Virus record (IMG/VR): IMGVR_UViG_3300035034_002228
Coordinates: 1 to 64,000 of that record
Reading direction: 5' to 3' (one strand)
From: a virus
DNA: 64,000 bases
In this document: positions 1 to 64,000 of the stretch, piece by piece
Layout of the letters: the number at the start of each line of letters is the position of its first letter
Position numbering within the stretch: position 1 is the first letter of the stretch
The notes under the pieces: model-generated
Databases searched by the model: none
What the model was told of the DNA's origin: nothing
The model's input: the letters and a program-made list of their open reading frames with translations, nothing else
Made by a program: the position numbers and the translations under genes

Positions 1-2
1 AA

Positions 3-1496
3 AGCGACATCCCCAACACCGAAGAAGACGTTAGTGGTGACGCGGACGGCACCCAGACTGCCAGCGGTGAAAGCGAAGGCGACATTGCGGTATCCAGTGA
101 AAGCGAAGACGCTTCCCTGGATGTAGGTATCACGACCCCGGAAGACGAACTCACCGAAGAAATGGACCAAGTCGCCAAAGACGGCGACCACTTTGAAAAG
201 GTAAGCGAATCCCTGGAAGCGTACCAAGCGCTGATCACCCAAGCGATGGACGGCGGTAAAGGCATTGACCCAATCACTGCTGAGTCGATCCGCATCGGCC
301 TGGAACACATGGACGAATCCTTTGCTGGCGATCAGTTGATCCCCGCTATGGAAGCGTTTGGTCAAACCAGCTCCCGTCAATACGCCACCCACGTTTCTCT
401 GGAAGGAATCCAGTCTGGCTTTAAAGCGACCATAGAAGCCGGCAAACGGGCGATGTTGAAACTGTTTGATATGCTGTACGAGCTGTGGACGAAGCTGACC
501 GGTGGGGTTGAGCGTGCCAAGCAACGCGTCACCAAAATCGAAGACGCCATCGGGAAGCTGAAAGAAGACAGCGTCGGCTACGCCAACACTACCGTCAAAG
601 GCAAAGCACGTTTGTCGCGCGGTGTTGAGTTTGTTGGTAATGACATTGGCGCCATCAAGCAGGTGGGTGAAGTGGCCGATTACATGTACGGTGCTTACCC
701 AGCAGCGGTCAAAGGACTGATCAAAGATACCATTAAGGTGTTCAAGGACACCGAAAACCCGATACTTAAAGGGGAGGATGAAATCGACGCCATTCGTGGT
801 CGGATGGTACTTGAATTCTTGGAACTACCCAAGAAACATTTCAAACCGCTGCCGGGCTCCACCGTAGCTGACAAGAAGGAGCTTCCTCCGTCAATTGCCA
901 AATACGACGGTGTTACCCGCTCACATGTGCTTCCAGGTAATTTCGCCATGATGATTTACCTGAAACCAATAGCGATCGGCGGTAATCAAGATGATAATGC
1001 TAAACTCATGGTCGGTACAGCGTTCGCTTTCCATCGTGTGTTTAACGTCGAATTTGGTCGTTTGAACGTAAAACCCGATACTAAAAGCGAAGAAACGTAC
1101 GGTATTCCCGATAAGAAGGACCTTGTTACCACCAAAAATGAGATCGGCAAAGTGCTGACCCGTCTGGATAAAGCGTCTGCTGTTGAAAAGGAATACAAAG
1201 ACATTAAGAAAGACATTAAAAGGCAATATGACGGTGTGGTCTATGCAACCTCCAACTACGGCCAACGTGGAGACGTGATCAATAAAATCTTCCATCCGGG
1301 ACTTCGCGCACTCAATTCGTTGGTCCGTACGTTGGTTCATCCAGCAGGGCAATTTAACGGCTACGTGGTTTCAACCATGCACGCTTACCTGTCCGTGTTG
1401 GAACACAACGTGAAGGAATTTGCCAAAGCATCCAAACCGCCGGAGGTGAAAGAAGGCAAGTACCGGAAAGACCAGAAAGCACTACCGGCCAGTTAA
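3..1496 (+). CDS. phiKZ-like inner-head/virion structural protein (5' end lies outside the window)
   Basis: The frame of ORF 162..1496 is open back to base 3. An acidic N-terminal propeptide-like region carries S/A/G-x-E motifs (ESLE, IGLE, PAME, VSLEG) typical of phiKZ head proteins cut by the prohead protease. Confidence 0.7.
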   Translation, partial: SDIPNTEEDVSGDADGTQTASGESEGDIAVSSESEDASLDVGITTPEDELTEEMDQVAKDGDHFEKVSESLEAYQALITQAMDGGKGIDPITAESIRIGLEHMDESFAGDQLIPAMEAFGQTSSRQYATHVSLEGIQSGFKATIEAGKRAMLKLFDMLYELWTKLTGGVERAKQRVTKIEDAIGKLKEDSVGYANTTVKGKARLSRGVEFVGNDIGAIKQVGEVADYMYGAYPAAVKGLIKDTIKVFKDTENPILKGEDEIDAIRGRMVLEFLELPKKHFKPLPGSTVADKKELPPSIAKYDGVTRSHVLPGNFAMMIYLKPIAIGGNQDDNAKLMVGTAFAFHRVFNVEFGRLNVKPDTKSEETYGIPDKKDLVTTKNEIGKVLTRLDKASAVEKEYKDIKKDIKRQYDGVVYATSNYGQRGDVINKIFHPGLRALNSLVRTLVHPAGQFNGYVVSTMHAYLSVLEHNVKEFAKASKPPEVKEGKYRKDQKALPAS

Positions 1497-1505
1497 TCTG
1501 GCGTA

Positions 1506-1540
1506 ACGACATATTGGCGCCCTTCGGGGCGCCTTTATGT
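1506..1540. terminator. Bidirectional hairpin terminator
   Basis: ACGACATA-ttGGCGCCC-TTCG-GGGCGCC-TTTATGT lies between convergent genes. Confidence 0.8.
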
Positions 1541-1542
1541 TC

Positions 1543-1806
1543 TCAATCCACGTTGAACCACGATTGACCACTGGTCGCATGACCACAACTGGCCAAATCC
1601 CCCGCTCGACACACCGGAATACCATTGATGGTCATCACACTGGACCCAGAGGTCATGGACGGGGCTGCGTGGGGTGACTTACCGTGACCGGCAACTGCAT
1701 CACCGACCACCGCCACCGGGGCCCCATCCACCGTCATTACACTTTGACCACCGCCATTGATGACACCACCGGCGGCGTCGACACCTACCAAACTGATCCC
1801 AGGCAT
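1543..1806 (-). CDS. PAAR-repeat spike-tip protein
   Basis: 87 aa with PVAVVGD and PVCRAGDLASCGH motifs and His/Cys metal ligands. It lies directly downstream of a spike-like gene. Confidence 0.9.
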   Translation of the reverse strand: MPGISLVGVDAAGGVINGGGQSVMTVDGAPVAVVGDAVAGHGKSPHAAPSMTSGSSVMTINGIPVCRAGDLASCGHATSGQSWFNVD

Positions 1807-1809
1807 ACT

Positions 1810-2892
1810 CTACCCCTTCTTCACGTTGAAACTACCGACTTCCATATTCATGGCCGGTGCTTTGAAATCCACCCCAGCGGGGGACATGCCCATGGTAGAG
1901 CCCCCACCGGTCATGGCGATACCGGCCGGCGTCACGTTCAAACCGTTCCCCCCACTGACCAACGCCGCACTGACTTGACCCATCACCGTCGCGGTCTTCA
2001 TGGCCGTGACGCTGGCCATCTGTTGTGCGGTAATGGAGTAGTTCATCCCAGCGGTGTGGTTGCTGTTGTTCCCAGCGGCGGTACTGATGTCCATACCCGC
2101 TTGCAGGTCAAAGTTTACCCCTGCTTCATAATTGATGTTCATCCCAGCGGTGACATTGATGTCGTTGACCACATCAATGTTCATGTTGTTACCAACCTGC
2201 AGGTTGACGTCGTTGTCCACCAACCCGTTCACATCGTTCGGAGCATAGAAGTTGATGTCCTGTCGATTCAACTCCACCATCGTTCCTTCGATGTTCTCCA
2301 GATGAATGTTGGTGTGGGCACTGTCCAACAACACGTGGTTTCCCACATCGTCCGTCAGGAGGACATGACCGTCACCGGTATTGAATTGGAACGTGTAACG
2401 GAACGGTTCCCCATTGGCTTGTGACGTGCTCATGGTGATGAGCTTCTTGTGGGTGGAGACTTCAAAGAAATACGAGGTGTCGTAATCAATACCTTTGTCG
2501 TTTTCATTGGATGTGCCGTTGAACGCCCAGATCACCGTTTCAAGGCGTCTTAGGTTGTCTCTCAGACCCATACACCGCCAATAGAACTTGTCCGTGTCGC
2601 CCAGTCGGTAGATCTCAATCAACTCACCACGACGGATGTCAGGCGGTGTCACGCGATTGGATGCTCCAGGGTACCATTCAGCTGTGACTGAGTTGTCCAT
2701 GGTGACCTTGACTTCGTAACTGTTCCCCCGACTGTCTATGCCCCGAACCACTTGTTCTTGGGGGTCGAAGTTGATCTCCCCATCCACCGCCGACAACATT
2801 TCGATGGGACACACGTTGAGATGCCGGGTATCGAGGGGTTTGTTCTCGGCCGCCACACCGATACTGTAAGAATGCAGCTGACTCATTTGCAT
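1810..2892 (-). CDS. Baseplate central spike/needle protein (gp5/VgrG-like; phiKZ gp164-like)
   Basis: Start moved to ATG 2892 (AGGAG RBS). An OB-fold-like N-terminus (NRVTPPDIRRGE) is followed by roughly 8-residue beta-helix repeats (VDNDVNLQ, VGNNMNID, AGMNINYE...). It is adjacent to the PAAR gene. Confidence 0.75.
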   Translation of the reverse strand: MQMSQLHSYSIGVAAENKPLDTRHLNVCPIEMLSAVDGEINFDPQEQVVRGIDSRGNSYEVKVTMDNSVTAEWYPGASNRVTPPDIRRGELIEIYRLGDTDKFYWRCMGLRDNLRRLETVIWAFNGTSNENDKGIDYDTSYFFEVSTHKKLITMSTSQANGEPFRYTFQFNTGDGHVLLTDDVGNHVLLDSAHTNIHLENIEGTMVELNRQDINFYAPNDVNGLVDNDVNLQVGNNMNIDVVNDINVTAGMNINYEAGVNFDLQAGMDISTAAGNNSNHTAGMNYSITAQQMASVTAMKTATVMGQVSAALVSGGNGLNVTPAGIAMTGGGSTMGMSPAGVDFKAPAMNMEVGSFNVKKG

Positions 2893-2965
2893 GCAGATCT
2901 CCTGAAGTTCTACTGAAGGGTCTTTTCCTATAGAGATTAACCGCCAAAATGAAGACTTGCTTACT

Positions 2966-5455
2966 ATGCGCATCACATACTTGCTTTTAGAAAAATACAA
3001 ACGGTTGATGTTGTCGAACATTCAGCGGTTTGAGTACCGACCCAAACAAGACCTGCAATTGTTGATTGGCAGTAACGGGTCCGGGAAATCCTCGGTGTTG
3101 GAAGAACTCACGCCCATTCCAGCTCACCACAGTGGCTTTGTAAAGGGTGGCCGCAAAGAGATCCGTCTGACTCATCACAACAACGAGTACACGCTGGTGT
3201 CGGATTACACCGGCGGCTCGGGGTCGCACTCGTTCATAAAGAACGACGAAGAACTGAACAAAGGCAACACGTACTCGGTTCAAAAGGAACTAGTGTGGGA
3301 CGAGTTTGCTTTGAACCGGGAAATTCACAACCTGTTGGTGGGGATCACCCCGTTCTCCTCATTGTCCACAGCCAAACGCCGAGAGTGGCTGACGCGGATG
3401 GCCCCGGTCGATTTGTATTATGCCTTTAAAGTGTATTCTCACGCGAAGACCGCCCATCGGGACCAACAAGGGGTGGTGAAACACCTGACCAAGCGCATGG
3501 GGCAAGAAAACCACGATTTGCCGGATGACAACGTCTTGAACCACCACCGGCAACGGATCAGTGAGCTGACCAAGAAACTCGACCGATTGTTCGAGGAACG
3601 CAAAGCTGGGGTGGAGTCTCGCTACCGTAACGAACACGACGTTCAAACTCACCTGAAGACCCTGACCGATCGCGCGGCGAAGCTGTTGCGTTACCAACCA
3701 GCCGATCCCCCGGAAGGGTTGGAAGACGGCGATGCGTTCGACGCCCATCTGGCCGAACAACAAGCTGAGTACCAACGCCAGCAGGCCCGTCTGGAACGGA
3801 TGACCGAGGAGCATCAAAAGCTCAACGAACAGGCCCCGAACCGGGATCTGGAGTTGGATGAGAATCAGATCAACGACCTGCGTCGGCAGTTGAGGGAGTT
3901 GGAAGGACAGATCGCCACCGTAAAGGCGAAGACCAACAACACCGGCGGGTACTTCCCGTTGATCACCATTCCAGCCCACCGCCAACCACGACAAACATTG
4001 AACCACATCTTTGACGAATGGTTGACGTTACTGCAAAGCTTCCCCGACAACAGTGAGGGACGGTTCAGTCAGGAGAACGGGGCTAAAGCGCAAGAGCGTT
4101 ATCGACAACTGGAGAAACAACACACCCAACTGGACCATCAACAAAACAGCGATGCCCAACGTCTTGCTCGACTGAAAGGGTGCGACACGGTCCATTGCCC
4201 AAACTGCGAGCATCGGTTCCAACCCGGTGTCAACCCCGGCGAAGTGAACCGCCTTCAAAAAGCCATGGACGAACGCGGTACCCAGTTGGAGGAACTGGAC
4301 AAAGAACTGGTTAAGTACAAAGAGTATTTGGAACAATTCAGTGATTACATGACGTACGTCCGTGCGTTTCAAAAACTGGTCACCGAGAACCAAGTGGCCC
4401 AACCGGTTTGGGACGTGTGTCTGGAAAACAAGGTCATGTTCCGGCGTCCTAAGGATTACATCACCAAGGCGATGCAATGGAAGGACCAAATGGACACCGC
4501 CATTCAACAGGCGGAGTTGGAACAGGAGGCGGACGTCATTCGCCACCGTCTACGATACGTGGACGCCATTGACCGTAATGCATTGACTCGAACCGACCGC
4601 CAACGCAAACATTTGGAGCAGGAGATTGAAAACACCACCCAACTGCTGAGGACGTTGGGTAAAACCATTGGGGATTTAGAGTCCCACAAGAAGACCCGCC
4701 TGAAGTTCAAAGAAGCCCTGACGCAAACCACCACCGATCTTCAACGGTTCTTTGAAGACATGGACACTCACCGTGAGTCGCTGTACCAAGACGCGATCTC
4801 CGAGGAAACCCGACACCTGCAGATTCAACTGGCGCAGGAACAAGAATCGTTGTCTCGGGTGGAAGTCCGCGAAGGGGTACTGCGGGAAATTCAAACCCAA
4901 CACGATTCGAGTGTGAAAGCCCAGAAAGAATACCAGACGTTGGTCAAAGCCCTCGGTCCGACCGACGGGTTGATCGGTCGGTATTTGATGGGGTTCATGC
5001 AAGTGGTGGTGAAGCTGGTGAACAGCGTCATCGAGGAGATCTGGACCTACCCCATGCAGGTTCTACCATCCCCCATGGAGAAGGACGAACTGACCTACAA
5101 GTTCCCCCTAGATGTCAACAACGGGTCAGTAACTGCCCCCGACATTGGGTTGGGGTCGTCATCACAACGAGACATCACCAACTTCGCGTTCAAACTACTG
5201 GTCATGAAGTTCTTGGACATCACCGACTACCCACTGTACCTGGATGAGTTCGGTAGCACGTTTGACGAACAACATCGTCAGAACCTCATTCCCGTATTGA
5301 ACCGAATGATGGAACTGGGTCAGGTCAATCAGATCTTTTACATCTCCCACTTCTCCTCGGTACACGGGGCCTTTAACCAAGCTGAGATCTGTGTCTTGGA
5401 CCCCAACAACATCACCGTACCGCAGAAGTACAATCAACACGTTACTATTGCTTAA
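2966..5455 (+). CDS. SbcC/Rad50-like SMC ATPase
   Basis: Walker A GSNGSGKSS, long coiled coils, zinc hook CPNC, signature-like GSSSQ and Walker B LYLDEFG. Confidence 0.9.
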   Translation: MRITYLLLEKYKRLMLSNIQRFEYRPKQDLQLLIGSNGSGKSSVLEELTPIPAHHSGFVKGGRKEIRLTHHNNEYTLVSDYTGGSGSHSFIKNDEELNKGNTYSVQKELVWDEFALNREIHNLLVGITPFSSLSTAKRREWLTRMAPVDLYYAFKVYSHAKTAHRDQQGVVKHLTKRMGQENHDLPDDNVLNHHRQRISELTKKLDRLFEERKAGVESRYRNEHDVQTHLKTLTDRAAKLLRYQPADPPEGLEDGDAFDAHLAEQQAEYQRQQARLERMTEEHQKLNEQAPNRDLELDENQINDLRRQLRELEGQIATVKAKTNNTGGYFPLITIPAHRQPRQTLNHIFDEWLTLLQSFPDNSEGRFSQENGAKAQERYRQLEKQHTQLDHQQNSDAQRLARLKGCDTVHCPNCEHRFQPGVNPGEVNRLQKAMDERGTQLEELDKELVKYKEYLEQFSDYMTYVRAFQKLVTENQVAQPVWDVCLENKVMFRRPKDYITKAMQWKDQMDTAIQQAELEQEADVIRHRLRYVDAIDRNALTRTDRQRKHLEQEIENTTQLLRTLGKTIGDLESHKKTRLKFKEALTQTTTDLQRFFEDMDTHRESLYQDAISEETRHLQIQLAQEQESLSRVEVREGVLREIQTQHDSSVKAQKEYQTLVKALGPTDGLIGRYLMGFMQVVVKLVNSVIEEIWTYPMQVLPSPMEKDELTYKFPLDVNNGSVTAPDIGLGSSSQRDITNFAFKLLVMKFLDITDYPLYLDEFGSTFDEQHRQNLIPVLNRMMELGQVNQIFYISHFSSVHGAFNQAEICVLDPNNITVPQKYNQHVTIA

Positions 5456-5466
5456 GGAAATAACCC

Positions 5467-6087
5467 ATGTCAGACGATACCTTTGAACCCACCGACGCCC
5501 GTCGCATCATCGCCTCCCATTCCGGGAAAAAAGTAACCCTGACTCGGGTATCGCGCCCGACTCAGGAACGTCCCCACATGGTGCGACAAGTGTCCCCCAA
5601 AGCACGGTTCGTTCCCGAGGCGTTCGAGGGAATGGAAGACGAGGCAGCAAACAACATCAAACTACTGTACAAAGAAGCCGGGATTGCGACCAATGGGAGT
5701 GCGGCCTACGACCTCCGGTATGTGGGAAAAGAACCACTGATCCTTCAACCCGGTGAGATGAAGGTTGTGCACAGTGGGTTGGCCATCCATCTGGATAACC
5801 CCAACCTCGTGGGTCTAATCACACCCCGCAGTGGATTGGGTTGTAAAGGTGTGGTCTTGGGCAATCTGGTCGGAGTCATTGACTCGGACTACCAAGGTGA
5901 GTTGAAGCTGGCGCTGTGGAACCGTCACGAACAAGAGACTGAGACGGTACTGGAGATACAACCGGGTGAGCGTGTTGCTCAGTACATCGTCACGCAGTGT
6001 TTCCAAGTCAACCCACAGTGGGTGACCGACTTTGACAATGAAACTGAACGCGGTGAAAACGGCTTTGGTCACAGTGGTACCGTGTAA
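5467..6087 (+). CDS. dut: Trimeric dUTPase with an N-terminal extension of about 60 aa
   Basis: Motifs AAYDL, PRSGLG, GVIDSDYQGE, ERVAQ and RGENGFGHSG. Confidence 0.95.
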   Translation: MSDDTFEPTDARRIIASHSGKKVTLTRVSRPTQERPHMVRQVSPKARFVPEAFEGMEDEAANNIKLLYKEAGIATNGSAAYDLRYVGKEPLILQPGEMKVVHSGLAIHLDNPNLVGLITPRSGLGCKGVVLGNLVGVIDSDYQGELKLALWNRHEQETETVLEIQPGERVAQYIVTQCFQVNPQWVTDFDNETERGENGFGHSGTV

Positions 6088-6095
6088 GCACTAAC

Positions 6096-6136
6096 CGACA
6101 TAATGGCTCCTCCCCTAGGGGAGGAGTGCTGTGCCG
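6096..6136. terminator. Bidirectional hairpin terminator
   Basis: CGACATA..GCTCCTCCCC-TA-GGGGAGGAGT..TGTGCCG lies between convergent genes. Confidence 0.7.
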
Positions 6137-7387
6137 TCAATACCGTTCGATGCCTAACAGGCGGGTATACGCCTGACCTTCGGCGTGCGGCCACGCTGGG
6201 TACCGTCCAGCATCCACCCGTTCGCCCGAGGCCCACGGCTGTCGGTAGAAATCGTAGTTATGCCGACGGTTGGGGGTGGTGGCGATCACGGTGACACCAT
6301 CTTCAAAGATGGGGTGGTATTCCAACGTCTTACCGTACGCCCCAATTACCGGGTACTGGTGGTTTTCGGTGTGGCTGTAATACCGACCTGGGTAACCACT
6401 TTGTTCCAACGGCTGGAGTTCGTGGAAAAATCTTGGTGCATCAACCACCACAATGAAACTTTGGGGAAGTGTCAGAAAGGCCCTGAGGACGTCGTCCTGG
6501 AAGAACTGATCAACGCTGACCAAGGATGGGTTGTCATCGTTTACGTCCAGTCCAAGGCTGCTGAAGTCGATGTATTCACGACTATCGTAGTAGCGCTCCA
6601 ATAGTTGAAGCTGTTCCAGCTGGATGCGATAGGTTCGGTCGCTTATTCGGGTGTAGGTCTTCCCAAGAACTTGCAAATAACCACCAACCACCAGCAAGGT
6701 GGTTTTGTTTTCCAAATTCACCGCGTCGGGGATTGTGACATACGCACCTTTACTCAACGGCACGCCGCCCTCATTGCCCGTTACCATGTCAGGTGTGATC
6801 GGCAGGCAATGGATCTCACCAACGTCCTCAAACGACAGCAACCCGATTTGATTGTCGTTGGCGTGACGAAGGCTGTGGTTTCCGCCCAAAATGTAAACCC
6901 CGTGTGGGCCCCAGTCGGTCGGGTGGTAAAACCCGTTGACACTGAACAACGCGTGTCTGCCTAAAAAGGCCGTGTCAACGTCGTCCTTTTGTACTTTGAG
7001 GTCGGCCTTGTCGAAGCGACTCCCGCCCTGGGGTGTCGTTCCTGGGTTCCCAACCGGGGTAAACGTATACCCGGCGTTCCACGCATGAACGTATTTAACG
7101 TAGTCTGGATGGAGACGCGGTATGTCTCCACGGAACGGGAGCGTCTGGTTACCAACTTGGGATAACCACTCGGTCAACGTAAGGCTGTCTGGGTCATCGT
7201 ACGTTTCTTGTACCACGTCCTGATAATACAGTGCCCGAGGTGCGTCAAAACTGTAATGGTCGATGAACAACCAGATCTCATCGTAGTTGGTGCGGAGTTG
7301 TTGCAACGTTGAATTGGAGAGGTCTTTCTTCTCCCACCGGTCATTGCGGCGATCAACGCGCACATGTGCACTGTGTAGGCTGTACAT
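6137..7387 (-). CDS. Putative virion structural protein of phiKZ-like phages
   Basis: Long ORF, start moved to ATG 7387 (GAGGA RBS). Motifs LFSVNGFYH and LVVGGYL, divergent from the tail-fibre genes. Confidence 0.55.
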   Translation of the reverse strand: MYSLHSAHVRVDRRNDRWEKKDLSNSTLQQLRTNYDEIWLFIDHYSFDAPRALYYQDVVQETYDDPDSLTLTEWLSQVGNQTLPFRGDIPRLHPDYVKYVHAWNAGYTFTPVGNPGTTPQGGSRFDKADLKVQKDDVDTAFLGRHALFSVNGFYHPTDWGPHGVYILGGNHSLRHANDNQIGLLSFEDVGEIHCLPITPDMVTGNEGGVPLSKGAYVTIPDAVNLENKTTLLVVGGYLQVLGKTYTRISDRTYRIQLEQLQLLERYYDSREYIDFSSLGLDVNDDNPSLVSVDQFFQDDVLRAFLTLPQSFIVVVDAPRFFHELQPLEQSGYPGRYYSHTENHQYPVIGAYGKTLEYHPIFEDGVTVIATTPNRRHNYDFYRQPWASGERVDAGRYPAWPHAEGQAYTRLLGIERY

Positions 7388-7420
7388 AACTCTATCCTCG
7401 TTTAAGGCAATAAGCGTCAA

Positions 7421-7428
7421 TCTTATGA
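7421..7428 (+). promoter_or_regulatory. Candidate phiKZ-type late promoter (TCTTATGA; TATG core)
   Basis: The same TCTTATGA occurs at 20671-20678 ahead of the next structural operon. TATG is the phiKZ late-promoter core. Confidence 0.35.
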
Positions 7429-7480
7429 TCTCAAACCATTGATCAGCCTACCAGCCCAAACGCCACGTAAAGGAGAGGTT

Positions 7481-9127
7481 ATGGCTACTGTAAACACAAC
7501 CGGTCTGTATGAATTTGATCCATACGGCACCAATCCTGATAATAAAATACCGGGTGAACTGCAGTCACTGCAAGTCCCCGGTCGGGACGACTACTATTTC
7601 ATCATCCCAAAAGCGGCCCCGTTCTTTGTCGACGGTTTTGAAATTGTGGACCACGACACTGGTCGTCCATACCTTGAAGGGCGTGATTTCCTGTTCGGGC
7701 ATTATTTCCCAGAAGGGTCGGACGCAACGGGTAAGGCCCTGGCCGGGTCGTTGCGATTCCTGAGTCGCGACATCACCGGCATCGTCCGAATGACATACCA
7801 GACCATCGGTGGCCATTGGGGTTTTGACGATCAAGCTGTGTTGGAGGAATTGTCCAACAAGGCAATCAACCCACTGACGCGAGCGTGGAGTCAGATTGAC
7901 ACATTGCCTGCGTTGTTCCCACCAATACCGCACGACCAAGGTACGGGAGAACTCATTGGGTTTGAAGAAGTGGTTGAGGCCATTGGGGACATTGAACGGG
8001 CATTGGGTGACACCGAAGCTGGAACCGTAACCGACCACATGAACAGTCGGGAAAACCCACACAACGTCACCAAGACGCAGATTGGGTTGGAGTTTGTGCA
8101 GAACTACCCCATGGCTAACCTAGCGGAAGCGGCGGACGGTCTTCGGAGCGATCGGTATATGTCGCCAAAGACGACCGATGCGGCGGTTGTGTCGGCGGTT
8201 GATCGTGAGATTGAAAAACACCTGAATGTCGATAATCCCCACGGCACGAATAAAGCCGATGTCGGTTTGCCCCTGGTTCGGAACTTTGGGATCGCCACCG
8301 AATCCACCGCCTACAACGCGACACGTAACGACCAATACATGACACCGTACTTGGTTGGCGTTGTGCTTCAGGCTTTGAAAAGTGAAGTTCTCGACCCGCA
8401 TTTTAACGATACCAACAACCCGCACAACCTGACCGCAGCCGATATTGGTGCGATCAACATGGAAACCATTACCGCCCTGTTGGAAAACTATCTGTTAACA
8501 AACGGCACCGCTTACGACACCGCCCGGACGTTTGGGATGAACCTGGAAGGACTTAAGCAGGAAATCTTGCTGGGCACTGCCGCGAATTCCGAAATGCTGG
8601 AAGGACAAACTTACGGGGAAATCAAAGACGACCTGTACACGCAGTTTGTGTACTTCACCACCTACACGTGGGAATACACCACCGGCGATTACTTGGGTCG
8701 TCAGGAACACCTCCCGTTTTACACCATGACGGAAACCACAGAACCGCTGGTATTGATCGGGAACGTACTGGGCACCGAAGGACGCCGGGCGTTGGTGAAC
8801 ATTGAAGTGGACTGGACCACCGAGGCGGTGAACATCACCACCCTCAACGGGATTCCCCCACTGAAAGATTTTGCCATGCGGGTTATCGGGACTGGGGCCG
8901 ATAAGGCCATTGAGTTGTCCTTGGATGTTCACGAAGTGCCCGTTACCCCAATCACGTTCATCCCCGTTCATCAACCCGACGGTCAATTCCTGCCCGATCC
9001 ATCTAGCGTTGGTCCAAACCATGGGAACGGACGTACGGCGGTTCCGGCAGTTGGTGCCGGTGCACAAGACGTCACCGATACATTGATCGAGTCCTTTAAT
9101 GCGGCGTCCGATCAACTGGAAGCTTAA
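7481..9127 (+). CDS. Tail-fibre-like virion protein (phiKZ-type N-terminal baseplate anchor)
   Basis: ATG 7481 with AGGAG RBS. N-terminus YEFDPYGTNPDNKIPGE...PKAAPFF and three NPHxxT(K/N) fibre repeats. Confidence 0.7.
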   Translation: MATVNTTGLYEFDPYGTNPDNKIPGELQSLQVPGRDDYYFIIPKAAPFFVDGFEIVDHDTGRPYLEGRDFLFGHYFPEGSDATGKALAGSLRFLSRDITGIVRMTYQTIGGHWGFDDQAVLEELSNKAINPLTRAWSQIDTLPALFPPIPHDQGTGELIGFEEVVEAIGDIERALGDTEAGTVTDHMNSRENPHNVTKTQIGLEFVQNYPMANLAEAADGLRSDRYMSPKTTDAAVVSAVDREIEKHLNVDNPHGTNKADVGLPLVRNFGIATESTAYNATRNDQYMTPYLVGVVLQALKSEVLDPHFNDTNNPHNLTAADIGAINMETITALLENYLLTNGTAYDTARTFGMNLEGLKQEILLGTAANSEMLEGQTYGEIKDDLYTQFVYFTTYTWEYTTGDYLGRQEHLPFYTMTETTEPLVLIGNVLGTEGRRALVNIEVDWTTEAVNITTLNGIPPLKDFAMRVIGTGADKAIELSLDVHEVPVTPITFIPVHQPDGQFLPDPSSVGPNHGNGRTAVPAVGAGAQDVTDTLIESFNAASDQLEA

Positions 9128-9140
9128 CCGGAGGTTTTAA

Positions 9141-10070
9141 ATGTCAGTCATTGTCAATAAGTACCCATTGGATCTGACGGGTAAACGTCCGGACAACTAT
9201 ATTCCGGGCGAGCGTCACGATCTGGATGCGGCAGTCACCACGGGTAATTACCGTGTGTTCGTGCCAAACTACGGTGGATTCTACACGCAGGACATGGTTG
9301 TCCGCGATGTGTCGGGTACCCCGTTGCGTAAAGGGGAGGATTACATCGCCACATACCTCTATGAACGACCGACCCTGAGGAGCGGTCTGGAAGTGTGTGG
9401 TGCGGTTGTTATTGTTAACCCCAACGTGTCCACCACAGTGTTCATGGACTACCAAGTGGTGGGGGGCGACTTCGCGGTTTCCACCGACGCCCTGCAGCAA
9501 GTGCTCAACACTTTGGCCGAAGAAGATCGGCCGGTTGAATGGGCCAACATCATTGGAAAACCGAACGAGTACCCCGCCGCTGGACACCTACACGCTCTGT
9601 GGGAACTGTACGGATTCGAACCGGTTGTCACCGAACTGGAACGGATTACCCAAGCGATCATGGCAGGCGATCAAGCCCTGCATGATGAAACCCGTGCGTA
9701 CGCTCTTACGCTGTTTGAAGAAGCCGGTGAAGCGCGGGACGCGCTGGAACGTCGCTTGGTTGACCACATGGAAGACGGGACCAATCCCCACGACGTGACG
9801 AAAGCACAAGTTGGGTTAGGTGACGTTGAGAATTACAAGATGGCCACCGATGTCCAAGCGGCCGCCATGGACGTCAAAACGCGTTACATGTCACCCCATG
9901 CGGTGGGCGTGGCCCTAGCCACACACGCCAATCCGAACGTGAATCACCACGACGGTCGGTACGTGAGAATCAGTACCACCGAAGAGACAAGCTTGCGGGT
10001 AAACAACAATCGACTTCAAGCCTATGTTAATGGCGGTTGGAAAACGATTTGGCCGGCACAGTGGGTGTAA
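9141..10070 (+). CDS. Short tail-fibre-like protein, paralogue of the preceding gene
   Basis: YPLDLTGKRPDNYIPGE N-terminus, GHLH motif, NPHDVTKAQVGLGDV repeat and C-terminal YVNGGWKTIW cap. Confidence 0.7.
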   Translation: MSVIVNKYPLDLTGKRPDNYIPGERHDLDAAVTTGNYRVFVPNYGGFYTQDMVVRDVSGTPLRKGEDYIATYLYERPTLRSGLEVCGAVVIVNPNVSTTVFMDYQVVGGDFAVSTDALQQVLNTLAEEDRPVEWANIIGKPNEYPAAGHLHALWELYGFEPVVTELERITQAIMAGDQALHDETRAYALTLFEEAGEARDALERRLVDHMEDGTNPHDVTKAQVGLGDVENYKMATDVQAAAMDVKTRYMSPHAVGVALATHANPNVNHHDGRYVRISTTEETSLRVNNNRLQAYVNGGWKTIWPAQWV

Positions 10071-10090
10071 ACCCACTGCTGCTTTTTTTT
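10059..10090 (+). terminator. Intrinsic terminator closing the fibre operon
   Basis: CAGTGGGT-GTAA-ACCCACTG followed by T8. Confidence 0.85.
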
Positions 10091-10148
10091 ACTTGGTGGC
10101 CTGATCGTATAGTAGTGACATTCATTCGATTTTAAACGAGGACGTACC

Positions 10149-11285
10149 ATGCGTGAATTGATGGTCTACCTGAAAACTACCGAAACCTGTCAGTTAAACT
10201 GTCAGCACTGTTTCACCAGTGGTACTAACGGTAAGAAAGGATGGTTTGATCCCGAAGCCACCGTTGACTTCTTTAAACGATTGAAGCAGCAGTTTCCAAC
10301 GTATCGTTCCGCCAACATCTCGTTCCATGGGGGCGAGCCGATGCTCTGTCCCTTGGAGAAAATGGAATACGTGTTCGACGAGCTTGACGGTTTGTGGGAC
10401 AACTTGAGTTGGGGGATTCAAACCAACCTTACCTACAAGCTGACCGACGAACGTTTGGCGTTCCTCAAGAAAGTTTCCGGCACGTCCATCGGCACGTCAT
10501 GGGACTACAGCATCCGGTGGCAAGGCAACCGGAATCAAGAAGCTCTGTGGGAAGAAAACGTCCGTCGCCTGGTGGCAGAAGGCATCGACGTTACGGTCAT
10601 GATTTGCGTATCCAAAGACTTGATGGAAGTGGAACCCATTGACGTCATCAACAAGATGATTGATTTAGGGGTAAACTTCATCAACTTCGAACGGATCACT
10701 GAAAACGGAAACGCCCGTGAGAACACCGGTATTTTCCCCACCAACTTGGAACTCGATGCGTGGTTCCTTAAAATGTGGGAACAAACACTGGAACATAAAG
10801 CGTACGAACGAATTCTGAATATGTTCGTTGAGAGTCTACTGACCAGTACCGTCTTTAATACGTTCTCTGGATGCCGCAGTCGTGAGTGCGAGCAGAAGAT
10901 CCTCACGTTGAACGCGGACGGGACCATCGGTGGTTGTCCCAATGGCGCCCCGGAAACAACCTTCGGACGTCTGGATCAAACCATAAACGAAATCGTATTT
11001 TCCGAAGGTCGTGGTTGTAACATCGCCAATGAAAGTACCTTGAACGAGGTGTGTTACACGTGTGATGTGTTTGATGTGTGTAACGGCGACTGTCACCAAC
11101 TTAACTGGCATGGGGATATCTGTGCTTCACCCAAATCCATGATGCGGGCAATGAAAAACACCAGCCAGGAGCAACTGCGGGAAGTACTTAATGGATTCAT
11201 GGGCGACGAAGGCATTCGGTACGAGAAAGAACCGTCGGCACTGACCATCGACCCAAACACCATCCCGATTGTGGAGGTTACCTGA
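10149..11285 (+). CDS. Radical SAM/SPASM enzyme 1
   Basis: CQLNCQHC (CxxxCxxC), HGGEP, and C-terminal IGGCPN...CYTCDVFDVCNGDC...C auxiliary-cluster motif. Confidence 0.92.
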   Translation: MRELMVYLKTTETCQLNCQHCFTSGTNGKKGWFDPEATVDFFKRLKQQFPTYRSANISFHGGEPMLCPLEKMEYVFDELDGLWDNLSWGIQTNLTYKLTDERLAFLKKVSGTSIGTSWDYSIRWQGNRNQEALWEENVRRLVAEGIDVTVMICVSKDLMEVEPIDVINKMIDLGVNFINFERITENGNARENTGIFPTNLELDAWFLKMWEQTLEHKAYERILNMFVESLLTSTVFNTFSGCRSRECEQKILTLNADGTIGGCPNGAPETTFGRLDQTINEIVFSEGRGCNIANESTLNEVCYTCDVFDVCNGDCHQLNWHGDICASPKSMMRAMKNTSQEQLREVLNGFMGDEGIRYEKEPSALTIDPNTIPIVEVT

Positions 11286-11286
11286 C

Positions 11287-11829
11287 ATGGCGGATTTAAA
11301 ACGAAGTGATTTTCACGCAGCCGTAAATTCTAATATTAACCAGTATGCCAAGGATCAGGCTCGATGGTGGAAGGGTAACGGCAGAAGCGGAAGTTATATG
11401 AACAACGGACCCCTGGTGTATTTGTCCCATTTCGATCGTGGGACTTCGGCAGCGACCGGGGATGCCGATGCCAGTAACGTGGTGGCTGTTATTAAAGCCG
11501 AAGCCGAACGTTGTACCTCCATGCGGAAAGTGTATACAGCCCGTTATTATTCGGGAAGTTATTACGGAAATGGGGACCGGCGTAAAGTCCGGGGCATTGC
11601 GGCCTTGAACTCCAACTACAGCCAGTCCATTTACAGTTTGAAAACGGCAGGTGGGCACCCCAACTACGTGTCCACAAATAACAACGCCGATTGGTCGAAT
11701 TTGAGTGACCTAATCCAATCCGTTCAAGACGATCTGTACGACAAAATCCACAAAAGCGGTGTTGTGGATTTGTCGGTTTGTCATTCAAAGTGTCATGGTA
11801 ACTGCCATTCCTCAAGGAATAGACGATGA
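11287..11829 (+). CDS. 180-aa protein with C-terminal (CHxx)3 motif; putative radical-SAM substrate
   Basis: ATG 11287 with GGAGG RBS. Ends DLSVCHSKCHGNCHSSRNRR and has an S/N/G/Y-rich body. Confidence 0.7.
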   Translation: MADLKRSDFHAAVNSNINQYAKDQARWWKGNGRSGSYMNNGPLVYLSHFDRGTSAATGDADASNVVAVIKAEAERCTSMRKVYTARYYSGSYYGNGDRRKVRGIAALNSNYSQSIYSLKTAGGHPNYVSTNNNADWSNLSDLIQSVQDDLYDKIHKSGVVDLSVCHSKCHGNCHSSRNRR

Positions 11830-12896
11830 TACGATTACTGAAAAATCTGACGCTGGATTACAGCTTTTCAAGTCCCAGTGGAATGGCTGACCCTAAGGAC
11901 CTCGTGTATATCAATTACCTGGGGTCTAAAACGTTCTCTGCCGACTCAGAACCTTTAATGAAATACCCCAAGTTAGACGTTCTGTTGGATGCGCCGGGCG
12001 GGCTCAATGATTTTTTAGAAACGGTAGTCCTCAGTGGTCGCTCCGTTACTGCGTTTGTGGACGAGATCGATTTAAATCGTTTCTACGTGCATTTCCTCAG
12101 AGGGGTGTTTCCAAACATCACACTTGAGAACACACATCGTTTATTGCGACTCACGGTAGTGGATCAGAAACACAGCCAAACAAACCGGTCGACAAAAGTG
12201 GCGGTAAATCGGGAGGGCAAGCTTGGTCTTACCTTACCGACCCCAATGCAGACTCGAATTTGGTTTGAAGGAGCAGCCAAACAGAACGAGTTCTCAGACA
12301 CGGTGAAAGAAAACGTCTCCATTGAATATTTGATGTTAAATGCATTGGCCGTCAACTACGATCCACACGACCCATTCGTGGTGTATTTCCGTGAGCGACT
12401 GGATGACCTGTTATGGGACATGCTGACGGCGGATTACACAAAACGACGTCGGAAGTTACTGTTGGGTATCTTTAAGTTAAAAGAAAACTTAGATATCGAC
12501 ATCGACCCGTTTGCCGACGACCTGGAGTCTCAAATCGCAGAGCTGGACGCAAAGCTCGGGCTGGACGGTTCTATTAACGAGAAGACAGCCGCCAATGCAC
12601 AACGAATTCACAACACGATCGTGTCGATCAACAAAAAGAACGGCATTGTTGAGGATTTTAAAGAGCTTATTGCACGCTTCTTTTTAAACGACCATGGCAT
12701 CACGCATGACGAGTTTGTTGAACTGATCAAAACCGACCGGCGTCAACCATGGAGTGCTTTATTCGGGCGCAATAAAATGCTGCGTGGTACTGGTTCGCTA
12801 ATATTCAGTTATCTACACAGTGCTACAGCTGATAAACTCTCTGACATGCGTCTGACAAACACAGAGGAAAGTGATCATGCTTCACTTAATAGATGA
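11826..12896 (+). CDS. Unknown protein, paralogue A of a triplet
   Basis: ATGA overlap with the upstream stop. Shares SIEYLM..L...DPFV..F...LW and S.LFGR blocks with the next two ORFs. Confidence 0.75.
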   Translation: MIRLLKNLTLDYSFSSPSGMADPKDLVYINYLGSKTFSADSEPLMKYPKLDVLLDAPGGLNDFLETVVLSGRSVTAFVDEIDLNRFYVHFLRGVFPNITLENTHRLLRLTVVDQKHSQTNRSTKVAVNREGKLGLTLPTPMQTRIWFEGAAKQNEFSDTVKENVSIEYLMLNALAVNYDPHDPFVVYFRERLDDLLWDMLTADYTKRRRKLLLGIFKLKENLDIDIDPFADDLESQIAELDAKLGLDGSINEKTAANAQRIHNTIVSINKKNGIVEDFKELIARFFLNDHGITHDEFVELIKTDRRQPWSALFGRNKMLRGTGSLIFSYLHSATADKLSDMRLTNTEESDHASLNR

Positions 12897-13917
12897 CATC
12901 CGAGCGGACTTTTCATTCACGTCCATCGGACTCAAAAAACCAACCGATACGTTCGTTTATTTAGACGATCGAACGCACACCTCAGGGGATCACCATTTTG
13001 AGGGTGTGATGGAGTTTGATGGGTTGAAAGACGCAATGGATCAATTTGGGGATTTACCTACCTTGATTGAGACAGTGTTGTTGCTGGAAGGGGACGTCTG
13101 GTTAATGCTAGACCCTGACGACATGTACCAGCTGGTTGTAACACACTACCGTTCGATCTACCCGGAGTTGCCAATCGATGTGGTTCATGCGGTTCTGAGG
13201 ACGTTTTACATCCACCACCGTTTTGTGCGTGTTAAAGGGTTTGCTTACGACCATTACTCAGAGCAACTCCCCCTGCCGACCTGGGAAGACACGGAACGGC
13301 TCTACGCGAACTCCAGACATGGGAATGGGTACAGCAACGAACTCAAGAAACATTTGAGCTATGAGGTCTTGCTGGCACACGCCCTGAGTGTGGACTTCGA
13401 CAACGACGACCCGTTCGTCACTCAGTTCGCCAAAAACATCGAACGGATGTTGTGGATTTCCTGTGCCCGCGATTTTGTGAAACGGCGGATGACTGCATTC
13501 GACAACGGCTTTCAACTTAAACAGACGTTGGATCTCCCGCTCAATTTTGACCGTAACGACATTGAACGTCAGTTAGAGGTTCCGGTGGTGAAACGGTTCT
13601 TCAACCCCGACGTCACCTACAAAGATGTTGAGGCGATCAAAGCCGATTACGACTACGTCAGAAAAATGATAGCGAAGGTGGACGCACTGGTGGGTTACGG
13701 TGACGCGTACAACCCATCGCTTTTTGATTTCCTAGACCCAGGTCGTTCCTTTACCGGGTCGGTGGTAAAAGGGTTGGTTGAACTCGATCAGGAATCGTTG
13801 TGGTCCTTTATGTTTGGCCGGGAAAAACTGACCAAAGACACAAACGGGGTGTTTGTTAACTACCTTTACACTTTGGATCGAGAACAACTGACCCACTTTA
13901 CATTGAATGGTGCGTAA
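12877..13917 (+). CDS. Unknown protein, paralogue B of a triplet
   Basis: MLHLIDDIRADFSF...SYEVLLAHAL..DF..DDPFV..F...MLW...SFMFGR. Confidence 0.75.
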   Translation: MLHLIDDIRADFSFTSIGLKKPTDTFVYLDDRTHTSGDHHFEGVMEFDGLKDAMDQFGDLPTLIETVLLLEGDVWLMLDPDDMYQLVVTHYRSIYPELPIDVVHAVLRTFYIHHRFVRVKGFAYDHYSEQLPLPTWEDTERLYANSRHGNGYSNELKKHLSYEVLLAHALSVDFDNDDPFVTQFAKNIERMLWISCARDFVKRRMTAFDNGFQLKQTLDLPLNFDRNDIERQLEVPVVKRFFNPDVTYKDVEAIKADYDYVRKMIAKVDALVGYGDAYNPSLFDFLDPGRSFTGSVVKGLVELDQESLWSFMFGREKLTKDTNGVFVNYLYTLDREQLTHFTLNGA

Positions 13918-13919
13918 AC

Positions 13920-14954
13920 ATGTTGCATTTGCTGGACAAGGTCTACGTTGATTACGACTTTACTGGAAACATTGGTCGCAACAACCTAATCTACGTAGGT
14001 CCCATGGGTATGTTGAAACACACCCACGGTCCGAAACCGCTTTATCAGTTTCCTTCATTGAATACCATCGTTCGGGAATTTGGTGATATACCAACGTTTA
14101 TCGAATGTTTGACACCCCTCGGACAGAAGACCATTATTTTAATGGACGAAGGTTCGATGAACCAATTGCTGGTAACGTGGCTTCGTTCGGTCTTCCCTAA
14201 GATAACCGCCAAAATGGTGCACCGTTTTTTAAAGTTAAACGCAGTGAACCATAAGTACGAACACGGAAGTCGCACCAGTACCAAAGGTTCTCGGAAAGAC
14301 GGGTTTCGAAACCTCACGATTCCCACGTTGGACGATGTTGAGGGAATGTGGAACGATCTGAAAGCGGTTCCCTTGTCCATGGAGCTCAAAGAACGGGTGA
14401 GTTTTGAGTACTTACTGGCACACGTGCTTCTGATGGACTTCCACCCGACCGATCGGTTTGTGAAAGCATTCGTTCAGCGCATGGAGACCATCCTTTGGAA
14501 GTCGGTCGCTTGGGATTTTGTTGGTGTTCGGCGGGACTTACTGTACGGCATGTATAATCTGAAAGAGAACTTTGGTTTGGGTGTGGACTTAGAACAAGAC
14601 GACATCGATGACCAAATTGAAGCCCTTGAGGACACGGTGTTGTTTAACCCAGACAACCATCCTGGGAATGTGGAGTTCATCAAAGACAACCATGCGGCCA
14701 TCCGTGAAATGGTCGAAAAGGTCCATGCAATGAATGGCACGACTGACCCTTTCTTGAATCAGTTGTTGCGGATTTTGCCCAACGGGGTGTTCACTGAAGT
14801 TAAAGCCAAAGAACTGATCGACGAAGACCGGCGGGCGCATTGCAGTCAGATCTTTGGTCGAACGGAGTTTCGGGACAACATGAACAATAACTTCATTGGG
14901 TATCTGTACCGTGCCTCCTGGTCCGAACTCGAAAAAATGAATCTTAACGAATGA
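13920..14954 (+). CDS. Unknown protein, paralogue C of a triplet
   Basis: MLHLLDKVYVDYDF...SFEYLLAHVL..DF..TDRFV..F...ILW...SQIFGR. Confidence 0.75.
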   Translation: MLHLLDKVYVDYDFTGNIGRNNLIYVGPMGMLKHTHGPKPLYQFPSLNTIVREFGDIPTFIECLTPLGQKTIILMDEGSMNQLLVTWLRSVFPKITAKMVHRFLKLNAVNHKYEHGSRTSTKGSRKDGFRNLTIPTLDDVEGMWNDLKAVPLSMELKERVSFEYLLAHVLLMDFHPTDRFVKAFVQRMETILWKSVAWDFVGVRRDLLYGMYNLKENFGLGVDLEQDDIDDQIEALEDTVLFNPDNHPGNVEFIKDNHAAIREMVEKVHAMNGTTDPFLNQLLRILPNGVFTEVKAKELIDEDRRAHCSQIFGRTEFRDNMNNNFIGYLYRASWSELEKMNLNE

Positions 14955-14963
14955 GGTAATCAC

Positions 14964-15656
14964 ATGATCACAGTACCCCTGCCCATGAAAGAACTGCACG
15001 AGGTCATCAGTGACAACAGCAAAGTCTATGATGTCGATTACAGCAACTCCAAGATCAAAGGGAAGCCGTTCGTTTTCTATCTGGCCAACCTGAACGTGAA
15101 GACACGGATTAATGTCGAGACACTGACCAAAGAAGAACTCAAAGAGCTTCTGGTGATATACATGACGATCAACACACCGTTCAAGTGTGAAGAACTCAAC
15201 GTCTTGGTCATGTTGACGTTACTGCACTTCATGGAGGGCGATACGTCGGGAATAACCACTTTTGATTTACCCGACGGGTTCTTGGACGAATTCGTTGAGG
15301 AGAACCAAGATCTCATGGCTCGGTATTTCCTCTTTTGTTCTTCAATGATCAAATACTGCGACTACATTCGAAGTATCTCGGATGACAAAGAGCCCGACCT
15401 TCGCGGTTACGATGGGACCATTGACGACCCGAAATACATTGGGGTGAATGTGGTGTGGCTTTTTGAGATCCCTTCGTTCTTCGAGCTGTTCTTTTCGGCG
15501 CGGGACCCTCAGGACTACCCACAAGTGTACTTCCCGGTTCAGTTTGAAGAGTACATGTTCAATGGTAAGAACTTGTTTTACTTCTTCGTGGGTGATAAAG
15601 AAAACCCCAACTGGTTGCTTCTGAACAAAACCGCACTGGAGAAATTACATGACTGA
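14964..15656 (+). CDS. Unknown acidic protein of the radical-SAM cassette
   Basis: 230-aa ORF with GAGG RBS, overlapping the next radical-SAM gene. Confidence 0.7.
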   Translation: MITVPLPMKELHEVISDNSKVYDVDYSNSKIKGKPFVFYLANLNVKTRINVETLTKEELKELLVIYMTINTPFKCEELNVLVMLTLLHFMEGDTSGITTFDLPDGFLDEFVEENQDLMARYFLFCSSMIKYCDYIRSISDDKEPDLRGYDGTIDDPKYIGVNVVWLFEIPSFFELFFSARDPQDYPQVYFPVQFEEYMFNGKNLFYFFVGDKENPNWLLLNKTALEKLHD

Positions 15657-16653
15657 GAACATGGAAAATCTGATCCCACTGGTGGAGCTAGTGGAAGCGA
15701 AGCGGGGACCGAATAAAGAATTTTTTATCAACTTCTTTGAACGGTGCAACTTGCAATGTGGTTTTTGTTGGCAGGACCATGACGACTGGACAGGGGTTGA
15801 CCAAATCGTTGAAAAAGCCGAGTTGGTGATCAATAACACAAATGACCACGACTTCTACAGTGTGAATGTCATGGGTGGGGAGTTGTTCATGGACGAACTC
15901 CCCGATAGTGTGTTTGACGATTACTTAGAATTCTGCCGTCGGGTTGTGGTGTCGGTGAAACACTGCGAGATAAACTTTGTCACAAACCTGGTGTTCGAGA
16001 AAACCGAACGTGTTGTTCGGTTTGTGAAAACGTTGGAAGAAGCACTGATACCTTTTACGTTTTGCACGTCGTACGATGTGTCGGGCCGTTTTAACACAAA
16101 AACGTTTGCCACGTTTGAACGAAACCTCGCGGTTTTCAAACCATGGCTTTCCAACATCTCAGTGGTGTTGACGCGCCCCAACATCGAACGGTTCATGCGT
16201 CGTCCCGATGTGGCGCTGGATCGCCTGTACAAGGAATACCCGATTTTCTTTGATTACTATTCCCCCGAAGACAACGTCGAGGTACTTCAACCAACGGATG
16301 TGGAGCTGGTCGACTTTTACCTATGGTTAAACGAAAACTACCCGGAGAGTCAACCGATCAAAGCCTTTCGGGAGAACCAGCACAACCCAGCAACGTGTCG
16401 GAGTTCGTTCATCATCCTACCAACCGGGATGACCGGCTCGTGTAGAGTGTTGGCGGACCGCGACCAGTTTAAATCGGACCCAACTGTTGTGGATAACATC
16501 CATGAGTCGGAAGCACGGTTCATTCAGGAACGGGAGTGTTTGAGTTGTGAGTTCTACCAGAAATGCGGGTTGGGATGCTTTCTTCACAGCGACCATGTGA
16601 ACATCACCAATAAACACTGCGAGTTCAAACGACTATATGGAGAACTCGCGTGA
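15649..16653 (+). CDS. Radical SAM enzyme 2 (Cys-rich C-terminal domain)
   Basis: CNLQCGFC, MGGEL and C-terminal CLSCEFYQKCGLGC...C. Confidence 0.9.
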   Translation: MTENMENLIPLVELVEAKRGPNKEFFINFFERCNLQCGFCWQDHDDWTGVDQIVEKAELVINNTNDHDFYSVNVMGGELFMDELPDSVFDDYLEFCRRVVVSVKHCEINFVTNLVFEKTERVVRFVKTLEEALIPFTFCTSYDVSGRFNTKTFATFERNLAVFKPWLSNISVVLTRPNIERFMRRPDVALDRLYKEYPIFFDYYSPEDNVEVLQPTDVELVDFYLWLNENYPESQPIKAFRENQHNPATCRSSFIILPTGMTGSCRVLADRDQFKSDPTVVDNIHESEARFIQERECLSCEFYQKCGLGCFLHSDHVNITNKHCEFKRLYGELA

Positions 16654-17633
16654 GCATTGAAAAATTCAATTCATTTGAGTTGCAGTTAGAAATACTGGCT
16701 GGGTGCGCGTTTAACTGCGTCGGGTGTCACGTCGATCGGGAGTCCCCAAACAAAGCGACCGATAAGATGTATCGGGTAGCCTACGAGTTCTTAGAACAAG
16801 TCGACCCCTACGCTGTTGTGATAGGGAGTACCGACATCTTCACCGCCACCAATACCCTGGAAGTCTTAAACGACATCCGGTTGACCGAACTGATAAAACG
16901 GTTTGACCGACTGGTGGTTAACTCCACCATGGTGAAGCCGAACACGGCTGTACTGGACGCCATTACACGCTTGGGTATGAAGGAAGTTCAAGTGAACATC
17001 GTGATTCCCGAATCGAAGAACTTAAACGAGCGGTACAACACTGTGGTGTCCGAAAAGGTCCGGGAAGTAAAGGAGCGCTTTCCAGATTTGATCCTACATC
17101 CGCAATTGAACCTGAGCGGTTCATTGACCGTTGACAACTACGAAGAGTTGAACGATTTCTACATACGTCACTACGGACAAGGTGTGGATTTCAATCTGTC
17201 GTTTGCTCGCACCAGTTCGGACCCGAATAAGTATCGGGCGGCGTTTGATTGGCTGAAAAAGGTTACGGCAACCACCAGTGCCACCGTTGATGGATGTATG
17301 GATGGCCAACACGTGGATGTGGTCAGTCCCCACGACAAGCTGGAACGGGTGATCATTTTCTACGAAAACGAATTCTACGCCATCCCCATCGTTTACGAAG
17401 ATCTTATTCAAATTCGCGAACGTTATCGGATATCTGGACTCGATGAATACCGTAAGAAATACGATACGGTGGTTTTAGAGCAGTATGCCTACACGGTAAA
17501 AACCGATGAGTGCGGTGAGTGTCCATTTCTACCGACATGTCTTGACCATCGTGTTTTGGCGGTTATGGAAGATTACGACATCACCAGCTGTATACTCCCC
17601 AAGGAAACCATTGCCAGAGTCAACCAGTGGTGA
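16650..17633 (+). CDS. Radical SAM-like protein 3 (divergent)
   Basis: CAFNCVGC, with the GGE motif replaced by GSTD. C-terminal CGECPFLPTC...C. GTGA overlap with the upstream gene. Confidence 0.8.
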   Translation: MSIEKFNSFELQLEILAGCAFNCVGCHVDRESPNKATDKMYRVAYEFLEQVDPYAVVIGSTDIFTATNTLEVLNDIRLTELIKRFDRLVVNSTMVKPNTAVLDAITRLGMKEVQVNIVIPESKNLNERYNTVVSEKVREVKERFPDLILHPQLNLSGSLTVDNYEELNDFYIRHYGQGVDFNLSFARTSSDPNKYRAAFDWLKKVTATTSATVDGCMDGQHVDVVSPHDKLERVIIFYENEFYAIPIVYEDLIQIRERYRISGLDEYRKKYDTVVLEQYAYTVKTDECGECPFLPTCLDHRVLAVMEDYDITSCILPKETIARVNQW

Positions 17634-17641
17634 CGGAATAA

Positions 17642-17676
17642 AACACCCACGGTGCAAGTCCGTGGGTGTTATGTCG
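17642..17676 (+). terminator. Internal hairpin/terminator of the radical-SAM cassette
   Basis: AACACCCACGG-TGCAAGT-CCGTGGGTGTT followed by ATGTCG. Confidence 0.7.
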
Positions 17677-17743
17677 ACTTCTATTTGTTTTCAACGCATG
17701 CGGCCAACTATATAGTCTTTTATTCACAGGTCGGAGACCCGTA

Positions 17744-18784
17744 ATGGATTTGATCATTAAACCAACCGAACTCTGTAACTTCGCCTGCACGTTTTGCAGT
17801 TCTACCAGCATTACCGACAACAAAACCGATGTATTAAACCTAGACTACATTGCCCGTTTTCTAGACCGGTTCCCGGAAACTAACACCATCATTGTCAATG
17901 GCGGCGACCCATTGATGCTCAAGCCGGATTATTACTGGGACATCCTTAAGCTATTGGAAGAACGGAACATGACGGAAACCATCGTTGGTTTTACCACCAA
18001 CCTCTGGGATTTCTACAAGCGCCCTGACAAATGGACCGAACTATTCCGTCATCCCCAGTTCTCTGTGTGCACCTCCTTCAACTACGGCGACAGTCGACGT
18101 ATCAGTAAGAATCGTGTTTTCACCGAAGCCGATTTCTTGGCCATCAGCGACTTGTTTCTTGAACGTGTGGGTTACCGGCCAGACTTTATTTCCGTCATTG
18201 ACGAAGACAATCGCGATACCGCCATTGACAATGTCCGATTGGCTAAACGTCTTGGGGTGGAATGCAAACTGAATTTGGCCATGGTCAGTGGTCGCCAAAA
18301 AGAACCGTTCTTGATCTCCGACGTACACGAACTTTACCTTGAGATCTACGACGAGGGGCTCATGCCGTGGGAGTACAACACCAAACAGATGGTGAACGCC
18401 CTTAATAGTTACCACACCACTTGCCCAATCAGCCGTGACTGTGACACCGGTATCCGTAATATTCACCCCAATGGCGAGTACTACAGTTGCGGTTCCTTTG
18501 GGGACGATCGGAAGTTCCCCATCGATTTCAATAAAGAGATGGAAAGTGACACCATCGCCACGCCCTTGTCCAAAGAGATCACCATGCGGTCCATGCATGA
18601 CGGCTGTTTTGGGTGTGAGTTGTTTGCTCTGTGTAACGGCTGTCGAAAAACCATCCGTGACACGCAACAAGCAGGGCTGGTTGAAAAACATTGCACCACA
18701 ATGACCGCACTCAAACCAAGACTGTTGGAAGCGGCGGAGAAAGAACCATACGCGGTGGGAGGACTGAGTGATAGTATCGATTAA
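17744..18784 (+). CDS. Radical SAM/SPASM enzyme 4
   Basis: ATG 17744 with GGAG RBS. IKPTELCNFACTFC, NGGDP, CPISRDC...YYSC...CFGCELFALCNGC...C. Confidence 0.92.
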   Translation: MDLIIKPTELCNFACTFCSSTSITDNKTDVLNLDYIARFLDRFPETNTIIVNGGDPLMLKPDYYWDILKLLEERNMTETIVGFTTNLWDFYKRPDKWTELFRHPQFSVCTSFNYGDSRRISKNRVFTEADFLAISDLFLERVGYRPDFISVIDEDNRDTAIDNVRLAKRLGVECKLNLAMVSGRQKEPFLISDVHELYLEIYDEGLMPWEYNTKQMVNALNSYHTTCPISRDCDTGIRNIHPNGEYYSCGSFGDDRKFPIDFNKEMESDTIATPLSKEITMRSMHDGCFGCELFALCNGCRKTIRDTQQAGLVEKHCTTMTALKPRLLEAAEKEPYAVGGLSDSID

Positions 18785-19667
18785 CCCGTTGTACCGGTGT
18801 AACTTCCGGTGCAGTAACTGTTACCTAACTGAGGAACAGCTTCGGTCACGCGCTTTGTTGGACTTAGAGCAGTTAGACCGACGCTTGGCGGACATACCCG
18901 AGATTGACGCGGTTGAACTTTATGGAGGCGAAGTCACTTTATTAGACGAGAGCTATGTTAACGACCTTAAAGGTGTGGTACGTCGGTATTACGACGGTCC
19001 GATCTCCGTGACCACCAATAGTTACCAGATGCCGGAATGGATTTATCACGACGACATCGACGTCAACGTCTCTTACGATTTCAATCATCGACCACACCAC
19101 GAACAGGTGTTCACGAATCTGTTGGTTTTCTCCAGGCCGGTGAACGTTATTGTGTTGGCCACGCCAGAAGTAATGGCCGACGATGTAGACCAACAGATCG
19201 AACTAATACGCTCTCTGGTGAATTTGAACTCGGTTGAAATCAAACCTTACAGTCCAAACCAAGCCAACGATCGCGGGAACCGTAACCAAGACTACGTAGA
19301 GTACGTCAAACGCTGGATACGCGGTTTCCCTAATAATCGCTTGCGTAACAGCGCCTTGTTGAATGAGGTGGCTGACGGGGTCCGTAATGCCTTCTCCGAC
19401 GACCACGTGTACATCACGCCCGAAGGAAAGTTCGGGGTGTTGGAATTCGACGAATTCGACCGCGAATACTTTCTCCAGTTGCCGGATTTTAAAGCCTACC
19501 AGCAATGGACCAAGAACGAAAAACACAAATTGCTATCAGAAATATGTCGGGCGTGTGAGTTTAAAGGTAGGTGTTTGACCGAACATTATCGACGGAAGGA
19601 AGGTCTGGATGGGGAATGTAGTGGGTACAAATCGCTCATCGAGTGGTGGTTGGGTCGAGCGGCTTAA
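18768..19667 (+). CDS. Radical SAM enzyme 5
   Basis: INPLYRCNFRCSNC, YGGEV and C-terminal CRACEFKGRC...C. Confidence 0.9.
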   Translation: MIVSINPLYRCNFRCSNCYLTEEQLRSRALLDLEQLDRRLADIPEIDAVELYGGEVTLLDESYVNDLKGVVRRYYDGPISVTTNSYQMPEWIYHDDIDVNVSYDFNHRPHHEQVFTNLLVFSRPVNVIVLATPEVMADDVDQQIELIRSLVNLNSVEIKPYSPNQANDRGNRNQDYVEYVKRWIRGFPNNRLRNSALLNEVADGVRNAFSDDHVYITPEGKFGVLEFDEFDREYFLQLPDFKAYQQWTKNEKHKLLSEICRACEFKGRCLTEHYRRKEGLDGECSGYKSLIEWWLGRAA

Positions 19668-20031
19668 ACGCTTTCATCTCAACGGTGTTAAAACAGACTA
19701 CTTTGGGGGACACTACAACCCATGTGTCATAGTCAGCGCGGTAAAAATGATCAATGGCGACTGTGAGGCCCTTGAATTCCCCGCCAAGAGTTATTTGGTG
19801 GGGATCTGCTACGCCGACTACATCGCGCGGTATTTCAACGTGGATTTTTACGAGGTACTTTCCCACCCAACGTTGTTGCACGACGATGAGCATTTCGTTC
19901 CATATAACGAGGCGACAGCCCCGGTTTATGAGACGCTACTCCCAATGGTGTTGTCAAACGACTTCCGCACTACGGAGTTGTACGGTGTCATCATCGGGTA
20001 CTGTGAAGAAGAACTGGGACTGACTGAATGA
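19609..20031 (+). CDS. Unknown protein of the radical-SAM cassette
   Basis: 140-aa ORF with GGAAGG RBS filling the gap between radical SAM enzyme 5 and the oxygenase gene. Confidence 0.6.
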   Translation: MGNVVGTNRSSSGGWVERLKRFHLNGVKTDYFGGHYNPCVIVSAVKMINGDCEALEFPAKSYLVGICYADYIARYFNVDFYEVLSHPTLLHDDEHFVPYNEATAPVYETLLPMVLSNDFRTTELYGVIIGYCEEELGLTE

Positions 20032-20039
20032 GGTGATGT

Positions 20040-20609
20040 ATGAGCAGTGAGGCAATGTGGCCAACTTTTATCGAAACCCACGATCTTAGTGATGATTGCG
20101 ACTTGGATCAGGCCGTGACTGAATGCTTAATGGTGTCCAATACACTTCAGGACAAAAACAACCTACCCTTAAAAGACTGAGGTACACCCGAACTCCACCG
20201 TATCCACGAAGAGTTAATCATGCCGTTGTTCTACCAACACTTGGAAAGGCGTTACCAATTCAAACCGGAAGGGGTGTCGGTGGCCAATTGGATCTTCGGT
20301 GGGAACGACGGCAGTGGCCTGGAACCCCACATCCATTCGGGTTCGCATTTTACGGCTGTTTTTTACCCAATGGTCGTCGGTGGTAGTATTGTCATGGTGG
20401 ACCCGCGATACAGTGCACAACGTGGATATCCTCGGGATTTCATCGACGGTCATTTTGGGAAGAAGAAGATCAACCCAACCGCCGGTCAATTGGTAATCAT
20501 GCCCAGTTTCCTTGAGCATTACGTCACCGGCTTTAAACAGGGACTGCGTTTGTCATTTGTAAACGACATCATTTTACGCACCGACGACGGTGATGTCCAT
20601 TTCGATTGA
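20040..20609 (+). CDS. 2OG-Fe(II) oxygenase (TIGR02466-like) with in-frame TGA at codon 47 (readthrough, pseudogene or sequencing error)
   Basis: ATG 20040 (GAGGTG RBS) reads MSSEAMWPTFIETHDL..., TGA at 20178-20180, then the same frame continues into the 20220 ORF with PHIH..HFTAVFY, PSFLEHYV and RLS motifs. Confidence 0.75.
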
Positions 20610-20614
20610 CGCTT

Positions 20615-20646
20615 GGCGGACCTTAGGGTCCGTCTTTATAACGTCG
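20615..20646 (+). terminator. Terminator closing the radical-SAM cassette
   Basis: GGCGGACC-TTAG-GGTCCGTC-TTTATAACGTCG. Confidence 0.7.
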
Positions 20647-20839
20647 TTCCAGACGCATTGACGTGTCTTATCTTATGACAAATTTTATTCATTGGAAGGT
20701 AAGCGACGTGAGTGGTATGTCCGTTTCTTTTAATTCTTGATGTCCTGACCTTGGCCCAACCGATTTCATTACGCACATAGTAGTAATACCAAACACCATA
20801 ATTGTCTGTGAACGTTCATTAACCAGGGAGCTTTACCCA

Positions 20840-21727
20840 ATGGCCGCAATCGATCAGGAGATTATTGGCGTCAGTCGTACCGTCTACGGGACGTACCTTC
20901 AGACCATCAAGAATCTCGGACTTCCGTTTACCCTCATTCAAAACACCACGTTGAACGAACGCTTTGACGTCCAGTCGGGTGTTGCACCAGAGTCACATCA
21001 AACCCCAAGCATGCGTTATTTGGCCATCGGTAACCTGGGCCACGCCACCGTCAAAGCCGACGACGGTAGCGATGAAACCGTACCGCTGGTTCACCGCGCA
21101 ACTGACGCCGGTATGTACGGTCAGATCCCGTTTGTGTTGCGTGAGTTGACAAACGATCTGCCGGCGCACGAACGTAGTCGCTACGGTCTACGGGTGTTGG
21201 AATCACACAATGGTCGTCAGTACATCGCTTATTACCTGCGTCGGATCAACATGACTCAGGTTACCCCACAGCTCCAGCGAGTTGAAATCATCGACGGTGT
21301 TTCAACCGTGGTTCCGTTTGTGCCAAGTACAGACAATCTAAACCCAGCCCGTCCAAAGATCCCCAACAGCGGTATGGTGGTGGGTTCTAACTCGTCCGAG
21401 TCCGCATCGGCGGTGGTTACCATCAGCCTTACGCCAAGTGACGTGGCTGAGATCTTGAACGCCCACCGCATCCGAACTGGATCGACTCGTTCACCGGTTA
21501 TCTCTGAATTGGCGCTGGTCTCCGGGGTGGATAAAGAAGTGTCGGGTAGCAGTGGTGGTTCGGGTAACTTCACGTACCGCGAGGTTATTGCCGCGCAGAT
21601 CAATGTACACATCTCCACGTACCACGCTTTGGGGTATTCAACCAACGGTGCTGAATTCACCCTTGACGTGGGTGGCGTTGAACCAACCTTGGGTGAAGAC
21701 GACGTCAATGGTGCCACCATTATCTAA
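20840..21727 (+). CDS. phiKZ-like virion (baseplate) structural protein
   Basis: NTTLNERF, YLAIGNLGH, IPFVLR..NDL, YIAYYLRRI and ISELALVSGVD motifs recalled from conserved phiKZ-family structural proteins upstream of RuvC. Confidence 0.65.
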   Translation: MAAIDQEIIGVSRTVYGTYLQTIKNLGLPFTLIQNTTLNERFDVQSGVAPESHQTPSMRYLAIGNLGHATVKADDGSDETVPLVHRATDAGMYGQIPFVLRELTNDLPAHERSRYGLRVLESHNGRQYIAYYLRRINMTQVTPQLQRVEIIDGVSTVVPFVPSTDNLNPARPKIPNSGMVVGSNSSESASAVVTISLTPSDVAEILNAHRIRTGSTRSPVISELALVSGVDKEVSGSSGGSGNFTYREVIAAQINVHISTYHALGYSTNGAEFTLDVGGVEPTLGEDDVNGATII

Positions 21728-21738
21728 GGAGGCGTTCT

Positions 21739-22302
21739 ATGTTGGTCATGCCACCACAACAAACGCCGTTTCGGGTGCTGGGCATTGATCCCGGCACCAC
21801 CACCTTGGGTGTCGCGGTACTGACGTGGGACTTTCGGTCTCAAAAATACCGGGTTGAAAACGCGTTTACGTTACAGGCCAACGATCGCCTATTGGGATAC
21901 CAATCGATCACCGAAGTTCACGGTGGTCGAATCTCGCGCTTTTACCAACAAGCCGACGAACTCAGTTGCATCTTGGCCAATGTCCGTCCCCATGCGGTCA
22001 TTGCAGAGTCGCCCTACATGGGCCGGTTCGCACAATCGTTCGGGGCGTTAACCGAATGCGTGTTGAACCTCCGGCAAATCGTTTACACCTACGACTGTTT
22101 CATGCCGTTGGAACAGATCGACCCAACCCGTGTTAAGAAGAAGGTAGGGGTTCACAAGGGCAAGATGTCCGATAAAGAGGACGTGCGCCGCGCTTTGCGC
22201 GAACGCTCCGACTTGATTTGGGACGTGGACCTTGAGGCATTGGACGAACACAGTGTGGATGCCGTTGCCATCGCTCTGTATTACTTACTGATCCTACTGT
22301 GA
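21739..22302 (+). CDS. ruvC: RuvC-like Holliday junction resolvase
   Basis: LGIDPGTTTLG, IAESPY and EHSVDAVAIA acidic catalytic motifs. Confidence 0.88.
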   Translation: MLVMPPQQTPFRVLGIDPGTTTLGVAVLTWDFRSQKYRVENAFTLQANDRLLGYQSITEVHGGRISRFYQQADELSCILANVRPHAVIAESPYMGRFAQSFGALTECVLNLRQIVYTYDCFMPLEQIDPTRVKKKVGVHKGKMSDKEDVRRALRERSDLIWDVDLEALDEHSVDAVAIALYYLLILL

Positions 22303-22311
22303 GGAACGGTT

Positions 22312-22902
22312 ATGTTTACAATGATTAAAGGCCTGTTTGGCAAGCTAGGGCTTCGTTGGTTTGAATGGCTGTTCATCGGAGTGCTGGTGGCGGTGTCGAT
22401 CATCGGGTACGTTCTGTATCAAAAACTGGACGCCTTGAAAGAAGACATGGCCAAAGCCGAAGTGGTCATGCAGCTCAACGAACAGAAAGAAAAGCAGTTG
22501 GAAGACACCATGGAGTTAGACCGCGCCATTGGGTACGCCTTCCATAACGAACAGATGGCAGCGGTTCGAGACCAGTACCGGGAACGGGAAACGGTGATCG
22601 ACACGTACTTGGCCACACGCCAATACGTGCCGAAAGAACTGGATCTGTCGTCGCAAGGTAAGAAGAACGTAGCTGACCCACCACCGGAGCTTCAGGAGAA
22701 GCCCTCAGAGCCTCCTGAACGCGATCGTAAGGAGGTTGTCGACTCAGAACCCGTTACCGTAGAGGAGCCCCGTCATGATACTCAAAAGCCTTCGCCTGAC
22801 GATCTTGATGGTCTGCAGCATTTGGTTGACAGCATGCAGCTCGCTTACTGTCGAGCCGACCACGCCGGAGTCGATTGCCCCACCGCCGGCCATTCTGGCT
22901 AA
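22312..22902 (+). CDS. Putative i-spanin (Rz-like)
   Basis: N-terminal transmembrane helix, coiled coil and C-terminal Cys residues. It overlaps a downstream lipoprotein gene. Confidence 0.6.
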   Translation: MFTMIKGLFGKLGLRWFEWLFIGVLVAVSIIGYVLYQKLDALKEDMAKAEVVMQLNEQKEKQLEDTMELDRAIGYAFHNEQMAAVRDQYRERETVIDTYLATRQYVPKELDLSSQGKKNVADPPPELQEKPSEPPERDRKEVVDSEPVTVEEPRHDTQKPSPDDLDGLQHLVDSMQLAYCRADHAGVDCPTAGHSG

Positions 22903-23134
22903 ATGCCACGTTCCCCAACCCCCGACCATGGACGAACTCCGTGATCCGCGACCACGGTACCCGGGTGTGGACGATATATGGGAAGCACGTTTCCTTGTAC
23001 TCACCAAACACCACTTAGAACAGATCGACGCTATCGGGAACTGCAACCGACAGCTTACTGGAGCGCGAGAATGGGTCGATCGTCATACCCAGATGGAGGA
23101 GAAGTATGATGAACGTCGAAGAAGCATTGATTGA
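22775..23134 (+). CDS. Putative o-spanin lipoprotein (Rz1-like)
   Basis: Signal peptide with lipobox LTA-C, Pro-rich segment and CN motif. It overlaps the i-spanin gene by 128 nt in another frame. Confidence 0.7.
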   Translation: MILKSLRLTILMVCSIWLTACSSLTVEPTTPESIAPPPAILAKCHVPQPPTMDELRDPRPRYPGVDDIWEARFLVLTKHHLEQIDAIGNCNRQLTGAREWVDRHTQMEEKYDERRRSID

Positions 23135-23441
23135 CCTTGGGGACAAGCCATTGTACAAGAGCACTTACTCAAAAGTGCTTAAAGCAATGTTGAACGCTTT
23201 GATCCCGACGGATACGACGATTACAATGAACCACACCGGTCAAGAACTACTGACTGAAGTTTACCAAATCAGCGACCCTGAGTTGCAAGAAAAGATCTTG
23301 GAGAAGTCGGTAGGGTCAGTTCGAAACAGTGACACGTACCGTTCATCCATCCTGACGTTGTCGGGAATGATCGGCCTGGGTGTGATTGTTTTGACCTTGA
23401 TGGAATTGACCGGCAACAGCATTTTTGCCTTTTTCAAATGA
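23106..23441 (+). CDS. Small membrane protein (holin/antiholin candidate)
   Basis: GGAGG RBS and a single C-terminal hydrophobic helix, in a lysis-gene context. Confidence 0.45.
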   Translation: MMNVEEALIDLGDKPLYKSTYSKVLKAMLNALIPTDTTITMNHTGQELLTEVYQISDPELQEKILEKSVGSVRNSDTYRSSILTLSGMIGLGVIVLTLMELTGNSIFAFFK

Positions 23442-23460
23442 TACAATCGATTAACCACGT

Positions 23461-23495
23461 CCGCTAACCACAATGGTTGGCGGGCTTTATGCCGT
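23461..23495 (+). terminator. Hairpin terminator
   Basis: CCGCTAACCA-CAA-TGGTTGGCGG-GC-TTTATGCCGT. Confidence 0.75.
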
Positions 23496-23567
23496 TACTC
23501 CCTGAAAAATTATTATGCTATGGGTTGTCACCTCAGTATTTTACCCATTGACACCGAGGATACTACA

Positions 23568-24101
23568 ATGGCTGATATCGTATTCCCGTACAACCTGCCT
23601 TCACGGCTTGCGTTGATTCGGCTGATCCAAGAAACGCACCCGCGTTTCAACCTGAAAGATGAATACACCCAGTTTGACGAACCGTACTTTGCCCCGACGG
23701 AGTCTATCCCCGGCCGTACGTTCATCGAAGTGGAACAAACCGACCTGAATGTCAAACGACAGTATGTTTACCGTCGGTTGGACTTGGACATCACGTTCAA
23801 GGGTGGCATTACCATCCGACTGGAAGCCCCGGTCACACCCCGAAAGATTGTTGAGGAAATCAACCGCACCCGTGGGATGAAACTGGGCGCGGACGATGTG
23901 GAAATCAGTGATCGCGAAATCGGTAACCCAGGTATGCCGGTTAACTACATGTTGCAGGCCAAACCCAAGAGTCTGGTGTGGTTTGGGTCCGTACCCGTGT
24001 ATGTGGAACCCATGGACCGTCCGCAAGACATCCGCATTTTGGAAGACGGTTCTTCCCGACTTGTTGAGTCTGGCGGCTACCGTATGCTGGAAGTGGTCTG
24101 A
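23568..24101 (+). CDS. Virion structural protein, YxRLDL paralogue family
   Basis: ATG 23568 (GAGGA RBS). LIRLIQE...YRRLDL...SLVWFG, with C-terminal ILEDGSSRLVESGGYRMLE. Confidence 0.65.
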   Translation: MADIVFPYNLPSRLALIRLIQETHPRFNLKDEYTQFDEPYFAPTESIPGRTFIEVEQTDLNVKRQYVYRRLDLDITFKGGITIRLEAPVTPRKIVEEINRTRGMKLGADDVEISDREIGNPGMPVNYMLQAKPKSLVWFGSVPVYVEPMDRPQDIRILEDGSSRLVESGGYRMLEVV

Positions 24102-24120
24102 CACCGTCGAGGTAATGTAA

Positions 24121-24501
24121 ATGAACATTCATCCCTTGGATAATTACCCCGTCCAAATCATCCTTCCCACGCGTTGGCACCTGCAGTCTCGTTACCGATT
24201 AATGGAAGACGTGACCGTTGGTCAGGTGGTCGTGCCTAAAGGCTTCGTCACCGACGGCGCGACCGTGCCCTTGTTCCTCCGGTGGGCGTTCCCACCGGTG
24301 GGTCGGTACTTCCCGGCCGCTATGGCCCACGACTACCTGTTGGTTAAAGGGGTTAAATGGTCCACTGCCAACCGGGTGTTCCGTCGAACGTTGCGTCAGT
24401 GTCGAGTACCGACTTGGCGGTATTGGTTGATGGCATCGACCACAAGCCTGTACGGAACCTTCAAAGAACTCGGGAAGCGACTGAAAGACCTTTGTTGGTA
24501 A
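24121..24501 (+). CDS. DUF1353-family protein
   Basis: VPKGFVTDGATVP...AAMAHDYL signature. Confidence 0.8.
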   Translation: MNIHPLDNYPVQIILPTRWHLQSRYRLMEDVTVGQVVVPKGFVTDGATVPLFLRWAFPPVGRYFPAAMAHDYLLVKGVKWSTANRVFRRTLRQCRVPTWRYWLMASTTSLYGTFKELGKRLKDLCW

Positions 24502-24549
24502 AGGTAAACCAACGTCATTCACACGCAGTAACAAGGAGTTTGGTTTTCA

Positions 24550-25401
24550 ATGACCATCTACAAAGATTTGATCGACCAGGATTTTGATCCCGAGTACGAT
24601 AAGGTTCTCCAACGTGGGGACCACGGTCCTGAGGTTGCCGCTCTTCAAAATCAATTGAAATCCCTCGGCGCCGCTATTATAGCCGATGGAAAATTTGGCA
24701 GAAATACCCGTTACGCCGTATTGGCCTTTCAACGTCAGCACGACTTGGTGGTCGATGGCATCGTCGGTCCTAAAACGTACGCGGTCATGGACGGCGTTCC
24801 CACGGTAACGCGTCGCAATCTTCGCCAAGTTGATCTGGAGGAAGCTGCGGATGAACTGGACGTTCCTTTGCCGGCCGTCATGGCGGTCAACGCTGTCGAA
24901 TCGCGCGGCAGTGGTTTCTTTGCAAATGGCCAACCGGCCATTTTGTTCGAACGCCACATCATGTATCGCCGCCTGGGCGAACACGGCATTGACGCTCGGG
25001 TCTATCGCAAAGAAATGCCGTCATTGGTAAACACCGTCACTGGTGGGTATCAAGGTGGGATTTCCGAACACGCCCGCCTGGGTCGTGCTAAGCTGATCCA
25101 CACGGAAGCGGCCCTAGAGTCTGCATCGTGGGGTGCGTTTCAGATTATGGGTTATCACTGGCAACGTCTTGGGTACGACAGTGTCCATGAGTTCGTGGCT
25201 GGTATGTACGACCATGAGAAGTACCACCTTACCGCCTTCGTTCAGTTCGTAAAAGCCGACGATACCCTGTGGACCGCGTTGCGTGAACAGGACTGGGCAA
25301 CTTTCGCACGACGGTACAACGGACCGGCGTACCGTAAGAATCAGTACGACGTGAAAATGGCGAACGCCTTCAAACGTTTCACTGAAGACACCATTGCTTA
25401 A
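24550..25401 (+). CDS. Modular endolysin: peptidoglycan-binding domain plus N-acetylmuramidase (DUF3380-type)
   Basis: [29 protein letters not shown], then [24 protein letters not shown] and FARRYNGP. Confidence 0.92.
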
Positions 25402-25418
25402 CACGTAGGAAGTTCATC

Positions 25419-27476
25419 ATGACTACACCGCAAAAGATTTCTGATCTGCAAATCGCCGGTCAGGTTAAGAACGACGATTACGTTGAAGTAATCCAACGCA
25501 ATGCCGAGGGCGACTACGTCAACATGCGTTTGGCGATCAATAACCTCAAAGGCAAAGACGGCAAGTCGGCGTTTCAATTGGCCAAGGACGACGGGTTTAC
25601 CGGCACCTTTAACGAATGGCTTCTGTCCCTGCGTGGCCCGGAAGGCAAAAACCCGTTTGACATGGCTCAAGCCGGTGGGTTCACCGGTACTCAAGAAGAG
25701 TGGTTGGCGTCTTTGGTAGGGCCTCAGGGCGCTCCGGGTCCCCAAGGTGAAGCAGGTCCGCAAGGCCCGGAAGGTTCTGTGGGACCGACCGGCCCTGCCG
25801 GTCCGAAAGGCGAAGCCGGTGATGCGGGTCCCGTCGGTCCCAAAGGCGAGGTTGGTGACGCTGGCCCAGCGGGCCCGAAAGGCGACGTAGGTCCTGCGGG
25901 ACCGGAAGGCCCTCAGGGTGAAACGGGTCCGGCTGGTCCCATCGGACCTGAAGGCCCAGAAGGCCCCCAGGGCACTCAAGGTCTCAAAGGGGACCAAGGG
26001 GAACCTGGCCCGACGGGTCCGACGGGTCCAGTTGGCCCCAAAGGGGATCGTGGTCTGGAAGGTCCAGCAGGTCCGGAAGGTCCGCAAGGCGAACAGGGCG
26101 AAATGGGTCCAGGCATTAGCATTGTCGGGACACTGACGGCTGAATCCGAACTACCCGACACCGGCACGCTGGGTGAAGGTTATTTGGTCAACGGCGAGTT
26201 CTGGGGTTGGACCGGCACTCAGTACGAAAACCTAGGACCCATTCGTGGTCCTAAGGGTGAACAGGGTGTTCAAGGACCCGCTGGACCGGAAGGGCCCGAA
26301 GGCCCGCAAGGCGACATGGGACCCGAAGGTCCGGCTGGCGCTACCGGTCCCAAGGGTGATAAGGGTGACGCTGGCACAGTCGGGCCGAAAGGCGACGTAG
26401 GCCCTGCCGGCCCTGAGGGTCCCCAGGGTGAACAGGGTGTTCAAGGTGAGAAAGGTGACAGTGGTGACCCCATTCAAATCCTGGGTACCGTCGCCGATCA
26501 ATCTCAGCTTCCCTCCACCGGTGTTTCTGCCGGCCAGGGTTACGTCATTGGCACCAATCTGTGGGTGTGGGACGGTGCGGCGTGGTTTAACGCCGGCAGC
26601 TTGAAAGGTCCTCAAGGTGAACAAGGTCCGATGGGCCCTGCCGGTGTCAAGGGTGACGACGGTGCTCCAGGTCCTCAGGGTCCTGAAGGTGCTCAGGGTC
26701 CCCAAGGTAACACCGGCCCTGCCGGTCCGACTGGTCCTAAAGGTGATACTGGCGACGCCGGTCCCGCCGGCCCTGAAGGCCCTGCCGGATCACAAGGCCC
26801 TGCTGGCTTTGATGGCGCCGATGGTCAGTCCGCGTATCAGATTGCCGTGGACAATGGTTTCACAGGCACTGAGGCCGAATGGTTGACCTCACTGGAAGGC
26901 GAAGACGGTGTCGGGTCGGCACTGTCCATCGCGAATAACGGCACGGCTGTTACCGCCGAGGCGAAATCCATCAACTTCAAGGGCGCCACGGTTTCTGAAA
27001 CCAACGGTGACGTTACGGTTGAAGTGTCGGCCAGTAGCGGTGGGTCAACAGGCGGTGTAAGCCTCGTACGCAAACGCGCGGTGTTGATGCGCGGGTCCCT
27101 GGAGGCGATTGTCATTGTGGTTGGGTTTGGTTCTCAGACCGACATGGACGCCCTGACCATTGAAAAACTGAACAGCGGCAGTGTGGTACGTCTGGACAAC
27201 AAAGCCGCTGCGCTCCACTTACATTCTGTGACCATATTTTATGATGCAGGATGGAACACCGGTAGCTCGTTCAATCTTCAATTCCCGGACAACTGGGGTG
27301 ATGATTTCATGGGCGACATGGTGATCCCCACGTTCCAGCAGTTCTCTCGGTTGAATCCGCCGACACTGCAACCGACGACTTACCAGAACTACGAAGTCGT
27401 TGATGGTTACGTGAATGTTGGTAAAGCCAACGTTAACTCCAGCTACGGATATCACTGGAAGTACAACTTGTCGTAA
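25419..27476 (+). CDS. Collagen-like fibre protein 1
   Basis: Long Gly-X-Y runs interrupted by small W-rich domains and SA(F/Y)QxA..GFTGT..EWL repeats. Confidence 0.85.
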
Positions 27477-27540
27477 ACACCAGCGTCATTGGGGTAGTGA
27501 TCTTCAATGAATGCTACCTCAATGAAAAAAGGATTGTCAA

Positions 27541-28254
27541 ATGTCAAAACTACATTTTCAGGCCACCATTGACCTGAAGAGTGCAATCCCGGATGGTGAG
27601 GCGTGGGTAGTCCAAATTGGCTTTCGGGACGGCGAAGGGTACTTCCGTCCCAGTCAACTCCAGGCGAGCGATGTCATTGTACTGAACACGGGGGCACTTG
27701 AGCCCGGAACGTACACCCAGTACAAGATCAACGAAGTGATCAATGTCAGCTGGACCGGTGAGATCGAGTTATCGATTCAATACCTAGACGGCAACAACAA
27801 CGACATTGCTAACCCACAACTGGATTACCTGGTTGGCGCGGTAGGTATCGTATCACGTCCCAGCGAACACTTGGGGCTTTTACCAGTCGTGTCGCCCGAT
27901 GTTCAGGACATGAGCGACGCGTTCAGTATTTACACGTTGAACCACAACATCGTGAAACTGCTGGACGCACCTCGGTCTGACGGTGGGGGTGGTGGTGTTG
28001 TCCTTAAAACAGCCCAATGGTTGCCCGTTATGGCTGACGGTCGAGCCCCACTCCCAACCGAGCCTCTGGGGGACTTCGTACTGGACATGGGCATGGCGCA
28101 TCTGTTGGATGGGTCGGTGGTTGAGTTGTCTGGAGTAAAACCCCAGTTCAATGCCGAAACATCCACATGGTATGCAGTGATCCCCGCAGCAGACATTGCT
28201 GAACTCCAAGGAATGGTGGGTGCTATCACTGTGTCTTACCTAACCGGTTCTTAA
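27541..28254 (+). CDS. Hypothetical protein of the fibre cluster
   Basis: 237-aa ORF with AGGA RBS. Confidence 0.65.
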   Translation: MSKLHFQATIDLKSAIPDGEAWVVQIGFRDGEGYFRPSQLQASDVIVLNTGALEPGTYTQYKINEVINVSWTGEIELSIQYLDGNNNDIANPQLDYLVGAVGIVSRPSEHLGLLPVVSPDVQDMSDAFSIYTLNHNIVKLLDAPRSDGGGGGVVLKTAQWLPVMADGRAPLPTEPLGDFVLDMGMAHLLDGSVVELSGVKPQFNAETSTWYAVIPAADIAELQGMVGAITVSYLTGS

Positions 28255-28286
28255 AACACAATCTTTGATATTTCAGGAGCAATAGC

Positions 28287-29282
28287 ATGGCTATTATCAA
28301 GCGTAATAAATCCACGATTTACGGCCTCGTGAACGACCTCGGTCAAATCAACCAGTCCATCCTGGACGAAGCCGAAGCCCGTAGTAACGCCGACGGTGAT
28401 CTGGCGGCACTGACCACCACTGAAAAGACTAACCTCGTTGCGGCTATCAATGAAGTCAAGGGTGCAGCGGATCAGGTCTCCAGTGACGCACTGACCAAAG
28501 CCGACAACCTCGCCAGCGTAGCTGACGCAGCGGCGGCCCGTACCAACCTGGACGTGATGTCCGGTGGTGAAATCGATCAGGCGATCTCTGACGCGCAGCT
28601 GAACTTCGGTAAGAGTTACAACGTTGCCGACATCGCGTCCCGTGATGCCCTGACCGGTCTGACCAACGTTGACCGTGTCCTGGTTACCGACGACGGCGAT
28701 AGCAAATGGGCCCTGTACCAGCCGGAAGCGATCGATGGCGATACCGGTGCAGTTACCAGCTGGGTCAAGCTGTCGGATCAAGACACCCTGGAAAACGCCA
28801 TCAGTGCGTCCACCATCAAGCAGTCTTACGAGTCCAACGCTGACACCAACGCGTTCACCGACGCTGAGCAGACCAAAGTTGGTCACGTCACCGTCACCCA
28901 GGCGATTGACCTGGACGACGCGGTCCTCAAGGCCAACCTGGCACAAGACCTCGCGTCGTCCAGCGCCACCGACGCGGCACCTTCGGTCCAGTCCGTTAAG
29001 AACTACGCGGACACCGCAGCCCGTGCTGGCGGTGCCATTCCGTTCATGGAAACCGTTGTAATCTCCGGCGATGACATCACACTGACCCATCAACCACGTG
29101 GTGGTGTTAATGGCATCATGAACTTCGCCACCGTGCGTTACACCCATACTAGCGGTGTGGCATGGGATGCACCGGTTGTTGCCACAGCTGACCCGAAAGT
29201 GTTCACGGTTAACGCCGACCGCGCTGGTCAGTGGGACACTGAGAGCGTTCGTGTTCAGTACCTGTACAGCCCGCAGGCTTAA
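28287..29282 (+). CDS. Fibre/whisker-like structural protein
   Basis: LTTTEKTNLVAAINEV and KADNLASVADAAAARTNL fibre motifs. The N- and C-termini are paralogous to 37289..37873. Confidence 0.65.
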   Translation: MAIIKRNKSTIYGLVNDLGQINQSILDEAEARSNADGDLAALTTTEKTNLVAAINEVKGAADQVSSDALTKADNLASVADAAAARTNLDVMSGGEIDQAISDAQLNFGKSYNVADIASRDALTGLTNVDRVLVTDDGDSKWALYQPEAIDGDTGAVTSWVKLSDQDTLENAISASTIKQSYESNADTNAFTDAEQTKVGHVTVTQAIDLDDAVLKANLAQDLASSSATDAAPSVQSVKNYADTAARAGGAIPFMETVVISGDDITLTHQPRGGVNGIMNFATVRYTHTSGVAWDAPVVATADPKVFTVNADRAGQWDTESVRVQYLYSPQA

Positions 29283-29329
29283 TGGGTACTAGCGGTATCG
29301 AGGGTACCGCTAAACTGTAGTTAAAATCT

Positions 29330-29389
29330 CCTGAAGCTAACGTGGGAAAGGCATCTAAATGGCCTCCTGCGTTAGCTTCAGGTTTATGT
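29330..29389 (+). terminator. Long hairpin (13-bp perfect outer stem) followed by TTTATGT
   Basis: CCTGAAGCTAACG (29330-29342) pairs with CGTTAGCTTCAGG (29370-29382). Confidence 0.65.
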
Positions 29390-29410
29390 GTTCATTAGTG
29401 GAGAGATACC

Positions 29411-30178
29411 ATGGCTAAGCGTATTACGGAAATGGGCCCGATTGAACTTCCACTCTCCGGAGAAGAGCTGTTGGAAGTGGTTCAGAACGGTGTCAACAAG
29501 CGGTTCCCGATCGGGGAACTGACGGTTCAAGGTAACGACGGGCTATCGGCATTCGATGTCGCGGTCCGTGAAGGCTTTGAAGGTACTTTGGAAGACTGGT
29601 TGGCATCATTGCGCGGCCCAGAAGGACCAGTGGGTCCACGGGGACCACAGGGCGTTGAGGGACCGAAAGGGCCCAAGGGTGACACTGGCAACGATGGTCC
29701 GGCTGGACCCAAAGGAGACGCAGGGCCGGAAGGACCCCAAGGGGAACCAGGACCCGAAGGACCTGAGGGGCCCAAAGGTGAGAAAGGCGATACCGGTGAT
29801 ACTGGCCCAACCGGACCTAAGGGCGACAAAGGTGATAAGGGTGATACGGGTGACCCCGGCCCAGTTGGACCTGAGGGACCATCAGGTGGAGGTGGTGGTA
29901 GTAACTTTGTAACCATCCAAGCCACCAGCTGGAGTGCGGGACAGTTTACCTTGCCTGAAGGAGTAACGGTCGAGAAGATCTACTCGGACAGCTCCCTGCA
30001 AATCAACCATGGGCAGAACAAATACCCGAAGGGTTGGTTTGGGTTCATTCGAGAGTCGGACCCTTGGGTAGGTATCATCCCAACCAACGTTCGGAACATT
30101 CAAATCGTCGATGCGAATACGATCATTATCACAAACGTGTCCAGCTTCGAAATCTTTGATATTTCCATTCAGTTTTAA
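29411..30178 (+). CDS. Collagen-like fibre protein 2
   Basis: About 30 contiguous Gly-X-Y triplets between globular N- and C-terminal domains. Confidence 0.85.
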
Positions 30179-30194
30179 CACGAGGGACTGATTT

Positions 30195-30707
30195 ATGATC
30201 AACGCGGGGATAAAGATTGCTTCTTTTAATGGCAAGCAGTCATTCAACAGCGAAACCCAGCTTTGGGAAGGCATTGAAGTCAGTGTCAACTACCCTGGAA
30301 AGCAAACGCCGGTGGACAACCCAATACAGATCGGTGACCTGCTCATTGAACCGGGTGGGAGCATCTGGCAAGTTGAGGCGGCGACGGTTCTGGATGATGT
30401 CGCCGGCGTATTCGAGCTGTCGCTGTCAATGCTGGAAGAAGAAACCACGGACGCGGTCTCACCGGGTCTGGGTACGGTCAACCGAGGTGGTATTGTAACT
30501 CCCAAACAAGGGTATGTGGCACCACATTGGGATTCAACCATCGTCGACGCGAACGTGTCTCGAATTGCCTCCATGATCACCATGGAAAACTACGACAAAC
30601 TGTTTGGTGGTGGTGACGGTAGCGATGCGGGGGATGGATCGACCGATACTGGGCCAGTATGGCTTGGTGTGGTGGACGGCGGTGAACTGGGCAACTCAGG
30701 AGCATAA
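30195..30707 (+). CDS. Hypothetical protein of the fibre cluster
   Basis: 170-aa acidic ORF with GAGGG RBS. Confidence 0.65.
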   Translation: MINAGIKIASFNGKQSFNSETQLWEGIEVSVNYPGKQTPVDNPIQIGDLLIEPGGSIWQVEAATVLDDVAGVFELSLSMLEEETTDAVSPGLGTVNRGGIVTPKQGYVAPHWDSTIVDANVSRIASMITMENYDKLFGGGDGSDAGDGSTDTGPVWLGVVDGGELGNSGA

Positions 30708-30710
30708 CCC

Positions 30711-33700
30711 ATGTCAGGAAACGAAAGAAGGTATCGGTTCCCTCGCGGTAATACCGAACAAAACAACAGTTATACCGGGTACGATGGGGAAGTCACCATC
30801 GATACCGAACTCAATCAACTGCGTCGTCACGACGGCGTAACCCCCGGTGGTTTTGTCATCGCCTCCGGCGGTGGCGGTGAGATTGGGGATGTCAGCGAAC
30901 TGATCGACACCGGCATTCTTGTCGTTGGTACGCTGTCCACCCCCGACAATCTTCCGGAAGCGTGGGAACATTCCACCGGTGATACATACATCATAGACAC
31001 CCACTACTACACCCTGATCGGCAACACCTGGGAAAACCTCGGGTCGTTCCGTGGGGAAGACGGCCTGAACGCGTACGAACTGGCCGTGACCCGTGATGGG
31101 TATACCGGCACGTATGGTCAGTGGAAAGAAAGCCTGCGTGGACAAGACGGCATTGGCATCAACGTCCGTGGCTCGCTGCCGAATCTTGAAACACTGGATT
31201 TGGTGGAACCGGTCCGGGGTCACGCGTACGTGATCGATCGGAAGATGTACGTTTGGGACACCCAGAAATGGGCCGAGGTGGGGCAAGTTGGTCCCCCCGG
31301 GATGAGCACTTACGAGTTGGCCAAGGTCACCGGTCAAATCGAAGAGTCCACCACCCTGACGCAGTACCTCAACTCCCTCAAAGGGCAAAGTGCGTTTCAG
31401 CTGGCGCGGGAGATTGAAGAAATCCCGTCGAACTGGGGCCTTGAAGATTACCTCGAATCCCTGCAAGGCAAAAGCGCGTACGACATGGCCGTGGAAAACG
31501 GCTACGTTGGGACGATTGACGACTACCTTGCCTCGCTGGTAGGACCTGAGGGTCCCCAGGGTCCCCGTGGTCTACGCGGTGATAAGGGTGAACAAGCCAA
31601 CGCCATTCAGGTGTTGGGTAAGGTGGTGTCTTATCTGGACCTTCCAACCGAGGGCGTGTCTCCAGGTGACGCGTATTTCATCCAGAAGAACCTCTGGGTC
31701 TATACAGGCTCGCGTTTTGAAGACCTGGGTGAGATTGTAGGGCCACAAGGTGAACAGGGCTTACAAGGACCCTCAGGCCCTCCTGGGGACCAAGGTCCCG
31801 AAGGGCTGAGCGCGTACGAAGTGGCCATCAACAACTACCTGTTCGACGGCGACGAAGAAGCGTGGATTGCGTCCCTGGAAGGGAAGAGCGCCTACGAGAT
31901 TGCCAAAGAGTTCGACTACGGTAATGAGATCGAAAGCGAGGAACAGTGGCTGGAGTCATTGAAAGGCAAGAACTCGTATGAGACCGCCATTGAACTTGGC
32001 TTGGTGGCTACGGTTGAAGAGTGGAATGAGAAGATGCGTGGTCCGGAAGGGCCGATGGGTCCTCAGGGTCCCATGGGTCGCAGTCTGGAGATTTCCGGCT
32101 ACGTTCAAGACCCCGATGCCCAACCACTGCCAACAGACGTCTCCCCGTACACCGCGTACGTGGTTCAAGATCACCTACACATGTTCACCGGCACCGAATG
32201 GGTCGACCTTGGACGCTTTGAAGGTCCCAAGGGGGACAAAGGCGATAAGGGTGACAAGGGCGATACCGGTGAGAAAGGCGAGGTTGGTACCGGCATTCAG
32301 GTAAAAGGCGCCGTAGCCTCTGAATTGGCCCTACCCAACATCCAAGACTACGTCGACGGTGACTGTTTCTTCGTTGAGAAGAACCTCTACGTGAAAACCG
32401 GCGGTCTGTGGTTGAACGTTGGGGAAGTGAAAGGCGATCAAGGGGAAAAGGGCGAACAAGGTGACCAAGGTCTGACTGGCGACCGTGGACCACGTGGCAC
32501 CAACGGTCGAAACGGTCGCAGTGGTCGGAACGGCCGCAACGGCTTGCATGGTTGGAACGGGCGTAATGGCCGGACTGGTCGTCAAGGTCCCATGGGCGCG
32601 CCCGGTCCGCGTGGGTTTACCGGTTCGCCGGGCGCGTCCATTAAAGTGAAAGGGTCGGTACCGGCGGTGAGCTTCTTGACCGACCAAGGGAACGAGGTCG
32701 GTGATGCGTACATCGTCGAGAACGAGTTCCATGTGTGGGATGGCACACAGTGGACCAACGTAGGATTCCTACAGGGCCCTCGCGGTGTGGACGGCCCCCG
32801 TGGTCTGCAGGGTCCCGTTGGACCGATGGGGGTGAAAGGCGACCAAGGCGTTCCTGGCCCACAAGGCATCGAAGGGGTGCAAGGCTCGGACGGTCGTCAA
32901 GGTCCCATGGGCCTGTCTATCAATGTCCTGGGTCGTGTCTCTACCTTTGCGAGTCTGGACGCCAAGTCCCGACCGTCGTTTGGCGACGCGTACATCGTCG
33001 ACGATACCGAGGGTGAGGTTTACGCGTGGGACGGCGAAGCGTGGCAGGGTCTGGGTCCGGTCCAAGGTCCCGAAGGACCTCCTGGTCCAATCCCTACCCC
33101 ACGTGGTGTAGCGGTTGACCCGGATTACCTGTTCAATCAAATCCTGAACCCGAAGAAAGGCGATTTCTACACCATCGCGGGTGAAGCCTGGATTCATGAC
33201 GGTGAGACGTTCATCAACGTCGGTCAGTGGACCGGACCCGAAGGTCCCAAGGGCGACAAAGGTGATCAAGGCGAAAAGGGTGACGCGGGGGATGACGGCC
33301 ACGGCATCATCGTTCTTGGCGAACTGGGTGATGTAAACGACCTACCCTTGACCTCCAGCCGTGGGGATTTCTACGTGGTCACCGGTGACCTGTGGGGCTG
33401 GGACGGCGCCCGTTGGGTTAACTACGGTCCTTTCCGTGGTCCCACCGGACCGGCTGGACCAAAAGGCATTGATGGCATCGACGGTGTGGATGGCATCGAC
33501 GGTGAACAAGGCCCGCAGGGTGAACGCGGTCTGCAAGGCGAAACCGCCGCCAGCATCAAGGTACTGGGCTCGAAAGCCACCGTGGGCGAACTGCCGGACG
33601 GCAGCACCAGCGAGGTCGGTGATGCGTACATCGTCGGTGACCGATTCTACGTGTGGAACAGTGCCATTTGGGAAGACGTTGGCTTCCTGCAAGGCCCTCG

Positions 33701-35297
33701 TGGCATTCAGGGCGAACAAGGTCCTCGTGGTCCCACAGGTCCGCAAGGTCGGGCTGGTGAGCAGGGACCGCAAGGTTCTACCGGCGCACAAGGCCCTGTG
33801 GGTGCGGAAGGTCCTCAGGGTGAGAAGGGCGATACCGAAGCGGCCATCTACGTCATCGGTAGCCTGGAAAGCAGCGTTGCCCTGCCCACCACGGGCAATG
33901 AACGCGGCGACGCGTACATCATCGACCAGAGCTTCTGGGTCTGGGACGGTGCTGAATGGAGCGATGTCGGTTTCATTCACGGTCCGAAAGGGGATCGGGG
34001 GGATACCGGTCCTGCCGGTCCGCAAGGTCCGTTAGGCCCACGTGGGATTCAAGGTCCTCAGGGTGAACAAGGCCCAGAAGGTGAGAAAGGTCTCCAGGGT
34101 CCCATGGGCATTTCCATCCGAATCATCGGCAGTCAGCCGACCATCTCGGACATTCCGGACCGTCAGCACCAAGTTGGTGACGCGTACATCATCGATGGGG
34201 TTGTGTACACCTACGATGGGTACAGCTGGATCGACATTGGCCAGTTCCAGGGTCAGCGTGGTCCTCAGGGCCCCAGTGGTCTGGACGCCTACGAAATGGC
34301 GGTCAATAAAGGATTCACTGGCACCTTTGAAGACTGGGTGGAATCCCTGCGCGGTCCACAAGGCGATGCCGGTGCGGGACTCACGTTCCTAGGCATCCTG
34401 GGTGACGCTGAGGAATTGCCGACCACCAACAACATGAACGGGGACATGTACCGCAAAGGTCCACACCTGTATGTTTGGGTCGACACCGCCTGGAAGAACA
34501 TGGGCATCATACAAGGCCCCCGTGGTGACGAAGGTCCCGAAGGTCCTGCCGGCCCCGAGGGTCCGCAAGGGATGCGTGGCCCACAGGGTACCGCCTGGCT
34601 GTCGTTCGAACGTGATCCGGACACCCTGGACGGTTTGAAGGGCGACTACGCGATCAACACCATCACCAACGACTACTTCCTCAAGGTGGACGAGTTCCTC
34701 TGGGTGAAGCTCGGCCGGATGGGCGGCGGTACCGTGGAAGAAGCCCCGACCTCCGGTGGGCGTTACGTTCGTGCCGAAGGTGGCTGGAAGCCACTCAAGG
34801 AAGGTGTGACCGAAGCGCCAGTGAACGGCGAAGCGTACATGCGTATCGACGGGACGTGGACGCTGTACAGACCACCGATCGTTGACGTAGAAACCAGCAC
34901 CCCGCATCACCGTGTGAAGGGTTCTTGGGTCCCGGTTGAGCTGACGGACGCCCCGGTGGACGATCAAACCTACTTCCGTCGTAATAAGAAGTGGGTGCCG
35001 TTCAACCGGTACACGTTGAAGAACGAAAGTGTCGATACGGTGATGGACCTGTCCATTGCCCAGACCTTCAACATCGCAGCCACTCGCGATAAGGCATTGT
35101 CGTTTACCAACGCGCCGGGCGCGGATCGCACCATGACGGTGGTAGTGACCATCGCCGGAGACGGCGGTATCATCACATGGCCGGACAGTGTGTTCTTTAA
35201 GGACGAAGTACCGCCAACATTGGGCACCAACTACACCGTGGTGGTCATGTATTGGACGGGCTCGATCTGGATCGGGAAACTGATGGAAGCCATTTAA
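30711..35297 (+). CDS. Giant collagen-like fibre protein 3 (1528 aa)
   Basis: N-terminal RG..E...[11 protein letters not shown]...HDG.TPGG anchor (Mtd-N-like), more than ten GDAYIV..W..W.DVG modules alternating with Gly-X-Y, EAP.DG..Y.R repeats and a C-terminal beta domain. Confidence 0.88.
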
Positions 35298-35308
35298 TCC
35301 ACCCATAA

Positions 35309-35338
35309 TGGGGAGGGGTGACCCCTCCCCACACTTTT
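35309..35338 (+). terminator. Hairpin terminator
   Basis: TGGGGAGGGG-TGA-CCCCTCCCCA then CACTTTT. Confidence 0.7.
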
Positions 35339-35351
35339 ACAGTGAACGCCT

Positions 35352-35963
35352 ATGGACACTTACATTAATTTGACAACGGGACAATACCCACTGACCTTGG
35401 AGGAAATACGGCGAGAGCTTTTGACCGTATCCCTACCAAAAGCCCCCACCGAGGAACAGCTTCGACGGTGTGGCTATGGGTTGGTGAAACCGACCAAACG
35501 CCCCGCCGGTACCAACGTGGTGGGAACAGCCCCACGGTATCAGAACGGGCAGTTTTACCAAACTTGGGAGGTGGTGGAGAGTGCGGATTTGGGCGAGTGG
35601 CAACAAGAGCTTAAACGGTTGCTGGATACGACCTACAACACCCTGTTGACTCAGGGATGGACGTACGGTACTCACCAAGTCGACCTTGTCAACAGTGAGG
35701 AACTGAATTGGTTTTTCTTAGAGTGCTTATCGTCACAAGACGATCACTCGGACGAGCCGGTTTTGTTTTATACGCCCAATGGCGATGCGGTGGAGTTTGA
35801 CTGGGAGACAGGATTGCAATTCGTCAAGGACGCGGTGCGGTATCGACGTTCGTTGAAACGCGGGTACCACCACGGACTTACGCACATTCGTGAGTGCGAG
35901 TGTGTGGCGGATTGCAAATCTGTTAAACGCAAGTTAGAAACAAAGGAAGTCTTCCAATGTTAG
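35352..35963 (+). CDS. Tail-fibre assembly/chaperone-like protein
   Basis: YP..L...SLPK...GY..V.PT..P...YQTWEV pattern typical of proteins downstream of fibre genes. Confidence 0.5.
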   Translation: MDTYINLTTGQYPLTLEEIRRELLTVSLPKAPTEEQLRRCGYGLVKPTKRPAGTNVVGTAPRYQNGQFYQTWEVVESADLGEWQQELKRLLDTTYNTLLTQGWTYGTHQVDLVNSEELNWFFLECLSSQDDHSDEPVLFYTPNGDAVEFDWETGLQFVKDAVRYRRSLKRGYHHGLTHIRECECVADCKSVKRKLETKEVFQC

Positions 35964-37108
35964 AAACGTTACTAGGGGCCGCTGGCAACAGCACACCCGG
36001 CGTCTCATTCACGGTCACCCCACGGGCAAGTTCGTTCAACGCCGGCAACGCCGTGGAGTTTACCATTCAACCAACGGACCCCATTCCAGGGTTTGTCTAC
36101 AGTTGGTCGGTGGGTGGTTCAATCGACCCCGAACTCATCGACGGGCCGACCTCGGGCACGTTCAGTTTTAGTGACACCGAATCGGTCACGGTCTCGGTCA
36201 CCACGCTGATTGACGAGTTTAAGGACACGGGGGAAACGCTGATCCTGAACATTCACCCGTCTGAAACCAGCAGTTCGGTGGTGGCGCAATCCATTCCCGT
36301 TAACATCATTTATTCCAGTCACCCCACTGGGAGTCACCTTCAAGTGGCTACCGGTACACGCCAATGGGTCGTCCCAACGGACGTCACTAAGATCAGTGCG
36401 GTGTGTATCGGTGGTGGTCAAGGGGCGAACTATACCCGGCGTGGACCAGGTGGTGACGGCGGTGATTTACGCTGGCGGAACGACATCCCGGTGGTGCCAG
36501 GGGAAACCCTGACGCTGGAAGTCGGCGCCGGTGGTTTAAACAGTGCCGATTTGGCCACCCGCCAAGGCGGTACGACCCTCATCAAACGGGGCGACAGTGT
36601 ACTGCTCGCCGCTGGTGGGGGCGGCACTACCGACAGTGTTGATTTCACCGACACCATTGGTGGTGGTAATGGAGGTCAGGGTGCCGACGGTGGCGAGAAC
36701 GGTCCTGGCGGCGGTGGCGGTGCCGGCGGATACTCCGGCGACGGTGGTGATGGCGGTAACGCGGTCATTGACGCTCTGCCTGGGGAAGGCGGTGCTGGCG
36801 GTGGCGGTGCCTACTACTTTACCGAAAGCAACAACAGCCATCACGCTACGCCAGGTGGGGGTGTTGGTCTTTATGGTCAAGGCAGTAGTGGTACGGCCGG
36901 TACCCGTAACGACACCATGACTGCCGGTGGTGGCGGTGGCTCCGGTGGCGACGACGGGACCTGGATCGTGACGGGTCTCTACGGGGCCGGGGCACGCGGT
37001 AACTCCTCCAACAACTACTTCGGGGCCGTAAACGGAGCCAACGGGGCGGTTCGTTTAATCTGGGGACCCGCCCGAGAATTCCCGAACAACAACACAGCCG
37101 ACCTCTGA
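35957..37108 (+). CDS. Glycine-rich tail/fibre-tip protein
   Basis: WVVPTDVTKISAVCIGGG, many GGGG-type repeats and GANGAVRLIWG C-terminus. Confidence 0.7.
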   Translation: MLETLLGAAGNSTPGVSFTVTPRASSFNAGNAVEFTIQPTDPIPGFVYSWSVGGSIDPELIDGPTSGTFSFSDTESVTVSVTTLIDEFKDTGETLILNIHPSETSSSVVAQSIPVNIIYSSHPTGSHLQVATGTRQWVVPTDVTKISAVCIGGGQGANYTRRGPGGDGGDLRWRNDIPVVPGETLTLEVGAGGLNSADLATRQGGTTLIKRGDSVLLAAGGGGTTDSVDFTDTIGGGNGGQGADGGENGPGGGGGAGGYSGDGGDGGNAVIDALPGEGGAGGGGAYYFTESNNSHHATPGGGVGLYGQGSSGTAGTRNDTMTAGGGGGSGGDDGTWIVTGLYGAGARGNSSNNYFGAVNGANGAVRLIWGPAREFPNNNTADL

Positions 37109-37288
37109 TGCCAATATTATAGATTCAAGCACCTCTCTACTCAGCACACTGCATAAGTTCACCACGGGGGTGTCCCTGTGGATGATCCCTGTTTTTGGTC
37201 CAACAGTCCCGTTGACCACACGTAGGTTACTGACGGAGATTGGGAGGGTGTAATATAAACAATTTTTGACGCATTGGAGTTCAGACCC

Positions 37289-37873
37289 ATGGCTACGGTT
37301 AAACGGGATAAAGCCAGTATATTCGGACTGAAGATTCAACTGGGTGAGATCGAAACTCGGGTGCAGGAACTGTTTGACAGTGGTCTGCTCACGGTGGAAG
37401 ACCGGGACCTGTTGAACAAGTTGACGACTTCCGAAGCGGTTAATTTGGACAACGCGGTGACCACCGAGCGCTTGGCCGCAAACATTTCCGACCTTCAGTC
37501 CGATGCCCTGGCGGCGAACGTCACCGCCATCCGAGAGTACGTTTTGGGCGCCCTGCAGATGGGTGGTCCCAGTGTCATGGTGGAAACCCGACCCATTTAC
37601 AACGGTCGGGTGACCTTGACGTACAAACCCCACTCCGGGGTCCATGGCATCATGAATTACAGTACGGTCCAGTTCGATCTGGATGGTCAGTTGCATCAGT
37701 TAAAGCTGACCGCCACGGCCGATCCGTACCAGTTCCTCGTTGATCCAAAAGGGTTGGACATCGAGGGGTACAACGTTCAGGTTCAGTACCTGTACCACCA
37801 CGACGCTCGGGATCTCAATGCCTTGATTGGCGAGATGATTCTCGACGGGTTGGTGTTAATCGAACCTGAATAA
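37289..37873 (+). CDS. Paralogue of the 28287..29282 structural protein
   Basis: MATVKRDKASIFGL vs MAIIKRNKSTIYGL; GVHGIMNYSTV..TADP..F.V..VQYLY vs GVNGIMNFATV..TADP..F.V..VQYLY. Confidence 0.75.
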   Translation: MATVKRDKASIFGLKIQLGEIETRVQELFDSGLLTVEDRDLLNKLTTSEAVNLDNAVTTERLAANISDLQSDALAANVTAIREYVLGALQMGGPSVMVETRPIYNGRVTLTYKPHSGVHGIMNYSTVQFDLDGQLHQLKLTATADPYQFLVDPKGLDIEGYNVQVQYLYHHDARDLNALIGEMILDGLVLIEPE

Positions 37874-37970
37874 CTACCAATATTATGTGAGTTAACACTC
37901 ACACTGAACATGGCCGAGCCTTGAGATTTTCTCTTCGGTCATTCACAACATGCAATTGGAGTTTTACCCC

Positions 37971-38522
37971 ATGCTGATTAATACTTCGAAGTCTGCCGAA
38001 AAGAACTTGATCGACCTGATCAACGCTGACAACGGCACTGCACTGACTTCCGCTGAAATCTCCATCGGCGTTCCTGCCGTATGGGACGAGCTGACCGACA
38101 CTGGCAGCGACACTGGTAACGACCGTAACACCAAAGTAACTGTTTCTGCTGTCGCTAACAGCGGTTACAAGGACTCTGTTGACATCCGTTACTACCGTCT
38201 GGACCTGGACACTCTGCGTGGCGGTGTTTCCCTGGAGCACACCAAGTCTGAGGCGTCAACTGTTCAGTCCGTTATCGATGCGATCGCCACTCAGGTTGAT
38301 CTGATCGAAACTGAACTGGCCCTGTTCGACGAAACCGGTACAGAGCTCAGCTCGCTGGTGGCTCTGAGCGAGCCCAAGGTATACACTGTTCGCGCCAAAG
38401 CGGACAGCGTGTGCTACATCGGTCAGATGGACGTTACCATCAACCCGATCCCGGTACCTGAAGTTCCGGTCGGTGATGAAGTGACCACCACTGACATGAG
38501 TGGTTTCGAATACCCGGCGTAA
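37971..38522 (+). CDS. Virion structural protein, YxRLDL family (N-domain only)
   Basis: ATG 37971 (GGAG RBS). LIDLIN...RNT...GY..SV.I.YYRLDL...S.CYIG. Confidence 0.75.
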   Translation: MLINTSKSAEKNLIDLINADNGTALTSAEISIGVPAVWDELTDTGSDTGNDRNTKVTVSAVANSGYKDSVDIRYYRLDLDTLRGGVSLEHTKSEASTVQSVIDAIATQVDLIETELALFDETGTELSSLVALSEPKVYTVRAKADSVCYIGQMDVTINPIPVPEVPVGDEVTTTDMSGFEYPA

Positions 38523-38550
38523 TGTCTGATCCCTGATTTCGATTAGGGAA

Positions 38551-38595
38551 ACGACATAATAAAACCCCTCCCGTTTGGGAGGGGTTTTATGCCGT
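38551..38595. terminator. Bidirectional hairpin terminator
   Basis: ACGACATA-ATAAAACCCCTCCC-GTTT-GGGAGGGGTTTTAT-GCCGT between convergent genes. Confidence 0.85.
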
Positions 38596-39333
38596 CTACA
38601 GGTCGGATTTGAGCATGCCAAACAAACTGACGGGCTCGGGTGCTTCGTCGGAGAACCCACTCAAGTCGGTCACGGTGATCAGTGACGACAAAGGTTCTAC
38701 CGGTTCGTTGAACCCGGTGAGATCGGTCACCGTAATCGCCGGTATCAAACTGAACACCGGTGCACTGAACCCCGAGAGGTCGGTGGTGGTGATTCTTAGA
38801 TTGACCGGGATCAGGTCGCTGTCTTCTGGCTCGTACAGGTAGCTGGTCTCTTTGACCCGCAACGTGATCCAACTGCCATCGGTGGGCACGGGATCGTCGT
38901 AAACGTCGTCCTCTGTTAAGGCGACTCCGTACCGGTAGTTAATGTCTACCAGCAAGTCGTGAACCGTGGTGGTGTCCGTCACGGTGGGACTGTAGTCCAC
39001 CAACTCTTTACTCGGCAGGGCATTCAACAATCGAAAACGGTTGTATTGAACGTCCACGTACCGGGTCAATCCCGAGGCGGCTTTGGCAAAGATCCGTACC
39101 CGAGTGTTGTAGGGTTGGTTGTACTGTATTTCAGGAGATCCGAACTCCAAGTCGTTAAAGGTAAACCGCGTCTGGTTCAGGTCGTTGATGCGTTCCAACA
39201 ACAACTGTTTACCGTACTTCGTAAAGTCCGGTAATCGTTTTCGACGCTTGAGGTATTTACCTTGAATGTAAGTGACCTTACCTCTGACGTTACTGGGTAC
39301 AATCGGATCTTCTGAGGTCGTCGTATCCGACAT
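38596..39333 (-). CDS. YxRLDL-family structural protein with three C-terminal ITxTDLxGF repeats
   Basis: ATG 39333 (GAGG RBS). LLERIN...YNT...YNRFRL, then ITTTDLSGF, ITVTDLTGF and ITVTDLSGF. Confidence 0.7.
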   Translation of the reverse strand: MSDTTTSEDPIVPSNVRGKVTYIQGKYLKRRKRLPDFTKYGKQLLLERINDLNQTRFTFNDLEFGSPEIQYNQPYNTRVRIFAKAASGLTRYVDVQYNRFRLLNALPSKELVDYSPTVTDTTTVHDLLVDINYRYGVALTEDDVYDDPVPTDGSWITLRVKETSYLYEPEDSDLIPVNLRITTTDLSGFSAPVFSLIPAITVTDLTGFNEPVEPLSSLITVTDLSGFSDEAPEPVSLFGMLKSDL

Positions 39334-39404
39334 GGTGACCTCACAGAGTGCATCGGTTGATTGTTCGTTTGTGTGGTGCTCAGTGAACACCACACAAACC
39401 CCAG

Positions 39405-39737
39405 TTACGCGTTGTACTGCAGGTACACTCGACCGTCCGGTTGGTCACACTCGGTGTCCGCAAAATCCAAGATCAGTACGTGACTGAACTTAGCGTTGGT
39501 CGCCATCATGTCGTTGTTCGGCCCGTGGTACACGACCTCGGCGTTCAGCAGACTGTAGTCGTGTTCCGGGTTCACGTTCCAGTTCTGGCGCTTGGAGGGG
39601 CGAGGGTCGTTGTTCTGAAACACCCCGGCCATGAACTCGGCGTCTTGTCCAGTTAACACGTCACCGACGTCAAACCGTTTGAGGAATTCGGCGTCGGCAG
39701 TGAAGTCGACCGTGAAGAAGTAGTTTTTCCAAATCAT
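39405..39737 (-). CDS. Stand-alone C-domain of the YxRLDL paralogue family
   Basis: ATG 39737 (AAGGA RBS). DFT...W...YSL.NAEVVY.G...N..F..VL...G.VYLQYN matches the C-termini of 43439 and 46184. Confidence 0.65.
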   Translation of the reverse strand: MIWKNYFFTVDFTADAEFLKRFDVGDVLTGQDAEFMAGVFQNNDPRPSKRQNWNVNPEHDYSLLNAEVVYHGPNNDMMATNAKFSHVLILDFADTECDQPDGRVYLQYNA

Positions 39738-39750
39738 GGTTGTGTCCTTA

Positions 39751-41103
39751 TTACTCGACGTGGGGTTCAATGAACCCCAGTTTGAATTGCAAACGGTTTA
39801 AGACCGTGGATTCCAACGAATCCCCAGTCGGACTGGATTCCTGACGGAACACCTGATAGTGCGCTGCCGGTTCGAACGTGGTGCTGGCAGGGAGTGTGAT
39901 GTTGACGTCCGGTAGGGCCTCTTGTCCCACCCACGGCGTCAGTTTCATCTCTAAGGGCGCTGAGGCGTCCTCAGGTGCTCCCCACGCGTAGATCTCCGAG
40001 TAGATGATCTCTTCCCCTAACTCGTAAGTCGGGGGCTCTATGAGCACCGTAGCGTCTTCTGCGTTGGTGTCCCCGAGAACCCCCTGTACCGGCACGCTGG
40101 GTGAGATTTTCAACCGGTTCATGGTACCAGCTGGGTTTTCACCCGAGTACGGTGTCCAATACTGACCGATCAAAAAGTTAGACACGTTCAGGTCCCGAAC
40201 TTCCACATCACCAAGTTTGTCACTATGGGTAGATAACTCATCCAAATGTGAGGTATCCGCTACAAAGTAAAAGTCCGTCATTGAGAACTCTTGGTCCTGC
40301 GGCGCTCCCGCGTCGTAGTCATACTGGGACGTACGGCTAGCAGGACACCCGTATTTACTCCGTTGATCGTGCCGGCTGTAACGCTGTCCTTCGGTGGAGC
40401 GGGATTTTTCACCGAATTGGAAACGTAAATTTTCAAAATCAACGAGGACGTCTTTCGATAATATCAATGAAGTGACTTCGGTTTCATTTATCCAACGACG
40501 CACCTTACCGGTTCGTCGATCCACCGAGACTTCAATGTACACGGCATTCCGAACCAAAGCGTTGTTGATTTCTTCTTTGGTGAAGATCGTCAGGTTTGAA
40601 TCGGTGTAACGATTAACCCCATCCCCACCGGGTCGAAGTGCAATACTGGTCATCGCCGACCCTTCAAGAAACCCAGTCGGCAGATAGAGCCGACTGCCCA
40701 TGTAGAACGTAGTCACTGATGGATCAGGAAAATACGCCCCCCACACTCGATCAAAATCCACTCCCAAACAGGGTGACCGAAGGCTAGAATCCGCCAGTCG
40801 TTTTCTGTTGGTCACCGTGGTGTCATGTTTCCGGGTGCGAACATAACAGCGATAGCTTGGGCGGATATAATAATCACTACAGTAACAGTAGGACAAAGGC
40901 TGACGTGACGAGTGATGAGGGTGTGTCGATAACCACCCTCTCTGATCGTACAATGTCAGTTTGAAATACGAGTTCTGCGTTGCGTTATTCTGGTTGTCTT
41001 CTAGGGCGATAAACGGTACGTTTTCAATCGCACTCAAGTCCACAAGGTTGTTGTGTTGCAATTGGGCCACCTCATCAAACCCGACAATACTTGTAATAGC
41101 CAT
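39751..41103 (-). CDS. Putative tail/baseplate-associated (receptor-binding-like) protein
   Basis: MAITSIVGFDE N-terminus and a lectin-like YIEVSVD...WIN core within the tail paralogue cluster. Confidence 0.5.
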   Translation of the reverse strand: MAITSIVGFDEVAQLQHNNLVDLSAIENVPFIALEDNQNNATQNSYFKLTLYDQRGWLSTHPHHSSRQPLSYCYCSDYYIRPSYRCYVRTRKHDTTVTNRKRLADSSLRSPCLGVDFDRVWGAYFPDPSVTTFYMGSRLYLPTGFLEGSAMTSIALRPGGDGVNRYTDSNLTIFTKEEINNALVRNAVYIEVSVDRRTGKVRRWINETEVTSLILSKDVLVDFENLRFQFGEKSRSTEGQRYSRHDQRSKYGCPASRTSQYDYDAGAPQDQEFSMTDFYFVADTSHLDELSTHSDKLGDVEVRDLNVSNFLIGQYWTPYSGENPAGTMNRLKISPSVPVQGVLGDTNAEDATVLIEPPTYELGEEIIYSEIYAWGAPEDASAPLEMKLTPWVGQEALPDVNITLPASTTFEPAAHYQVFRQESSPTGDSLESTVLNRLQFKLGFIEPHVE

Positions 41104-41114
41104 GTTTTACCTAC

Positions 41115-41591
41115 TTACCACAAGAGGTTGAGTCGGGTGAGTGTGGTTGACAAGGCCGGCAGGTTCTCAAAGTACAACCGATAAATCCCGTACCAGCGGT
41201 ACGACTCCGGTCGCGCTTTGAGTTCCATGTTCCAACCTCGGACTGGGTCGTACACCAAGCCGCTGTCATAAACATCTGCCACCGTCAGTAAAATCCCGAG
41301 GCCTTGGGTGACCTCGTCCAACACGTGGTACAACCGCTGAGCCGCTGGATCGATGTTCGGTTTCACTGGTAACATGGTTTCCAGATCGGCCAGATTCAAA
41401 CGGTTGTAAGTAACAATGCCGGTACCGCGATACCGATACTCATCCTTCAGGGTCAACCGCAGTTTGTTGACTCCCGGTTCGGCGGTTGGGTACGTCGGAC
41501 TTAGGATGGCATCCTCCACCGACAGGTACACTTTGGTTTGTCGGTTGACGTTCTTGTTGAAATCCACCAAGGGCGAATCACATAATGCCAT
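41115..41591 (-). CDS. YxRLDL-family structural protein (N-domain only)
   Basis: YRG...TYNRLNL...SYRWYG. Confidence 0.7.
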   Translation of the reverse strand: MALCDSPLVDFNKNVNRQTKVYLSVEDAILSPTYPTAEPGVNKLRLTLKDEYRYRGTGIVTYNRLNLADLETMLPVKPNIDPAAQRLYHVLDEVTQGLGILLTVADVYDSGLVYDPVRGWNMELKARPESYRWYGIYRLYFENLPALSTTLTRLNLLW

Positions 41592-41602
41592 GACGACTCT
41601 CC

Positions 41603-43387
41603 TTATTTAGGGTCGTAGTGGAACAGAACCGTGCCGGTAAACCACGAGTCTGGGTTTGCCCGGATGGCGTACACCCGTGAGAAGCGTAAGGCGTTGGCCT
41701 CGTCCACCGTGTCGTTGGGTAAGACGTACCGCATCACCGTCAGACCTTTCAAGCCGTTGGGTTCAGTATGTGGGATGGACGTGTCCAACTGCATGTCGTG
41801 AACGCGGTTGTAGTGGTCCACCAAAGCGTTCAGTACTGGGGTGTGTTTGTCCACCACCGCCCCACTGGGCAGGTCTTCAATCTGGTTCTCGTAATGTCGA
41901 CCGTAGTCAAACCCCCAACCAGTGAAGGTCAGGTACGGCTTGGTGTCCACTGGTTCGGATACAAAGCGTGGGTCCCACACGTAACCGTCGATCGCATCGG
42001 TTTCAAGTACTTGATCGAGTTCTCGCTCACCAGGGTTCCAAATGAATTCCAGATGCCCCAAATACGTGAGTGATGTGTCCAGTACATTCAGTCGTTGTGG
42101 GTTGGATGACGGACTGAAGGTTTTCGTTTCGAAATCTTCCGGAATAAACTGGGTACCGAACTCTTCGTTGTAGAGATCCAACAACTGATCGCTGGTTAAC
42201 CGGTTATTTTCGGTCCAGCGACGGAATACCACCTGACGGTGCTTGAAGAAGTTCTCCAGCACGATCCGACGGTAGTATAGGGTAAGCTTGCCTTTAAGAC
42301 CGGAGTCGCGGCCGTGCCAGATGTCGATTTCGGTATTGACCGTTTGGTACTTGAAGTCCGGTTGATTCACCCGAGGGTTATCGTAGGCGATTAGAACAAT
42401 ACCGGAACCACCCGACTGTCCTCTAGTGTACTTACTGGTGCTTTTACCGGCACCACCACCACCGGTGCCGGCAGTGCCTGCGCTCACGGAGTTGACCGTT
42501 CGACCGTCACCCCCGCCACCTTTACCGCCGTATTTTTTAGTATGAACATACCCTGACGCACCGCCACCGGCAAACCACGCGTCGTCATTGATGATTTCAC
42601 CGTGGTCCAAACCGAAGACATCGGAAAAACGGTACTCATGGCCGTAAGGACCCATGTCGGGGGTCATACAACATAAACCGTCGCCACCGTTCCCGCTTTC
42701 AGGGCCTGTTTTATACCCGTCTTCTCCGGCGCCACCACCACCTAACGATTCATTGGCGTTACCCGTTGGGTCGAAGCCCCCGGGGTTACCAAAACCGTAA
42801 AGCCCGCTCAAGCCAAATTGACGGGGTTGGAGTTCACGGCCCTGTCGGTAACCAACAACACTTGTTGAATGGTCGTGTGCAAAACCACCACTAGACCCAC
42901 CTGGGTGTCCTTGTGGGTCTACGAAATCACTGTCCCCACCGGTACCGCCGCCGAGACCCACCAGGCTGTTACCAAATTTGGAGGGCTGTCCTTGCGGTTC
43001 GGGGTTGTCACCGCCATTGGCGCCACGCCCAACTGCTATTTGGTTGAGACTTTCAACGGGGTGATTCGGGACAAACACCAAACCACCGGCACCACCACCA
43101 CCACCATCATGGTTGATAGTTCTTAGCGGCCCGCCACCGGCACCACCACCGCCAACAACGAGAACATCGACGTTCGTGACGCCCCGTGGGGGCACCCAAA
43201 CATGGTCTCCGATGTCAGTGAATGCCTTAACTACCCGATGCGACTGATTGTAACGAAGCGACGGGTACGGCTTTGGAGTACCCAACCGGGTGTTTTCAAG
43301 GGTGCGAAGGTCAATCCCAGTGTTGGGGTTCGCTTGGTTGATCAAATCGATCAATAATTGATTGGGTTTCTTTTCATAAAAGGCCAT
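41603..43387 (-). CDS. YxRLDL-family protein with an inserted glycine-rich domain
   Basis: ATG 43387. LLIDLINQANP, then a WVPPRGVTNVDVLVVGGGG...GGSGIVLIAY insertion, then YYRRIVL...LFHYD. Confidence 0.75.
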   Translation of the reverse strand: MAFYEKKPNQLLIDLINQANPNTGIDLRTLENTRLGTPKPYPSLRYNQSHRVVKAFTDIGDHVWVPPRGVTNVDVLVVGGGGAGGGPLRTINHDGGGGGAGGLVFVPNHPVESLNQIAVGRGANGGDNPEPQGQPSKFGNSLVGLGGGTGGDSDFVDPQGHPGGSSGGFAHDHSTSVVGYRQGRELQPRQFGLSGLYGFGNPGGFDPTGNANESLGGGGAGEDGYKTGPESGNGGDGLCCMTPDMGPYGHEYRFSDVFGLDHGEIINDDAWFAGGGASGYVHTKKYGGKGGGGDGRTVNSVSAGTAGTGGGGAGKSTSKYTRGQSGGSGIVLIAYDNPRVNQPDFKYQTVNTEIDIWHGRDSGLKGKLTLYYRRIVLENFFKHRQVVFRRWTENNRLTSDQLLDLYNEEFGTQFIPEDFETKTFSPSSNPQRLNVLDTSLTYLGHLEFIWNPGERELDQVLETDAIDGYVWDPRFVSEPVDTKPYLTFTGWGFDYGRHYENQIEDLPSGAVVDKHTPVLNALVDHYNRVHDMQLDTSIPHTEPNGLKGLTVMRYVLPNDTVDEANALRFSRVYAIRANPDSWFTGTVLFHYDPK

Positions 43388-43438
43388 GCCTAATACCCTT
43401 CGCATTCGTGGGGGTGGTTTGACCCACCCCCGTGTGAA

Positions 43439-44362
43439 TTACTGAACCAGCTTGGTCGGATCGAACACATCGTTGTAGTGCAGGTACATATCACCCGGCG
43501 GTGTGTCCACATCCGAACGCAGACGAATGCCCAAGACGTACTTATGCGACTTGTTGGTTGGTAACGCCTCGTCGTTGATACCACTGGCAATGATTTCGGC
43601 ACCATGCAGACTCCACGCGGTGGCAACCGGGTCCAGGTTCCACAGCATCTTACCACTGCCGGTATCGATTTGCTGAATGGCGTCCAACAACGCCGTGTCG
43701 GTTTCGTCCACCACGTACTCGACTGGGTACGTTTCCAGCACGTCTTTCACTTCAGTGAAATCCAAAGAGTACATGTAAACAATGGCCGAGCCACGGGTAC
43801 CGTCGTCGTTCTCAACCGGGTAGTCCAGACCTGGTAGAACGTCTTCGGTCATGAAATCCTTAAACTCGCCACGCCCTTCCTTGTGGGTCAACTGCAACGT
43901 ACCGTACCAACGCAGTGACGTGTCTGTCGCGTGGATCTCGTAGATCGGGTCTTCGAGTTCGTTATCGTTGATGCGCACCAGTGGTTCATCGATGATGTCT
44001 TCGGGGTCGATGATGATCCCGAACCGCAGCCAAATGGCCCGAATGAAATCATGCGTTGTCTGTGGCTGGTACACCTCTACCGTCATATCCACCAACTTGG
44101 CCAGATCCGCCAAATTCAGACGGTCGTAAACCACAATCACCGTACCGTTGTAGTCTAGGCTGTCTTCGGTAGTGGTCATGCGAATGATTGTGTTCTTGTC
44201 GGTTGTCCCGGCTCGCCACGTATCCACCACCCGGGCCGGGGGTGAAAACATCACGTGATTGGAATTCATGTTAACGTTATTCGTGTGGGCAATGAACTCC
44301 ACCAACGCCTGATGGGAACTTCGATGTAAAGCCGCAAGGTTGTGAAACTGAGTGTCTTTCAT
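43439..44362 (-). CDS. YxRLDL-family structural protein (N+C domains)
   Basis: KNT...YNG...YDRLNL...SLRWYG...DFT...YLHYN. Confidence 0.75.
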   Translation of the reverse strand: MKDTQFHNLAALHRSSHQALVEFIAHTNNVNMNSNHVMFSPPARVVDTWRAGTTDKNTIIRMTTTEDSLDYNGTVIVVYDRLNLADLAKLVDMTVEVYQPQTTHDFIRAIWLRFGIIIDPEDIIDEPLVRINDNELEDPIYEIHATDTSLRWYGTLQLTHKEGRGEFKDFMTEDVLPGLDYPVENDDGTRGSAIVYMYSLDFTEVKDVLETYPVEYVVDETDTALLDAIQQIDTGSGKMLWNLDPVATAWSLHGAEIIASGINDEALPTNKSHKYVLGIRLRSDVDTPPGDMYLHYNDVFDPTKLVQ

Positions 44363-44371
44363 GCTAAGTCC

Positions 44372-45331
44372 TTACCGGTTGTAGTGGAAGTAAAGGTTAC
44401 CAACGCCCCACGGACAGTCGGGTGGACATTCCAGAATGATCACGTAATTATAGAACTCCGCGTTGGCTTCTGGGTAGTTGCCGTTTGGCAGCGATGTGTG
44501 AACGATGCCGAAGCCACTGAAATTGAACGGCGTGGTGCGATAGTCGTCAGCGTCGTTCCATGTCATGGTTGGAGTAACTCCCAACACCTCTTCGAACACA
44601 TGAGCGACGTCCTGTAAGAACCGATCATGAAATTCGTCGTCCCAGTTGTAGCCGATGTGATACCGACGGGTTTGCTGCCAGTCGTATGTATTGTTGAAAT
44701 ATTCCAGTGAGAAGTCCCGATCGTAGGTTACCGGTGTTAGGTACACCTTACGCTGTTCCGGGTCGGTGAAATCACTACCGCCAGGATAGTAGATACCCAC
44801 GGTTTCGTCTTCGGTAACGACGTCTTCCAATCCACGACGCCCAGACATCCAGTTGTACGCAACGCTTCCAACGTAAATGTAAGAATCAGTGAAGGCCCGC
44901 ATGGTGTACAGTCGACCTTCATTGGCACCGTAGTAAGCGGTCATGTTCAGGTTCTGGATCTGTGTCTCATCCAACAGCAACCCGTACTGTTTAGAAAACA
45001 GTGGGAGAATATCGTAGAGAGTCGCAATTACTTGCCCGTTGTCGCCGGTGCCGTCGCTGCCTGGGAACCATTTCTGAATCCGAGGTGTGATGCCCCAGAA
45101 CAGACGACCCAGGTCCAATCTGCGGTACGTCAGTACGATGTTGCCAAAGTACGGCGCCGTTGGGTGGGCGAACAATCGGATTTCGCTGTTGTGTCCCTCA
45201 GGGGTTTCAGTAATCGCAACCGGGTCCATGAACTCGTAATCGGTAGCGTTAATCGGGAACGGCAACTGCGGGTTTGCTTCGTTGATCAAATCAACAAGCA
45301 TTTGCTTGGGTGTTTTATCGTAGAAAAACAT
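44372..45331 (-). CDS. YxRLDL-family structural protein (N+C domains)
   Basis: LVDLINEANP...YFG...YRRLDL...DFS...LYFHYN. Confidence 0.75.
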   Translation of the reverse strand: MFFYDKTPKQMLVDLINEANPQLPFPINATDYEFMDPVAITETPEGHNSEIRLFAHPTAPYFGNIVLTYRRLDLGRLFWGITPRIQKWFPGSDGTGDNGQVIATLYDILPLFSKQYGLLLDETQIQNLNMTAYYGANEGRLYTMRAFTDSYIYVGSVAYNWMSGRRGLEDVVTEDETVGIYYPGGSDFTDPEQRKVYLTPVTYDRDFSLEYFNNTYDWQQTRRYHIGYNWDDEFHDRFLQDVAHVFEEVLGVTPTMTWNDADDYRTTPFNFSGFGIVHTSLPNGNYPEANAEFYNYVIILECPPDCPWGVGNLYFHYNR

Positions 45332-45352
45332 GAGATGTCCTTCGAAATTGGG

Positions 45353-46171
45353 TTACCAGTTAACGTCGTAATGGAAGTACAGTGGGCCTTTCACAGAACC
45401 CAAGGGCGTGCTTTGCACCAGAACGCGTTCAAAGGTGGGATTCGCCCCCGCCACTTGATCGGTCGGCAGATCCACCACGGTGGAGTTGTACCAGTACGAC
45501 AAGCGAGCCGCTTCTTGGCCCACCGTTTGCACGTCGGCGAAGTTATGCCACTGACCGCTCTCAGGATCGATCTGAAGGCGGTCTTTCCACGCAGTGAAGT
45601 CAACCCCCCAGGTCTGCATTCGACCCGACAGACGGCCGTTGAGAAACTCTATGTCGTCCGGGTGTTCCAACATGGGAAGCAGCTGAACCAACACCGAGCT
45701 GGCTAACAGCGGATTCCCATACGTGGTGGTGATCGTGACGGTACCCACCCACCGGTACGAGTTGTCGATCACTCGCAATTCCACCGGATGGATGGTTTCC
45801 AATGGAGCACCCTCAAACGCGCTCAAATCGGGTGTATCCAGGTCCCGCAATTCCAACTTCAACCCGTACTTGTGGTTGACCTTCGCCAGAAGCTTGTCCA
45901 CCGTGAGGTCGTTTTCCCGAATGTTGGGGTTCATGCCTTCAAACAGACTGACCAGATCCCCACGCTTGTAGTAGACGTCGGTCTGACCGTCGTAGCCTTT
46001 GTAGGGAATCCCCTGAAGGGTAACGGCGGTGTTACGAGGCCCTTGGTCGGCGACGGAAAACGGCATCAAGACGCGGGGGTACTTGAAGACCACGTTGTCC
46101 TGTGTGATGACCCGAGGCAGGTCGTTTTGGGTATTGACCAAGTCAATGAGTTCGTCCAAACCGTTGATCAT
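45353..46171 (-). CDS. YxRLDL-family structural protein (N+C domains)
   Basis: LIDLVN...RNT...YDG...YKRGDL...DFT...LYFHYD. Confidence 0.75.
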   Translation of the reverse strand: MINGLDELIDLVNTQNDLPRVITQDNVVFKYPRVLMPFSVADQGPRNTAVTLQGIPYKGYDGQTDVYYKRGDLVSLFEGMNPNIRENDLTVDKLLAKVNHKYGLKLELRDLDTPDLSAFEGAPLETIHPVELRVIDNSYRWVGTVTITTTYGNPLLASSVLVQLLPMLEHPDDIEFLNGRLSGRMQTWGVDFTAWKDRLQIDPESGQWHNFADVQTVGQEAARLSYWYNSTVVDLPTDQVAGANPTFERVLVQSTPLGSVKGPLYFHYDVNW

Positions 46172-46183
46172 GGAATACCTCCG

Positions 46184-47035
46184 TTAGTAGCCCAGCGTGG
46201 CATGGGGGTCTGGACCGTGGTGAATCACCAAGTCGCCGTCCAGTGCCAAACATTGCGTTGGGTCAAGCCGTACGACGATCACCATGGGGTAGTCGTCGTT
46301 GGTGTTCGGGTAATCGGAAGTTGATCCGGAGAAGACGATCTGCGCATCCTTCAACGAATAATCCGAGGGACCGGAACCCAGCCAAGGATCGCCCGTGACG
46401 TCGTCCAGAACGGTCACCAACTCCAAACCAATGGGGTCACCTGTTTGAATGGTCTTCAGCGTTTCATGGTGATCGGTGAAGTCCTGCCAGAAACTGTAGA
46501 AATGGGCGAACACCCGATCCGTGGACTCGGTGGGGTAGTTCAAACCACCCAACGTGGTGGTCAGAACGTGTTCCTCCAACACCAAGTCGCCTTCGGTGGC
46601 GTTGATGTCCAACTGCCCAATCCACCCCAAGCTACCCGGTGTGGCTTCCAGCGTCACCGTTTTGTACGTGGTGTTGTCCACCACTGGGTGATCCACCAGA
46701 TCGCTGGGCGCGAAGTTCAACCCGTACCGTCGATTCAGTGAATCGATCACGTCATGGGTGGTGTTCAAGGTGGGTGCTTGAACGTAGATGTCCGCCAGCA
46801 CGTCCAGATCGGCAATGTCCAGTCGGTTGTAATAAATGTCCACCGACCCCACGTACGGGGCGGCTGGGTTATTGGCCGTCAGGGTGATCTTGGAGTTGTA
46901 ACTGGCCGTTGACCCTTCCGGCGGTGACGCCGGTAAGGGGTTTTCAAAGTCGTAGTCGCTTGGGTCGAGCTGGATGTTGTTTTCCGCTTCCACCAAACTC
47001 AATAGCGTTGACCGTGGGTCTTTATACAGAGACAT
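46184..47035 (-). CDS. YxRLDL-family structural protein (N+C domains)
   Basis: YVG..DIYYNRLDI...SLGWIG...DFT...LVIHH. Confidence 0.75.
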   Translation of the reverse strand: MSLYKDPRSTLLSLVEAENNIQLDPSDYDFENPLPASPPEGSTASYNSKITLTANNPAAPYVGSVDIYYNRLDIADLDVLADIYVQAPTLNTTHDVIDSLNRRYGLNFAPSDLVDHPVVDNTTYKTVTLEATPGSLGWIGQLDINATEGDLVLEEHVLTTTLGGLNYPTESTDRVFAHFYSFWQDFTDHHETLKTIQTGDPIGLELVTVLDDVTGDPWLGSGPSDYSLKDAQIVFSGSTSDYPNTNDDYPMVIVVRLDPTQCLALDGDLVIHHGPDPHATLGY

Positions 47036-47044
47036 GTGGACCTC

Positions 47045-47881
47045 TTATGACAAATTGTAGTGGAAGTAAGCCGTGCCGATGTAGCCCCGTTCGTCGATTT
47101 GGGTCTGCACCACCACCCTCTGAAAATCCGAATTGGCCCGCTCAACGTCGCTGGTCGGATGGTCCGTCAGTGTCCCCGTTACCACTGGGGATTCGGCGTT
47201 GGATGGCCAAAGGGAAATCCCATACCGGTCTTCCAGTGCAATACACAGTGCCCCTAGGTTCACGAAGTCCCCACGGAAGTTGGCAGCGGTTGGATCAACC
47301 GCCAACAGGTCAACGATGGGGGTGAAATCGAGTCCCCACGTCAACATGCCTGCGGAGGTCCGATTCGCCAGTAAGGGGTCGGGGTGTGTGAACGCCGCGA
47401 TTAACGGATCGACCACTTCTTCCAACAACAACCAATGACGGTTAAAGGTCAGGGTAAACGATCCCGCGTAGAATCGGGAATCGGGTTTCGCAGTAACCGT
47501 AAACTCCACCACCGCGTTGTTGCCTTCGGTGGTGAAATCCACGTCTTCGATGTCGTCGGTGGTGAACCGGGTCCCCAGGATTTTATTCAAACGCGGGAGT
47601 AGTCGATGCAACGACGACTGACTCAACGTCCGAATCGAGGGGTTGGCCACACCGCCGAACAACCGGTTCAATTCCAAACGACTGTACGCCACACGGACAG
47701 GGTCTTTTCGGTACCCCTGCCCGTGAACGCCCCGGACACCGACTTCCACCAACCCGGTTTCTGCATTAGGAGTTGCGCTGCCCAAAAGAACAGTCTCTTC
47801 TCCCAACGGGATGGGCAAGTCGTTCAGGGTGTTGATGGTGTCCAGTAACTGTTTTTTGGTGTCTTTATAAAACGCATCCAT
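47045..47881 (-). CDS. YxRLDL-family structural protein (N+C domains)
   Basis: LLDTIN...YSRLEL...DFT...AYFHYN. Its closest relative in the window is 45353..46171 (HP....GR/TS.G..TWG.DFT). Confidence 0.75.
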   Translation of the reverse strand: MDAFYKDTKKQLLDTINTLNDLPIPLGEETVLLGSATPNAETGLVEVGVRGVHGQGYRKDPVRVAYSRLELNRLFGGVANPSIRTLSQSSLHRLLPRLNKILGTRFTTDDIEDVDFTTEGNNAVVEFTVTAKPDSRFYAGSFTLTFNRHWLLLEEVVDPLIAAFTHPDPLLANRTSAGMLTWGLDFTPIVDLLAVDPTAANFRGDFVNLGALCIALEDRYGISLWPSNAESPVVTGTLTDHPTSDVERANSDFQRVVVQTQIDERGYIGTAYFHYNLS

Positions 47882-47899
47882 AATGAGAATCCCGGATTA

Positions 47900-48439
47900 T
47901 TACGGTGTCGGTTCAGTCAAGACCAGGCCGTCGAGGAGTTTGTTCTCAACGGCGACGTCGATGTCAACGTCCAGCGGTCGTACAACGAAGCTCACGTTAC
48001 CCCGGTAAGCGTAGGACCACGCACTGGCTTCCATGGTGAATGACTCACCATCGGCCCAATTGGTGGGCAGTACGTACGAGTCGGCGATGTCTTCAATGAC
48101 TAGGGCTGATCCGAAGTAGGCGTTAAACCCGTCCAGAATGTCTTGCAGGGTCAGTGTGCCGGTGTCGGGGTCCACATCCACCTGCACCACAAACGGGTTG
48201 CGGGCGATGGCGACAAACTCAGACAGGTCGATCCGGTTGTAGTAGATCGACGCGCTGCCTTTGTACCCGAAATCGGGAATACCGGAAATCACCAGTTCGG
48301 TGTTCCGTTCGTAAGTAGGGTTGGTGTTAATCGCCGGAACGTCGAACTCAACCTGTTCCCACGTCAGCGACAACCCAGCGCTTTGGTTCAACAACGCAAG
48401 GACTTGGTCCTTGGATGTCATGGAAATATCGTAAGCCAT
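47900..48439 (-). CDS. YxRLDL-family structural protein (N-domain only)
   Basis: ATG 48439 (GGAG RBS). RNT...GYKG...YYNRIDL...SYAYRG. Confidence 0.75.
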   Translation of the reverse strand: MAYDISMTSKDQVLALLNQSAGLSLTWEQVEFDVPAINTNPTYERNTELVISGIPDFGYKGSASIYYNRIDLSEFVAIARNPFVVQVDVDPDTGTLTLQDILDGFNAYFGSALVIEDIADSYVLPTNWADGESFTMEASAWSYAYRGNVSFVVRPLDVDIDVAVENKLLDGLVLTEPTP

Positions 48440-48527
48440 TTTGGTTACTCCAATTGTCTTTGGTAACGCACCTTTGGGGTTGTCCAATCCCGAAAGTACA
48501 TAGAATTACGAGCCCGCCACCGATTAT

Positions 48528-48560
48528 CGACATAGACAGCGCCCCGTCAAGGGCGCCGTC
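48528..48560 (-). terminator. Hairpin terminator
   Basis: Minus strand GACGGCGCCC-TTGACG-GGGCGCTGTC-TATGTCG. Confidence 0.7.
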
Positions 48561-49008
48561 AGTCCGGGACATAGAAATCCACGCGCAATGGGTGGTTATC
48601 GAAGGTGTGATGGATCAACTGGGCGACGGTGGGGCAGTCCAATCCACCCAAACCGGCACCGACGGGTGGGATGGCCAAGCTGGTGATCTCCAACATTCGC
48701 CACACGTCCCCCGCCAACGCGGTCAGGTTGTCTTGTACCCACGTCAGTTGACTGGGGTCACGCCAATGGTCCTTGGTCGGGAAGAACAACACCTGCCGAC
48801 CACTGCCTTCCCCTAACGGGGCCGTGAGCAATCGATCAACTGCTAACCAGTCACTGTTGTAGAACTGGCGGTACGCACGGTACGTGTCTGGGTAACGTCG
48901 TTTAAACGCCAGAGCCAGACCCGCCCCCATGGCACCGTGGCAATTCGTCGGACACACCAACGTCTGGCGATCACTGTCCAACAAATTGCCCCAGTATTCC
49001 ACTATCAC
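48559..49008 (-). CDS. Macrodomain ADP-ribosylhydrolase, DarG/TARG1-like
   Basis: GNLL, NCHGAMGAGLA..FK..YP, FPTKDHWRDPS and SLAIPPVGAGLGGL motifs. Confidence 0.88.
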   Translation of the reverse strand: MIVEYWGNLLDSDRQTLVCPTNCHGAMGAGLALAFKRRYPDTYRAYRQFYNSDWLAVDRLLTAPLGEGSGRQVLFFPTKDHWRDPSQLTWVQDNLTALAGDVWRMLEITSLAIPPVGAGLGGLDCPTVAQLIHHTFDNHPLRVDFYVPD

Positions 49009-49020
49009 CGCATCACCCGA

Positions 49021-51774
49021 TCATTTCTTATCCTTGTCTTCATCCTCTTCGGGCTCCTCTTCCTCCTCGGGGTCGGTCTCTTCTTCGGCTTCGGGATCTT
49101 CCTCTTCGTCAAGAGTCTCCTCTTCCGTGTCCTCCTCGGTGGTTTCAGACTCCTCTTCTGAGTCGGTGGTGTCTTCCTCTGTCCCCTCTTCGGTTTCAGT
49201 GGATTCTTCCTCTTCGTCTAACGCGAAGTCGTCTTCACCGCCGAACTCGTCCTCATCGCCGGAGGCTTCACCGGATTCATCGTCGGTGGTTTCTTCACCC
49301 TCGCCATCACCGGTTTCCTCACCGGACTCTTCTTCCTCTTCCGGTTGGTTCTTCTCTTCCCACACCTTGCGTTTCTCTTCGATGCCGTCCAAGTATTTCT
49401 GAATGGCCTCACCCAAGCTGCTGAACTGACCTTCCTGAATGTCCAGCAAACTGAACACGGGGTTCTTGCCGTCCATCTCAGTGAGCTTGTCCAATTCCGG
49501 CATGATGTTGTTCCGGTCCAGCCATGTGCGTTGGTAGTACGCCTTGATCACCGCAATGACGTGATCCACGGTGTTGGGCTCACGTGCCAATACTTCGGCC
49601 GGGAACAAGTCCGGGGTGATGTACGCCTCTAGCGCCCGTTCCAGCAGTGTGGTGTACTGCTCAAACATTTGCTGTTGTAGATCCACGCGGGTGGTGTCCG
49701 GCATGGGCAGATCGGTCTGGATCGAGTCGATGAACAGGTCGATCAACTCCTCGGTTTCCATCTTCTTCTGTTCTTTGGTGAGTTTGGTTTTCTGTTCGGT
49801 CAGGACCTCTTCCAACTTCGCCTTCAGTCGAGCGGAATGACGGGTAACCAACTGTGAGTGCTTAGTCAAGTACCGCGTGAGTTTCTTCTGGTGGCGAATC
49901 ACTCGGCGGGTCATCAACAGGTTGTTGTTCACCACACTGGTAGCAAAGTCCGGGCTGGAGGTGGGGTCCACCAGTTCCGGGTTGATACCAAAGCCTGAGA
50001 TGTGCATCCGACGCAGTCGATCCTGCAGTTCCGGATTCCCGCCCTGAATGTTGGTGTTGTAATCGTCAAACTCCACCTTGGTGGTGGGGTAGTTGTCCGA
50101 CTCCACGTTGATCGAGAAATCAAACCCAGCGCGGTTGAGGTAATCCAGGGTTTGGCCCGGATCGGGAGACGCCAACGGGAACCCCCGATGGGAGCTTTCC
50201 AGTACTGCCGCCTGCACATCCGAAATGGTTTTCTCCGGATCAGGGTCTTCGGCGTCCACACTGATGCTGGCCCGCTTGCGACCCACGGCGTTACGAACAC
50301 CGGCCATGGTTTCAGCAAACAGCAACACACTCCGCATCGAGGACAAGATCTTCGACTGTGTCAACAACGTTTGTCCAATGCCGTGTTTGTTGTACGCGAA
50401 GGCCATGTAAGTGACCAGTTCGGCGGGGATGTACAGTAACTGGGTGTTCTGGTTCTTGAGGGACCGGTACAGCATGATCCGGTAGATGTCCTCTTCAGTG
50501 CCCAGCTCAAAGTCTTCCCCATACAGACCGTTACGCAAACGGTTGATCAGATCGTTCTCGATGATGCCCGCGTACGCCTGCTGGATCTGATCGAACTCAG
50601 CGGACGAATCGGTATTGGTAGCGCCCATGGCTTCCTTGGTACGCTTGACCAACTCGGACGTGTTGTCTTTGGAGTTCGCACTGAAATTGCTGCGCAGTTC
50701 CCCGTAATAGTCCTTCCCTTCTTCGCGCACCACCGGGCGACCGTTCTGGTCGATCATCACAAAGTACCCCACGTGTTCTTCGGGGGAACCGGGTACGTAC
50801 ACGGGAATCACACTTTCAATCGGCAGTTTCATCACCAGCGGGTGACCGGCCGACGGTTTGTTGATGTATTCCTGTGTGGGCAATACTTGGGTGTGAACCG
50901 CCGGTTGCTGACCGCGTTGGGTGTATAGCTTGTCAATGTCTTCAGGACTCAGGCCTTTGCTGGCGGATTCCATGGACACTTGGTGACGGTTCAACAAGGA
51001 ATTGATCTTCAGTTGTCGTCCTTTATTACGGATCGCTGTGTTCTTCAGCACATCGAAGTTATCGGTTACTTGCACGCCTGGAATGCTGACGTGATTCCGA
51101 TCGGTGCGTGCACCACCAACATTAAGCTGACCGGAGATCCCACTGGCGGCTTCCTGACCGCCCCGGAACGTTTCCATGGAGACACGCGGTTCACGCGGAT
51201 GACCCAAGAACCCCATGGGGAGTCCTTTGTTGATCCGACTCACTACTTTGTTGTAACTTTCCATGGACAGCTGCTGAGACCCGTTGATAATCACGTCCAG
51301 GTTGTTCTCAGGCAGCACCGCCAGGATGTGCGCGCCCTTGGTAAACAGGATCTCTTCGAGGATACCGTCCAGCCGGTCATCAATTTTATAGTCGTTTTTG
51401 AAGTATTCCTGCACCACGGACAGGAGCGGGCGAGCCACTTCACTGTCGAATACCCGTTCATCCGCCGTAAAATTCAAGTCCACTGAGGACATGTCCTTCG
51501 GAGACAGAATCGACCCGATGAGGATCTGTTCGGTCAGTTCGACGTCCGGCAGCAGTTGGAATACCGAATCCGCATCAATGGCGTCCTGACCCGTGGCCTG
51601 GGAAATCTGTTCAAACAGATCACGTGAGACCGTGATGTTACGTGGATCACTGGGTCGGTCACTGGTTTGGGTTTGGTCTCGAACCAGTTTTGTCAACAAC
51701 GCGTCCACGTTGTCTTTTGCGTTGCGGGTGTACGCCAACTTGGGGTACTTTCGACTCCCATCTTGAACAGCCAT
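49021..51774 (-). CDS. Portal protein (phiKZ gp129-like) with acidic C-terminal tail
   Basis: LLPDVEL..QILIGSILSPKDM, GHPLVMKLPIESVIPVYVPG.PEEHVGYF and R.LRNG motifs. Head-to-head with the baseplate gene, as recalled for phiKZ. Confidence 0.75.
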   Translation of the reverse strand: MAVQDGSRKYPKLAYTRNAKDNVDALLTKLVRDQTQTSDRPSDPRNITVSRDLFEQISQATGQDAIDADSVFQLLPDVELTEQILIGSILSPKDMSSVDLNFTADERVFDSEVARPLLSVVQEYFKNDYKIDDRLDGILEEILFTKGAHILAVLPENNLDVIINGSQQLSMESYNKVVSRINKGLPMGFLGHPREPRVSMETFRGGQEAASGISGQLNVGGARTDRNHVSIPGVQVTDNFDVLKNTAIRNKGRQLKINSLLNRHQVSMESASKGLSPEDIDKLYTQRGQQPAVHTQVLPTQEYINKPSAGHPLVMKLPIESVIPVYVPGSPEEHVGYFVMIDQNGRPVVREEGKDYYGELRSNFSANSKDNTSELVKRTKEAMGATNTDSSAEFDQIQQAYAGIIENDLINRLRNGLYGEDFELGTEEDIYRIMLYRSLKNQNTQLLYIPAELVTYMAFAYNKHGIGQTLLTQSKILSSMRSVLLFAETMAGVRNAVGRKRASISVDAEDPDPEKTISDVQAAVLESSHRGFPLASPDPGQTLDYLNRAGFDFSINVESDNYPTTKVEFDDYNTNIQGGNPELQDRLRRMHISGFGINPELVDPTSSPDFATSVVNNNLLMTRRVIRHQKKLTRYLTKHSQLVTRHSARLKAKLEEVLTEQKTKLTKEQKKMETEELIDLFIDSIQTDLPMPDTTRVDLQQQMFEQYTTLLERALEAYITPDLFPAEVLAREPNTVDHVIAVIKAYYQRTWLDRNNIMPELDKLTEMDGKNPVFSLLDIQEGQFSSLGEAIQKYLDGIEEKRKVWEEKNQPEEEEESGEETGDGEGEETTDDESGEASGDEDEFGGEDDFALDEEEESTETEEGTEEDTTDSEEESETTEEDTEEETLDEEEDPEAEEETDPEEEEEPEEDEDKDKK

Positions 51775-51829
51775 GGGCCGCCCTCCTTATTTTGGGTGTG
51801 TTACAAACTAAACAATAGAAGGTCAAACA

Positions 51830-53953
51830 ATGAGTAACGTCTATTACAAGCTATATCGTGACAGCGTTTTGGCGTTTGCAAAAACACTGGTTATCAAATG
51901 CTCAGGCGTTGCTGAGACCATCAACAACGAATTGGAGCTGATGGGTCACCCCGTAGAACGGGACCGACCCACCACGTGGAAATACTATTTGAACCTAGCC
52001 GGTCACTACCATCCGTCCGACACGATGATGCGGGTGCGGTCGTTGGACACGTTGGAAGACATTGATTTCACCAAAGAAAACCTTCGTATCCATCGAGCCA
52101 CGGCGCGGGAGTACAAGCCCGGAGGTGTTTTCCACAACGCGCTTTTGAACTCCTACCCCAACCAAACGGCGTTGATTCGCGGGATACTGTTTCCCGTGGA
52201 CCTACACACCGCGATCGACGCCGAAGACGGTACCCTGTTGTATCACGACCAAGAACACATTGAGAGCAATGAGTTGTCACTGGTCACAGATCTACAACAT
52301 TGGTTAAGCGCGTTTTTTGCCCGGTGGCACAACAAACAGTACATGCTCACCGACGACCTTTACCTGCCAAGCTTTTTGGGCACACTGTATATGCAGTTGC
52401 CGTTGGTCATTCAGAACCTACGCTTGCGCCGTGCGAAAACCCCCGAAGCGCACAGTTTTCACGTGCGGGAATATCTGGCCTCAAACGGGGAGTTGGACAC
52501 GTACCTGCCGTATCTGACGAAAGAACAGCAGTTGTTCTTGTATCGTAACCTGAGGTACCTGAAACGCAATCTGGGTAAACAAGCGGTCTTCGACACCCTG
52601 GTAGACCAAATGTTGACTCCCCGTGGTATTCCTTTGAACTGGTACAAACTTGAACACAATACCAGTAAACTGCCCGACAACATGTACCCCGAAGTCGATG
52701 CGGTGGAATACCCGATCAACCAGCCGCTGGCCCAGACTGGTCGGAAACACAGCGATGTTCATACAATACTTCGTAAAGAGCGCTCCATCGCTCGGGACAA
52801 TGTTAATGTGGAAGGGGAAGCGGCTACGGCAATTGTTGATAATGTGCGCAGTGGTCAATTTAATCAACTGCCCACCAAGGTACTGGAATCCACCGTGGTA
52901 GATCGAAGCAATTCTTCGGTCCGGTCATTAATGAGTGTGTTGTTAAACCAATGGGTGTACATGGCAGCCAACGGTCGATACCGATCGTACATCACCATCA
53001 CACACCCGGTAACCGACGAACTCATCAGCCTTTCTGTGAAGGACGCGTTCATTCTGGCGTATTACACCTTCCACAAAGCGAGGGGTATCGAGGTTGAAAA
53101 CATACCGAGGGTTTTGGCCTACTCGGTCTTGCGGGACCGTTTACCCGACTTCGCCGAACTGAATTCCATCGTGGACCAGTGCTATGTACCGGAGCGGTTG
53201 ATCACAGCGGTCATGGACCGAATCTCCCCGCTGGGTGAATACATCACGGTGGGGCGGTTCAATGAAGGCTGCAGTCGTCTGCACCGGGAGTACCTAAAAC
53301 TCTGGGAGCTGTATTCGTTCCAAGAAAACTACATGACGCGCGGCTTGACGCAGCAGGTGGTTGACCGACACTTCCAACACGCGTGGTGTGAATTGAGTGA
53401 CGGACCTACGCGTTACGAGGACTGGTTAACCGAAAGCGGTCTGGATCTCAGTAACTTCTCGACCGTGGATCTGGAACAGGTCATGTTGGAGTGTGTAAAC
53501 TCGGCCACGGGAACAAACCTTACCAATCAGGTGTCGTTCTCAGAAATCCAAAAGGCCATGCTCCAACTGATGCAGCAAATGAGCTCGTACAGTGTTCAGT
53601 ACCTCCGAAGCATTAACAATTCGGACTTCGTGTATGTTGGGATACCAACGATTCGGGTGGGTGATGTTGGCGCCAACATTCAGAGTGGGAACAGCATCAA
53701 CCAAGGTCGAATCACGGTTCTGCACAAACACGGAAAGCATCGGACCGAGTACGACATACGTCGAACCCATCTCAACCCCCCGATCACATCCGAGGCAAAA
53801 GAAAAGGTCCGGTTACACATACCGGTCGGCGTCTCCATGCGAATGAGACTCCAAACGATTGCCTACGTCCCGATTGATGTTTCCAACGTTAACGTCCGGC
53901 GGCTTGAGATGACGGTTGCCAACGACGCACCGGATAACGGTGAGATAACTTAA
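51830..53953 (+). CDS. phiKZ-like virion structural protein (baseplate wedge-like, gp128-like)
   Basis: TWKYYLNLAG.YH..D..M.V.SLDT and AHSFHVREYLAS...QQLFLYRN motifs. Confidence 0.7.
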   Translation: MSNVYYKLYRDSVLAFAKTLVIKCSGVAETINNELELMGHPVERDRPTTWKYYLNLAGHYHPSDTMMRVRSLDTLEDIDFTKENLRIHRATAREYKPGGVFHNALLNSYPNQTALIRGILFPVDLHTAIDAEDGTLLYHDQEHIESNELSLVTDLQHWLSAFFARWHNKQYMLTDDLYLPSFLGTLYMQLPLVIQNLRLRRAKTPEAHSFHVREYLASNGELDTYLPYLTKEQQLFLYRNLRYLKRNLGKQAVFDTLVDQMLTPRGIPLNWYKLEHNTSKLPDNMYPEVDAVEYPINQPLAQTGRKHSDVHTILRKERSIARDNVNVEGEAATAIVDNVRSGQFNQLPTKVLESTVVDRSNSSVRSLMSVLLNQWVYMAANGRYRSYITITHPVTDELISLSVKDAFILAYYTFHKARGIEVENIPRVLAYSVLRDRLPDFAELNSIVDQCYVPERLITAVMDRISPLGEYITVGRFNEGCSRLHREYLKLWELYSFQENYMTRGLTQQVVDRHFQHAWCELSDGPTRYEDWLTESGLDLSNFSTVDLEQVMLECVNSATGTNLTNQVSFSEIQKAMLQLMQQMSSYSVQYLRSINNSDFVYVGIPTIRVGDVGANIQSGNSINQGRITVLHKHGKHRTEYDIRRTHLNPPITSEAKEKVRLHIPVGVSMRMRLQTIAYVPIDVSNVNVRRLEMTVANDAPDNGEIT

Positions 53954-53962
53954 GGACACCTT

Positions 53963-54850
53963 ATGAAACTGGAAGACTACCTCCATCTCCCTCCTTTTGA
54001 GGGGCTGGTGGGGGCCATCAATACCCAATACGTGTTCAATCTAAACGCTAATTGGACCACCATTACTCGATTGGTTCCAGACATCGACGACCCACACCGA
54101 CTGTTTGTTACGTTACAGGTACACCGTAGCAGTAGCGAATCGAATCAGGACCCGGTACCACCCCCATTGGATTTCCATTACACGCGGTTTGATTTAGCCA
54201 CTTACGTGACCCCAACTCAGCCGTTTGTGGTCAGAGACCGCACGCTTCCATTGTCTACGGCCGATCTGGTTGAGTTACTGTCCGAAGAGACGGGGTATCG
54301 GTTTACGTACGACGATTTCCTTCCGATGCAGTGGGACACGCCTACAGCGGACGGCGTGTATACGGTGAAGGCACACCCACTGTCGTTACGGTGGGTTGGG
54401 GAGTTCCAATTCGTTCTGGATGACGTGAAAGCGTCTGTTTCAAGTAAGGTACAAAAAACCAAGCTGGCCAACGCCATGCAGTGGGCCCAAGACCGTCGAA
54501 GCCCTGGACCGTATCAGGTTATGGACATCGACTTCACAAACGACCGAGACGAGTTAATTTGGCTCACCCGTGGGGATCAACGGCTCCCCACTGACAAACT
54601 GATAGAAATACTTCGTCGCAATAGTCGACAGTCCTGGCAGATGTCCCTCGCACCGTCGGTTTTTAATCTGACGTGGGATGTGGTAACGGGCGACACCGGC
54701 GTTGCTTATCCAGTCTACAACGTCCTTTACAACGGACCAGTCCGAAGCCAATGGACCCCCGTTACCGATAAACGGTACGTTTTGGTTCTTGGGTTGTCGC
54801 AAGAACTGTGTCTCAATCTAACCGGAATGGTTCTTTTACACTACGATTAA
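53963..54850 (+). CDS. YxRLDL-family structural protein (N+C domains)
   Basis: YTRFDL...SLRWVG...DFT...LLHYD. Confidence 0.7.
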   Translation: MKLEDYLHLPPFEGLVGAINTQYVFNLNANWTTITRLVPDIDDPHRLFVTLQVHRSSSESNQDPVPPPLDFHYTRFDLATYVTPTQPFVVRDRTLPLSTADLVELLSEETGYRFTYDDFLPMQWDTPTADGVYTVKAHPLSLRWVGEFQFVLDDVKASVSSKVQKTKLANAMQWAQDRRSPGPYQVMDIDFTNDRDELIWLTRGDQRLPTDKLIEILRRNSRQSWQMSLAPSVFNLTWDVVTGDTGVAYPVYNVLYNGPVRSQWTPVTDKRYVLVLGLSQELCLNLTGMVLLHYD

Positions 54851-54863
54851 ATGGAGTTGCCAC

Positions 54864-55298
54864 ATGTATTACGAACCACCGAAACTGCAAATCGTCCGTG
54901 CGCTCAACTCGGCAAATCCCGAGCTATCACCACCGTTGAGTCCGGAGTCGGTTACACTCGGTACACCCCGTGTCAATGTCGGGGATTACGAACATAACAC
55001 ACGGGTTACCCTTACCGTGGCTGACGACCATTCTTATTTCTCGGGATCGATCGACCTTGATTATAACCGGTGGGATCTGGACGACCTGTTGGGTGGGTTG
55101 AGCGTACCCGGTGTCATTGGTCAGTACGGATCGAGCCATGAAACATTGGCGGCGTTGCTGGAACAGTACCAGTTGCCGTTAACACCAGCGGACATTGTCA
55201 ACCAACCGATTCCCGTTGACAGTAACCAATTGGTGTTTGAGGCCACCGGCCAATCCCTGGCAGTCATTGGGTCGATAACCCTTCGGTACCGAGGATAA
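54864..55298 (+). CDS. YxRLDL-family structural protein (N-domain only)
   Basis: LNSANP...HNT...FSG..DLDYNRWDL...SLAVIG. Confidence 0.7.
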   Translation: MYYEPPKLQIVRALNSANPELSPPLSPESVTLGTPRVNVGDYEHNTRVTLTVADDHSYFSGSIDLDYNRWDLDDLLGGLSVPGVIGQYGSSHETLAALLEQYQLPLTPADIVNQPIPVDSNQLVFEATGQSLAVIGSITLRYRG

Positions 55299-55312
55299 AA
55301 AAAAAAGAAAGA

Positions 55313-55352
55313 ACGACATAAGACCCTCCCTGAATGGGAGGGCTTTATGTCG
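55313..55352. terminator. Bidirectional hairpin terminator
   Basis: ACGACATAAG-ACCCTCCC-TGAAT-GGGAGGGC-TTTATGTCG. Confidence 0.8.
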
Positions 55353-55364
55353 ATTAATGCGTTG

Positions 55365-55520
55365 TTGCGGTCAGTCATGACCGTCTCCCGATGTTTGTTG
55401 GAATGTGAAAAGCACCCCCAGACAACGTGCCTAGGGGTGTGCCGCAAGGTCTATGGGCGTGTGGAACTCCCACAGGTTTCGGCCAGCATGGGGCAGTCCC
55501 AGGCCAGTCCTACCCCATGG
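55365..55520 (-). ncRNA. Candidate structured RNA (multi-hairpin 3' UTR)
   Basis: Four successive stems, three of them needing G-U pairs that form only on the minus strand. No ORF with an RBS. Confidence 0.4.
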
Positions 55521-55526
55521 GTGTTT

Positions 55527-57680
55527 TTATCCCAGATCCTTAAGCAGGATCGAGCCTTCGACCAACCAGCCCCGGATCACTTCGTAGTAGTGACCGTCCA
55601 CACTGATGATGCGCAGACGCGTGCCGGGCAGGTTACCGTTGTCCAGGTGACGTTCCACCATGGTCTTCAGTACCTGATACAGTTTGGCGTGGGCGGATTG
55701 ACTGATGAGCACCGGCTCTTTCGGGGTGAGATTCAGTGACGAGATCTCTTCGGTGGTCCAGCGGGTTTGCAGGTTCACCACTTCCTCGAACAGGTTCAGC
55801 TGCCCTTGGGCTTCGTCCCCTTCGGTCTGCTCATAGGCCAGATTGAACCAACGCTTCATGACCGCCGAGGTCTGACTGTCGAGCACCTTAACGTACGCCG
55901 GGTCGTACTTGGTGCCGTGCTGCAGCACGTCGTACAACTCATCCACATCGTCCACAAAGCTGTCCACGTTCAGGTTGGGCAGGGCCAGATTGTCCGCCAG
56001 TACGCTGTTCAACCCTTTGGTCAGACGCTCGTTGAAGAACCGGTAGTACCGGATCGGCAATCCACCATCGACCATCAACTTGTGCAGACGCCGTGCCACA
56101 CTCACCAGCCCCCTGGATTCGGTTGCGGAGAACAGTTTGTCCTCAACGTCCTTATCCAGTTCGATCGGGTACAGGCAGCCACTGATGTACTCGTACGCCG
56201 GCAGTGTCTTGGTGTCTTTAGGCAGGCCCAAGTCCTCGATCAACTGGACACGCGCCATCAACTCGTTTTCCAGGTCGCTGGAGGCACTGAACAGCGTGGT
56301 GACTGCCACCGGGTTCAGTTCCGCTGCCACATCCAACGGACCACTGACCTTGGCCTCCAGATCTTCGGCGGGGATGTCCAGCTCGTCGTAGTCGGTGATC
56401 TTGTGCTGACTGGCGATGACCTTACCTTCCGGCTTGATCTTCATACCACGCAGTTTGTCGTTGATCTCATGTTTGAGATAATCCATGTCTGAGCTCCATT
56501 TAACAACTTTCTCATGAACCACCCCATCCGGCCAGTGCACGTGGAACAGCACGAACTGTTGTGGGTCGTGTCCGATTGGGTACGGGGTTTCCGACCCTTT
56601 GGTCCGCGTCCACTTTGACAAGTGGGCGGGGGCAATTTCCACACCACCGGGGTTGTAGAAGTGATCGTACGGGCGATCGTGGTCGATGTCCTGACCCCGA
56701 GGGATAAAGAAGAACGGGTCCATGACCACGTCTTCAATGGACTTCGGTGCATCGCCTTCATCAACCTGCTGAACCGGGGCTGGTTCGACCGGTGCGGCAG
56801 TTGGTTGTGCAGGCTGGCTCGGTTGAGTGAAGCCACCGTTGGACGACCAACCACTCGGGGTGGCAGGTTCCGGTTCGTCCATGTACCGACCGGCGGCCGG
56901 GGTGGCGCTGGTCGCCGTGGGGCTTGGTTGAGTACCGTGTTGAGTACCGTACCCTGGAGGCGCTGCTTGGGGCATTTGCTGTGGCCGTGGGGCCGCACCC
57001 ACTGGGGGTAGTTGAGAGCCCTGTGAAGGACCGCCCATTGGCTGACCCCCATAACCCTGCGGGGCATTGTAACCACCGCCACCGTAGCCCTGAGGGGTCG
57101 CTGGTTGACCACCCATCGGTTGACCACCCATTGGTTGTCCGCCGTAACCACCTTGTTGGCTGTAGCCTTGGGGTTGGCGTCCGGCCATGTGGAACGCCTT
57201 AATGTCGTTCATGATGTCTTCGAACTCTTTACCCGCACCCAGCAACTGGTTGTACGTTGCTTGATCCAGCATCTGACCAACTTGCGGGTACTCACCCGCA
57301 GTCACCGCCAAAATACCGTAGTAGATCTTGGCAACGGCTTTGCTGATCGCAACGCCGGGGTTGTTGTACTGGGCGACGACCAGGAACTCCACAAAGTCCA
57401 CGGTCCGTTGGCACCAGTTGGTAAACATCTGGTTATTGAAACGGTTCTGTGACAGGAGATTGTAAGCAAACGTGTGCAGTGGGGTGCGTCCCAGACGGCT
57501 CTGCATCATGGCGCGAAGCTCACACACGATCTGACCGACGGCTTCACCGCCGACCGATTGGGGAATGTTCAGTTGCGGCCACACGTCATTACCTTGTGGC
57601 AGTGCATTGTTAACGGTTGATTGGTCCCAAGTGTCAAAGGGCACTGGGAGTTGTTGCTGGTTGGCCTGGGTTTGGTACAT
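55527..57680 (-). CDS. Conserved phiKZ-family hypothetical protein with a Q/G/P/Y-rich low-complexity linker
   Basis: 717-aa ORF downstream of the nvRNAP subunit, with GGQPMGGQPMGGQP repeats. Confidence 0.7.
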   Translation of the reverse strand: MYQTQANQQQLPVPFDTWDQSTVNNALPQGNDVWPQLNIPQSVGGEAVGQIVCELRAMMQSRLGRTPLHTFAYNLLSQNRFNNQMFTNWCQRTVDFVEFLVVAQYNNPGVAISKAVAKIYYGILAVTAGEYPQVGQMLDQATYNQLLGAGKEFEDIMNDIKAFHMAGRQPQGYSQQGGYGGQPMGGQPMGGQPATPQGYGGGGYNAPQGYGGQPMGGPSQGSQLPPVGAAPRPQQMPQAAPPGYGTQHGTQPSPTATSATPAAGRYMDEPEPATPSGWSSNGGFTQPSQPAQPTAAPVEPAPVQQVDEGDAPKSIEDVVMDPFFFIPRGQDIDHDRPYDHFYNPGGVEIAPAHLSKWTRTKGSETPYPIGHDPQQFVLFHVHWPDGVVHEKVVKWSSDMDYLKHEINDKLRGMKIKPEGKVIASQHKITDYDELDIPAEDLEAKVSGPLDVAAELNPVAVTTLFSASSDLENELMARVQLIEDLGLPKDTKTLPAYEYISGCLYPIELDKDVEDKLFSATESRGLVSVARRLHKLMVDGGLPIRYYRFFNERLTKGLNSVLADNLALPNLNVDSFVDDVDELYDVLQHGTKYDPAYVKVLDSQTSAVMKRWFNLAYEQTEGDEAQGQLNLFEEVVNLQTRWTTEEISSLNLTPKEPVLISQSAHAKLYQVLKTMVERHLDNGNLPGTRLRIISVDGHYYEVIRGWLVEGSILLKDLG

Positions 57681-57717
57681 AACCTAAGTCCTCTTTTTCA
57701 GGTTCGAGTTTAACAGT

Positions 57718-59343
57718 TTATCGTTGGTAGCGCTTTTGCGTACGGTCAACCAATTCTTCTCGTTCCGGGTTCCGAAGAATGGTCCCGTCGATCTCGGTCC
57801 GGATGTTTGGATTGATCCGGGCGCGACCATCAGGGTTGGTCTTCGGCTGGTTGTTGAATTGACCGACCTCCGCGATGGAGGCGTGCAGTAAGCGACTGGT
57901 ATCGGAAATCAAGCCTTTACCAAAGCCTTTCCCACGGCGGGCTTTGTCTTGTGGGATCAACATCGAGGTGATCCGGAAGATCTTGTTATCACCGGGGTAG
58001 CTGACCGTGTTCACTTCGCCGTGATCCACCGTCAGTCGTTTGGTGCAGGTGTTGAGCTTGAACAACCGTTTCAAGGCATCGTTCAGCTCATCGGCAGTCC
58101 ACTCTTTGTCGTGGCGGCTTTGGAAGCCATACCCAAACAATGAGATTGCCGAGTTGAACTCCTCCGTGATGTAACGCAGAACCATCAGCTTCTTATTGTA
58201 CATCGAAGTTTCTTCGGTGTTGGTTTGGTAGAAGTGATGGGACAGGTCCGTCATGATTGTGTAGAAGAGGTCCCAGATGTTGTCCACGTAAATCTGTCGC
58301 TGTCGCAACTCTTCACGGGTCATTTCATCCAGTGACACTTCCTGGGAGCGCATGTGCGTGTCGATGTTCTCCAACACTTTCCCGGCGTGTTCGTAATCCC
58401 CAAACACCATGTGTCCCAGAATGATCCGCCACTGACTAATGTCGTCAGCGTAGCTCACTTCCTGGAAACGGTCGGGGAAGGTATCGACGACGTAAAAGAA
58501 ACCACCCACCAACATTCGGACGAAGTCGGTGTCGTTCTCTTTGGGAACCACCAGACACATCTCACCCGTGGGGTGTTTTCCTTTCAACGTCAGTGATTCG
58601 AACACCGTGAACTGATCGCGCGGGTATTCCTTTTCACCGAAGTTATCACGCAGTCCCAATTGCACCTGAGTGCCCGCCCACTTCTCGAACGTTCCGGTGA
58701 CTCCGAAGCGACAGAAGAAGTAATGTGCCAGACTGGTGTGAATGGGTTTGCGGTTATCCAAGTCCCGGTTACCACGGTTGCTCATCTCGTTGTGAATCAT
58801 CGACCAGATGACGTACACGATGCACCGTGCGCCGTTGGCGACGAAGTGGTGATCCGTACGTTTGAAGTTCAGACGCGTGCGTCGGAAGGGAATGAAGATC
58901 CCACCGTTGACCACCGAGAACCCTACGTCGGTCAACACCGGCGATACGTTGTACGTTGCGCCATTGAGTGTCATCAACCCACCGTCACGTACGAACGGTA
59001 GTTGAATGAACCGTGGCATCAACGATTCACCGTGGTACGAGAACTGGTATTTCACCAAGTAAGTATCAAACTGAGCGATGTTGGCAATGCGCTTTGAATT
59101 GTACTCCCTTGTCAGTTCTTCGAAATGTTTTACCGGCGAACAGATTTGACTACCATCGTAAGTCAATCCTTCCGGGAACAACTCCTGGTTGATTCGGATC
59201 AAACGATCAATGTACGCCATAGTGCTGTTGACCCCAGTATCGGGATTCACAGACATCATGTGTTCAACCGCCAGTCCGTTTGTAATAGTCTTATTGAACG
59301 TGGGGGTTCGTTCTTTGATCCGTTCTAACAGTACGTTATCCAT
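57718..59343 (-). CDS. Non-virion RNA polymerase beta-type subunit (phiKZ gp123-like)
   Basis: Close to recalled gp123 segments: KHFEELTREYNSKRIANIA, SPVLTDVGFSV, FIPFRRT, LKGKHPTGEM, LHASIAEVGQ and NPDGR. ATG 59343. Confidence 0.88.
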   Translation of the reverse strand: MDNVLLERIKERTPTFNKTITNGLAVEHMMSVNPDTGVNSTMAYIDRLIRINQELFPEGLTYDGSQICSPVKHFEELTREYNSKRIANIAQFDTYLVKYQFSYHGESLMPRFIQLPFVRDGGLMTLNGATYNVSPVLTDVGFSVVNGGIFIPFRRTRLNFKRTDHHFVANGARCIVYVIWSMIHNEMSNRGNRDLDNRKPIHTSLAHYFFCRFGVTGTFEKWAGTQVQLGLRDNFGEKEYPRDQFTVFESLTLKGKHPTGEMCLVVPKENDTDFVRMLVGGFFYVVDTFPDRFQEVSYADDISQWRIILGHMVFGDYEHAGKVLENIDTHMRSQEVSLDEMTREELRQRQIYVDNIWDLFYTIMTDLSHHFYQTNTEETSMYNKKLMVLRYITEEFNSAISLFGYGFQSRHDKEWTADELNDALKRLFKLNTCTKRLTVDHGEVNTVSYPGDNKIFRITSMLIPQDKARRGKGFGKGLISDTSRLLHASIAEVGQFNNQPKTNPDGRARINPNIRTEIDGTILRNPEREELVDRTQKRYQR

Positions 59344-59389
59344 CCAGACTCTCGCTTTGATCGTCACCGACTTACACCAGAGTCAGTGA

Positions 59390-60604
59390 CTACTTTTGTC
59401 GTTTCACGATCAAGGCCGCTAAGCCGAGACCGACCCCTACAACGCTAAGGAACAGTTTCCCAACTTCCACGGCGGACTTCCATTGATCGGTTTCATCCTT
59501 CCGATCGCGGGAGCGCATGTCGTATTCAAACTTCTGACGTTCCGAGTACGTCTGTCGTTCAAACTCGATCCGATTGCGTTCCATTTCCATCCGTTCGCGT
59601 TGTCGTTCAACGTCCTCTTTATGGCGTCGGACCTCCTGGTCTAAACGTTCCTGTTCTCTTTTTCTTCGCGCGTCTTCTTCTTTATAGTAGTCGTCTTGAC
59701 GCTTGCGTTCGGCATCCAGTTCGTGTTGTTCACGAGTGATCTCCTGTTTGTGTTTCTGAACGGCGATCTTCTCCAGACTCAAATCGTGTTCGGCTTCTTT
59801 CAGTTCAGCCTTGAATCGAGCTTCCGGAGACCCAAACGATTCCGCCTCGGCCCGGTTGCGGTATAAACCCAATGCTTTTTCAGCATCGGCGTACTCGTAA
59901 AATACCGTCTCCGGTTCGGAATTAATGGAGGATCGCGTGGTGACATAAACGCCGTCGCGCAGCTGTGGGTCGGATACAGATTTCAGTTCAAAGACATCGT
60001 AACCCGTATTGACCCATCGCTGGCCGTAGATACCTGAGTTGTCAACCATCAGGTACCGTTGTGTCAGCCCTTCTTCCAACGCGAACGATTCGTTTAACCG
60101 CTGTCGTTGTCCGGGTTGACTGAACGGATGTGCCACCGCGTCTCGGTGTTTCTCAAACCCGATAACGAGGTCCACGTCGTTCAAATAAACAACCCCACCT
60201 ACCTTCTCTAGGTCTTCACGGGAAATACCCAAAGTGTAGGAGAATTTACGCTGATTGTACCACATTGGTTCATGTTCGAGCGTATACAATGCATCAACGA
60301 TGCCTTTGCGCTCAACGTGGTTGTCCGGTAACTCTAACTCAGACAATAATTCACGTGCGTCAATTTTTACACCGGGATCGAATTCGTACTCGATCTTAAT
60401 GTAAAAATACTCGTCTGCCGTTGTAGACACGGTCGATGGTTCGCACACCACAATCCCCAGCGCGTTGCGCCAAAAGATCGGAGTCCGCATGGTACTACTC
60501 ATTTGGTAGTTGACGCTGGTGTGTTTGGAATTAAGGTCTTTGTTGTTCGGTCCCGGCACCACATCTGAAATGAGCGACGGAAAAATGTGGTTTAACCGTC
60601 CCAT
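59390..60604 (-). CDS. Conserved phiKZ-family protein with C-terminal coiled coil and membrane anchor
   Basis: Long E/R/K/Q coiled coil followed by LFLSVVGVGLGLAALIVKRQK. Confidence 0.7.
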   Translation of the reverse strand: MGRLNHIFPSLISDVVPGPNNKDLNSKHTSVNYQMSSTMRTPIFWRNALGIVVCEPSTVSTTADEYFYIKIEYEFDPGVKIDARELLSELELPDNHVERKGIVDALYTLEHEPMWYNQRKFSYTLGISREDLEKVGGVVYLNDVDLVIGFEKHRDAVAHPFSQPGQRQRLNESFALEEGLTQRYLMVDNSGIYGQRWVNTGYDVFELKSVSDPQLRDGVYVTTRSSINSEPETVFYEYADAEKALGLYRNRAEAESFGSPEARFKAELKEAEHDLSLEKIAVQKHKQEITREQHELDAERKRQDDYYKEEDARRKREQERLDQEVRRHKEDVERQRERMEMERNRIEFERQTYSERQKFEYDMRSRDRKDETDQWKSAVEVGKLFLSVVGVGLGLAALIVKRQK

Positions 60605-60615
60605 TGACGTGCTCC

Positions 60616-61254
60616 TTAATGCGTGGTGCTGATCTCCACCGACACCACGCCTAGACTCATGCGCGGTATCTCATGGGGTTTCGGATGATCGTTCGGCCTT
60701 GTTGCCGACCGGTCTGTCGGATTCGACCTCTGACTCTTCTCACCGGAATGGTCTCCTTGTTGCTGCCCTGTGGTTTTGACGACGTACAGCGGACGGGGTC
60801 CGGGGCGTTTGGTTCTCCCCGCCCGCTGTGAAAATTTTTGCCGAGGGGCTCCTTTCGGCGTCTTGGCTTTTTGCAGTGCCAAACGTAACGCCGTCATGGG
60901 CGGTTCCTCGTCTTTGTCCGTACAGTGTACCGAACCACTGAACTCACGAGCGACCGGTCCAATGGGATCAACCTGTATGGGTTCAGGGATTTCTTCCACA
61001 ATGGCAATACTGCGAACCAACCCTTCTTGGTTCAGCCATTCTTCCTTTACCCACTCTTCCACATCGGGCATGAATGCGATGAGGGTTTCAATGGCATCGT
61101 GATCGGTGAATCGTACACTGTGCGTGGTCACCAGTGTGTGGCAACCGTTTCGTTCAATTCGTTTTTGAGTCTTCGTGACTTCCGGAAAAGTCAGCTCATG
61201 GAGGTAGGACGTCTGCCCTTGTTCCTCCCAGGTGTTTATATCGAGATAATCCAT
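60616..61254 (-). CDS. Hypothetical protein (acidic N-half, basic C-half)
   Basis: ATG 61254 with GGAG RBS, preceded by an early-type promoter motif. Confidence 0.6.
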   Translation of the reverse strand: MDYLDINTWEEQGQTSYLHELTFPEVTKTQKRIERNGCHTLVTTHSVRFTDHDAIETLIAFMPDVEEWVKEEWLNQEGLVRSIAIVEEIPEPIQVDPIGPVAREFSGSVHCTDKDEEPPMTALRLALQKAKTPKGAPRQKFSQRAGRTKRPGPRPLYVVKTTGQQQGDHSGEKSQRSNPTDRSATRPNDHPKPHEIPRMSLGVVSVEISTTH

Positions 61255-61284
61255 AGCGCTATTAACTCCACGTGGTTTCTTGGC

Positions 61285-61308
61285 CACGTTTATAATGTAG
61301 ATTTGAAA
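61285..61308 (-). promoter_or_regulatory. Candidate phage early-type promoter
   Basis: Minus strand TTTCAAATCTACATTATAAACGTG shares ATCTAYATTAY with the 61449 site. Confidence 0.45.
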
Positions 61309-61321
61309 TAAAATGGATTCT

Positions 61322-61355
61322 CGACAAAAAAAAGAGTGCGGCACACACCGCACTC
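61322..61355 (-). terminator. Intrinsic terminator
   Basis: Minus strand GAGTGCGG-TGTGTG-CCGCACTC-TTTTTTTTGTCG. Confidence 0.85.
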
Positions 61356-61445
61356 CCCGCACTGTCACCGCAGTGTGGGTATCATTGACTCATCAAACGT
61401 GGTGTAGTCAAGGTCTTCTTGGGGTAGGTCGATGTAGAATTCGTC
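61326..61445 (-). ncRNA. Candidate early small RNA (about 120 nt)
   Basis: Bounded by a TATATTAC promoter and a U-tract terminator. Two internal hairpins and no RBS-led ORF. Confidence 0.45.
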
Positions 61446-61448
61446 TGA

Positions 61449-61460
61449 GTAATATAGATG
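61449..61460 (-). promoter_or_regulatory. phiKZ-type early promoter motif TATATTAC
   Basis: Minus strand CATCTATATTAC exactly matches the phiKZ early consensus core and lies just past a terminator. Confidence 0.55.
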
Positions 61461-61474
61461 TTACTTTAATTGGG

Positions 61475-61502
61475 ACGGCATAAAGCCCGTCCCGAAGGAC
61501 GG
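61475..61502 (-). terminator. Hairpin terminator
   Basis: Minus strand CCGTCC-TTCG-GGACGG-GC-TTTATGCCGT. Confidence 0.8.
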
Positions 61503-61751
61503 ACCTTATTGGTGTAGGTGCCTCACGCACGGGCTGTGCACCGATTGCTCGGCGACATTGGGTCAGCTCCCAACTCGTGAGACTGCCACCGGATACACGT
61601 TCGCTGGGGGGCAGGTACCCAGATAAGAACAAAACCGATGACTGCTTTGTGGTGGTACTCCAACACTTCCACCGTTTGACTCGCAGGCTGTGGTTGGAAC
61701 ACAGTGAACAGTAAACGCTTCGGGGCCAACAATGCAAACGCGTTTACTGGC
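61503..61751 (-). ncRNA. Candidate structured RNA (about 250-270 nt) starting at a TATG late-promoter motif
   Basis: A 10-bp perfect 5' stem (CAGTAAACGC/GCGTTTACTG) and several further hairpins. The overlapping 76-aa ORF has no convincing RBS. Confidence 0.4.
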
Positions 61752-61773
61752 ATATGATACTACACTCAGTAAA

Positions 61774-62421
61774 TTAAACGAGGGTTAACGGACCGTCGTA
61801 GTCTTCGGCCGGTACCCAGTACTCCCCATCGTGTACCCAATGTTCGTCCTTGTGTTTGAACTCACTACCTTTGACGGGGTTTTCGGGAATCACGTCCTGA
61901 GGTGGGTTATGTTGGTACTCGGGTTGAGACGGCGGCATGTAGGGGAACTGAATGTCCCGGATACTATCCCTGGAAGTAAACCGTGTCCCATTTGGATCAA
62001 TGAACACCACCGCATCCAACGTGTACGCGGTACCATCCGCGCGTTGGAAGATCTTACTGCAACGCAGGTTCTGTCGGACGTCCCCTTCGTACCATTCCGA
62101 CCATTCTTTTTCGTTCCCAGTCAGTGGGGTGAGGGGTTCACCTTCCACGAGACGAATGAACGCCGAAGCCGCCAACGCGGAGGAGAACCCGCTGTGGTTC
62201 TCTTTGGCGTGAGTCTGGACCAGTCGATACGCCGCCGGACCCAACATTCCATCGTAGTCACTGTCGGAATCAAACAAGCCAGCAGCTGTCAACTCACGCA
62301 TGGCGTGCGAGGTCATCTCGGAGCCGTTATCACGGCGGGTAAGTATACGGCGACACCAATCCCCGAAACGCTCTTTCCAGGTAGGGGTATGGGCTTCAAC
62401 GGTGCAATCTTGTTCAGTCAT
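61774..62421 (-). CDS. Hypothetical phage protein
   Basis: AAGGA RBS. HSGFS...PLTPLTG..EW...QN.RCS.IF pattern recalled from diverse phages. Confidence 0.7.
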   Translation of the reverse strand: MTEQDCTVEAHTPTWKERFGDWCRRILTRRDNGSEMTSHAMRELTAAGLFDSDSDYDGMLGPAAYRLVQTHAKENHSGFSSALAASAFIRLVEGEPLTPLTGNEKEWSEWYEGDVRQNLRCSKIFQRADGTAYTLDAVVFIDPNGTRFTSRDSIRDIQFPYMPPSQPEYQHNPPQDVIPENPVKGSEFKHKDEHWVHDGEYWVPAEDYDGPLTLV

Positions 62422-62482
62422 GATTCTATCCTTTTTGGTGTGGGCTTGCAGTGTATTGTTGGGACTCCCAGTAATTCCCTAG

Positions 62483-62515
62483 ACGACATAAAAGGCGCCC
62501 CGAAGGGCGCCTTTT
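62483..62515 (-). terminator. Terminator of the major capsid gene
   Basis: Minus strand AAAAGGCGCCC-TTCG-GGGCGCC-TTTTATGTCGT. Confidence 0.85.
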
Positions 62516-62542
62516 GTTACACTGGTCTCAGCAAGCGTTCGC

Positions 62543-64000
62543 TTACGGAGTAGTGGTACCACCAGTGGTGCCAGAGCCGTCTGTGTCAAGCTTGTTGAGG
62601 AAGACAGACTCACCCATGACGTCACGCAGACCGGATACGTCGATTTCGATCGCAAACGGAATGTTGTTAACGTGCAGGTTGAATGGCACGGCTGCAATCT
62701 CGCGAGAGATCTGACCGTTACGAGAGATCGGCAGGTCCGCAACGATGGTCGGAACGTAGTAGAACTGACCGAAGTTGAGGATGTCGTTCTCAACCGGGTT
62801 TTCACGGGTCGGGATGACCACGATCTTACCGTCGAAACGCTCGTTGTTGGTGGATACGATGTCGTACTTCAGGTAAGCACCCAGAGTACGGTCGTCGCCC
62901 TGCATCATCAGGTAGTGAGCGATTTCTTTATCGGTCGCGATGATGAACTTCGGACGCTCGTCTGCGTTACCAGTAACAGTCTGGTAAGCCGCTTCGATGT
63001 TGGAGTCGCGGTAAGCCGGGAACAGGATGGATTTCACCGTGTTCAGGATGGCTTGACACACGTCTTCCCAACGCTGGCCAGAGCGTGTGGAGTCGATGAC
63101 TTCACGCAGGTCCAGTTCAGCGTGACGATACGTCGGACGGATCATCGCAGACAGGGCACCTTCAACCGCACCGAACTTCGGACGATCATAGCCTGAGGAA
63201 GTCACTTCACGCAGCTGAGCCAGGTAGTTGAGCAGGCGAGTTACTGCGTTGTTGCTGTTACGGATGTTGGTCGCAACAGTCAGTGTCTTCACAACGTCAC
63301 CCGGGCCGTTCTCATCCATAGTGGACATCGGCAGAGTGATCGGGCTGTGCATCGGTACCGGGTAGCGGAACTGCAGGGTACGAGTCTGTACCAGCTGACC
63401 ACGCTCACGACGGTTGGTGTTGGTGAAGCGGCTGTCGAGGTCGTAACCAACCACGTTCAGTTCACCCAGGGCGTTCAGCAGCGTTGCCACGTCACCGGAA
63501 GTCTTGTCCAGTGCTTGACCTTCGGCGTCCAGTACTTTCTCAACCACAACCGGAGTTGAGTTGATCCAGGTGTCACCTTTGGAGAGGCTCACGGAACCGG
63601 ATACACCAACGCTCAGACGCATGGTCCATTCGCGAGAAGCGATTTCGTCCAGCTCTGCGCCAGTAGAACCGTCAACCGCCTTGGTACCGGCCTTAACAAC
63701 CAGATCTTCAGTGGTGAAGTTCAGTTGGGCGATACGGGTGTCGTTGGTCAGGCTCGGCTGGAAGACCGCAGTCGGCATGCGCTCAACAGTGAAGCGGATA
63801 ACCTTCTTGTTGGTACCGCCAGTCTGAACGTACAGGTTCTTCAGACGTATGGCCGGATCGATGGTGTCGGAGGTGTCCAGCAGGTTGCCAGCGATCAGCT
63901 GCTGACGGTTGGAAACACCGATCAGGTCGAACTTGTGGCCAACCTTCAGCGGAGCAGTCTTAACCACACCACCACGGTCCAGTTCGATACTCTTCGGAGC
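62543..64000 (-). CDS. Major capsid protein (phiKZ gp120-like), 5' part outside the window
   Basis: Frame open to the window edge. TNTNRRERGQL, Y.VP..SPIT, RNSNNAVT.LLNY and LHVNNIP motifs, strongly biased codon usage, and position upstream of the gp123-like gene. Confidence 0.85.
   Translation of the reverse strand, partial: APKSIELDRGGVVKTAPLKVGHKFDLIGVSNRQQLIAGNLLDTSDTIDPAIRLKNLYVQTGGTNKKVIRFTVERMPTAVFQPSLTNDTRIAQLNFTTEDLVVKAGTKAVDGSTGAELDEIASREWTMRLSVGVSGSVSLSKGDTWINSTPVVVEKVLDAEGQALDKTSGDVATLLNALGELNVVGYDLDSRFTNTNRRERGQLVQTRTLQFRYPVPMHSPITLPMSTMDENGPGDVVKTLTVATNIRNSNNAVTRLLNYLAQLREVTSSGYDRPKFGAVEGALSAMIRPTYRHAELDLREVIDSTRSGQRWEDVCQAILNTVKSILFPAYRDSNIEAAYQTVTGNADERPKFIIATDKEIAHYLMMQGDDRTLGAYLKYDIVSTNNERFDGKIVVIPTRENPVENDILNFGQFYYVPTIVADLPISRNGQISREIAAVPFNLHVNNIPFAIEIDVSGLRDVMGESVFLNKLDTDGSGTTGGTTTP

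Follow-up and report, generated by a model that had tools for sequence, protein, structure and literature searches.

The closest studied analogue of the locus described here is the bacterial HXS antiphage system, in which, according to the available text of Li et al. (Nat Commun 2026, PMC13128918), HxsA, a protein with His-x-Ser repeats, is matured by HxsB, HxsC and HxsD, and a +8 Da change is located on an SHRSS motif. The likeness, as far as that text describes the system, is that several radical-SAM enzymes and a small partner mature a full-size protein and not a short peptide, and that they act on a His-x-Ser array with many basic residues, the product of which stays protein-bound; the consensus of the phage tail considered below contains H-x-S three times. 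Another SPASM enzyme, the anSME (TIGR03942; PDB 4K36-4K39), modifies a Cys or Ser in a folded protein. The SPASM maturases of RiPPs (DarE, DynA, CbpB, PapB and the triceptide cyclophane synthases) are of the same class as the enzymes of our locus, and so is the protein-scale thioether enzyme of methanogens, to the extent covered by the available text of PMC13692751. On the side of fibres, the MAT proteins of Bdellovibrio are phage-like trimeric fibres of predatory bacteria, many with a terminal S74 chaperone domain (Caulton et al., Nat Microbiol 2024, PMC10769870); in the available text of that paper, “radical SAM” is mentioned 0 times.

We have analysed a stretch of 64,000 nucleotides (positions 1 to 64,000 of IMG/VR virus record IMGVR_UViG_3300035034_002228, hereafter the window), which can be assigned to a phiKZ-like phage from the kinship of its 917-aa structural protein, closest to the PhiPA3, PA1C and Noxifer counterparts. 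The ORF list places 12 co-oriented plus-strand ORFs, most of them abutting or overlapping, between positions 10149 and 20609. In agreement with an earlier sequence-only reading, they code for five CxxxCxxC radical-SAM proteins, a Cys-His-tailed protein of 180 aa, three proteins paralogous to one another, two more unknowns and a 2OG-Fe(II) oxygenase, which we assign to PF13759. This block is one copy of a conserved, widespread phage gene kit that is also present in Bdellovibrionota. The features of the region are as follows.

7439–9127, plus strand: tail/fibre-type protein, 562 aa, upstream of the kit (phrog_13857, tail protein, 1.6e-117, and several tail-fibre PHROGs)
9141–10070, plus strand: second fibre-type protein, 309 aa, upstream of the kit (phrog_2163, virion structural protein, 4.3e-97, and tail-fibre PHROGs); paralogue of 7439–9127
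10059–10078, plus strand: terminator-like hairpin (8-pair stem, 5 G-C pairs), then a T-run; a consensus match only
10149–11285, plus strand: radical-SAM enzyme 1, 378 aa, SPASM type, anSME-like (PF04055, 34.4 bits; phrog_1802, 1.4e-54)
11287–11829, plus strand: Cys-His-tailed protein, 180 aa, candidate substrate; start ATG at 11287, close relatives of 180 aa sharing the same Met
11779–11826, plus strand: its tail, C-H-S-K-C-H-G-N-C-H-S-S-R-N-R-R; the stop codon follows, to 11829
11826–12896, plus strand: paralogue A, 356 aa, of an unknown family; identity 29% to paralogue C, 25% to paralogue B
12871–13917, plus strand: paralogue B, 348 aa, related to A and C; no Pfam family
13920–14954, plus strand: paralogue C, 344 aa, related to A and B (phrog_36207, 1.2e-05)
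14964–15656, plus strand: unk230, 230 aa, core kit protein (phrog_20767, 9.4e-36); orthologues in all four cultured lineages
15649–16653, plus strand: radical-SAM enzyme 2, 334 aa, CxxxCxxC, full SPASM Cys pattern (PF04055, 20.1 bits, below cut-off; phrog_1802, 5.3e-32)
16650–17633, plus strand: radical-SAM enzyme 3, 327 aa, CxxxCxxC, divergent, reduced C-terminal Cys set (PF04055, 19.7 bits; phrog_31457)
17747–18784, plus strand: radical-SAM enzyme 4, 345 aa from ATG 17747 (PF04055, 42.5 bits; DynA, 5.7e-13; anSME, 3.8e-10)
18768–19667, plus strand: radical-SAM enzyme 5, 299 aa, with a C-terminal Cys set that is reduced (twitch-like) (PF04055, 29.8 bits; orthologues 38–44% identical)
19609–20031, plus strand: unk140, 140 aa, core kit protein (phrog_20737, 1.6e-14)
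20040–20609, plus strand: 2OG-Fe(II) oxygenase gene (PF13759), 189 codons, with an in-frame TGA at 20178–20180

In the window the kit forms part of the late structural region and runs in the same direction as the fibre genes. Terminators had been proposed on both flanks of the block: the hairpin and T-run at 10059–10078 agree with this on the 5′ side, while on the 3′ side the sole site passing the terminator scan is a weaker one at 20651–20668. Terminator-like sites are not enriched in the region (13 versus 15.1 in shuffles).

The CxxxCxxC motif, read from the translations, is found near the N-terminus of all five enzymes and begins 7 to 33 residues after the start (for enzyme 4, counted from ATG 17747). 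Enzymes 1, 4 and 5 exceed the PF04055 cut-off of 29.5 bits, and enzymes 2 and 3 fall below it; matches of enzymes 1, 2 and 4 to the SPASM model TIGR04085 (26.7, 17.1 and 21.5 bits) are below its cut-off of 27 bits. As judged from the translations, enzymes 1 and 2 share the C-terminal Cys cluster CX2CX5CX3C, enzyme 4 has CX2CX5CX2C, and enzymes 3 and 5 have just CX2CX5C. The top NCBIfam matches are anSME, DarE, CbpB and DynA, those of enzymes 1 and 4 being peptide or protein maturases, and enzyme 1 matches TIGR03942 over nearly its full length (4.6e-18, residues 10–318). These matches support the earlier assignment of the enzymes to the SPASM/anSME type that modifies peptides and proteins. Enzyme 1 always adjoins the tailed protein and has orthologues 39–48% identical in RSL2, DT01, Atu_ph07 and Phosso; orthologues of enzyme 2 are 34–37% identical. 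Enzyme 4 is the best conserved (47–51%). Its ORF opens at 17666, and a tblastn query begun at ATG 17747 aligns from residue 1 or 2, so that ATG 17747 is probably the start codon. Enzyme 3 shares about 22% identity with genes of RSL2 and DT01, and no counterpart of it is detectable by BLAST in Atu_ph07 or Phosso. According to Pfam, neither PqqD (PF05402) nor another recognition domain is present in any of the five enzymes. Among the 12 genes, searches with Pfam, PHROG and NCBIfam profiles likewise revealed neither a peptidase or exporter nor an enzyme acting on nucleotides, in line with what had been read from the letters.

The tailed protein ends in the window in (C-H-x-x)x3-R-x-R-R, which agrees, together with its length from ATG 11287, with the 180-aa protein bearing a (CHxx)3 tail described before. 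The family, which comprises 890 representative clusters at E<=1e-3, has an almost unvarying consensus of the last 16 residues, (Cys-His-x-Ser)x3-Arg-Gly-Arg-Arg. The C, H and R positions are invariant in alignments A1–A3, though the body outside the tail is only 12–26% identical to the window copy beyond close relatives. Among 157 distinct tails, the fourth repeat position is Ser in 138, 125 and 136 (repeats 1, 2 and 3), and 107 contain no further Cys. The window tail departs from the consensus, with K and N in place of two of the three Ser and N in place of Gly, and keeps a single His-x-Ser where the consensus has three. Since the body is homologous across its whole length among 150 listed representatives, the ~165-aa part is a conserved domain and not a loose leader. 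No Pfam family matches the tailed protein, and no signal-peptide-like stretch was found in it. Some loci contain two tandem tailed genes, some tails have four or more repeats, and one member of the family carries a fused Gly_rich_2 domain.

The start ATG of paralogue A overlaps the stop of the tailed gene. The three paralogues, recognized as such before, share 25–32% mutual identity (E 4e-31 to 2e-51), and the paralogue A family (parABC) recurs in the kit at weak E-values (20 among 119 viral loci listed). No PDB or Pfam relative of unk230 was found. The alignment of unk140 (A4; 19 members) contains 9 invariant columns; a relationship of unk140 to HxsD was considered and rejected (hhalign probability 0.1%).

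The 2OG-Fe(II) oxygenase had been taken for a tailoring enzyme. The PF13759 gene is indeed present (32.1 bits on the 129-aa distal part), but it is broken by the TGA: read with X at this codon, it can be aligned end to end through the break with an intact homologue of 193 aa (179 residues, E 2e-33). In four related records the homologues have open frames of 187–242 aa, and contigs of two salt-lake runs show no alternative letter at the site, at low depth. No cupin was found in the 81.8-kb record. Since this sole oxygenase is broken, a cupin is lacking and one His-x-Ser is kept, the oxygenase steps seem dispensable in the window's lineage.

The sequence-only reading knew of no characterised system of this kind in a phiKZ-like phage. 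The block is not confined to the phage of the window. Enzymes 1, 2, 4 and 5, the tailed protein, unk230 and unk140 have one-to-one orthologues in conserved order in the RSL2/RSF1-type, DT01 and Phosso jumbo phages; Atu_ph07 has the same set, with unk140 lacking a BLAST match. Atu_ph07 and Phosso are not phiKZ-like. The core of the kit thus consists of four distinct radical-SAM enzymes (1, 2, 4 and 5), unk230, unk140 and the ~180-aa tailed protein. Variable additions to this core are a fifth and divergent family of enzymes, the parABC family (three copies in the window), cupin/JmjC genes and PF13759 oxygenases, and each kit has four to six enzymes. In RSL2-type phages a dihydrofolate reductase gene lies within the block. 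The annotated blocks of RSL2, DT01, Atu_ph07 and Phosso contain no protease or transporter that we could find, and a literature search retrieved no paper describing the kit.

The tail motif occurs in at least 119 IMG/VR contigs, versus ~0.02 expected by chance by our own arithmetic, and in 36 bacterial loci with kit genes, mostly Bdellovibrionota. The sequence-only reading had named the co-occurrence of the enzymes with the tailed protein as a test, and the outcome favours that reading. Kit genes lie beside the tail in 116 of the 119 viral loci listed (98 with unk230, 88 with enzyme 1 and 62 with enzyme 2), and the tailed gene directly follows enzyme 1 in most loci. As an ascertainment control, 80 loci were found through unk230, 78 of them with room for an upstream tail gene; a full tail was present on the ORF directly upstream in 71/78, variants in 2 and a parABC-like gene instead in 5. 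The kit is nevertheless accessory and patchy among phiKZ-like phages: only 15 phage records (12 phiKZ-like) have it, versus 290 records that share the window's structural protein.

The fibre context noted earlier consists, in the window, of two fibre-type genes directly upstream (phrog_13857 and phrog_2163). Fibre genes likewise precede the kit in phiKZ-like relatives and in hand-picked uncultured phages, and the gene at 7439–9127 is homologous to those that precede the kit in DT01 and RSL2. In seven hand-picked phage loci, 7/8 large upstream ORFs end in a tail-fibre-type domain, a count biased by the fact that these loci were picked for having a large plus-strand upstream ORF; 7/8 match phrog_22593, and the upstream genes of the window do not. 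Atu_ph07 and Phosso have a virion structural protein gene of >13 kb a few genes before the kit. The neighbouring fibre gene is labelled “virion structural protein” in the RSL2 and RSF1 records, and the tailed protein only “hypothetical”. In two Bdellovibrionota genomes (Mb-scale contigs), whose contexts were inspected in full, the kit lies among housekeeping genes; one genome has an S74-chaperone fibre-type gene next to it, the other a 2355-aa Big_2/RCC1 protein. S74-like genes are beside the kit in 5 more of 47 genome loci. S74-type genes, which may or may not code for MAT proteins, thus adjoin the kit in six Bdellovibrionota genomes; their link to the kit is one of adjacency only. According to the available text of the Atu_ph07 paper, virion proteins identified by ESI-MS/MS lie in the cluster “CDS 170-215”. 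The tailed protein is gp170 of this phage, RefSeq numbering agreeing with that of the paper, and this cluster is the sole hint that it may be a virion protein.

The kit differs from HXS in several respects. A Cys precedes every His of the phage tail, which sits at the extreme C-terminus; the tailed protein has no signal-peptide-like stretch and no Pfam family, and therefore no peptidoglycan-binding domain. There are four to six enzymes instead of two, the kit is found in phages and predators beside fibre genes and not in a defence locus, the window tail keeps a single H-x-S, and unk140 is not HxsD-like. Membership of the kit enzymes in HXS was rejected (HxsB, 28 versus a cut-off of 370 bits; HxsC, 27.3 versus 267.9), and no HxsA or HxsD matches were found in the record. 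The anSME is the best family match of enzyme 1 and, through chains 4k36-4k39, the only, weak PDB sequence match of enzyme 4. The sulfatase motif is C-x-P-S-R, and the last tail repeat, C-H-x-S-R, matches its Cys, Ser and Arg places, the tail having no Pro. However, no sulfatase is encoded near the kit, and four or five different enzymes replace one; enzyme 1 was rejected as an anSME (65.4 bits versus a cut-off of 349.45). As with SPASM RiPP maturases, the candidate substrate gene adjoins an enzyme gene, and thioether and cyclophane cross-links are known to involve Cys and His. The kit differs from those systems in having no protease, exporter or PqqD, and in that its “leader” is a conserved ~165-aa domain and its “core” is invariant, whereas RiPP cores are usually variable. 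All scores of the kit enzymes are far below the cut-offs of these maturase families.

We favour, at about even confidence, the reading that the Cys-His tail is what the enzymes modify, with a product that remains bound to the protein and acts in the service of the fibre or adsorption apparatus. It is supported by the maturase type of the enzymes, the linkage of the tail to them, the invariance of the tail, the orthology of the kit, the lack of a protease or exporter, the fibre/adhesin neighbourhood, the place of gp170 in the Atu_ph07 cluster and the HXS precedent; against it stand the departure of the window tail from consensus, the broken oxygenase, the lack of a cupin, the label “hypothetical” of the tailed protein in RSL2 and RSF1 and the accessory nature of the kit. 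An invariant Cys/His tail would suit metal or Fe-S binding equally well, and one may suppose that the enzymes act on another protein, e.g., the neighbouring fibre or another virion protein, with the tailed protein as a helper (metal/Fe-S carrier, electron relay or cluster scaffold). Three Cys and three His spaced every four residues would line one side of a helix, the invariance is that expected of a ligand site, no other neighbours are as regular as the fibre genes, and five enzymes with, by their Cys patterns, up to three clusters each would demand much Fe-S. We nevertheless consider a helper role unlikely: precursor genes usually sit directly beside the maturase gene, as the tailed gene does after enzyme 1 in most loci; tandem tailed genes and tails of four or more repeats look more like a substrate array than a cofactor site; and the upstream fibres of the window belong to other families than those elsewhere (phrog_22593), so no common second substrate is visible.

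It is improbable that the tail is cleaved and released as a small modified peptide or cofactor (a true RiPP, or PQQ/mycofactocin-like), with the body as an oversized leader. Peptide-derived cofactors typically have an invariant core, the enzymes belong to the SPASM type and oxygenases are frequent extras, but a protease or transporter was found neither among the 12 genes nor in the four annotated blocks, and the body is homologous over its whole length among the listed representatives. We give similarly little credence to a host-takeover or counter-defence device that is not part of the virion, e.g., a matured basic Cys-His tail acting at the cell envelope or DNA and mirroring or opposing HXS-like defences. 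The logic is shared with HXS, whose radical-SAM-matured basic His-x-Ser repeats block phage DNA entry (available text of PMC13128918), the tail ends in R-G-R-R and the kit is patchy. Its place in the late structural region, its chromosomal location next to fibre- or adhesin-type genes in predatory bacteria, the absence of a signal-peptide-like stretch and the lack of any family-level kinship found to HxsA, B, C or D all argue otherwise. Modification of DNA, RNA or a small metabolite is very improbable. Radical-SAM enzymes do act on nucleotides and cofactors too, MoaA, QueE and viperin are matched weakly and at low rank, and the RSL2-type block includes dihydrofolate reductase; yet the best matches are all peptide/protein maturases, the kit has no kinase, glycosylase, transferase or nucleotide-binding gene, and this reading would not account for the close linkage of the enzymes with an invariant peptide tail.

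If the tail is indeed modified, the tailed protein would be a cytoplasmic substrate on which each orthologous enzyme performs one step via a 5′-deoxyadenosyl radical. Since the enzymes lack an N-terminal recognition domain, unk230, unk140 or parABC would present the substrate to them, and since the kit has neither protease nor exporter, the product would remain attached to the tailed protein. The modified tailed protein would then cooperate with the fibre or adsorption apparatus in its neighbourhood, perhaps within the virion.

The window comes from an 81,795-base IMG/VR virus record (completeness estimate, 27%) of a phiKZ-like phage: virion proteins of PhiPA3, PA1C and Noxifer are the nearest relatives (ca. 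46% identity) of its 917-aa structural protein, which matches 290 phage records. No near-identical DNA was found in cultured phages. Listing of open reading frames recovered the 12 co-oriented genes described from the sequence at 10149-20609, in the following 5′ to 3′ order:

10149-11285, radical-SAM enzyme 1
11287-11829, small Cys-His-tailed protein (the tailed protein, candidate substrate; 180 aa, start ATG 11287)
11826-14954, three paralogues A, B and C (parABC)
14964-15656, unk230
15649-16653, enzyme 2
16650-17633, enzyme 3
17747-18784, enzyme 4 (start probably ATG 17747)
18768-19667, enzyme 5
19609-20031, unk140
20040-20609, PF13759 oxygenase gene, 189 codons

The paralogy of the three parABC proteins (25-32% mutual identity) and the tail/fibre character of the two genes directly upstream were likewise confirmed. 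As to the terminators said to bound the block, the 5′ hairpin was recovered by our scan; the 3′ site is weak, and terminator-like sites were not enriched versus shuffled sequences. The block lies among internal-head, baseplate, RuvC-like and spanin genes, and its G+C content of 0.47-0.50 (calculated over window positions 10001-20000) versus 0.53-0.55 in the flanks is in line with an acquired module. Farther on, 25419-35297 holds large ORFs, the largest (1528 aa) at 30711-35297.

From our own comparisons we defined a kit by its gene order: enzyme 1, the tailed protein and unk230, followed downstream by enzymes 2, 4 and 5 and unk140. All seven are present in this order in the window, where the three paralogues are inserted ahead of unk230.

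The cluster motif CxxxCxxC was found in all five proteins to which the sequence-only reading had assigned it. Relative to the Pfam gathering cut-off of 29.5 bits for PF04055 (Radical SAM superfamily), enzymes 1, 4 and 5 scored above (34.4, 42.5 and 29.8 bits) and enzymes 2 and 3 below (20.1 and 19.7 bits), the latter two being linked to radical SAM via PHROGs and via orthologues annotated as radical SAM. All five are predicted to belong to the radical SAM superfamily. SPASM proteins (TIGR04085) carry a C-terminal seven-Cys motif that binds two auxiliary clusters; in the search proposed earlier, enzymes 1, 2 and 4 scored 26.7, 17.1 and 21.5 bits against the cut-off of 27. By eye, the C-terminal cysteines of enzymes 1 and 2 follow CX2CX5CX3C and those of enzyme 4 CX2CX5CX2C; in enzymes 3 and 5, just CX2CX5C is seen. 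The best named relatives of the enzymes are SPASM-type peptide or protein maturases, namely anSME (4.6e-18), DarE, CbpB and DynA, with every score far under the family cut-off. A sequence search of the PDB with enzyme 1 gave no match.

The predicted (CHxx)3 tail is indeed present: the last 16 residues of the window protein read C-H-x-x-C-H-x-x-C-H-x-x-R-x-R-R. The tailed proteins of the window and of phages RSL2, DT01 and Atu_ph07 are 17-34% identical overall and share this ending. Among 157 distinct tails, the fourth place of repeats 1, 2 and 3 is occupied by Ser in 138, 125 and 136, respectively, and the variable position of the final R-x-R-R by Gly in 139, all at positions left free by the search pattern; the family motif is thus (C-H-x-S)x3-R-G-R-R. 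In 107 of the 157 there is no other Cys. The window tail (S-K, G-N, S-S, R-N-R-R) is a family outlier that keeps a single H-x-S and has lost two Ser and the Gly. In a contig from salt-lake run X2, A replaces T at window position 11809, which changes Ser to Thr at the free x of the third repeat and leaves the fixed residues intact. A profile built from 63 members retrieved 890 representative clusters at E≤1e-3, of which 696 reached ≤1e-10 and 150 reached ≤1e-30, and because most of these matches are full-length, the body of the protein is a conserved domain too. No relative was found in Pfam (scan of all alignment members), the PDB (family profile) or the Atlas; hhalign comparison with the fibre C-terminal domain indicated no relationship. 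In one family member, the tailed protein follows a Gly_rich_2 domain in a fusion. Some members have long Cys-His arrays with short spacers before the final R-G-R-R: nine C-H units were counted in P0093, and a 4.3-kb contig of a Dysosmobacter isolate assembly bears a similar array.

Searches by tblastn with enzyme 1, unk230 or enzyme 4 retrieved an identical set of 15 phage records (RSL2, RSF1, FLC phages, S13, RsoM3USA, DT01, Atu_ph07 and Phosso), and gene order in the annotated regions matches that of the window. BLAST identity between orthologues is 39-48% for enzyme 1, 34-37% for enzyme 2, 47-51% for enzyme 4 and 38-44% for enzyme 5. One-to-one orthologues exist for unk230, unk140 and the tailed protein as well, with no BLAST match to unk140 in Atu_ph07; enzyme 3 has distant relatives (ca. 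22% identical) in RSL2 and DT01 alone among the four cultured lineages compared by BLAST. Each enzyme is thus an old, separately kept lineage, which favours distinct steps over redundancy. Twelve of the 15 carrier records are phiKZ-like, versus 290 records with the structural protein, so the kit is accessory among phiKZ-like phages. Its presence in the unrelated Atu_ph07 and Phosso, with genomes of about 470-490 kb, implies that it moved between unrelated phages. Between the genes for enzymes 2 and 4, RSL2-type phages carry a dihydrofolate reductase gene (18030-18566 in the RSL2 locus) and another gene of unknown function, an insert to which nothing in the window corresponds.

The DNA pattern of the tail was found in at least 119 IMG/VR contigs, with ca. 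0.02 chance matches expected by calculation, and 140 ORFs on these contigs end in the tail, some loci having two tandem copies of ca. 130 aa. When the neighbourhoods were checked with HMMs built from five cultured or window copies, the proposed co-occurrence of the enzymes with the tailed protein held: kit genes were detected at 116 of the 119 listed loci. Unk230 was seen at 98, enzyme 1 at 88, enzyme 2 at 62, enzyme 4 at 38, an enzyme-3-like gene at 34, enzyme 5 at 26, the oxygenase and parABC-like genes at 20 each and unk140 at 16, all counts being floors because the loci are short. Since this sample was picked by the tail itself, a second one was drawn via unk230. It comprised 80 loci, 78 of them with room upstream, and the ORF ending right before unk230 bore a full tail in 71 of the 78 and a variant tail in two; in the other five a parABC-like gene takes this place, as in the window. 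A second architecture, observed on 20-60-kb viral contigs (L005, L029, L038, L069, L089 and others), combines two tandem tailed genes of ca. 130 aa with an unk230-like gene and between three and six enzyme-3-like copies; where more DNA is available (L071, L090), enzymes 1, 4 and 5 and unk140 are present too. A tblastn search of cultured phages with an uncultured tailed protein gave no match, for which the low-complexity filter is possibly responsible.

The kit is also found in bacteria. In contigs sampled at one genome per species, the tail pattern occurred in 47 stretches, 27 of them from records whose titles name Bdellovibrionota groups. An ORF ends in the tail at 39 of the 47, and kit genes adjoin it in 36 of these; one of the remaining three was rejected as a low-complexity chance match in an actinomycete. 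At one further locus (L166), kit genes are present with no tail ORF. Unk230 was detected in nine of 251 sampled Bdellovibrionota genomes, two of which had been seeded. On the two bacterial contigs whose context was inspected completely (1.29 and 2.84 Mb), the whole kit lies amid housekeeping genes (serine dehydratase, class A PBP, lysyl-tRNA synthetase and helicase). The kit's neighbour is a 408-aa protein with an S74 endosialidase-chaperone domain on one of them and a 2355-aa Big_2/RCC1 protein on the other, and S74-like genes adjoin the kit in five further genome loci and one viral locus. The MAT proteins, Bdellovibrio adhesins, are phage-like fibres that end in S74; the available part of the paper describing them makes no mention of radical SAM (PMC10769870).

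On the phage side, seven loci were hand-picked for a large plus-strand ORF upstream of enzyme 1. One shared terminal domain, matching phrog_22593, ends seven of the eight large upstream ORFs, and five of these seven also match tail-fibre phrog_19602; one fibre ORF contains collagen repeats and a weak match to the Peptidase_G2 chaperone, and a 201-aa JmjC/cupin ORF lies between fibre and enzyme 1. Because the choice of loci was biased, we treat the fibre link in phages as an indication only. For Atu_ph07, 131 virion proteins were detected by ESI-MS/MS, "the majority" of them, in the wording of the available text, from CDS 31-76, 170-215 and 284-329 (PMC6102473). RefSeq numbering agrees with that text at gp181, gp198, gp204 and gp215, and gp170 is the tailed protein; the virion cluster 170-215 therefore opens exactly at the tailed gene and excludes enzymes gp165-169, which suggests that the tailed protein was detected in Atu_ph07 particles. 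In the RSL2 and RSF1 records, it bears no structural label.

The 2OG-Fe(II) oxygenase reported from the sequence stood as a family assignment and failed as an intact gene. Its distal 129 aa score 32.1 bits against PF13759 (2OG-FeII_Oxy_5; at least 27 bits and an intact frame expected), and the frame is broken by an in-frame TGA at 20178-20180 (codon 47). When the TGA is read as X, the alignment with an intact 193-aa homologue spans the break and covers 179 residues (35% identity, E 2e-33), and in four related records the homologous frames stay open for 187-242 aa. At the TGA site, no other letter was seen in contigs from two salt-lake metagenome runs, at low depth and with one run possibly being the source sample. 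Translation could restart at an ATG at 20220 and yield a 129-aa product. Neither a cupin nor a second PF13759 gene was found in the 81.8-kb record. Three parABC copies before unk230, the lack of a cupin, the broken oxygenase and a tail devoid of two Ser and the Gly are specific to the window; taken together, they suggest ongoing loss of the oxygenase branch from this salt-lake lineage. A locus search by oxygenase pattern gave 31 matches, none of them confirmed. In a 222-kb relative (record G312, locus L178, 2428-3348), an ORF judged by eye to be ketoacyl synthase-like follows two intact oxygenase genes 3′ of unk140.

We compared the kit with known maturation systems. AnSME enzymes are recognized by an equivalog score of at least 349.45 bits (TIGR03942) and by a sulfatase substrate with a C/S-x-P-x-R motif, whereas enzymes 1 and 4 scored 65.4 and 39.4 bits, and no sulfatase was detected among the scanned window genes. 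In the HXS system, HxsA, a His-x-Ser repeat protein, is the maturation target of HxsB, HxsC and HxsD, with a +8 Da shift that maps to SHRSS, according to the available part of its description (PMC13128918). H-x-S likewise occurs three times in the tailed-family consensus and once in the window. The kit enzymes, in contrast, reached 28 bits against 370 for HxsB (TIGR03978) and 27.3 against 267.9 for HxsC (TIGR03977), and HxsD (TIGR03976) had no match in the 81.8-kb record. HxsA is distinguished by its His-x-Ser repeats, N-terminal export and processing and a peptidoglycan-binding domain; no HxsA match was obtained at E≤0.1, and the tailed protein has no Pfam domain and, by a crude hydropathy scan, no signal-peptide-like stretch. 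In a typical HXS locus (L173, genome record G282), hxsD (113 aa) immediately precedes the gene for a 494-aa SPASM enzyme; of the 300 genomes scored from the class to which genome record G001 belongs, one had HxsD. Unk140 was considered as an HxsD counterpart and rejected, since hhalign of its family versus HxsD from G282 gave a probability of 0.1%. Judged by these comparisons, the kit would work like HXS and anSME-type protein maturation; it is a member of neither. Classical RiPP clusters combine a short precursor (leader and variable core) with a leader protease and an exporter or immunity gene; the kit's candidate precursor is instead 180 aa long and conserved, its tail being invariant, no protease or transporter family is matched among the 12 genes, and on gene content the kit is not a classical RiPP cluster.

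PDB sequence and profile searches returned nothing for unk140 or unk230 and matches at E>0.3 alone for parABC. In the ESM Atlas, neither unk230 nor paralogue C had a usable match, and the model given by the Atlas itself has a pTM of 0.23. When every member of the tailed-protein, unk230 and parABC alignments was scanned with Pfam, just single chance-level matches appeared, and hhalign indicated no relationship between unk230 and parABC. A HAD-like DxDxT motif at the N-terminus of paralogue C was discounted, being unconserved in the family alignment.

The reading we find most likely, at about even chances, is that the enzymes modify the tail of the tailed protein. The enzyme class, the tailed gene's fixed place behind enzyme 1, the invariant residues and the HXS precedent argue for this; Cys, His, Ser and Arg of the tail are treated as invariant against a drifting body, the window tail departing at two Ser. 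Alternatively, the tailed protein could be a metal or Fe-S helper, with another protein as substrate, a reading that would likewise draw on the Cys and His of the tail and that we hold to be rather unlikely. Were the tail the substrate, the chemistry would be compatible with thioether links, cyclophane links or anSME-like Cys oxidation; C-H-x-S-R presumably places Cys, Ser and Arg as in the sulfatase motif. Since the enzymes begin a few residues ahead of the cluster motif and no recognition domain was seen in them, the substrate would be presented by unk230, unk140 or parABC, as HxsD serves HxsC.

As had been claimed, no protease, transporter or nucleotide-enzyme family was matched among the 12 genes. 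A product made by enzymes lacking a protease and exporter should stay protein-bound, and would here remain on the tailed protein; release of a peptide or cofactor is improbable. We give a pathway acting on nucleic acids or metabolites hardly any weight. A role in host takeover or counter-defence, which would suit an accessory phage module, we find no likelier than release. Two kinds of bacterial killers have recurrent fibre or adhesin genes beside the kit, and this points to the attachment apparatus as the place where the modified protein would work. Presence of the tailed protein in the virion is a separate claim, which we rate below that of modification. Tentatively, and with appreciably less confidence than in tail modification itself, we propose that a kit common to several unrelated phage lineages and Bdellovibrionota chemically remodels the tail, giving a reactive or metal-binding group by which a fibre-based apparatus is armed to attach to, or breach, other bacteria.

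No description of the kit or of the tail motif was found in the searched literature, from which six tail-motif strings were absent; in the available parts of the papers on FLC6, S13 and their relatives RP12/RP31, the genes are listed as annotations only. Jumbo phages of the phiKZ-like and Rak2-like types, small marine phages and Bdellovibrionota share the conserved motif, in a large family (890 representative clusters) with cultured, tractable carriers (RSL2, RSF1, FLC6, S13, DT01, Atu_ph07 and Phosso). If the enzymes do modify the tail, four to six radical-SAM steps would converge on one 16-residue motif, a new substrate motif for radical-SAM enzymology, and the kit would be a phage-side counterpart to the recently found HXS defence. 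This post-translational chemistry, in virus particles or in the attack apparatus of predators, would be one so far unexamined. Were the proposal on the fibre-based apparatus to hold as well, the kit would provide a hitherto undescribed step in which enzymes covalently mature a virus particle or predator organelle.

Follow-up and report, generated by a model that had tools for sequence, protein, structure and literature searches.

Among described systems that pair radical-SAM (rSAM) enzymes with a peptide or protein substrate, the FxsB, YhhB, and XyeB systems make three-residue cyclophanes (triceptides) on repeated aromatic-x-x motifs, and the PapB ranthipeptide, CteB/SCIFF, and QhpD maturases form thioethers on short precursor peptides with acidic acceptor residues. 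A third type, anSME (TIGR03942), oxidizes Cys or Ser on a folded protein, the sulfatase motif being C/S-x-P/A-x-R. The system closest to the locus described here is HXS, an antiphage defense system composed of the effector HxsA, the rSAM enzymes HxsB and HxsC, and HxsD (Li et al., Nat Commun 2026, PMC13128918). HxsA is described there as a 214-aa DNA-binding protein with HxS repeats, whose maturation by a pair of rSAM enzymes shifts the mass of SHRSS by +8 Da (PMC13128918). Also related is a backbone region labeled "Arylsulfatase/radical SAM" that lies beside type IV pilus genes on pQBR and IncP-2-type megaplasmids; in the available parts of the two sources its function is stated as undetermined, and the Cys-His tail that we describe below goes unmentioned (PMC4989453; bioRxiv 10.64898/2026.03.27.714766).

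The window, by which we mean the whole 64-kb stretch of DNA (64,000 nucleotides) analyzed from a large, uncultured phage, contains a cassette of rSAM genes together with a gene for a protein that ends in Cys-His units; all features given below are on the + strand. This CH-tailed (CH) protein (11287..11829; 180 aa) has a folded alpha/beta body and the C terminus CHSK-CHGN-CHSS-RNRR, and the tail (11779..11829) consists of three 4-residue Cys-His units followed by R-N-R-R and the stop. The three units at 11779-11814 are written TGT CAT TCA AAG, TGT CAT GGT AAC, and TGC CAT TCC TCA, and the end at 11815-11829 is AGG AAT AGA CGA TGA (R N R R stop), with the stop overlapped by the ATG of the next gene at 11826 (cgATGA). 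The frame is open from 11269 to 11829 (11269..11829 in the ORF list), and the gene likely starts at ATG 11287, giving 180 aa, because GGAGG lies at 11273-11277 and the equivalent M is present in 7/7 close homologues. The stop codon of the preceding gene, rSAM1, is the TGA at 11283-11285, and exactly one base therefore separates the two genes. A DNA pattern of three Cys-His codon pairs with 12-nt spacing occurs once in the window and in 0/100 dinucleotide-preserving shuffles of it, and this single occurrence is also the only one in the full 81,795-base virus record. The N terminus (MADLKRSDFHAAVNSN...) is polar and by inspection has no hydrophobic signal-like stretch. The original prediction had named three Cys-His units of 12-nt period ending a 180-aa protein, a gene start 1 nt after the rSAM1 stop, and the lack of a signal peptide, and all three are borne out by the letters of the window.

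The gene order in the window is rSAM1, CH, three paralogues, p230, and rSAM2 to rSAM5. rSAM1 (10149..11285) belongs to the radical SAM superfamily and carries a SPASM extension: it has a CxxxCxxC core, a PF04055 score of 34.4 bits (cut-off, 29.5), a match to phrog_1802 (E = 1.4e-54), and the C-terminal pattern Cx9-15Gx4C ... Cx2Cx5Cx3C ... C, and its score against the TIGR04085 SPASM model is 26.7, just under the cut-off of 27. Its Cys pattern is conserved in 55 orthologues, and orthologues are 39 to 61% identical. The CH gene is followed by three tandem paralogues of ~350 aa (11826..12896, 12871..13917, and 13920..14954) that match no Pfam or NCBIfam family, the third weakly matching phrog_36207; relatives of the three are present in some other cassettes. 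Next come p230 (14964..15656; phrog_20767, "unknown function"); rSAM2 (15649..16653), with CxxxCxxC and a SPASM-like Cys pattern (PF04055, 20.1 bits, below the cut-off; phrog_1802, E = 5e-32); the divergent radical-SAM-like rSAM3 (16650..17633; PF04055, 19.7 bits, below the cut-off; phrog_31457); rSAM4 (17666..18784; radical SAM/SPASM; PF04055, 42.5 bits); and rSAM5 (18768..19667), with a CNFRCSNC motif (PF04055, 29.8 bits; cut-off, 29.5). By inspection of the Cys pattern, rSAM1, rSAM2, and rSAM4 are of the SPASM type. A 2OG-Fe(II) oxygenase (20220..20609; PF13759, 32.1 bits; cut-off, 27) stands at the cassette end. Directly upstream of the cassette are two tail-fiber-like genes (7439..9127 and 9141..10070), the latter matching a virion structural protein family (phrog_2163; E = 4e-97) and several tail or tail-fiber PHROGs, and in RSL2 and DT01, too, orthologues of the fiber genes precede the cassette.

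The conserved partner p230 is found in 86/119 viral loci among the matches listed, and in most other loci its gene is directly 3′ of the CH gene. Its AF2 model is confident (pLDDT, 90.6); p230 has no Pfam or NCBIfam match, a Foldseek search with the model returned nothing, and in profile comparisons neither the third paralogue nor rSAM1 proved related to it. The highest Z from VIA-align was 3.2 for the p230 model, the top rows being the radical-SAM chains ChlB and anSME, and we rejected these matches as too weak.

rSAM1 and rSAM4 score best against families that all modify peptides or proteins (anSME, DarE, DynA, CbpB, PapB, FxsB, and YhhB; for rSAM4 the best is DynA, at 48.6 bits against a cut-off of 450), and the PDB matches in the profile search were CteB, anSME, and ChlB. 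Every radical-SAM protein of the cassette stays below the curated NCBIfam cut-offs for cyclophane, thioether, and other maturase families, and therefore no reaction can be transferred by homology. Pfam and NCBIfam searches found no RRE- or PqqD-like recognition domain in the cassette.

HXS remains the closest known system, and the locus lies outside it by family, by score, and by architecture. None of 98 CH family members, the window protein included, matches an HXS model in NCBIfam at E ≤ 0.01; rSAM1 scores 28 bits against HxsB (TIGR03978; cut-off, 370) and rSAM4 scores 27.3 bits against HxsC (TIGR03977; cut-off, 267.9); and the export signal, peptidoglycan-binding domain, and gene order HxsD-B-C-A given in the available parts of the HXS report (PMC13128918) do not describe the window cassette. 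The two systems are alike in combining a protein-sized substrate (HxsA, 214 aa), tandem short repeats that in the CH family consensus contain His-x-Ser, with basic residues close by, and several rSAM enzymes and a small helper protein encoded alongside; HxsA is also matured in the cytoplasm before acting outside, the same order that we propose for the CH protein. They differ in that the CH units are 4 residues long with an invariant Cys, at the extreme C terminus with an RGRR end; in that the window cassette has 5 rSAM genes (elsewhere 4 to 7) plus 2OG and cupin oxygenases; and in that the CH system is phage encoded beside tail fibers, with no signal peptide and no peptidoglycan-binding domain. 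H-x-S in the CH family is embedded in the unit C-H-x-S, which has a 4-residue period with Cys, and in the window the third unit (HSS) alone reads H-x-S.

The cyclophane systems likewise have a SPASM enzyme beside a precursor with repeats, and H-x-S, H-x-N, and H-x-K fit their motif type, whereas the CH precursor is a folded protein with an invariant Cys ahead of each His; their cut-offs are not reached (FxsB, 36.4 of 370 bits; YhhB, 36.2 of 445; AmcB, 34.2 of 425; XyeB, 21.8 of 450). The original prediction took H-S-K, H-G-N, and H-S-S as aromatic-X-X sites, a reading drawn from the atypical letters of the window, the family unit being C-H-x-S; His-based cyclophane formation in the CH tail may be entertained purely by analogy. 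The thioether maturases share with the CH system SPASM enzymes and a Cys-rich, regularly spaced C-terminal target region, and CteB (5wgg) is one of the top PDB sequence hits for the rSAM1 profile, but the partner residues in the CH tail would be His or Ser, and CH substrates are 125 to 360 aa long, that of the window being 180 aa and modeled as folded; PapB scores 39.9 of 340 bits for rSAM1 and the SCIFF maturase 15 of 425 bits for rSAM2. anSME is the best NCBIfam match of rSAM1 (65.4 bits over residues 10 to 318; cut-off, 349.45) and gives a full-length PDB match (4K36-4K39), and the last CH unit, C-H-S-S-R, shows the C-x-x-x-R spacing found in the sulfatase motif. In contrast to anSME targets, the CH substrate has no sulfatase domain (Pfam finds none in any cassette protein), the Pro/Ala position is here Ser, Gly, or Asn, the unit recurs three to four times, and several enzymes are encoded. 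The CXXX-repeat maturase model (TIGR04115) covered residues 8 to 66 at 27.7 bits (cut-off, 350), and the CXXX-repeat target-family models matched none of the 98 CH family members.

PHROG 35144 ("unknown function") is the only library match of the CH family: it is matched by 88/98 aligned members (best E = 4.7e-129) and by the window protein over residues 103 to 180 (E = 2.6e-4, 21.7 bits), for which profile searches gave no Pfam or NCBIfam family. We found the tail DNA pattern in at least 119 viral loci, and among the matches listed there 142/142 are in frame at the extreme end of an ORF; 133 complete CH-tailed ORFs, 124 to 364 aa long, are among the matches listed. Eight of 47 tail-pattern matches in genome contigs (L125, L126, L127, L129, L130, L147, L155, and L158) were rejected as short runs of low-complexity CH/RR or as ending in TGG. 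A 98-member profile recovered 891 clusters (50% identity) at E ≤ 1e-3 and 707 at E ≤ 1e-10, and the standard tail is present in 135 of the best 149 of the 891 clusters. The consensus tail is (C-H-x-S)x3-R-G-R-R-COOH, 16 residues, with Ser at position 4 of units 1, 2, and 3 in 126/135, 105/135, and 122/135 tails, and the number of Cys-His units across the family runs from 1 to 6. Natural variants exist without the third Cys (L190-192) or the third His (P0008), and 24 of the 80 loci retrieved through the rSAM1 alignment have no RxRR end; none of the residues in the third unit or the basic end is therefore indispensable on its own.

The CH body is 19% identical per alignment column, versus 59% for rSAM1; it is folded and fast diverging, and the tail is near-invariant. 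Two expectations of the original prediction thus held up: the motif is conserved over hundreds of divergent homologues, and the N-terminal part is modeled as a folded domain (AF2 pLDDT, 80.2; pTM, 0.75), fitting a protein-sized precursor. The tail in this model is of low confidence (mean pLDDT, 49 over the last residues). Foldseek found no PDB match to the CH model at E ≤ 0.001, the ESM Atlas held no usable match for the CH protein or p230, and a PDB sequence search with the tail gave nothing at E ≤ 10 and with the family profile nothing meaningful. Structural candidates from a wide VIA-align search (best Z, 4.2) were unusably weak, and phage Milano and Mu baseplate chains and TssK (Z, 2.9 to 4.2) were set aside as too weak.

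The link between tail and enzyme was examined from both sides. On the enzyme side, 80 loci were fetched with the rSAM1 alignment, independent of the motif; an ORF with a (CHxx)2-3 tail lies downstream of the rSAM1 orthologue in 72/80, and the remaining 8/80 do not have enough downstream DNA. The downstream ORF carries the standard tail in 45/80 loci, (CHxx)3 with one I or L before the stop in 24/80, and CHSS-CHSS-HSS-RNRR in 3/80 (L190-192). On the motif side, among the matches listed, at least one radical-SAM homologue is present in 112/119 viral loci, and one lies within 1.5 kb in 99/119. The search for the pattern at protein C termini, with inspection of the neighbors, thus recovered a tailed family linked to radical-SAM genes, as the original prediction supposed. 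In phages, predatory bacteria, and plasmids alike, the tail is obligatorily linked to enzymes of the rSAM1 type.

Elsewhere the kit has 4 to 7 rSAM genes and includes 2OG, cupin, and JmjC oxygenases. The CH family occurs in phiKZ-like and Rak2-like/T4-core jumbo phages (RSL2, Atu_ph07) and in many uncultured phage contigs. The kit adjoins tail-fiber genes in many phages, a fiber gene being upstream in 8/10 sampled loci, and fiber- or adhesin-like genes in Bdellovibrionota chromosomes; on Pseudomonas megaplasmids a signal-peptide-bearing form of the tailed protein adjoins type IV pilus genes. The neighboring structures vary by lineage: a phrog_2163 fiber in the window, a phrog_22593/19602-type C terminus elsewhere, a Peptidase_S74 fiber or a giant Big_2/RCC1 protein in Bdellovibrionota, and pilins on the plasmids. 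The plasmid protein has 124 aa, a hydrophobic N terminus, and four C-H-x-[AS] units with an RGWR end; its gene directly follows an rSAM gene whose sole window match is rSAM1 (27% identity; E = 4.5e-21), and another rSAM of the operon has rSAM4 as its best match. The megaplasmid region therefore resembles the phage loci in having a small CH-tailed protein after an rSAM1-like gene, plus an rSAM4-like gene, and differs in the unrelated body (no match to the phage CH family), the signal-peptide-like N terminus (by inspection), a position 4 that is mostly Ala, and pilus and secretion neighbors versus tail fibers in phages. Judged by sequence, phages and Pseudomonas megaplasmids have only the tail and the enzymes in common.

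The near-unchanging tail, the rSAM gene that precedes it, and the fiber or pilus neighbors together suggest that the CH protein is probably the target in the chemical maturation of a cell-attachment structure. On balance we favor the reading that the CH protein is a dedicated substrate of protein size and that the radical-SAM enzymes encoded with it modify its tail. The match of rSAM1 and rSAM4 to peptide- and protein-modifying families, the tail and enzymes common to phages and megaplasmids, and the precedent of HxsA also speak for this reading; the sub-threshold enzyme scores, the low-confidence tail model, the lack of an RRE- or PqqD-like domain, and the natural tail variants speak against it. 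rSAM1, encoded immediately upstream, would probably act with the other four radical-SAM proteins on the CH tail, abstracting hydrogen atoms and installing covalent changes in the reducing cytoplasm, most plausibly intramolecular cross-links such as Cys thioethers and/or carbon bridges from His to position 4. The matured CH protein would then work outside the cell together with the neighboring tail-fiber apparatus; the putative link to the fiber encoded at 9141..10070 is suggested by gene position.

Cys and His, here three of each at a fixed spacing, are classic metal ligands, and the tail could instead be an unmodified metal- or iron-sulfur-binding module, serving as a structural site in an oligomeric fiber-associated protein or supplying clusters or electrons to the five enzymes. 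The genes do adjoin fiber genes, and 1 to 6 units could vary as stacked metal layers in a fiber might, the T4 gp37 tip having iron-binding HxH layers. We nevertheless consider this unlikely: a plain metal site does not require the strict pairing of tail and rSAM1-type enzyme seen in phages, Bdellovibrionota, and plasmids, position 4 is Ser, not a usual ligand, in ~90% of units, and the signal-peptide-like N terminus of the plasmid homologues (by inspection) argues against a cytoplasmic cluster- or electron-donor role. That the enzymes act on another target (the tail fiber, collagen-like proteins, or a small molecule), with the CH protein as an accessory chaperone, adaptor, or regulator, seems less probable again. 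Five rSAM genes and oxygenases face one CH-tailed protein, the 2OG, cupin, and JmjC oxygenases of the kit belong to types that typically hydroxylate proteins, and a fiber gene is at hand upstream in those 8/10 loci; yet fibers vary by lineage while the tail stays constant, and the tail is the only invariant peptide that moves with the enzymes.

PQQ and mycofactocin arise from peptide precursors, and an invariant motif at the C terminus of a variable body, several tailoring enzymes, and a basic RGRR end that might be a processing site would suit a scaffold that has a small cofactor-like or metal-chelating molecule assembled at its C terminus and later set free. We hold this to be very improbable, as no protease or peptidase gene was recognized in the cassette (Pfam, NCBIfam, PHROG), the body is a conserved fold of 125 to 360 aa and not a short leader, and the genes go with fiber or pilus genes rather than metabolic ones. 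Least credible is an HXS-like effector for superinfection exclusion (blocking entry of rival phage DNA) or a decoy against host HXS defense, since, for all that HxsA likewise has H-x-S repeats and basic residues, is rSAM matured, and binds DNA (PMC13128918), no family member matches the HXS models, the enzymes score far under the HxsB and HxsC cut-offs, phage CH proteins have neither signal peptide nor peptidoglycan-binding domain, and gene order and fiber context are unlike HxsD-B-C-A.

Taking the substrate reading further, we tentatively raise the possibility, itself rather doubtful, of an unrecognized maturation for extracellular attachment filaments, in which a multi-radical-SAM kit rebuilds an invariant (Cys-His-x-Ser)n-Arg-Gly-x-Arg C terminus into a cross-linked, possibly metal-holding cap. 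Such chemistry would be common to phage tail-fiber modules, Bdellovibrionota fibers, and Pseudomonas-megaplasmid type IV pili, and adhesion or host recognition would depend on it. Literature searches found no published description of the cassette or of such a virion-maturation step and found the literal tail strings in no paper; in their available parts, papers on FLC6, SURPRISE13, RP12/RP31, and the pQBR plasmids merely list "radical SAM" genes, and the main texts on Atu_ph07 and RP31 name no cassette gene. If the tail is modified, phages would apply RiPP-type radical chemistry to a folded protein that acts together with the host-binding apparatus. The CH family is large (the 891 clusters at 50% identity) and extends over jumbo phages, uncultured phages, predatory bacteria, and clinically important Pseudomonas megaplasmids, and an invariant 16-residue target with 4 to 7 SPASM enzymes dedicated to it offers an attractive route to new radical-SAM reactions. 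Culturable models are RSL2 and RSF1 (Ralstonia), DT01 (P. aeruginosa), Atu_ph07 (Agrobacterium), and pQBR103 (P. fluorescens SBW25). The CH homologues of RSL2, DT01, and Atu_ph07 are ORF068, PA10_00065, and gp170, respectively.

At the DNA level, megablast of 10 kb of the cassette against a phage collection gave no match, and promoter and terminator counts in the window were not above those of shuffles, so we draw nothing from them on operon limits. No RNA run is listed for the stretch, part of which is present in four DNA sequencing runs from salt-lake and lake-water metagenomes.

The Cys-His-repeat protein (CH protein) ends in VDLSV-CHSK-CHGN-CHSS-RNRR-stop, with the stretch from repeat to stop encoded at 11779-11829; the CHSK-CHGN-CHSS-RNRR tail agrees exactly with the wording of the original prediction. 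Its gene is listed in the window as an ORF at 11269..11829 (+), and the likely start is the ATG at 11287, which gives a 180-aa product, is preceded by GGAGG at 11273-11277, and corresponds to the N-terminal Met of all seven close homologues. The radical-SAM gene immediately upstream, rSAM1 (10149..11285, +), ends with a TGA at 11285, leaving the 1-base gap that had been noted, and the ATG of the next gene, at 11826, overlaps the CH stop. Codons for three Cys-His pairs spaced 12 nt apart have a single match in the window (0 of 100 shuffles), and this match remains the only one over the full 81,795-base virus record (27% complete by CheckV). No Pfam or NCBIfam model covers the CH protein, and its PHROGs match, to phrog_35144 ("unknown function"), is weak.

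Among isolated phages, tblastn with the CH protein matched 12 records, comprising RSL2-like Ralstonia and Burkholderia jumbo phages, Agrobacterium phage Atu_ph07, and Pseudomonas phage DT01, with alignments limited to the C-terminal 10 to 35% of the query. rSAM1 matched 15 isolated-phage records; in all three annotated regions (RSL2, Atu_ph07, DT01), the rSAM1 orthologue is immediately followed by the CH-tail match. The rSAM1 search alone led to Sinorhizobium phage Phosso, which carries the tail on the ORF after its orthologue. The translated annotated proteins end in CHSSCHTSCHGSRGRR (RSL2), CHSSCHASCHNSRSRR (Atu_ph07), CHTSCHTSCHSARGRR (DT01), and CHTSCHASCHSSRSRR (Phosso). A back-translated DNA pattern for C-H-x-x-C-H-x-x-C-H-x-x-R-x-R-R-stop matched at least 119 viral contigs; in those listed, each of the 142 matches forms the in-frame C terminus of an ORF, and the 133 complete tail-bearing ORFs encode 124 to 364 aa. 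Two tailed genes, mostly in tandem, occur in 23 loci among the matches listed (at least 119 contigs). A profile of 98 family members, searched against 1.84 billion representatives, retrieved 891 clusters at an E value of ≤1e-3, 707 at ≤1e-10, and 158 at ≤1e-30. The standard tail is present in 135 of the 149 best clusters inspected (one with four units); of the others, 3 stop immediately behind the CH units and 11 have small variants. Position 4 is Ser in 126, 105, and 122 of these 135 tails for units 1, 2, and 3, respectively; the family unit is thus C-H-x-S, from which the window departs with its K and N at this position. Of the 98 aligned family members, 88 match phrog_35144, and NCBIfam gave no meaningful match to them. 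A short form of the family (124 to 140 aa) occurs as tandem gene pairs in L005, L029, L038, and 20 more viral loci, followed downstream by up to six rSAM3-like genes and not by rSAM1.

Loci collected by motif are invariant in that motif by construction, and we therefore sampled conservation with the enzyme as the starting point. Searching viral contigs with 55 aligned rSAM1 orthologues (39 to 61% identical to the window rSAM1; mean column identity, 59%) retrieved 385 relatives, from which we retained the best 80 loci. The downstream ORF carries the standard tail in 45 of the 80, (CHxx)3 with a single I or L and no RxRR in 24 (within L199-L235, ending ...CHGS plus I or L), and CHSS-CHSS-HSS-RNRR, with the third Cys missing, in 3 (L190-L192); the remaining 8 have too little downstream DNA (≤1,274 nt; one with an inserted ORF first). 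By this sorting, a Cys-His-repeat tail follows rSAM1 in every judgeable locus among the best 80. Some homologues have thus lost the RxRR end or part of the third unit; the homologue P0008 lacks the third His, and members of the family carry 1 to 6 CH units. Candidate modifications that would both fit the conserved C, H, and S/N/A/K positions are thioether formation from the tail Cys and carbon bridges from His to position 4. The same Cys and His residues might serve as an unmodified metal site, a reading we regard as unlikely beside this recurrent pairing of tail and rSAM1.

In the window, rSAM1 and the CH gene are followed by three tandem paralogues of ~350 aa (11826-14954) with no Pfam or NCBIfam family, the 230-aa partner protein p230 (phrog_20767), four further radical-SAM proteins (starting at 15649, 16650, 17666, and 18768), a 140-aa ORF, and a 2OG-Fe(II) oxygenase with a PF13759 domain (20220..20609). 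By inspection of their Cys patterns, rSAM1, rSAM2, and rSAM4 are SPASM-type enzymes. When window proteins were compared by phmmer with the 119 viral loci listed, a radical-SAM homologue was found in 112, no farther than 1.5 kb from the tail in 99 of them, and a p230 homologue in 86. The usual order in these loci is rSAM1, CH, p230, (paralogue), rSAM2, rSAM4; paralogues precede p230 in the window, as they do in L022, a close relative, and most other loci have p230 first, with one paralogue or none detected. The p230 model is very confident (pLDDT, 90.6), with no recognizable fold relative in structure searches and no conserved catalytic-looking residues. In many other phages, the fibre gene is separated from rSAM1 by a cupin/JmjC-like ORF (e.g., L001:7050-7538 and L197:2489-3001); it is absent from the window, where this interval (10070-10149) holds only 78 noncoding bases, with a terminator-like hairpin at 10059-10078. 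Directly after the cassette, a 295-aa protein (20840-21727) is a full-length DUF7208 member (357 bits).

Plasmids provide another setting for the tail. rSAM1-like genes are present on 115 plasmids (108 Pseudomonas, 5 Vibrio, 1 Rhizobium, and 1 Photobacterium). The Pseudomonas megaplasmid pQBR103 has five radical-SAM genes after a type IV pilus/type II secretion-like gene set, and the 124-aa ORF right after its rSAM1-like gene (L263:9326-9700) ends in YCHSACHGACHGACHGARGWR; homologues of this protein occur on 129 plasmids. The form on a P. aeruginosa megaplasmid (L264:301-675) ends in CHNACHGACHGACHGSRGWR and has, by inspection, a signal-peptide-like N-terminal stretch. In both plasmid forms, which are encoded next to type IV pilus/T2SS-like genes, the C terminus consists of four C-H-x-[AS] units plus RGWR. 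Compared with the window's five radical-SAM proteins, p230, and two of the three paralogues, the enzyme upstream of the P. aeruginosa tail gene matches rSAM1 only (27% identity; E = 4.5e-21), and another radical-SAM protein of the same operon matches rSAM4 best. No similarity to the phage family could be detected in the body of the plasmid protein; because the bodies are dissimilar and the rSAM1- and rSAM4-like enzymes and the tail are present in both, what phages and plasmids have in common is the tail and its enzymes. Among the comparative arguments that the enzymes would act on the tail, this is the strongest. A reading in which they act on another target and the CH protein is an accessory is quite improbable. 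Passages on this region in the plasmid literature label it "arylsulfatase/radical SAM," give its function as undetermined, and say nothing of the tail (PMC4989453; bioRxiv 10.64898/2026.03.27.714766).

The cassette also keeps company with fibres. Two tail-fibre-like genes lie directly upstream of it in the window, and the large ORF upstream of rSAM1 matches a tail or tail-fibre PHROG in 8 of 10 diverse loci, with a phrog_22593-type C-terminal domain common to seven. Among one-genome-per-species prokaryotes, the tail pattern matched 47 contigs, 8 of which were rejected as low-complexity chance matches. Of the 39 retained, 27 are labeled Bdellovibrionota (Bdellovibrio, Pseudobdellovibrio, Bacteriovoracaceae, and Halobacteriovoraceae; lengths up to 2.8 Mb) and carry the same enzymes as the phage cassettes, with p230 in 19 of 27; the remaining 12 could be contigs of phages that were binned into MAGs. 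In the Bdellovibrionota chromosomes, the cassette is flanked by housekeeping genes and so has little resemblance to an ordinary prophage. The cassette of a Halobacteriovoraceae genome, set between such genes, encodes 2OG and JmjC oxygenases and a 413-aa Peptidase_S74 "endosialidase chaperone" protein (L259:7768-9006, −), a domain typical of fibres, and a Bacteriovoracaceae cassette encloses a 2,355-aa Big_2/RCC1 protein (L261:6869-13933, −).

The original prediction, which took the tail for a probable radical-SAM substrate, is partly supported: the substrate role and the linkage to radical-SAM genes are strongly favoured by the comparative evidence, and the specific chemistry and the fibre and metal ideas are putative. 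We consider it somewhat more probable than otherwise that the SPASM enzymes of the cassette would modify the CH protein in the reducing cytoplasm and that the modified protein would then work outside the cell together with the fibre. The best family matches of rSAM1 are anSME (65 bits; cutoff, 349), DarE, CbpB, DynA, PapB, FxsB, and YhhB, all far below cutoff and all protein- or peptide-modifying enzymes; against the PDB, its profile matched a radical-SAM core protein (8vpo), CteB, anSME, and ChlB. A released cofactor-like product seems very doubtful. The cassette enzymes fall below all family cutoffs of the triceptide, ranthipeptide/SCIFF, anSME, and CXXX-repeat systems, and our literature search found no paper describing the CH tail or cassette. 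The nearest described system is HXS, in which the radical-SAM enzymes HxsB and HxsC, with HxsD, mature a 214-aa protein that bears five HxS repeats; this protein acquires +8 Da on SHRSS and functions in the periplasm (PMC13128918). The logic is the same, but family-model matches and enzyme scores placed the CH cassette outside HXS and the architecture also differs; the family unit C-H-x-S does contain H-x-S, with a 4-residue period and a Cys, although in the window this holds for the third unit (HSS) only; an HXS-like role in DNA entry is the least probable of the readings to which we assign a likelihood. A cytoplasmic cluster-donor role is argued against by the signal-peptide-like stretch on the plasmid form. 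The CH protein is, on balance, probably a kind of radical-SAM-matured repeat protein.

Outside the tail, the aligned bodies have a mean column identity of only 19%, with one nearly invariant Arg (R80). AlphaFold2 with the family alignment nonetheless gave a confident fold (mean pLDDT, 80.2; pTM, 0.75) in which three long helices pack against a beta hairpin, with a mean pLDDT of 49 over the last ~10 residues; structure searches with this model returned no convincing relative. In the 453-aa homologue P0048, the CH domain is fused behind Pfam Gly_rich_2 (PF21722). Another homologue, P0141 (276 aa), begins with a Peripla_BP_3 fragment and is possibly a chimeric gene call.
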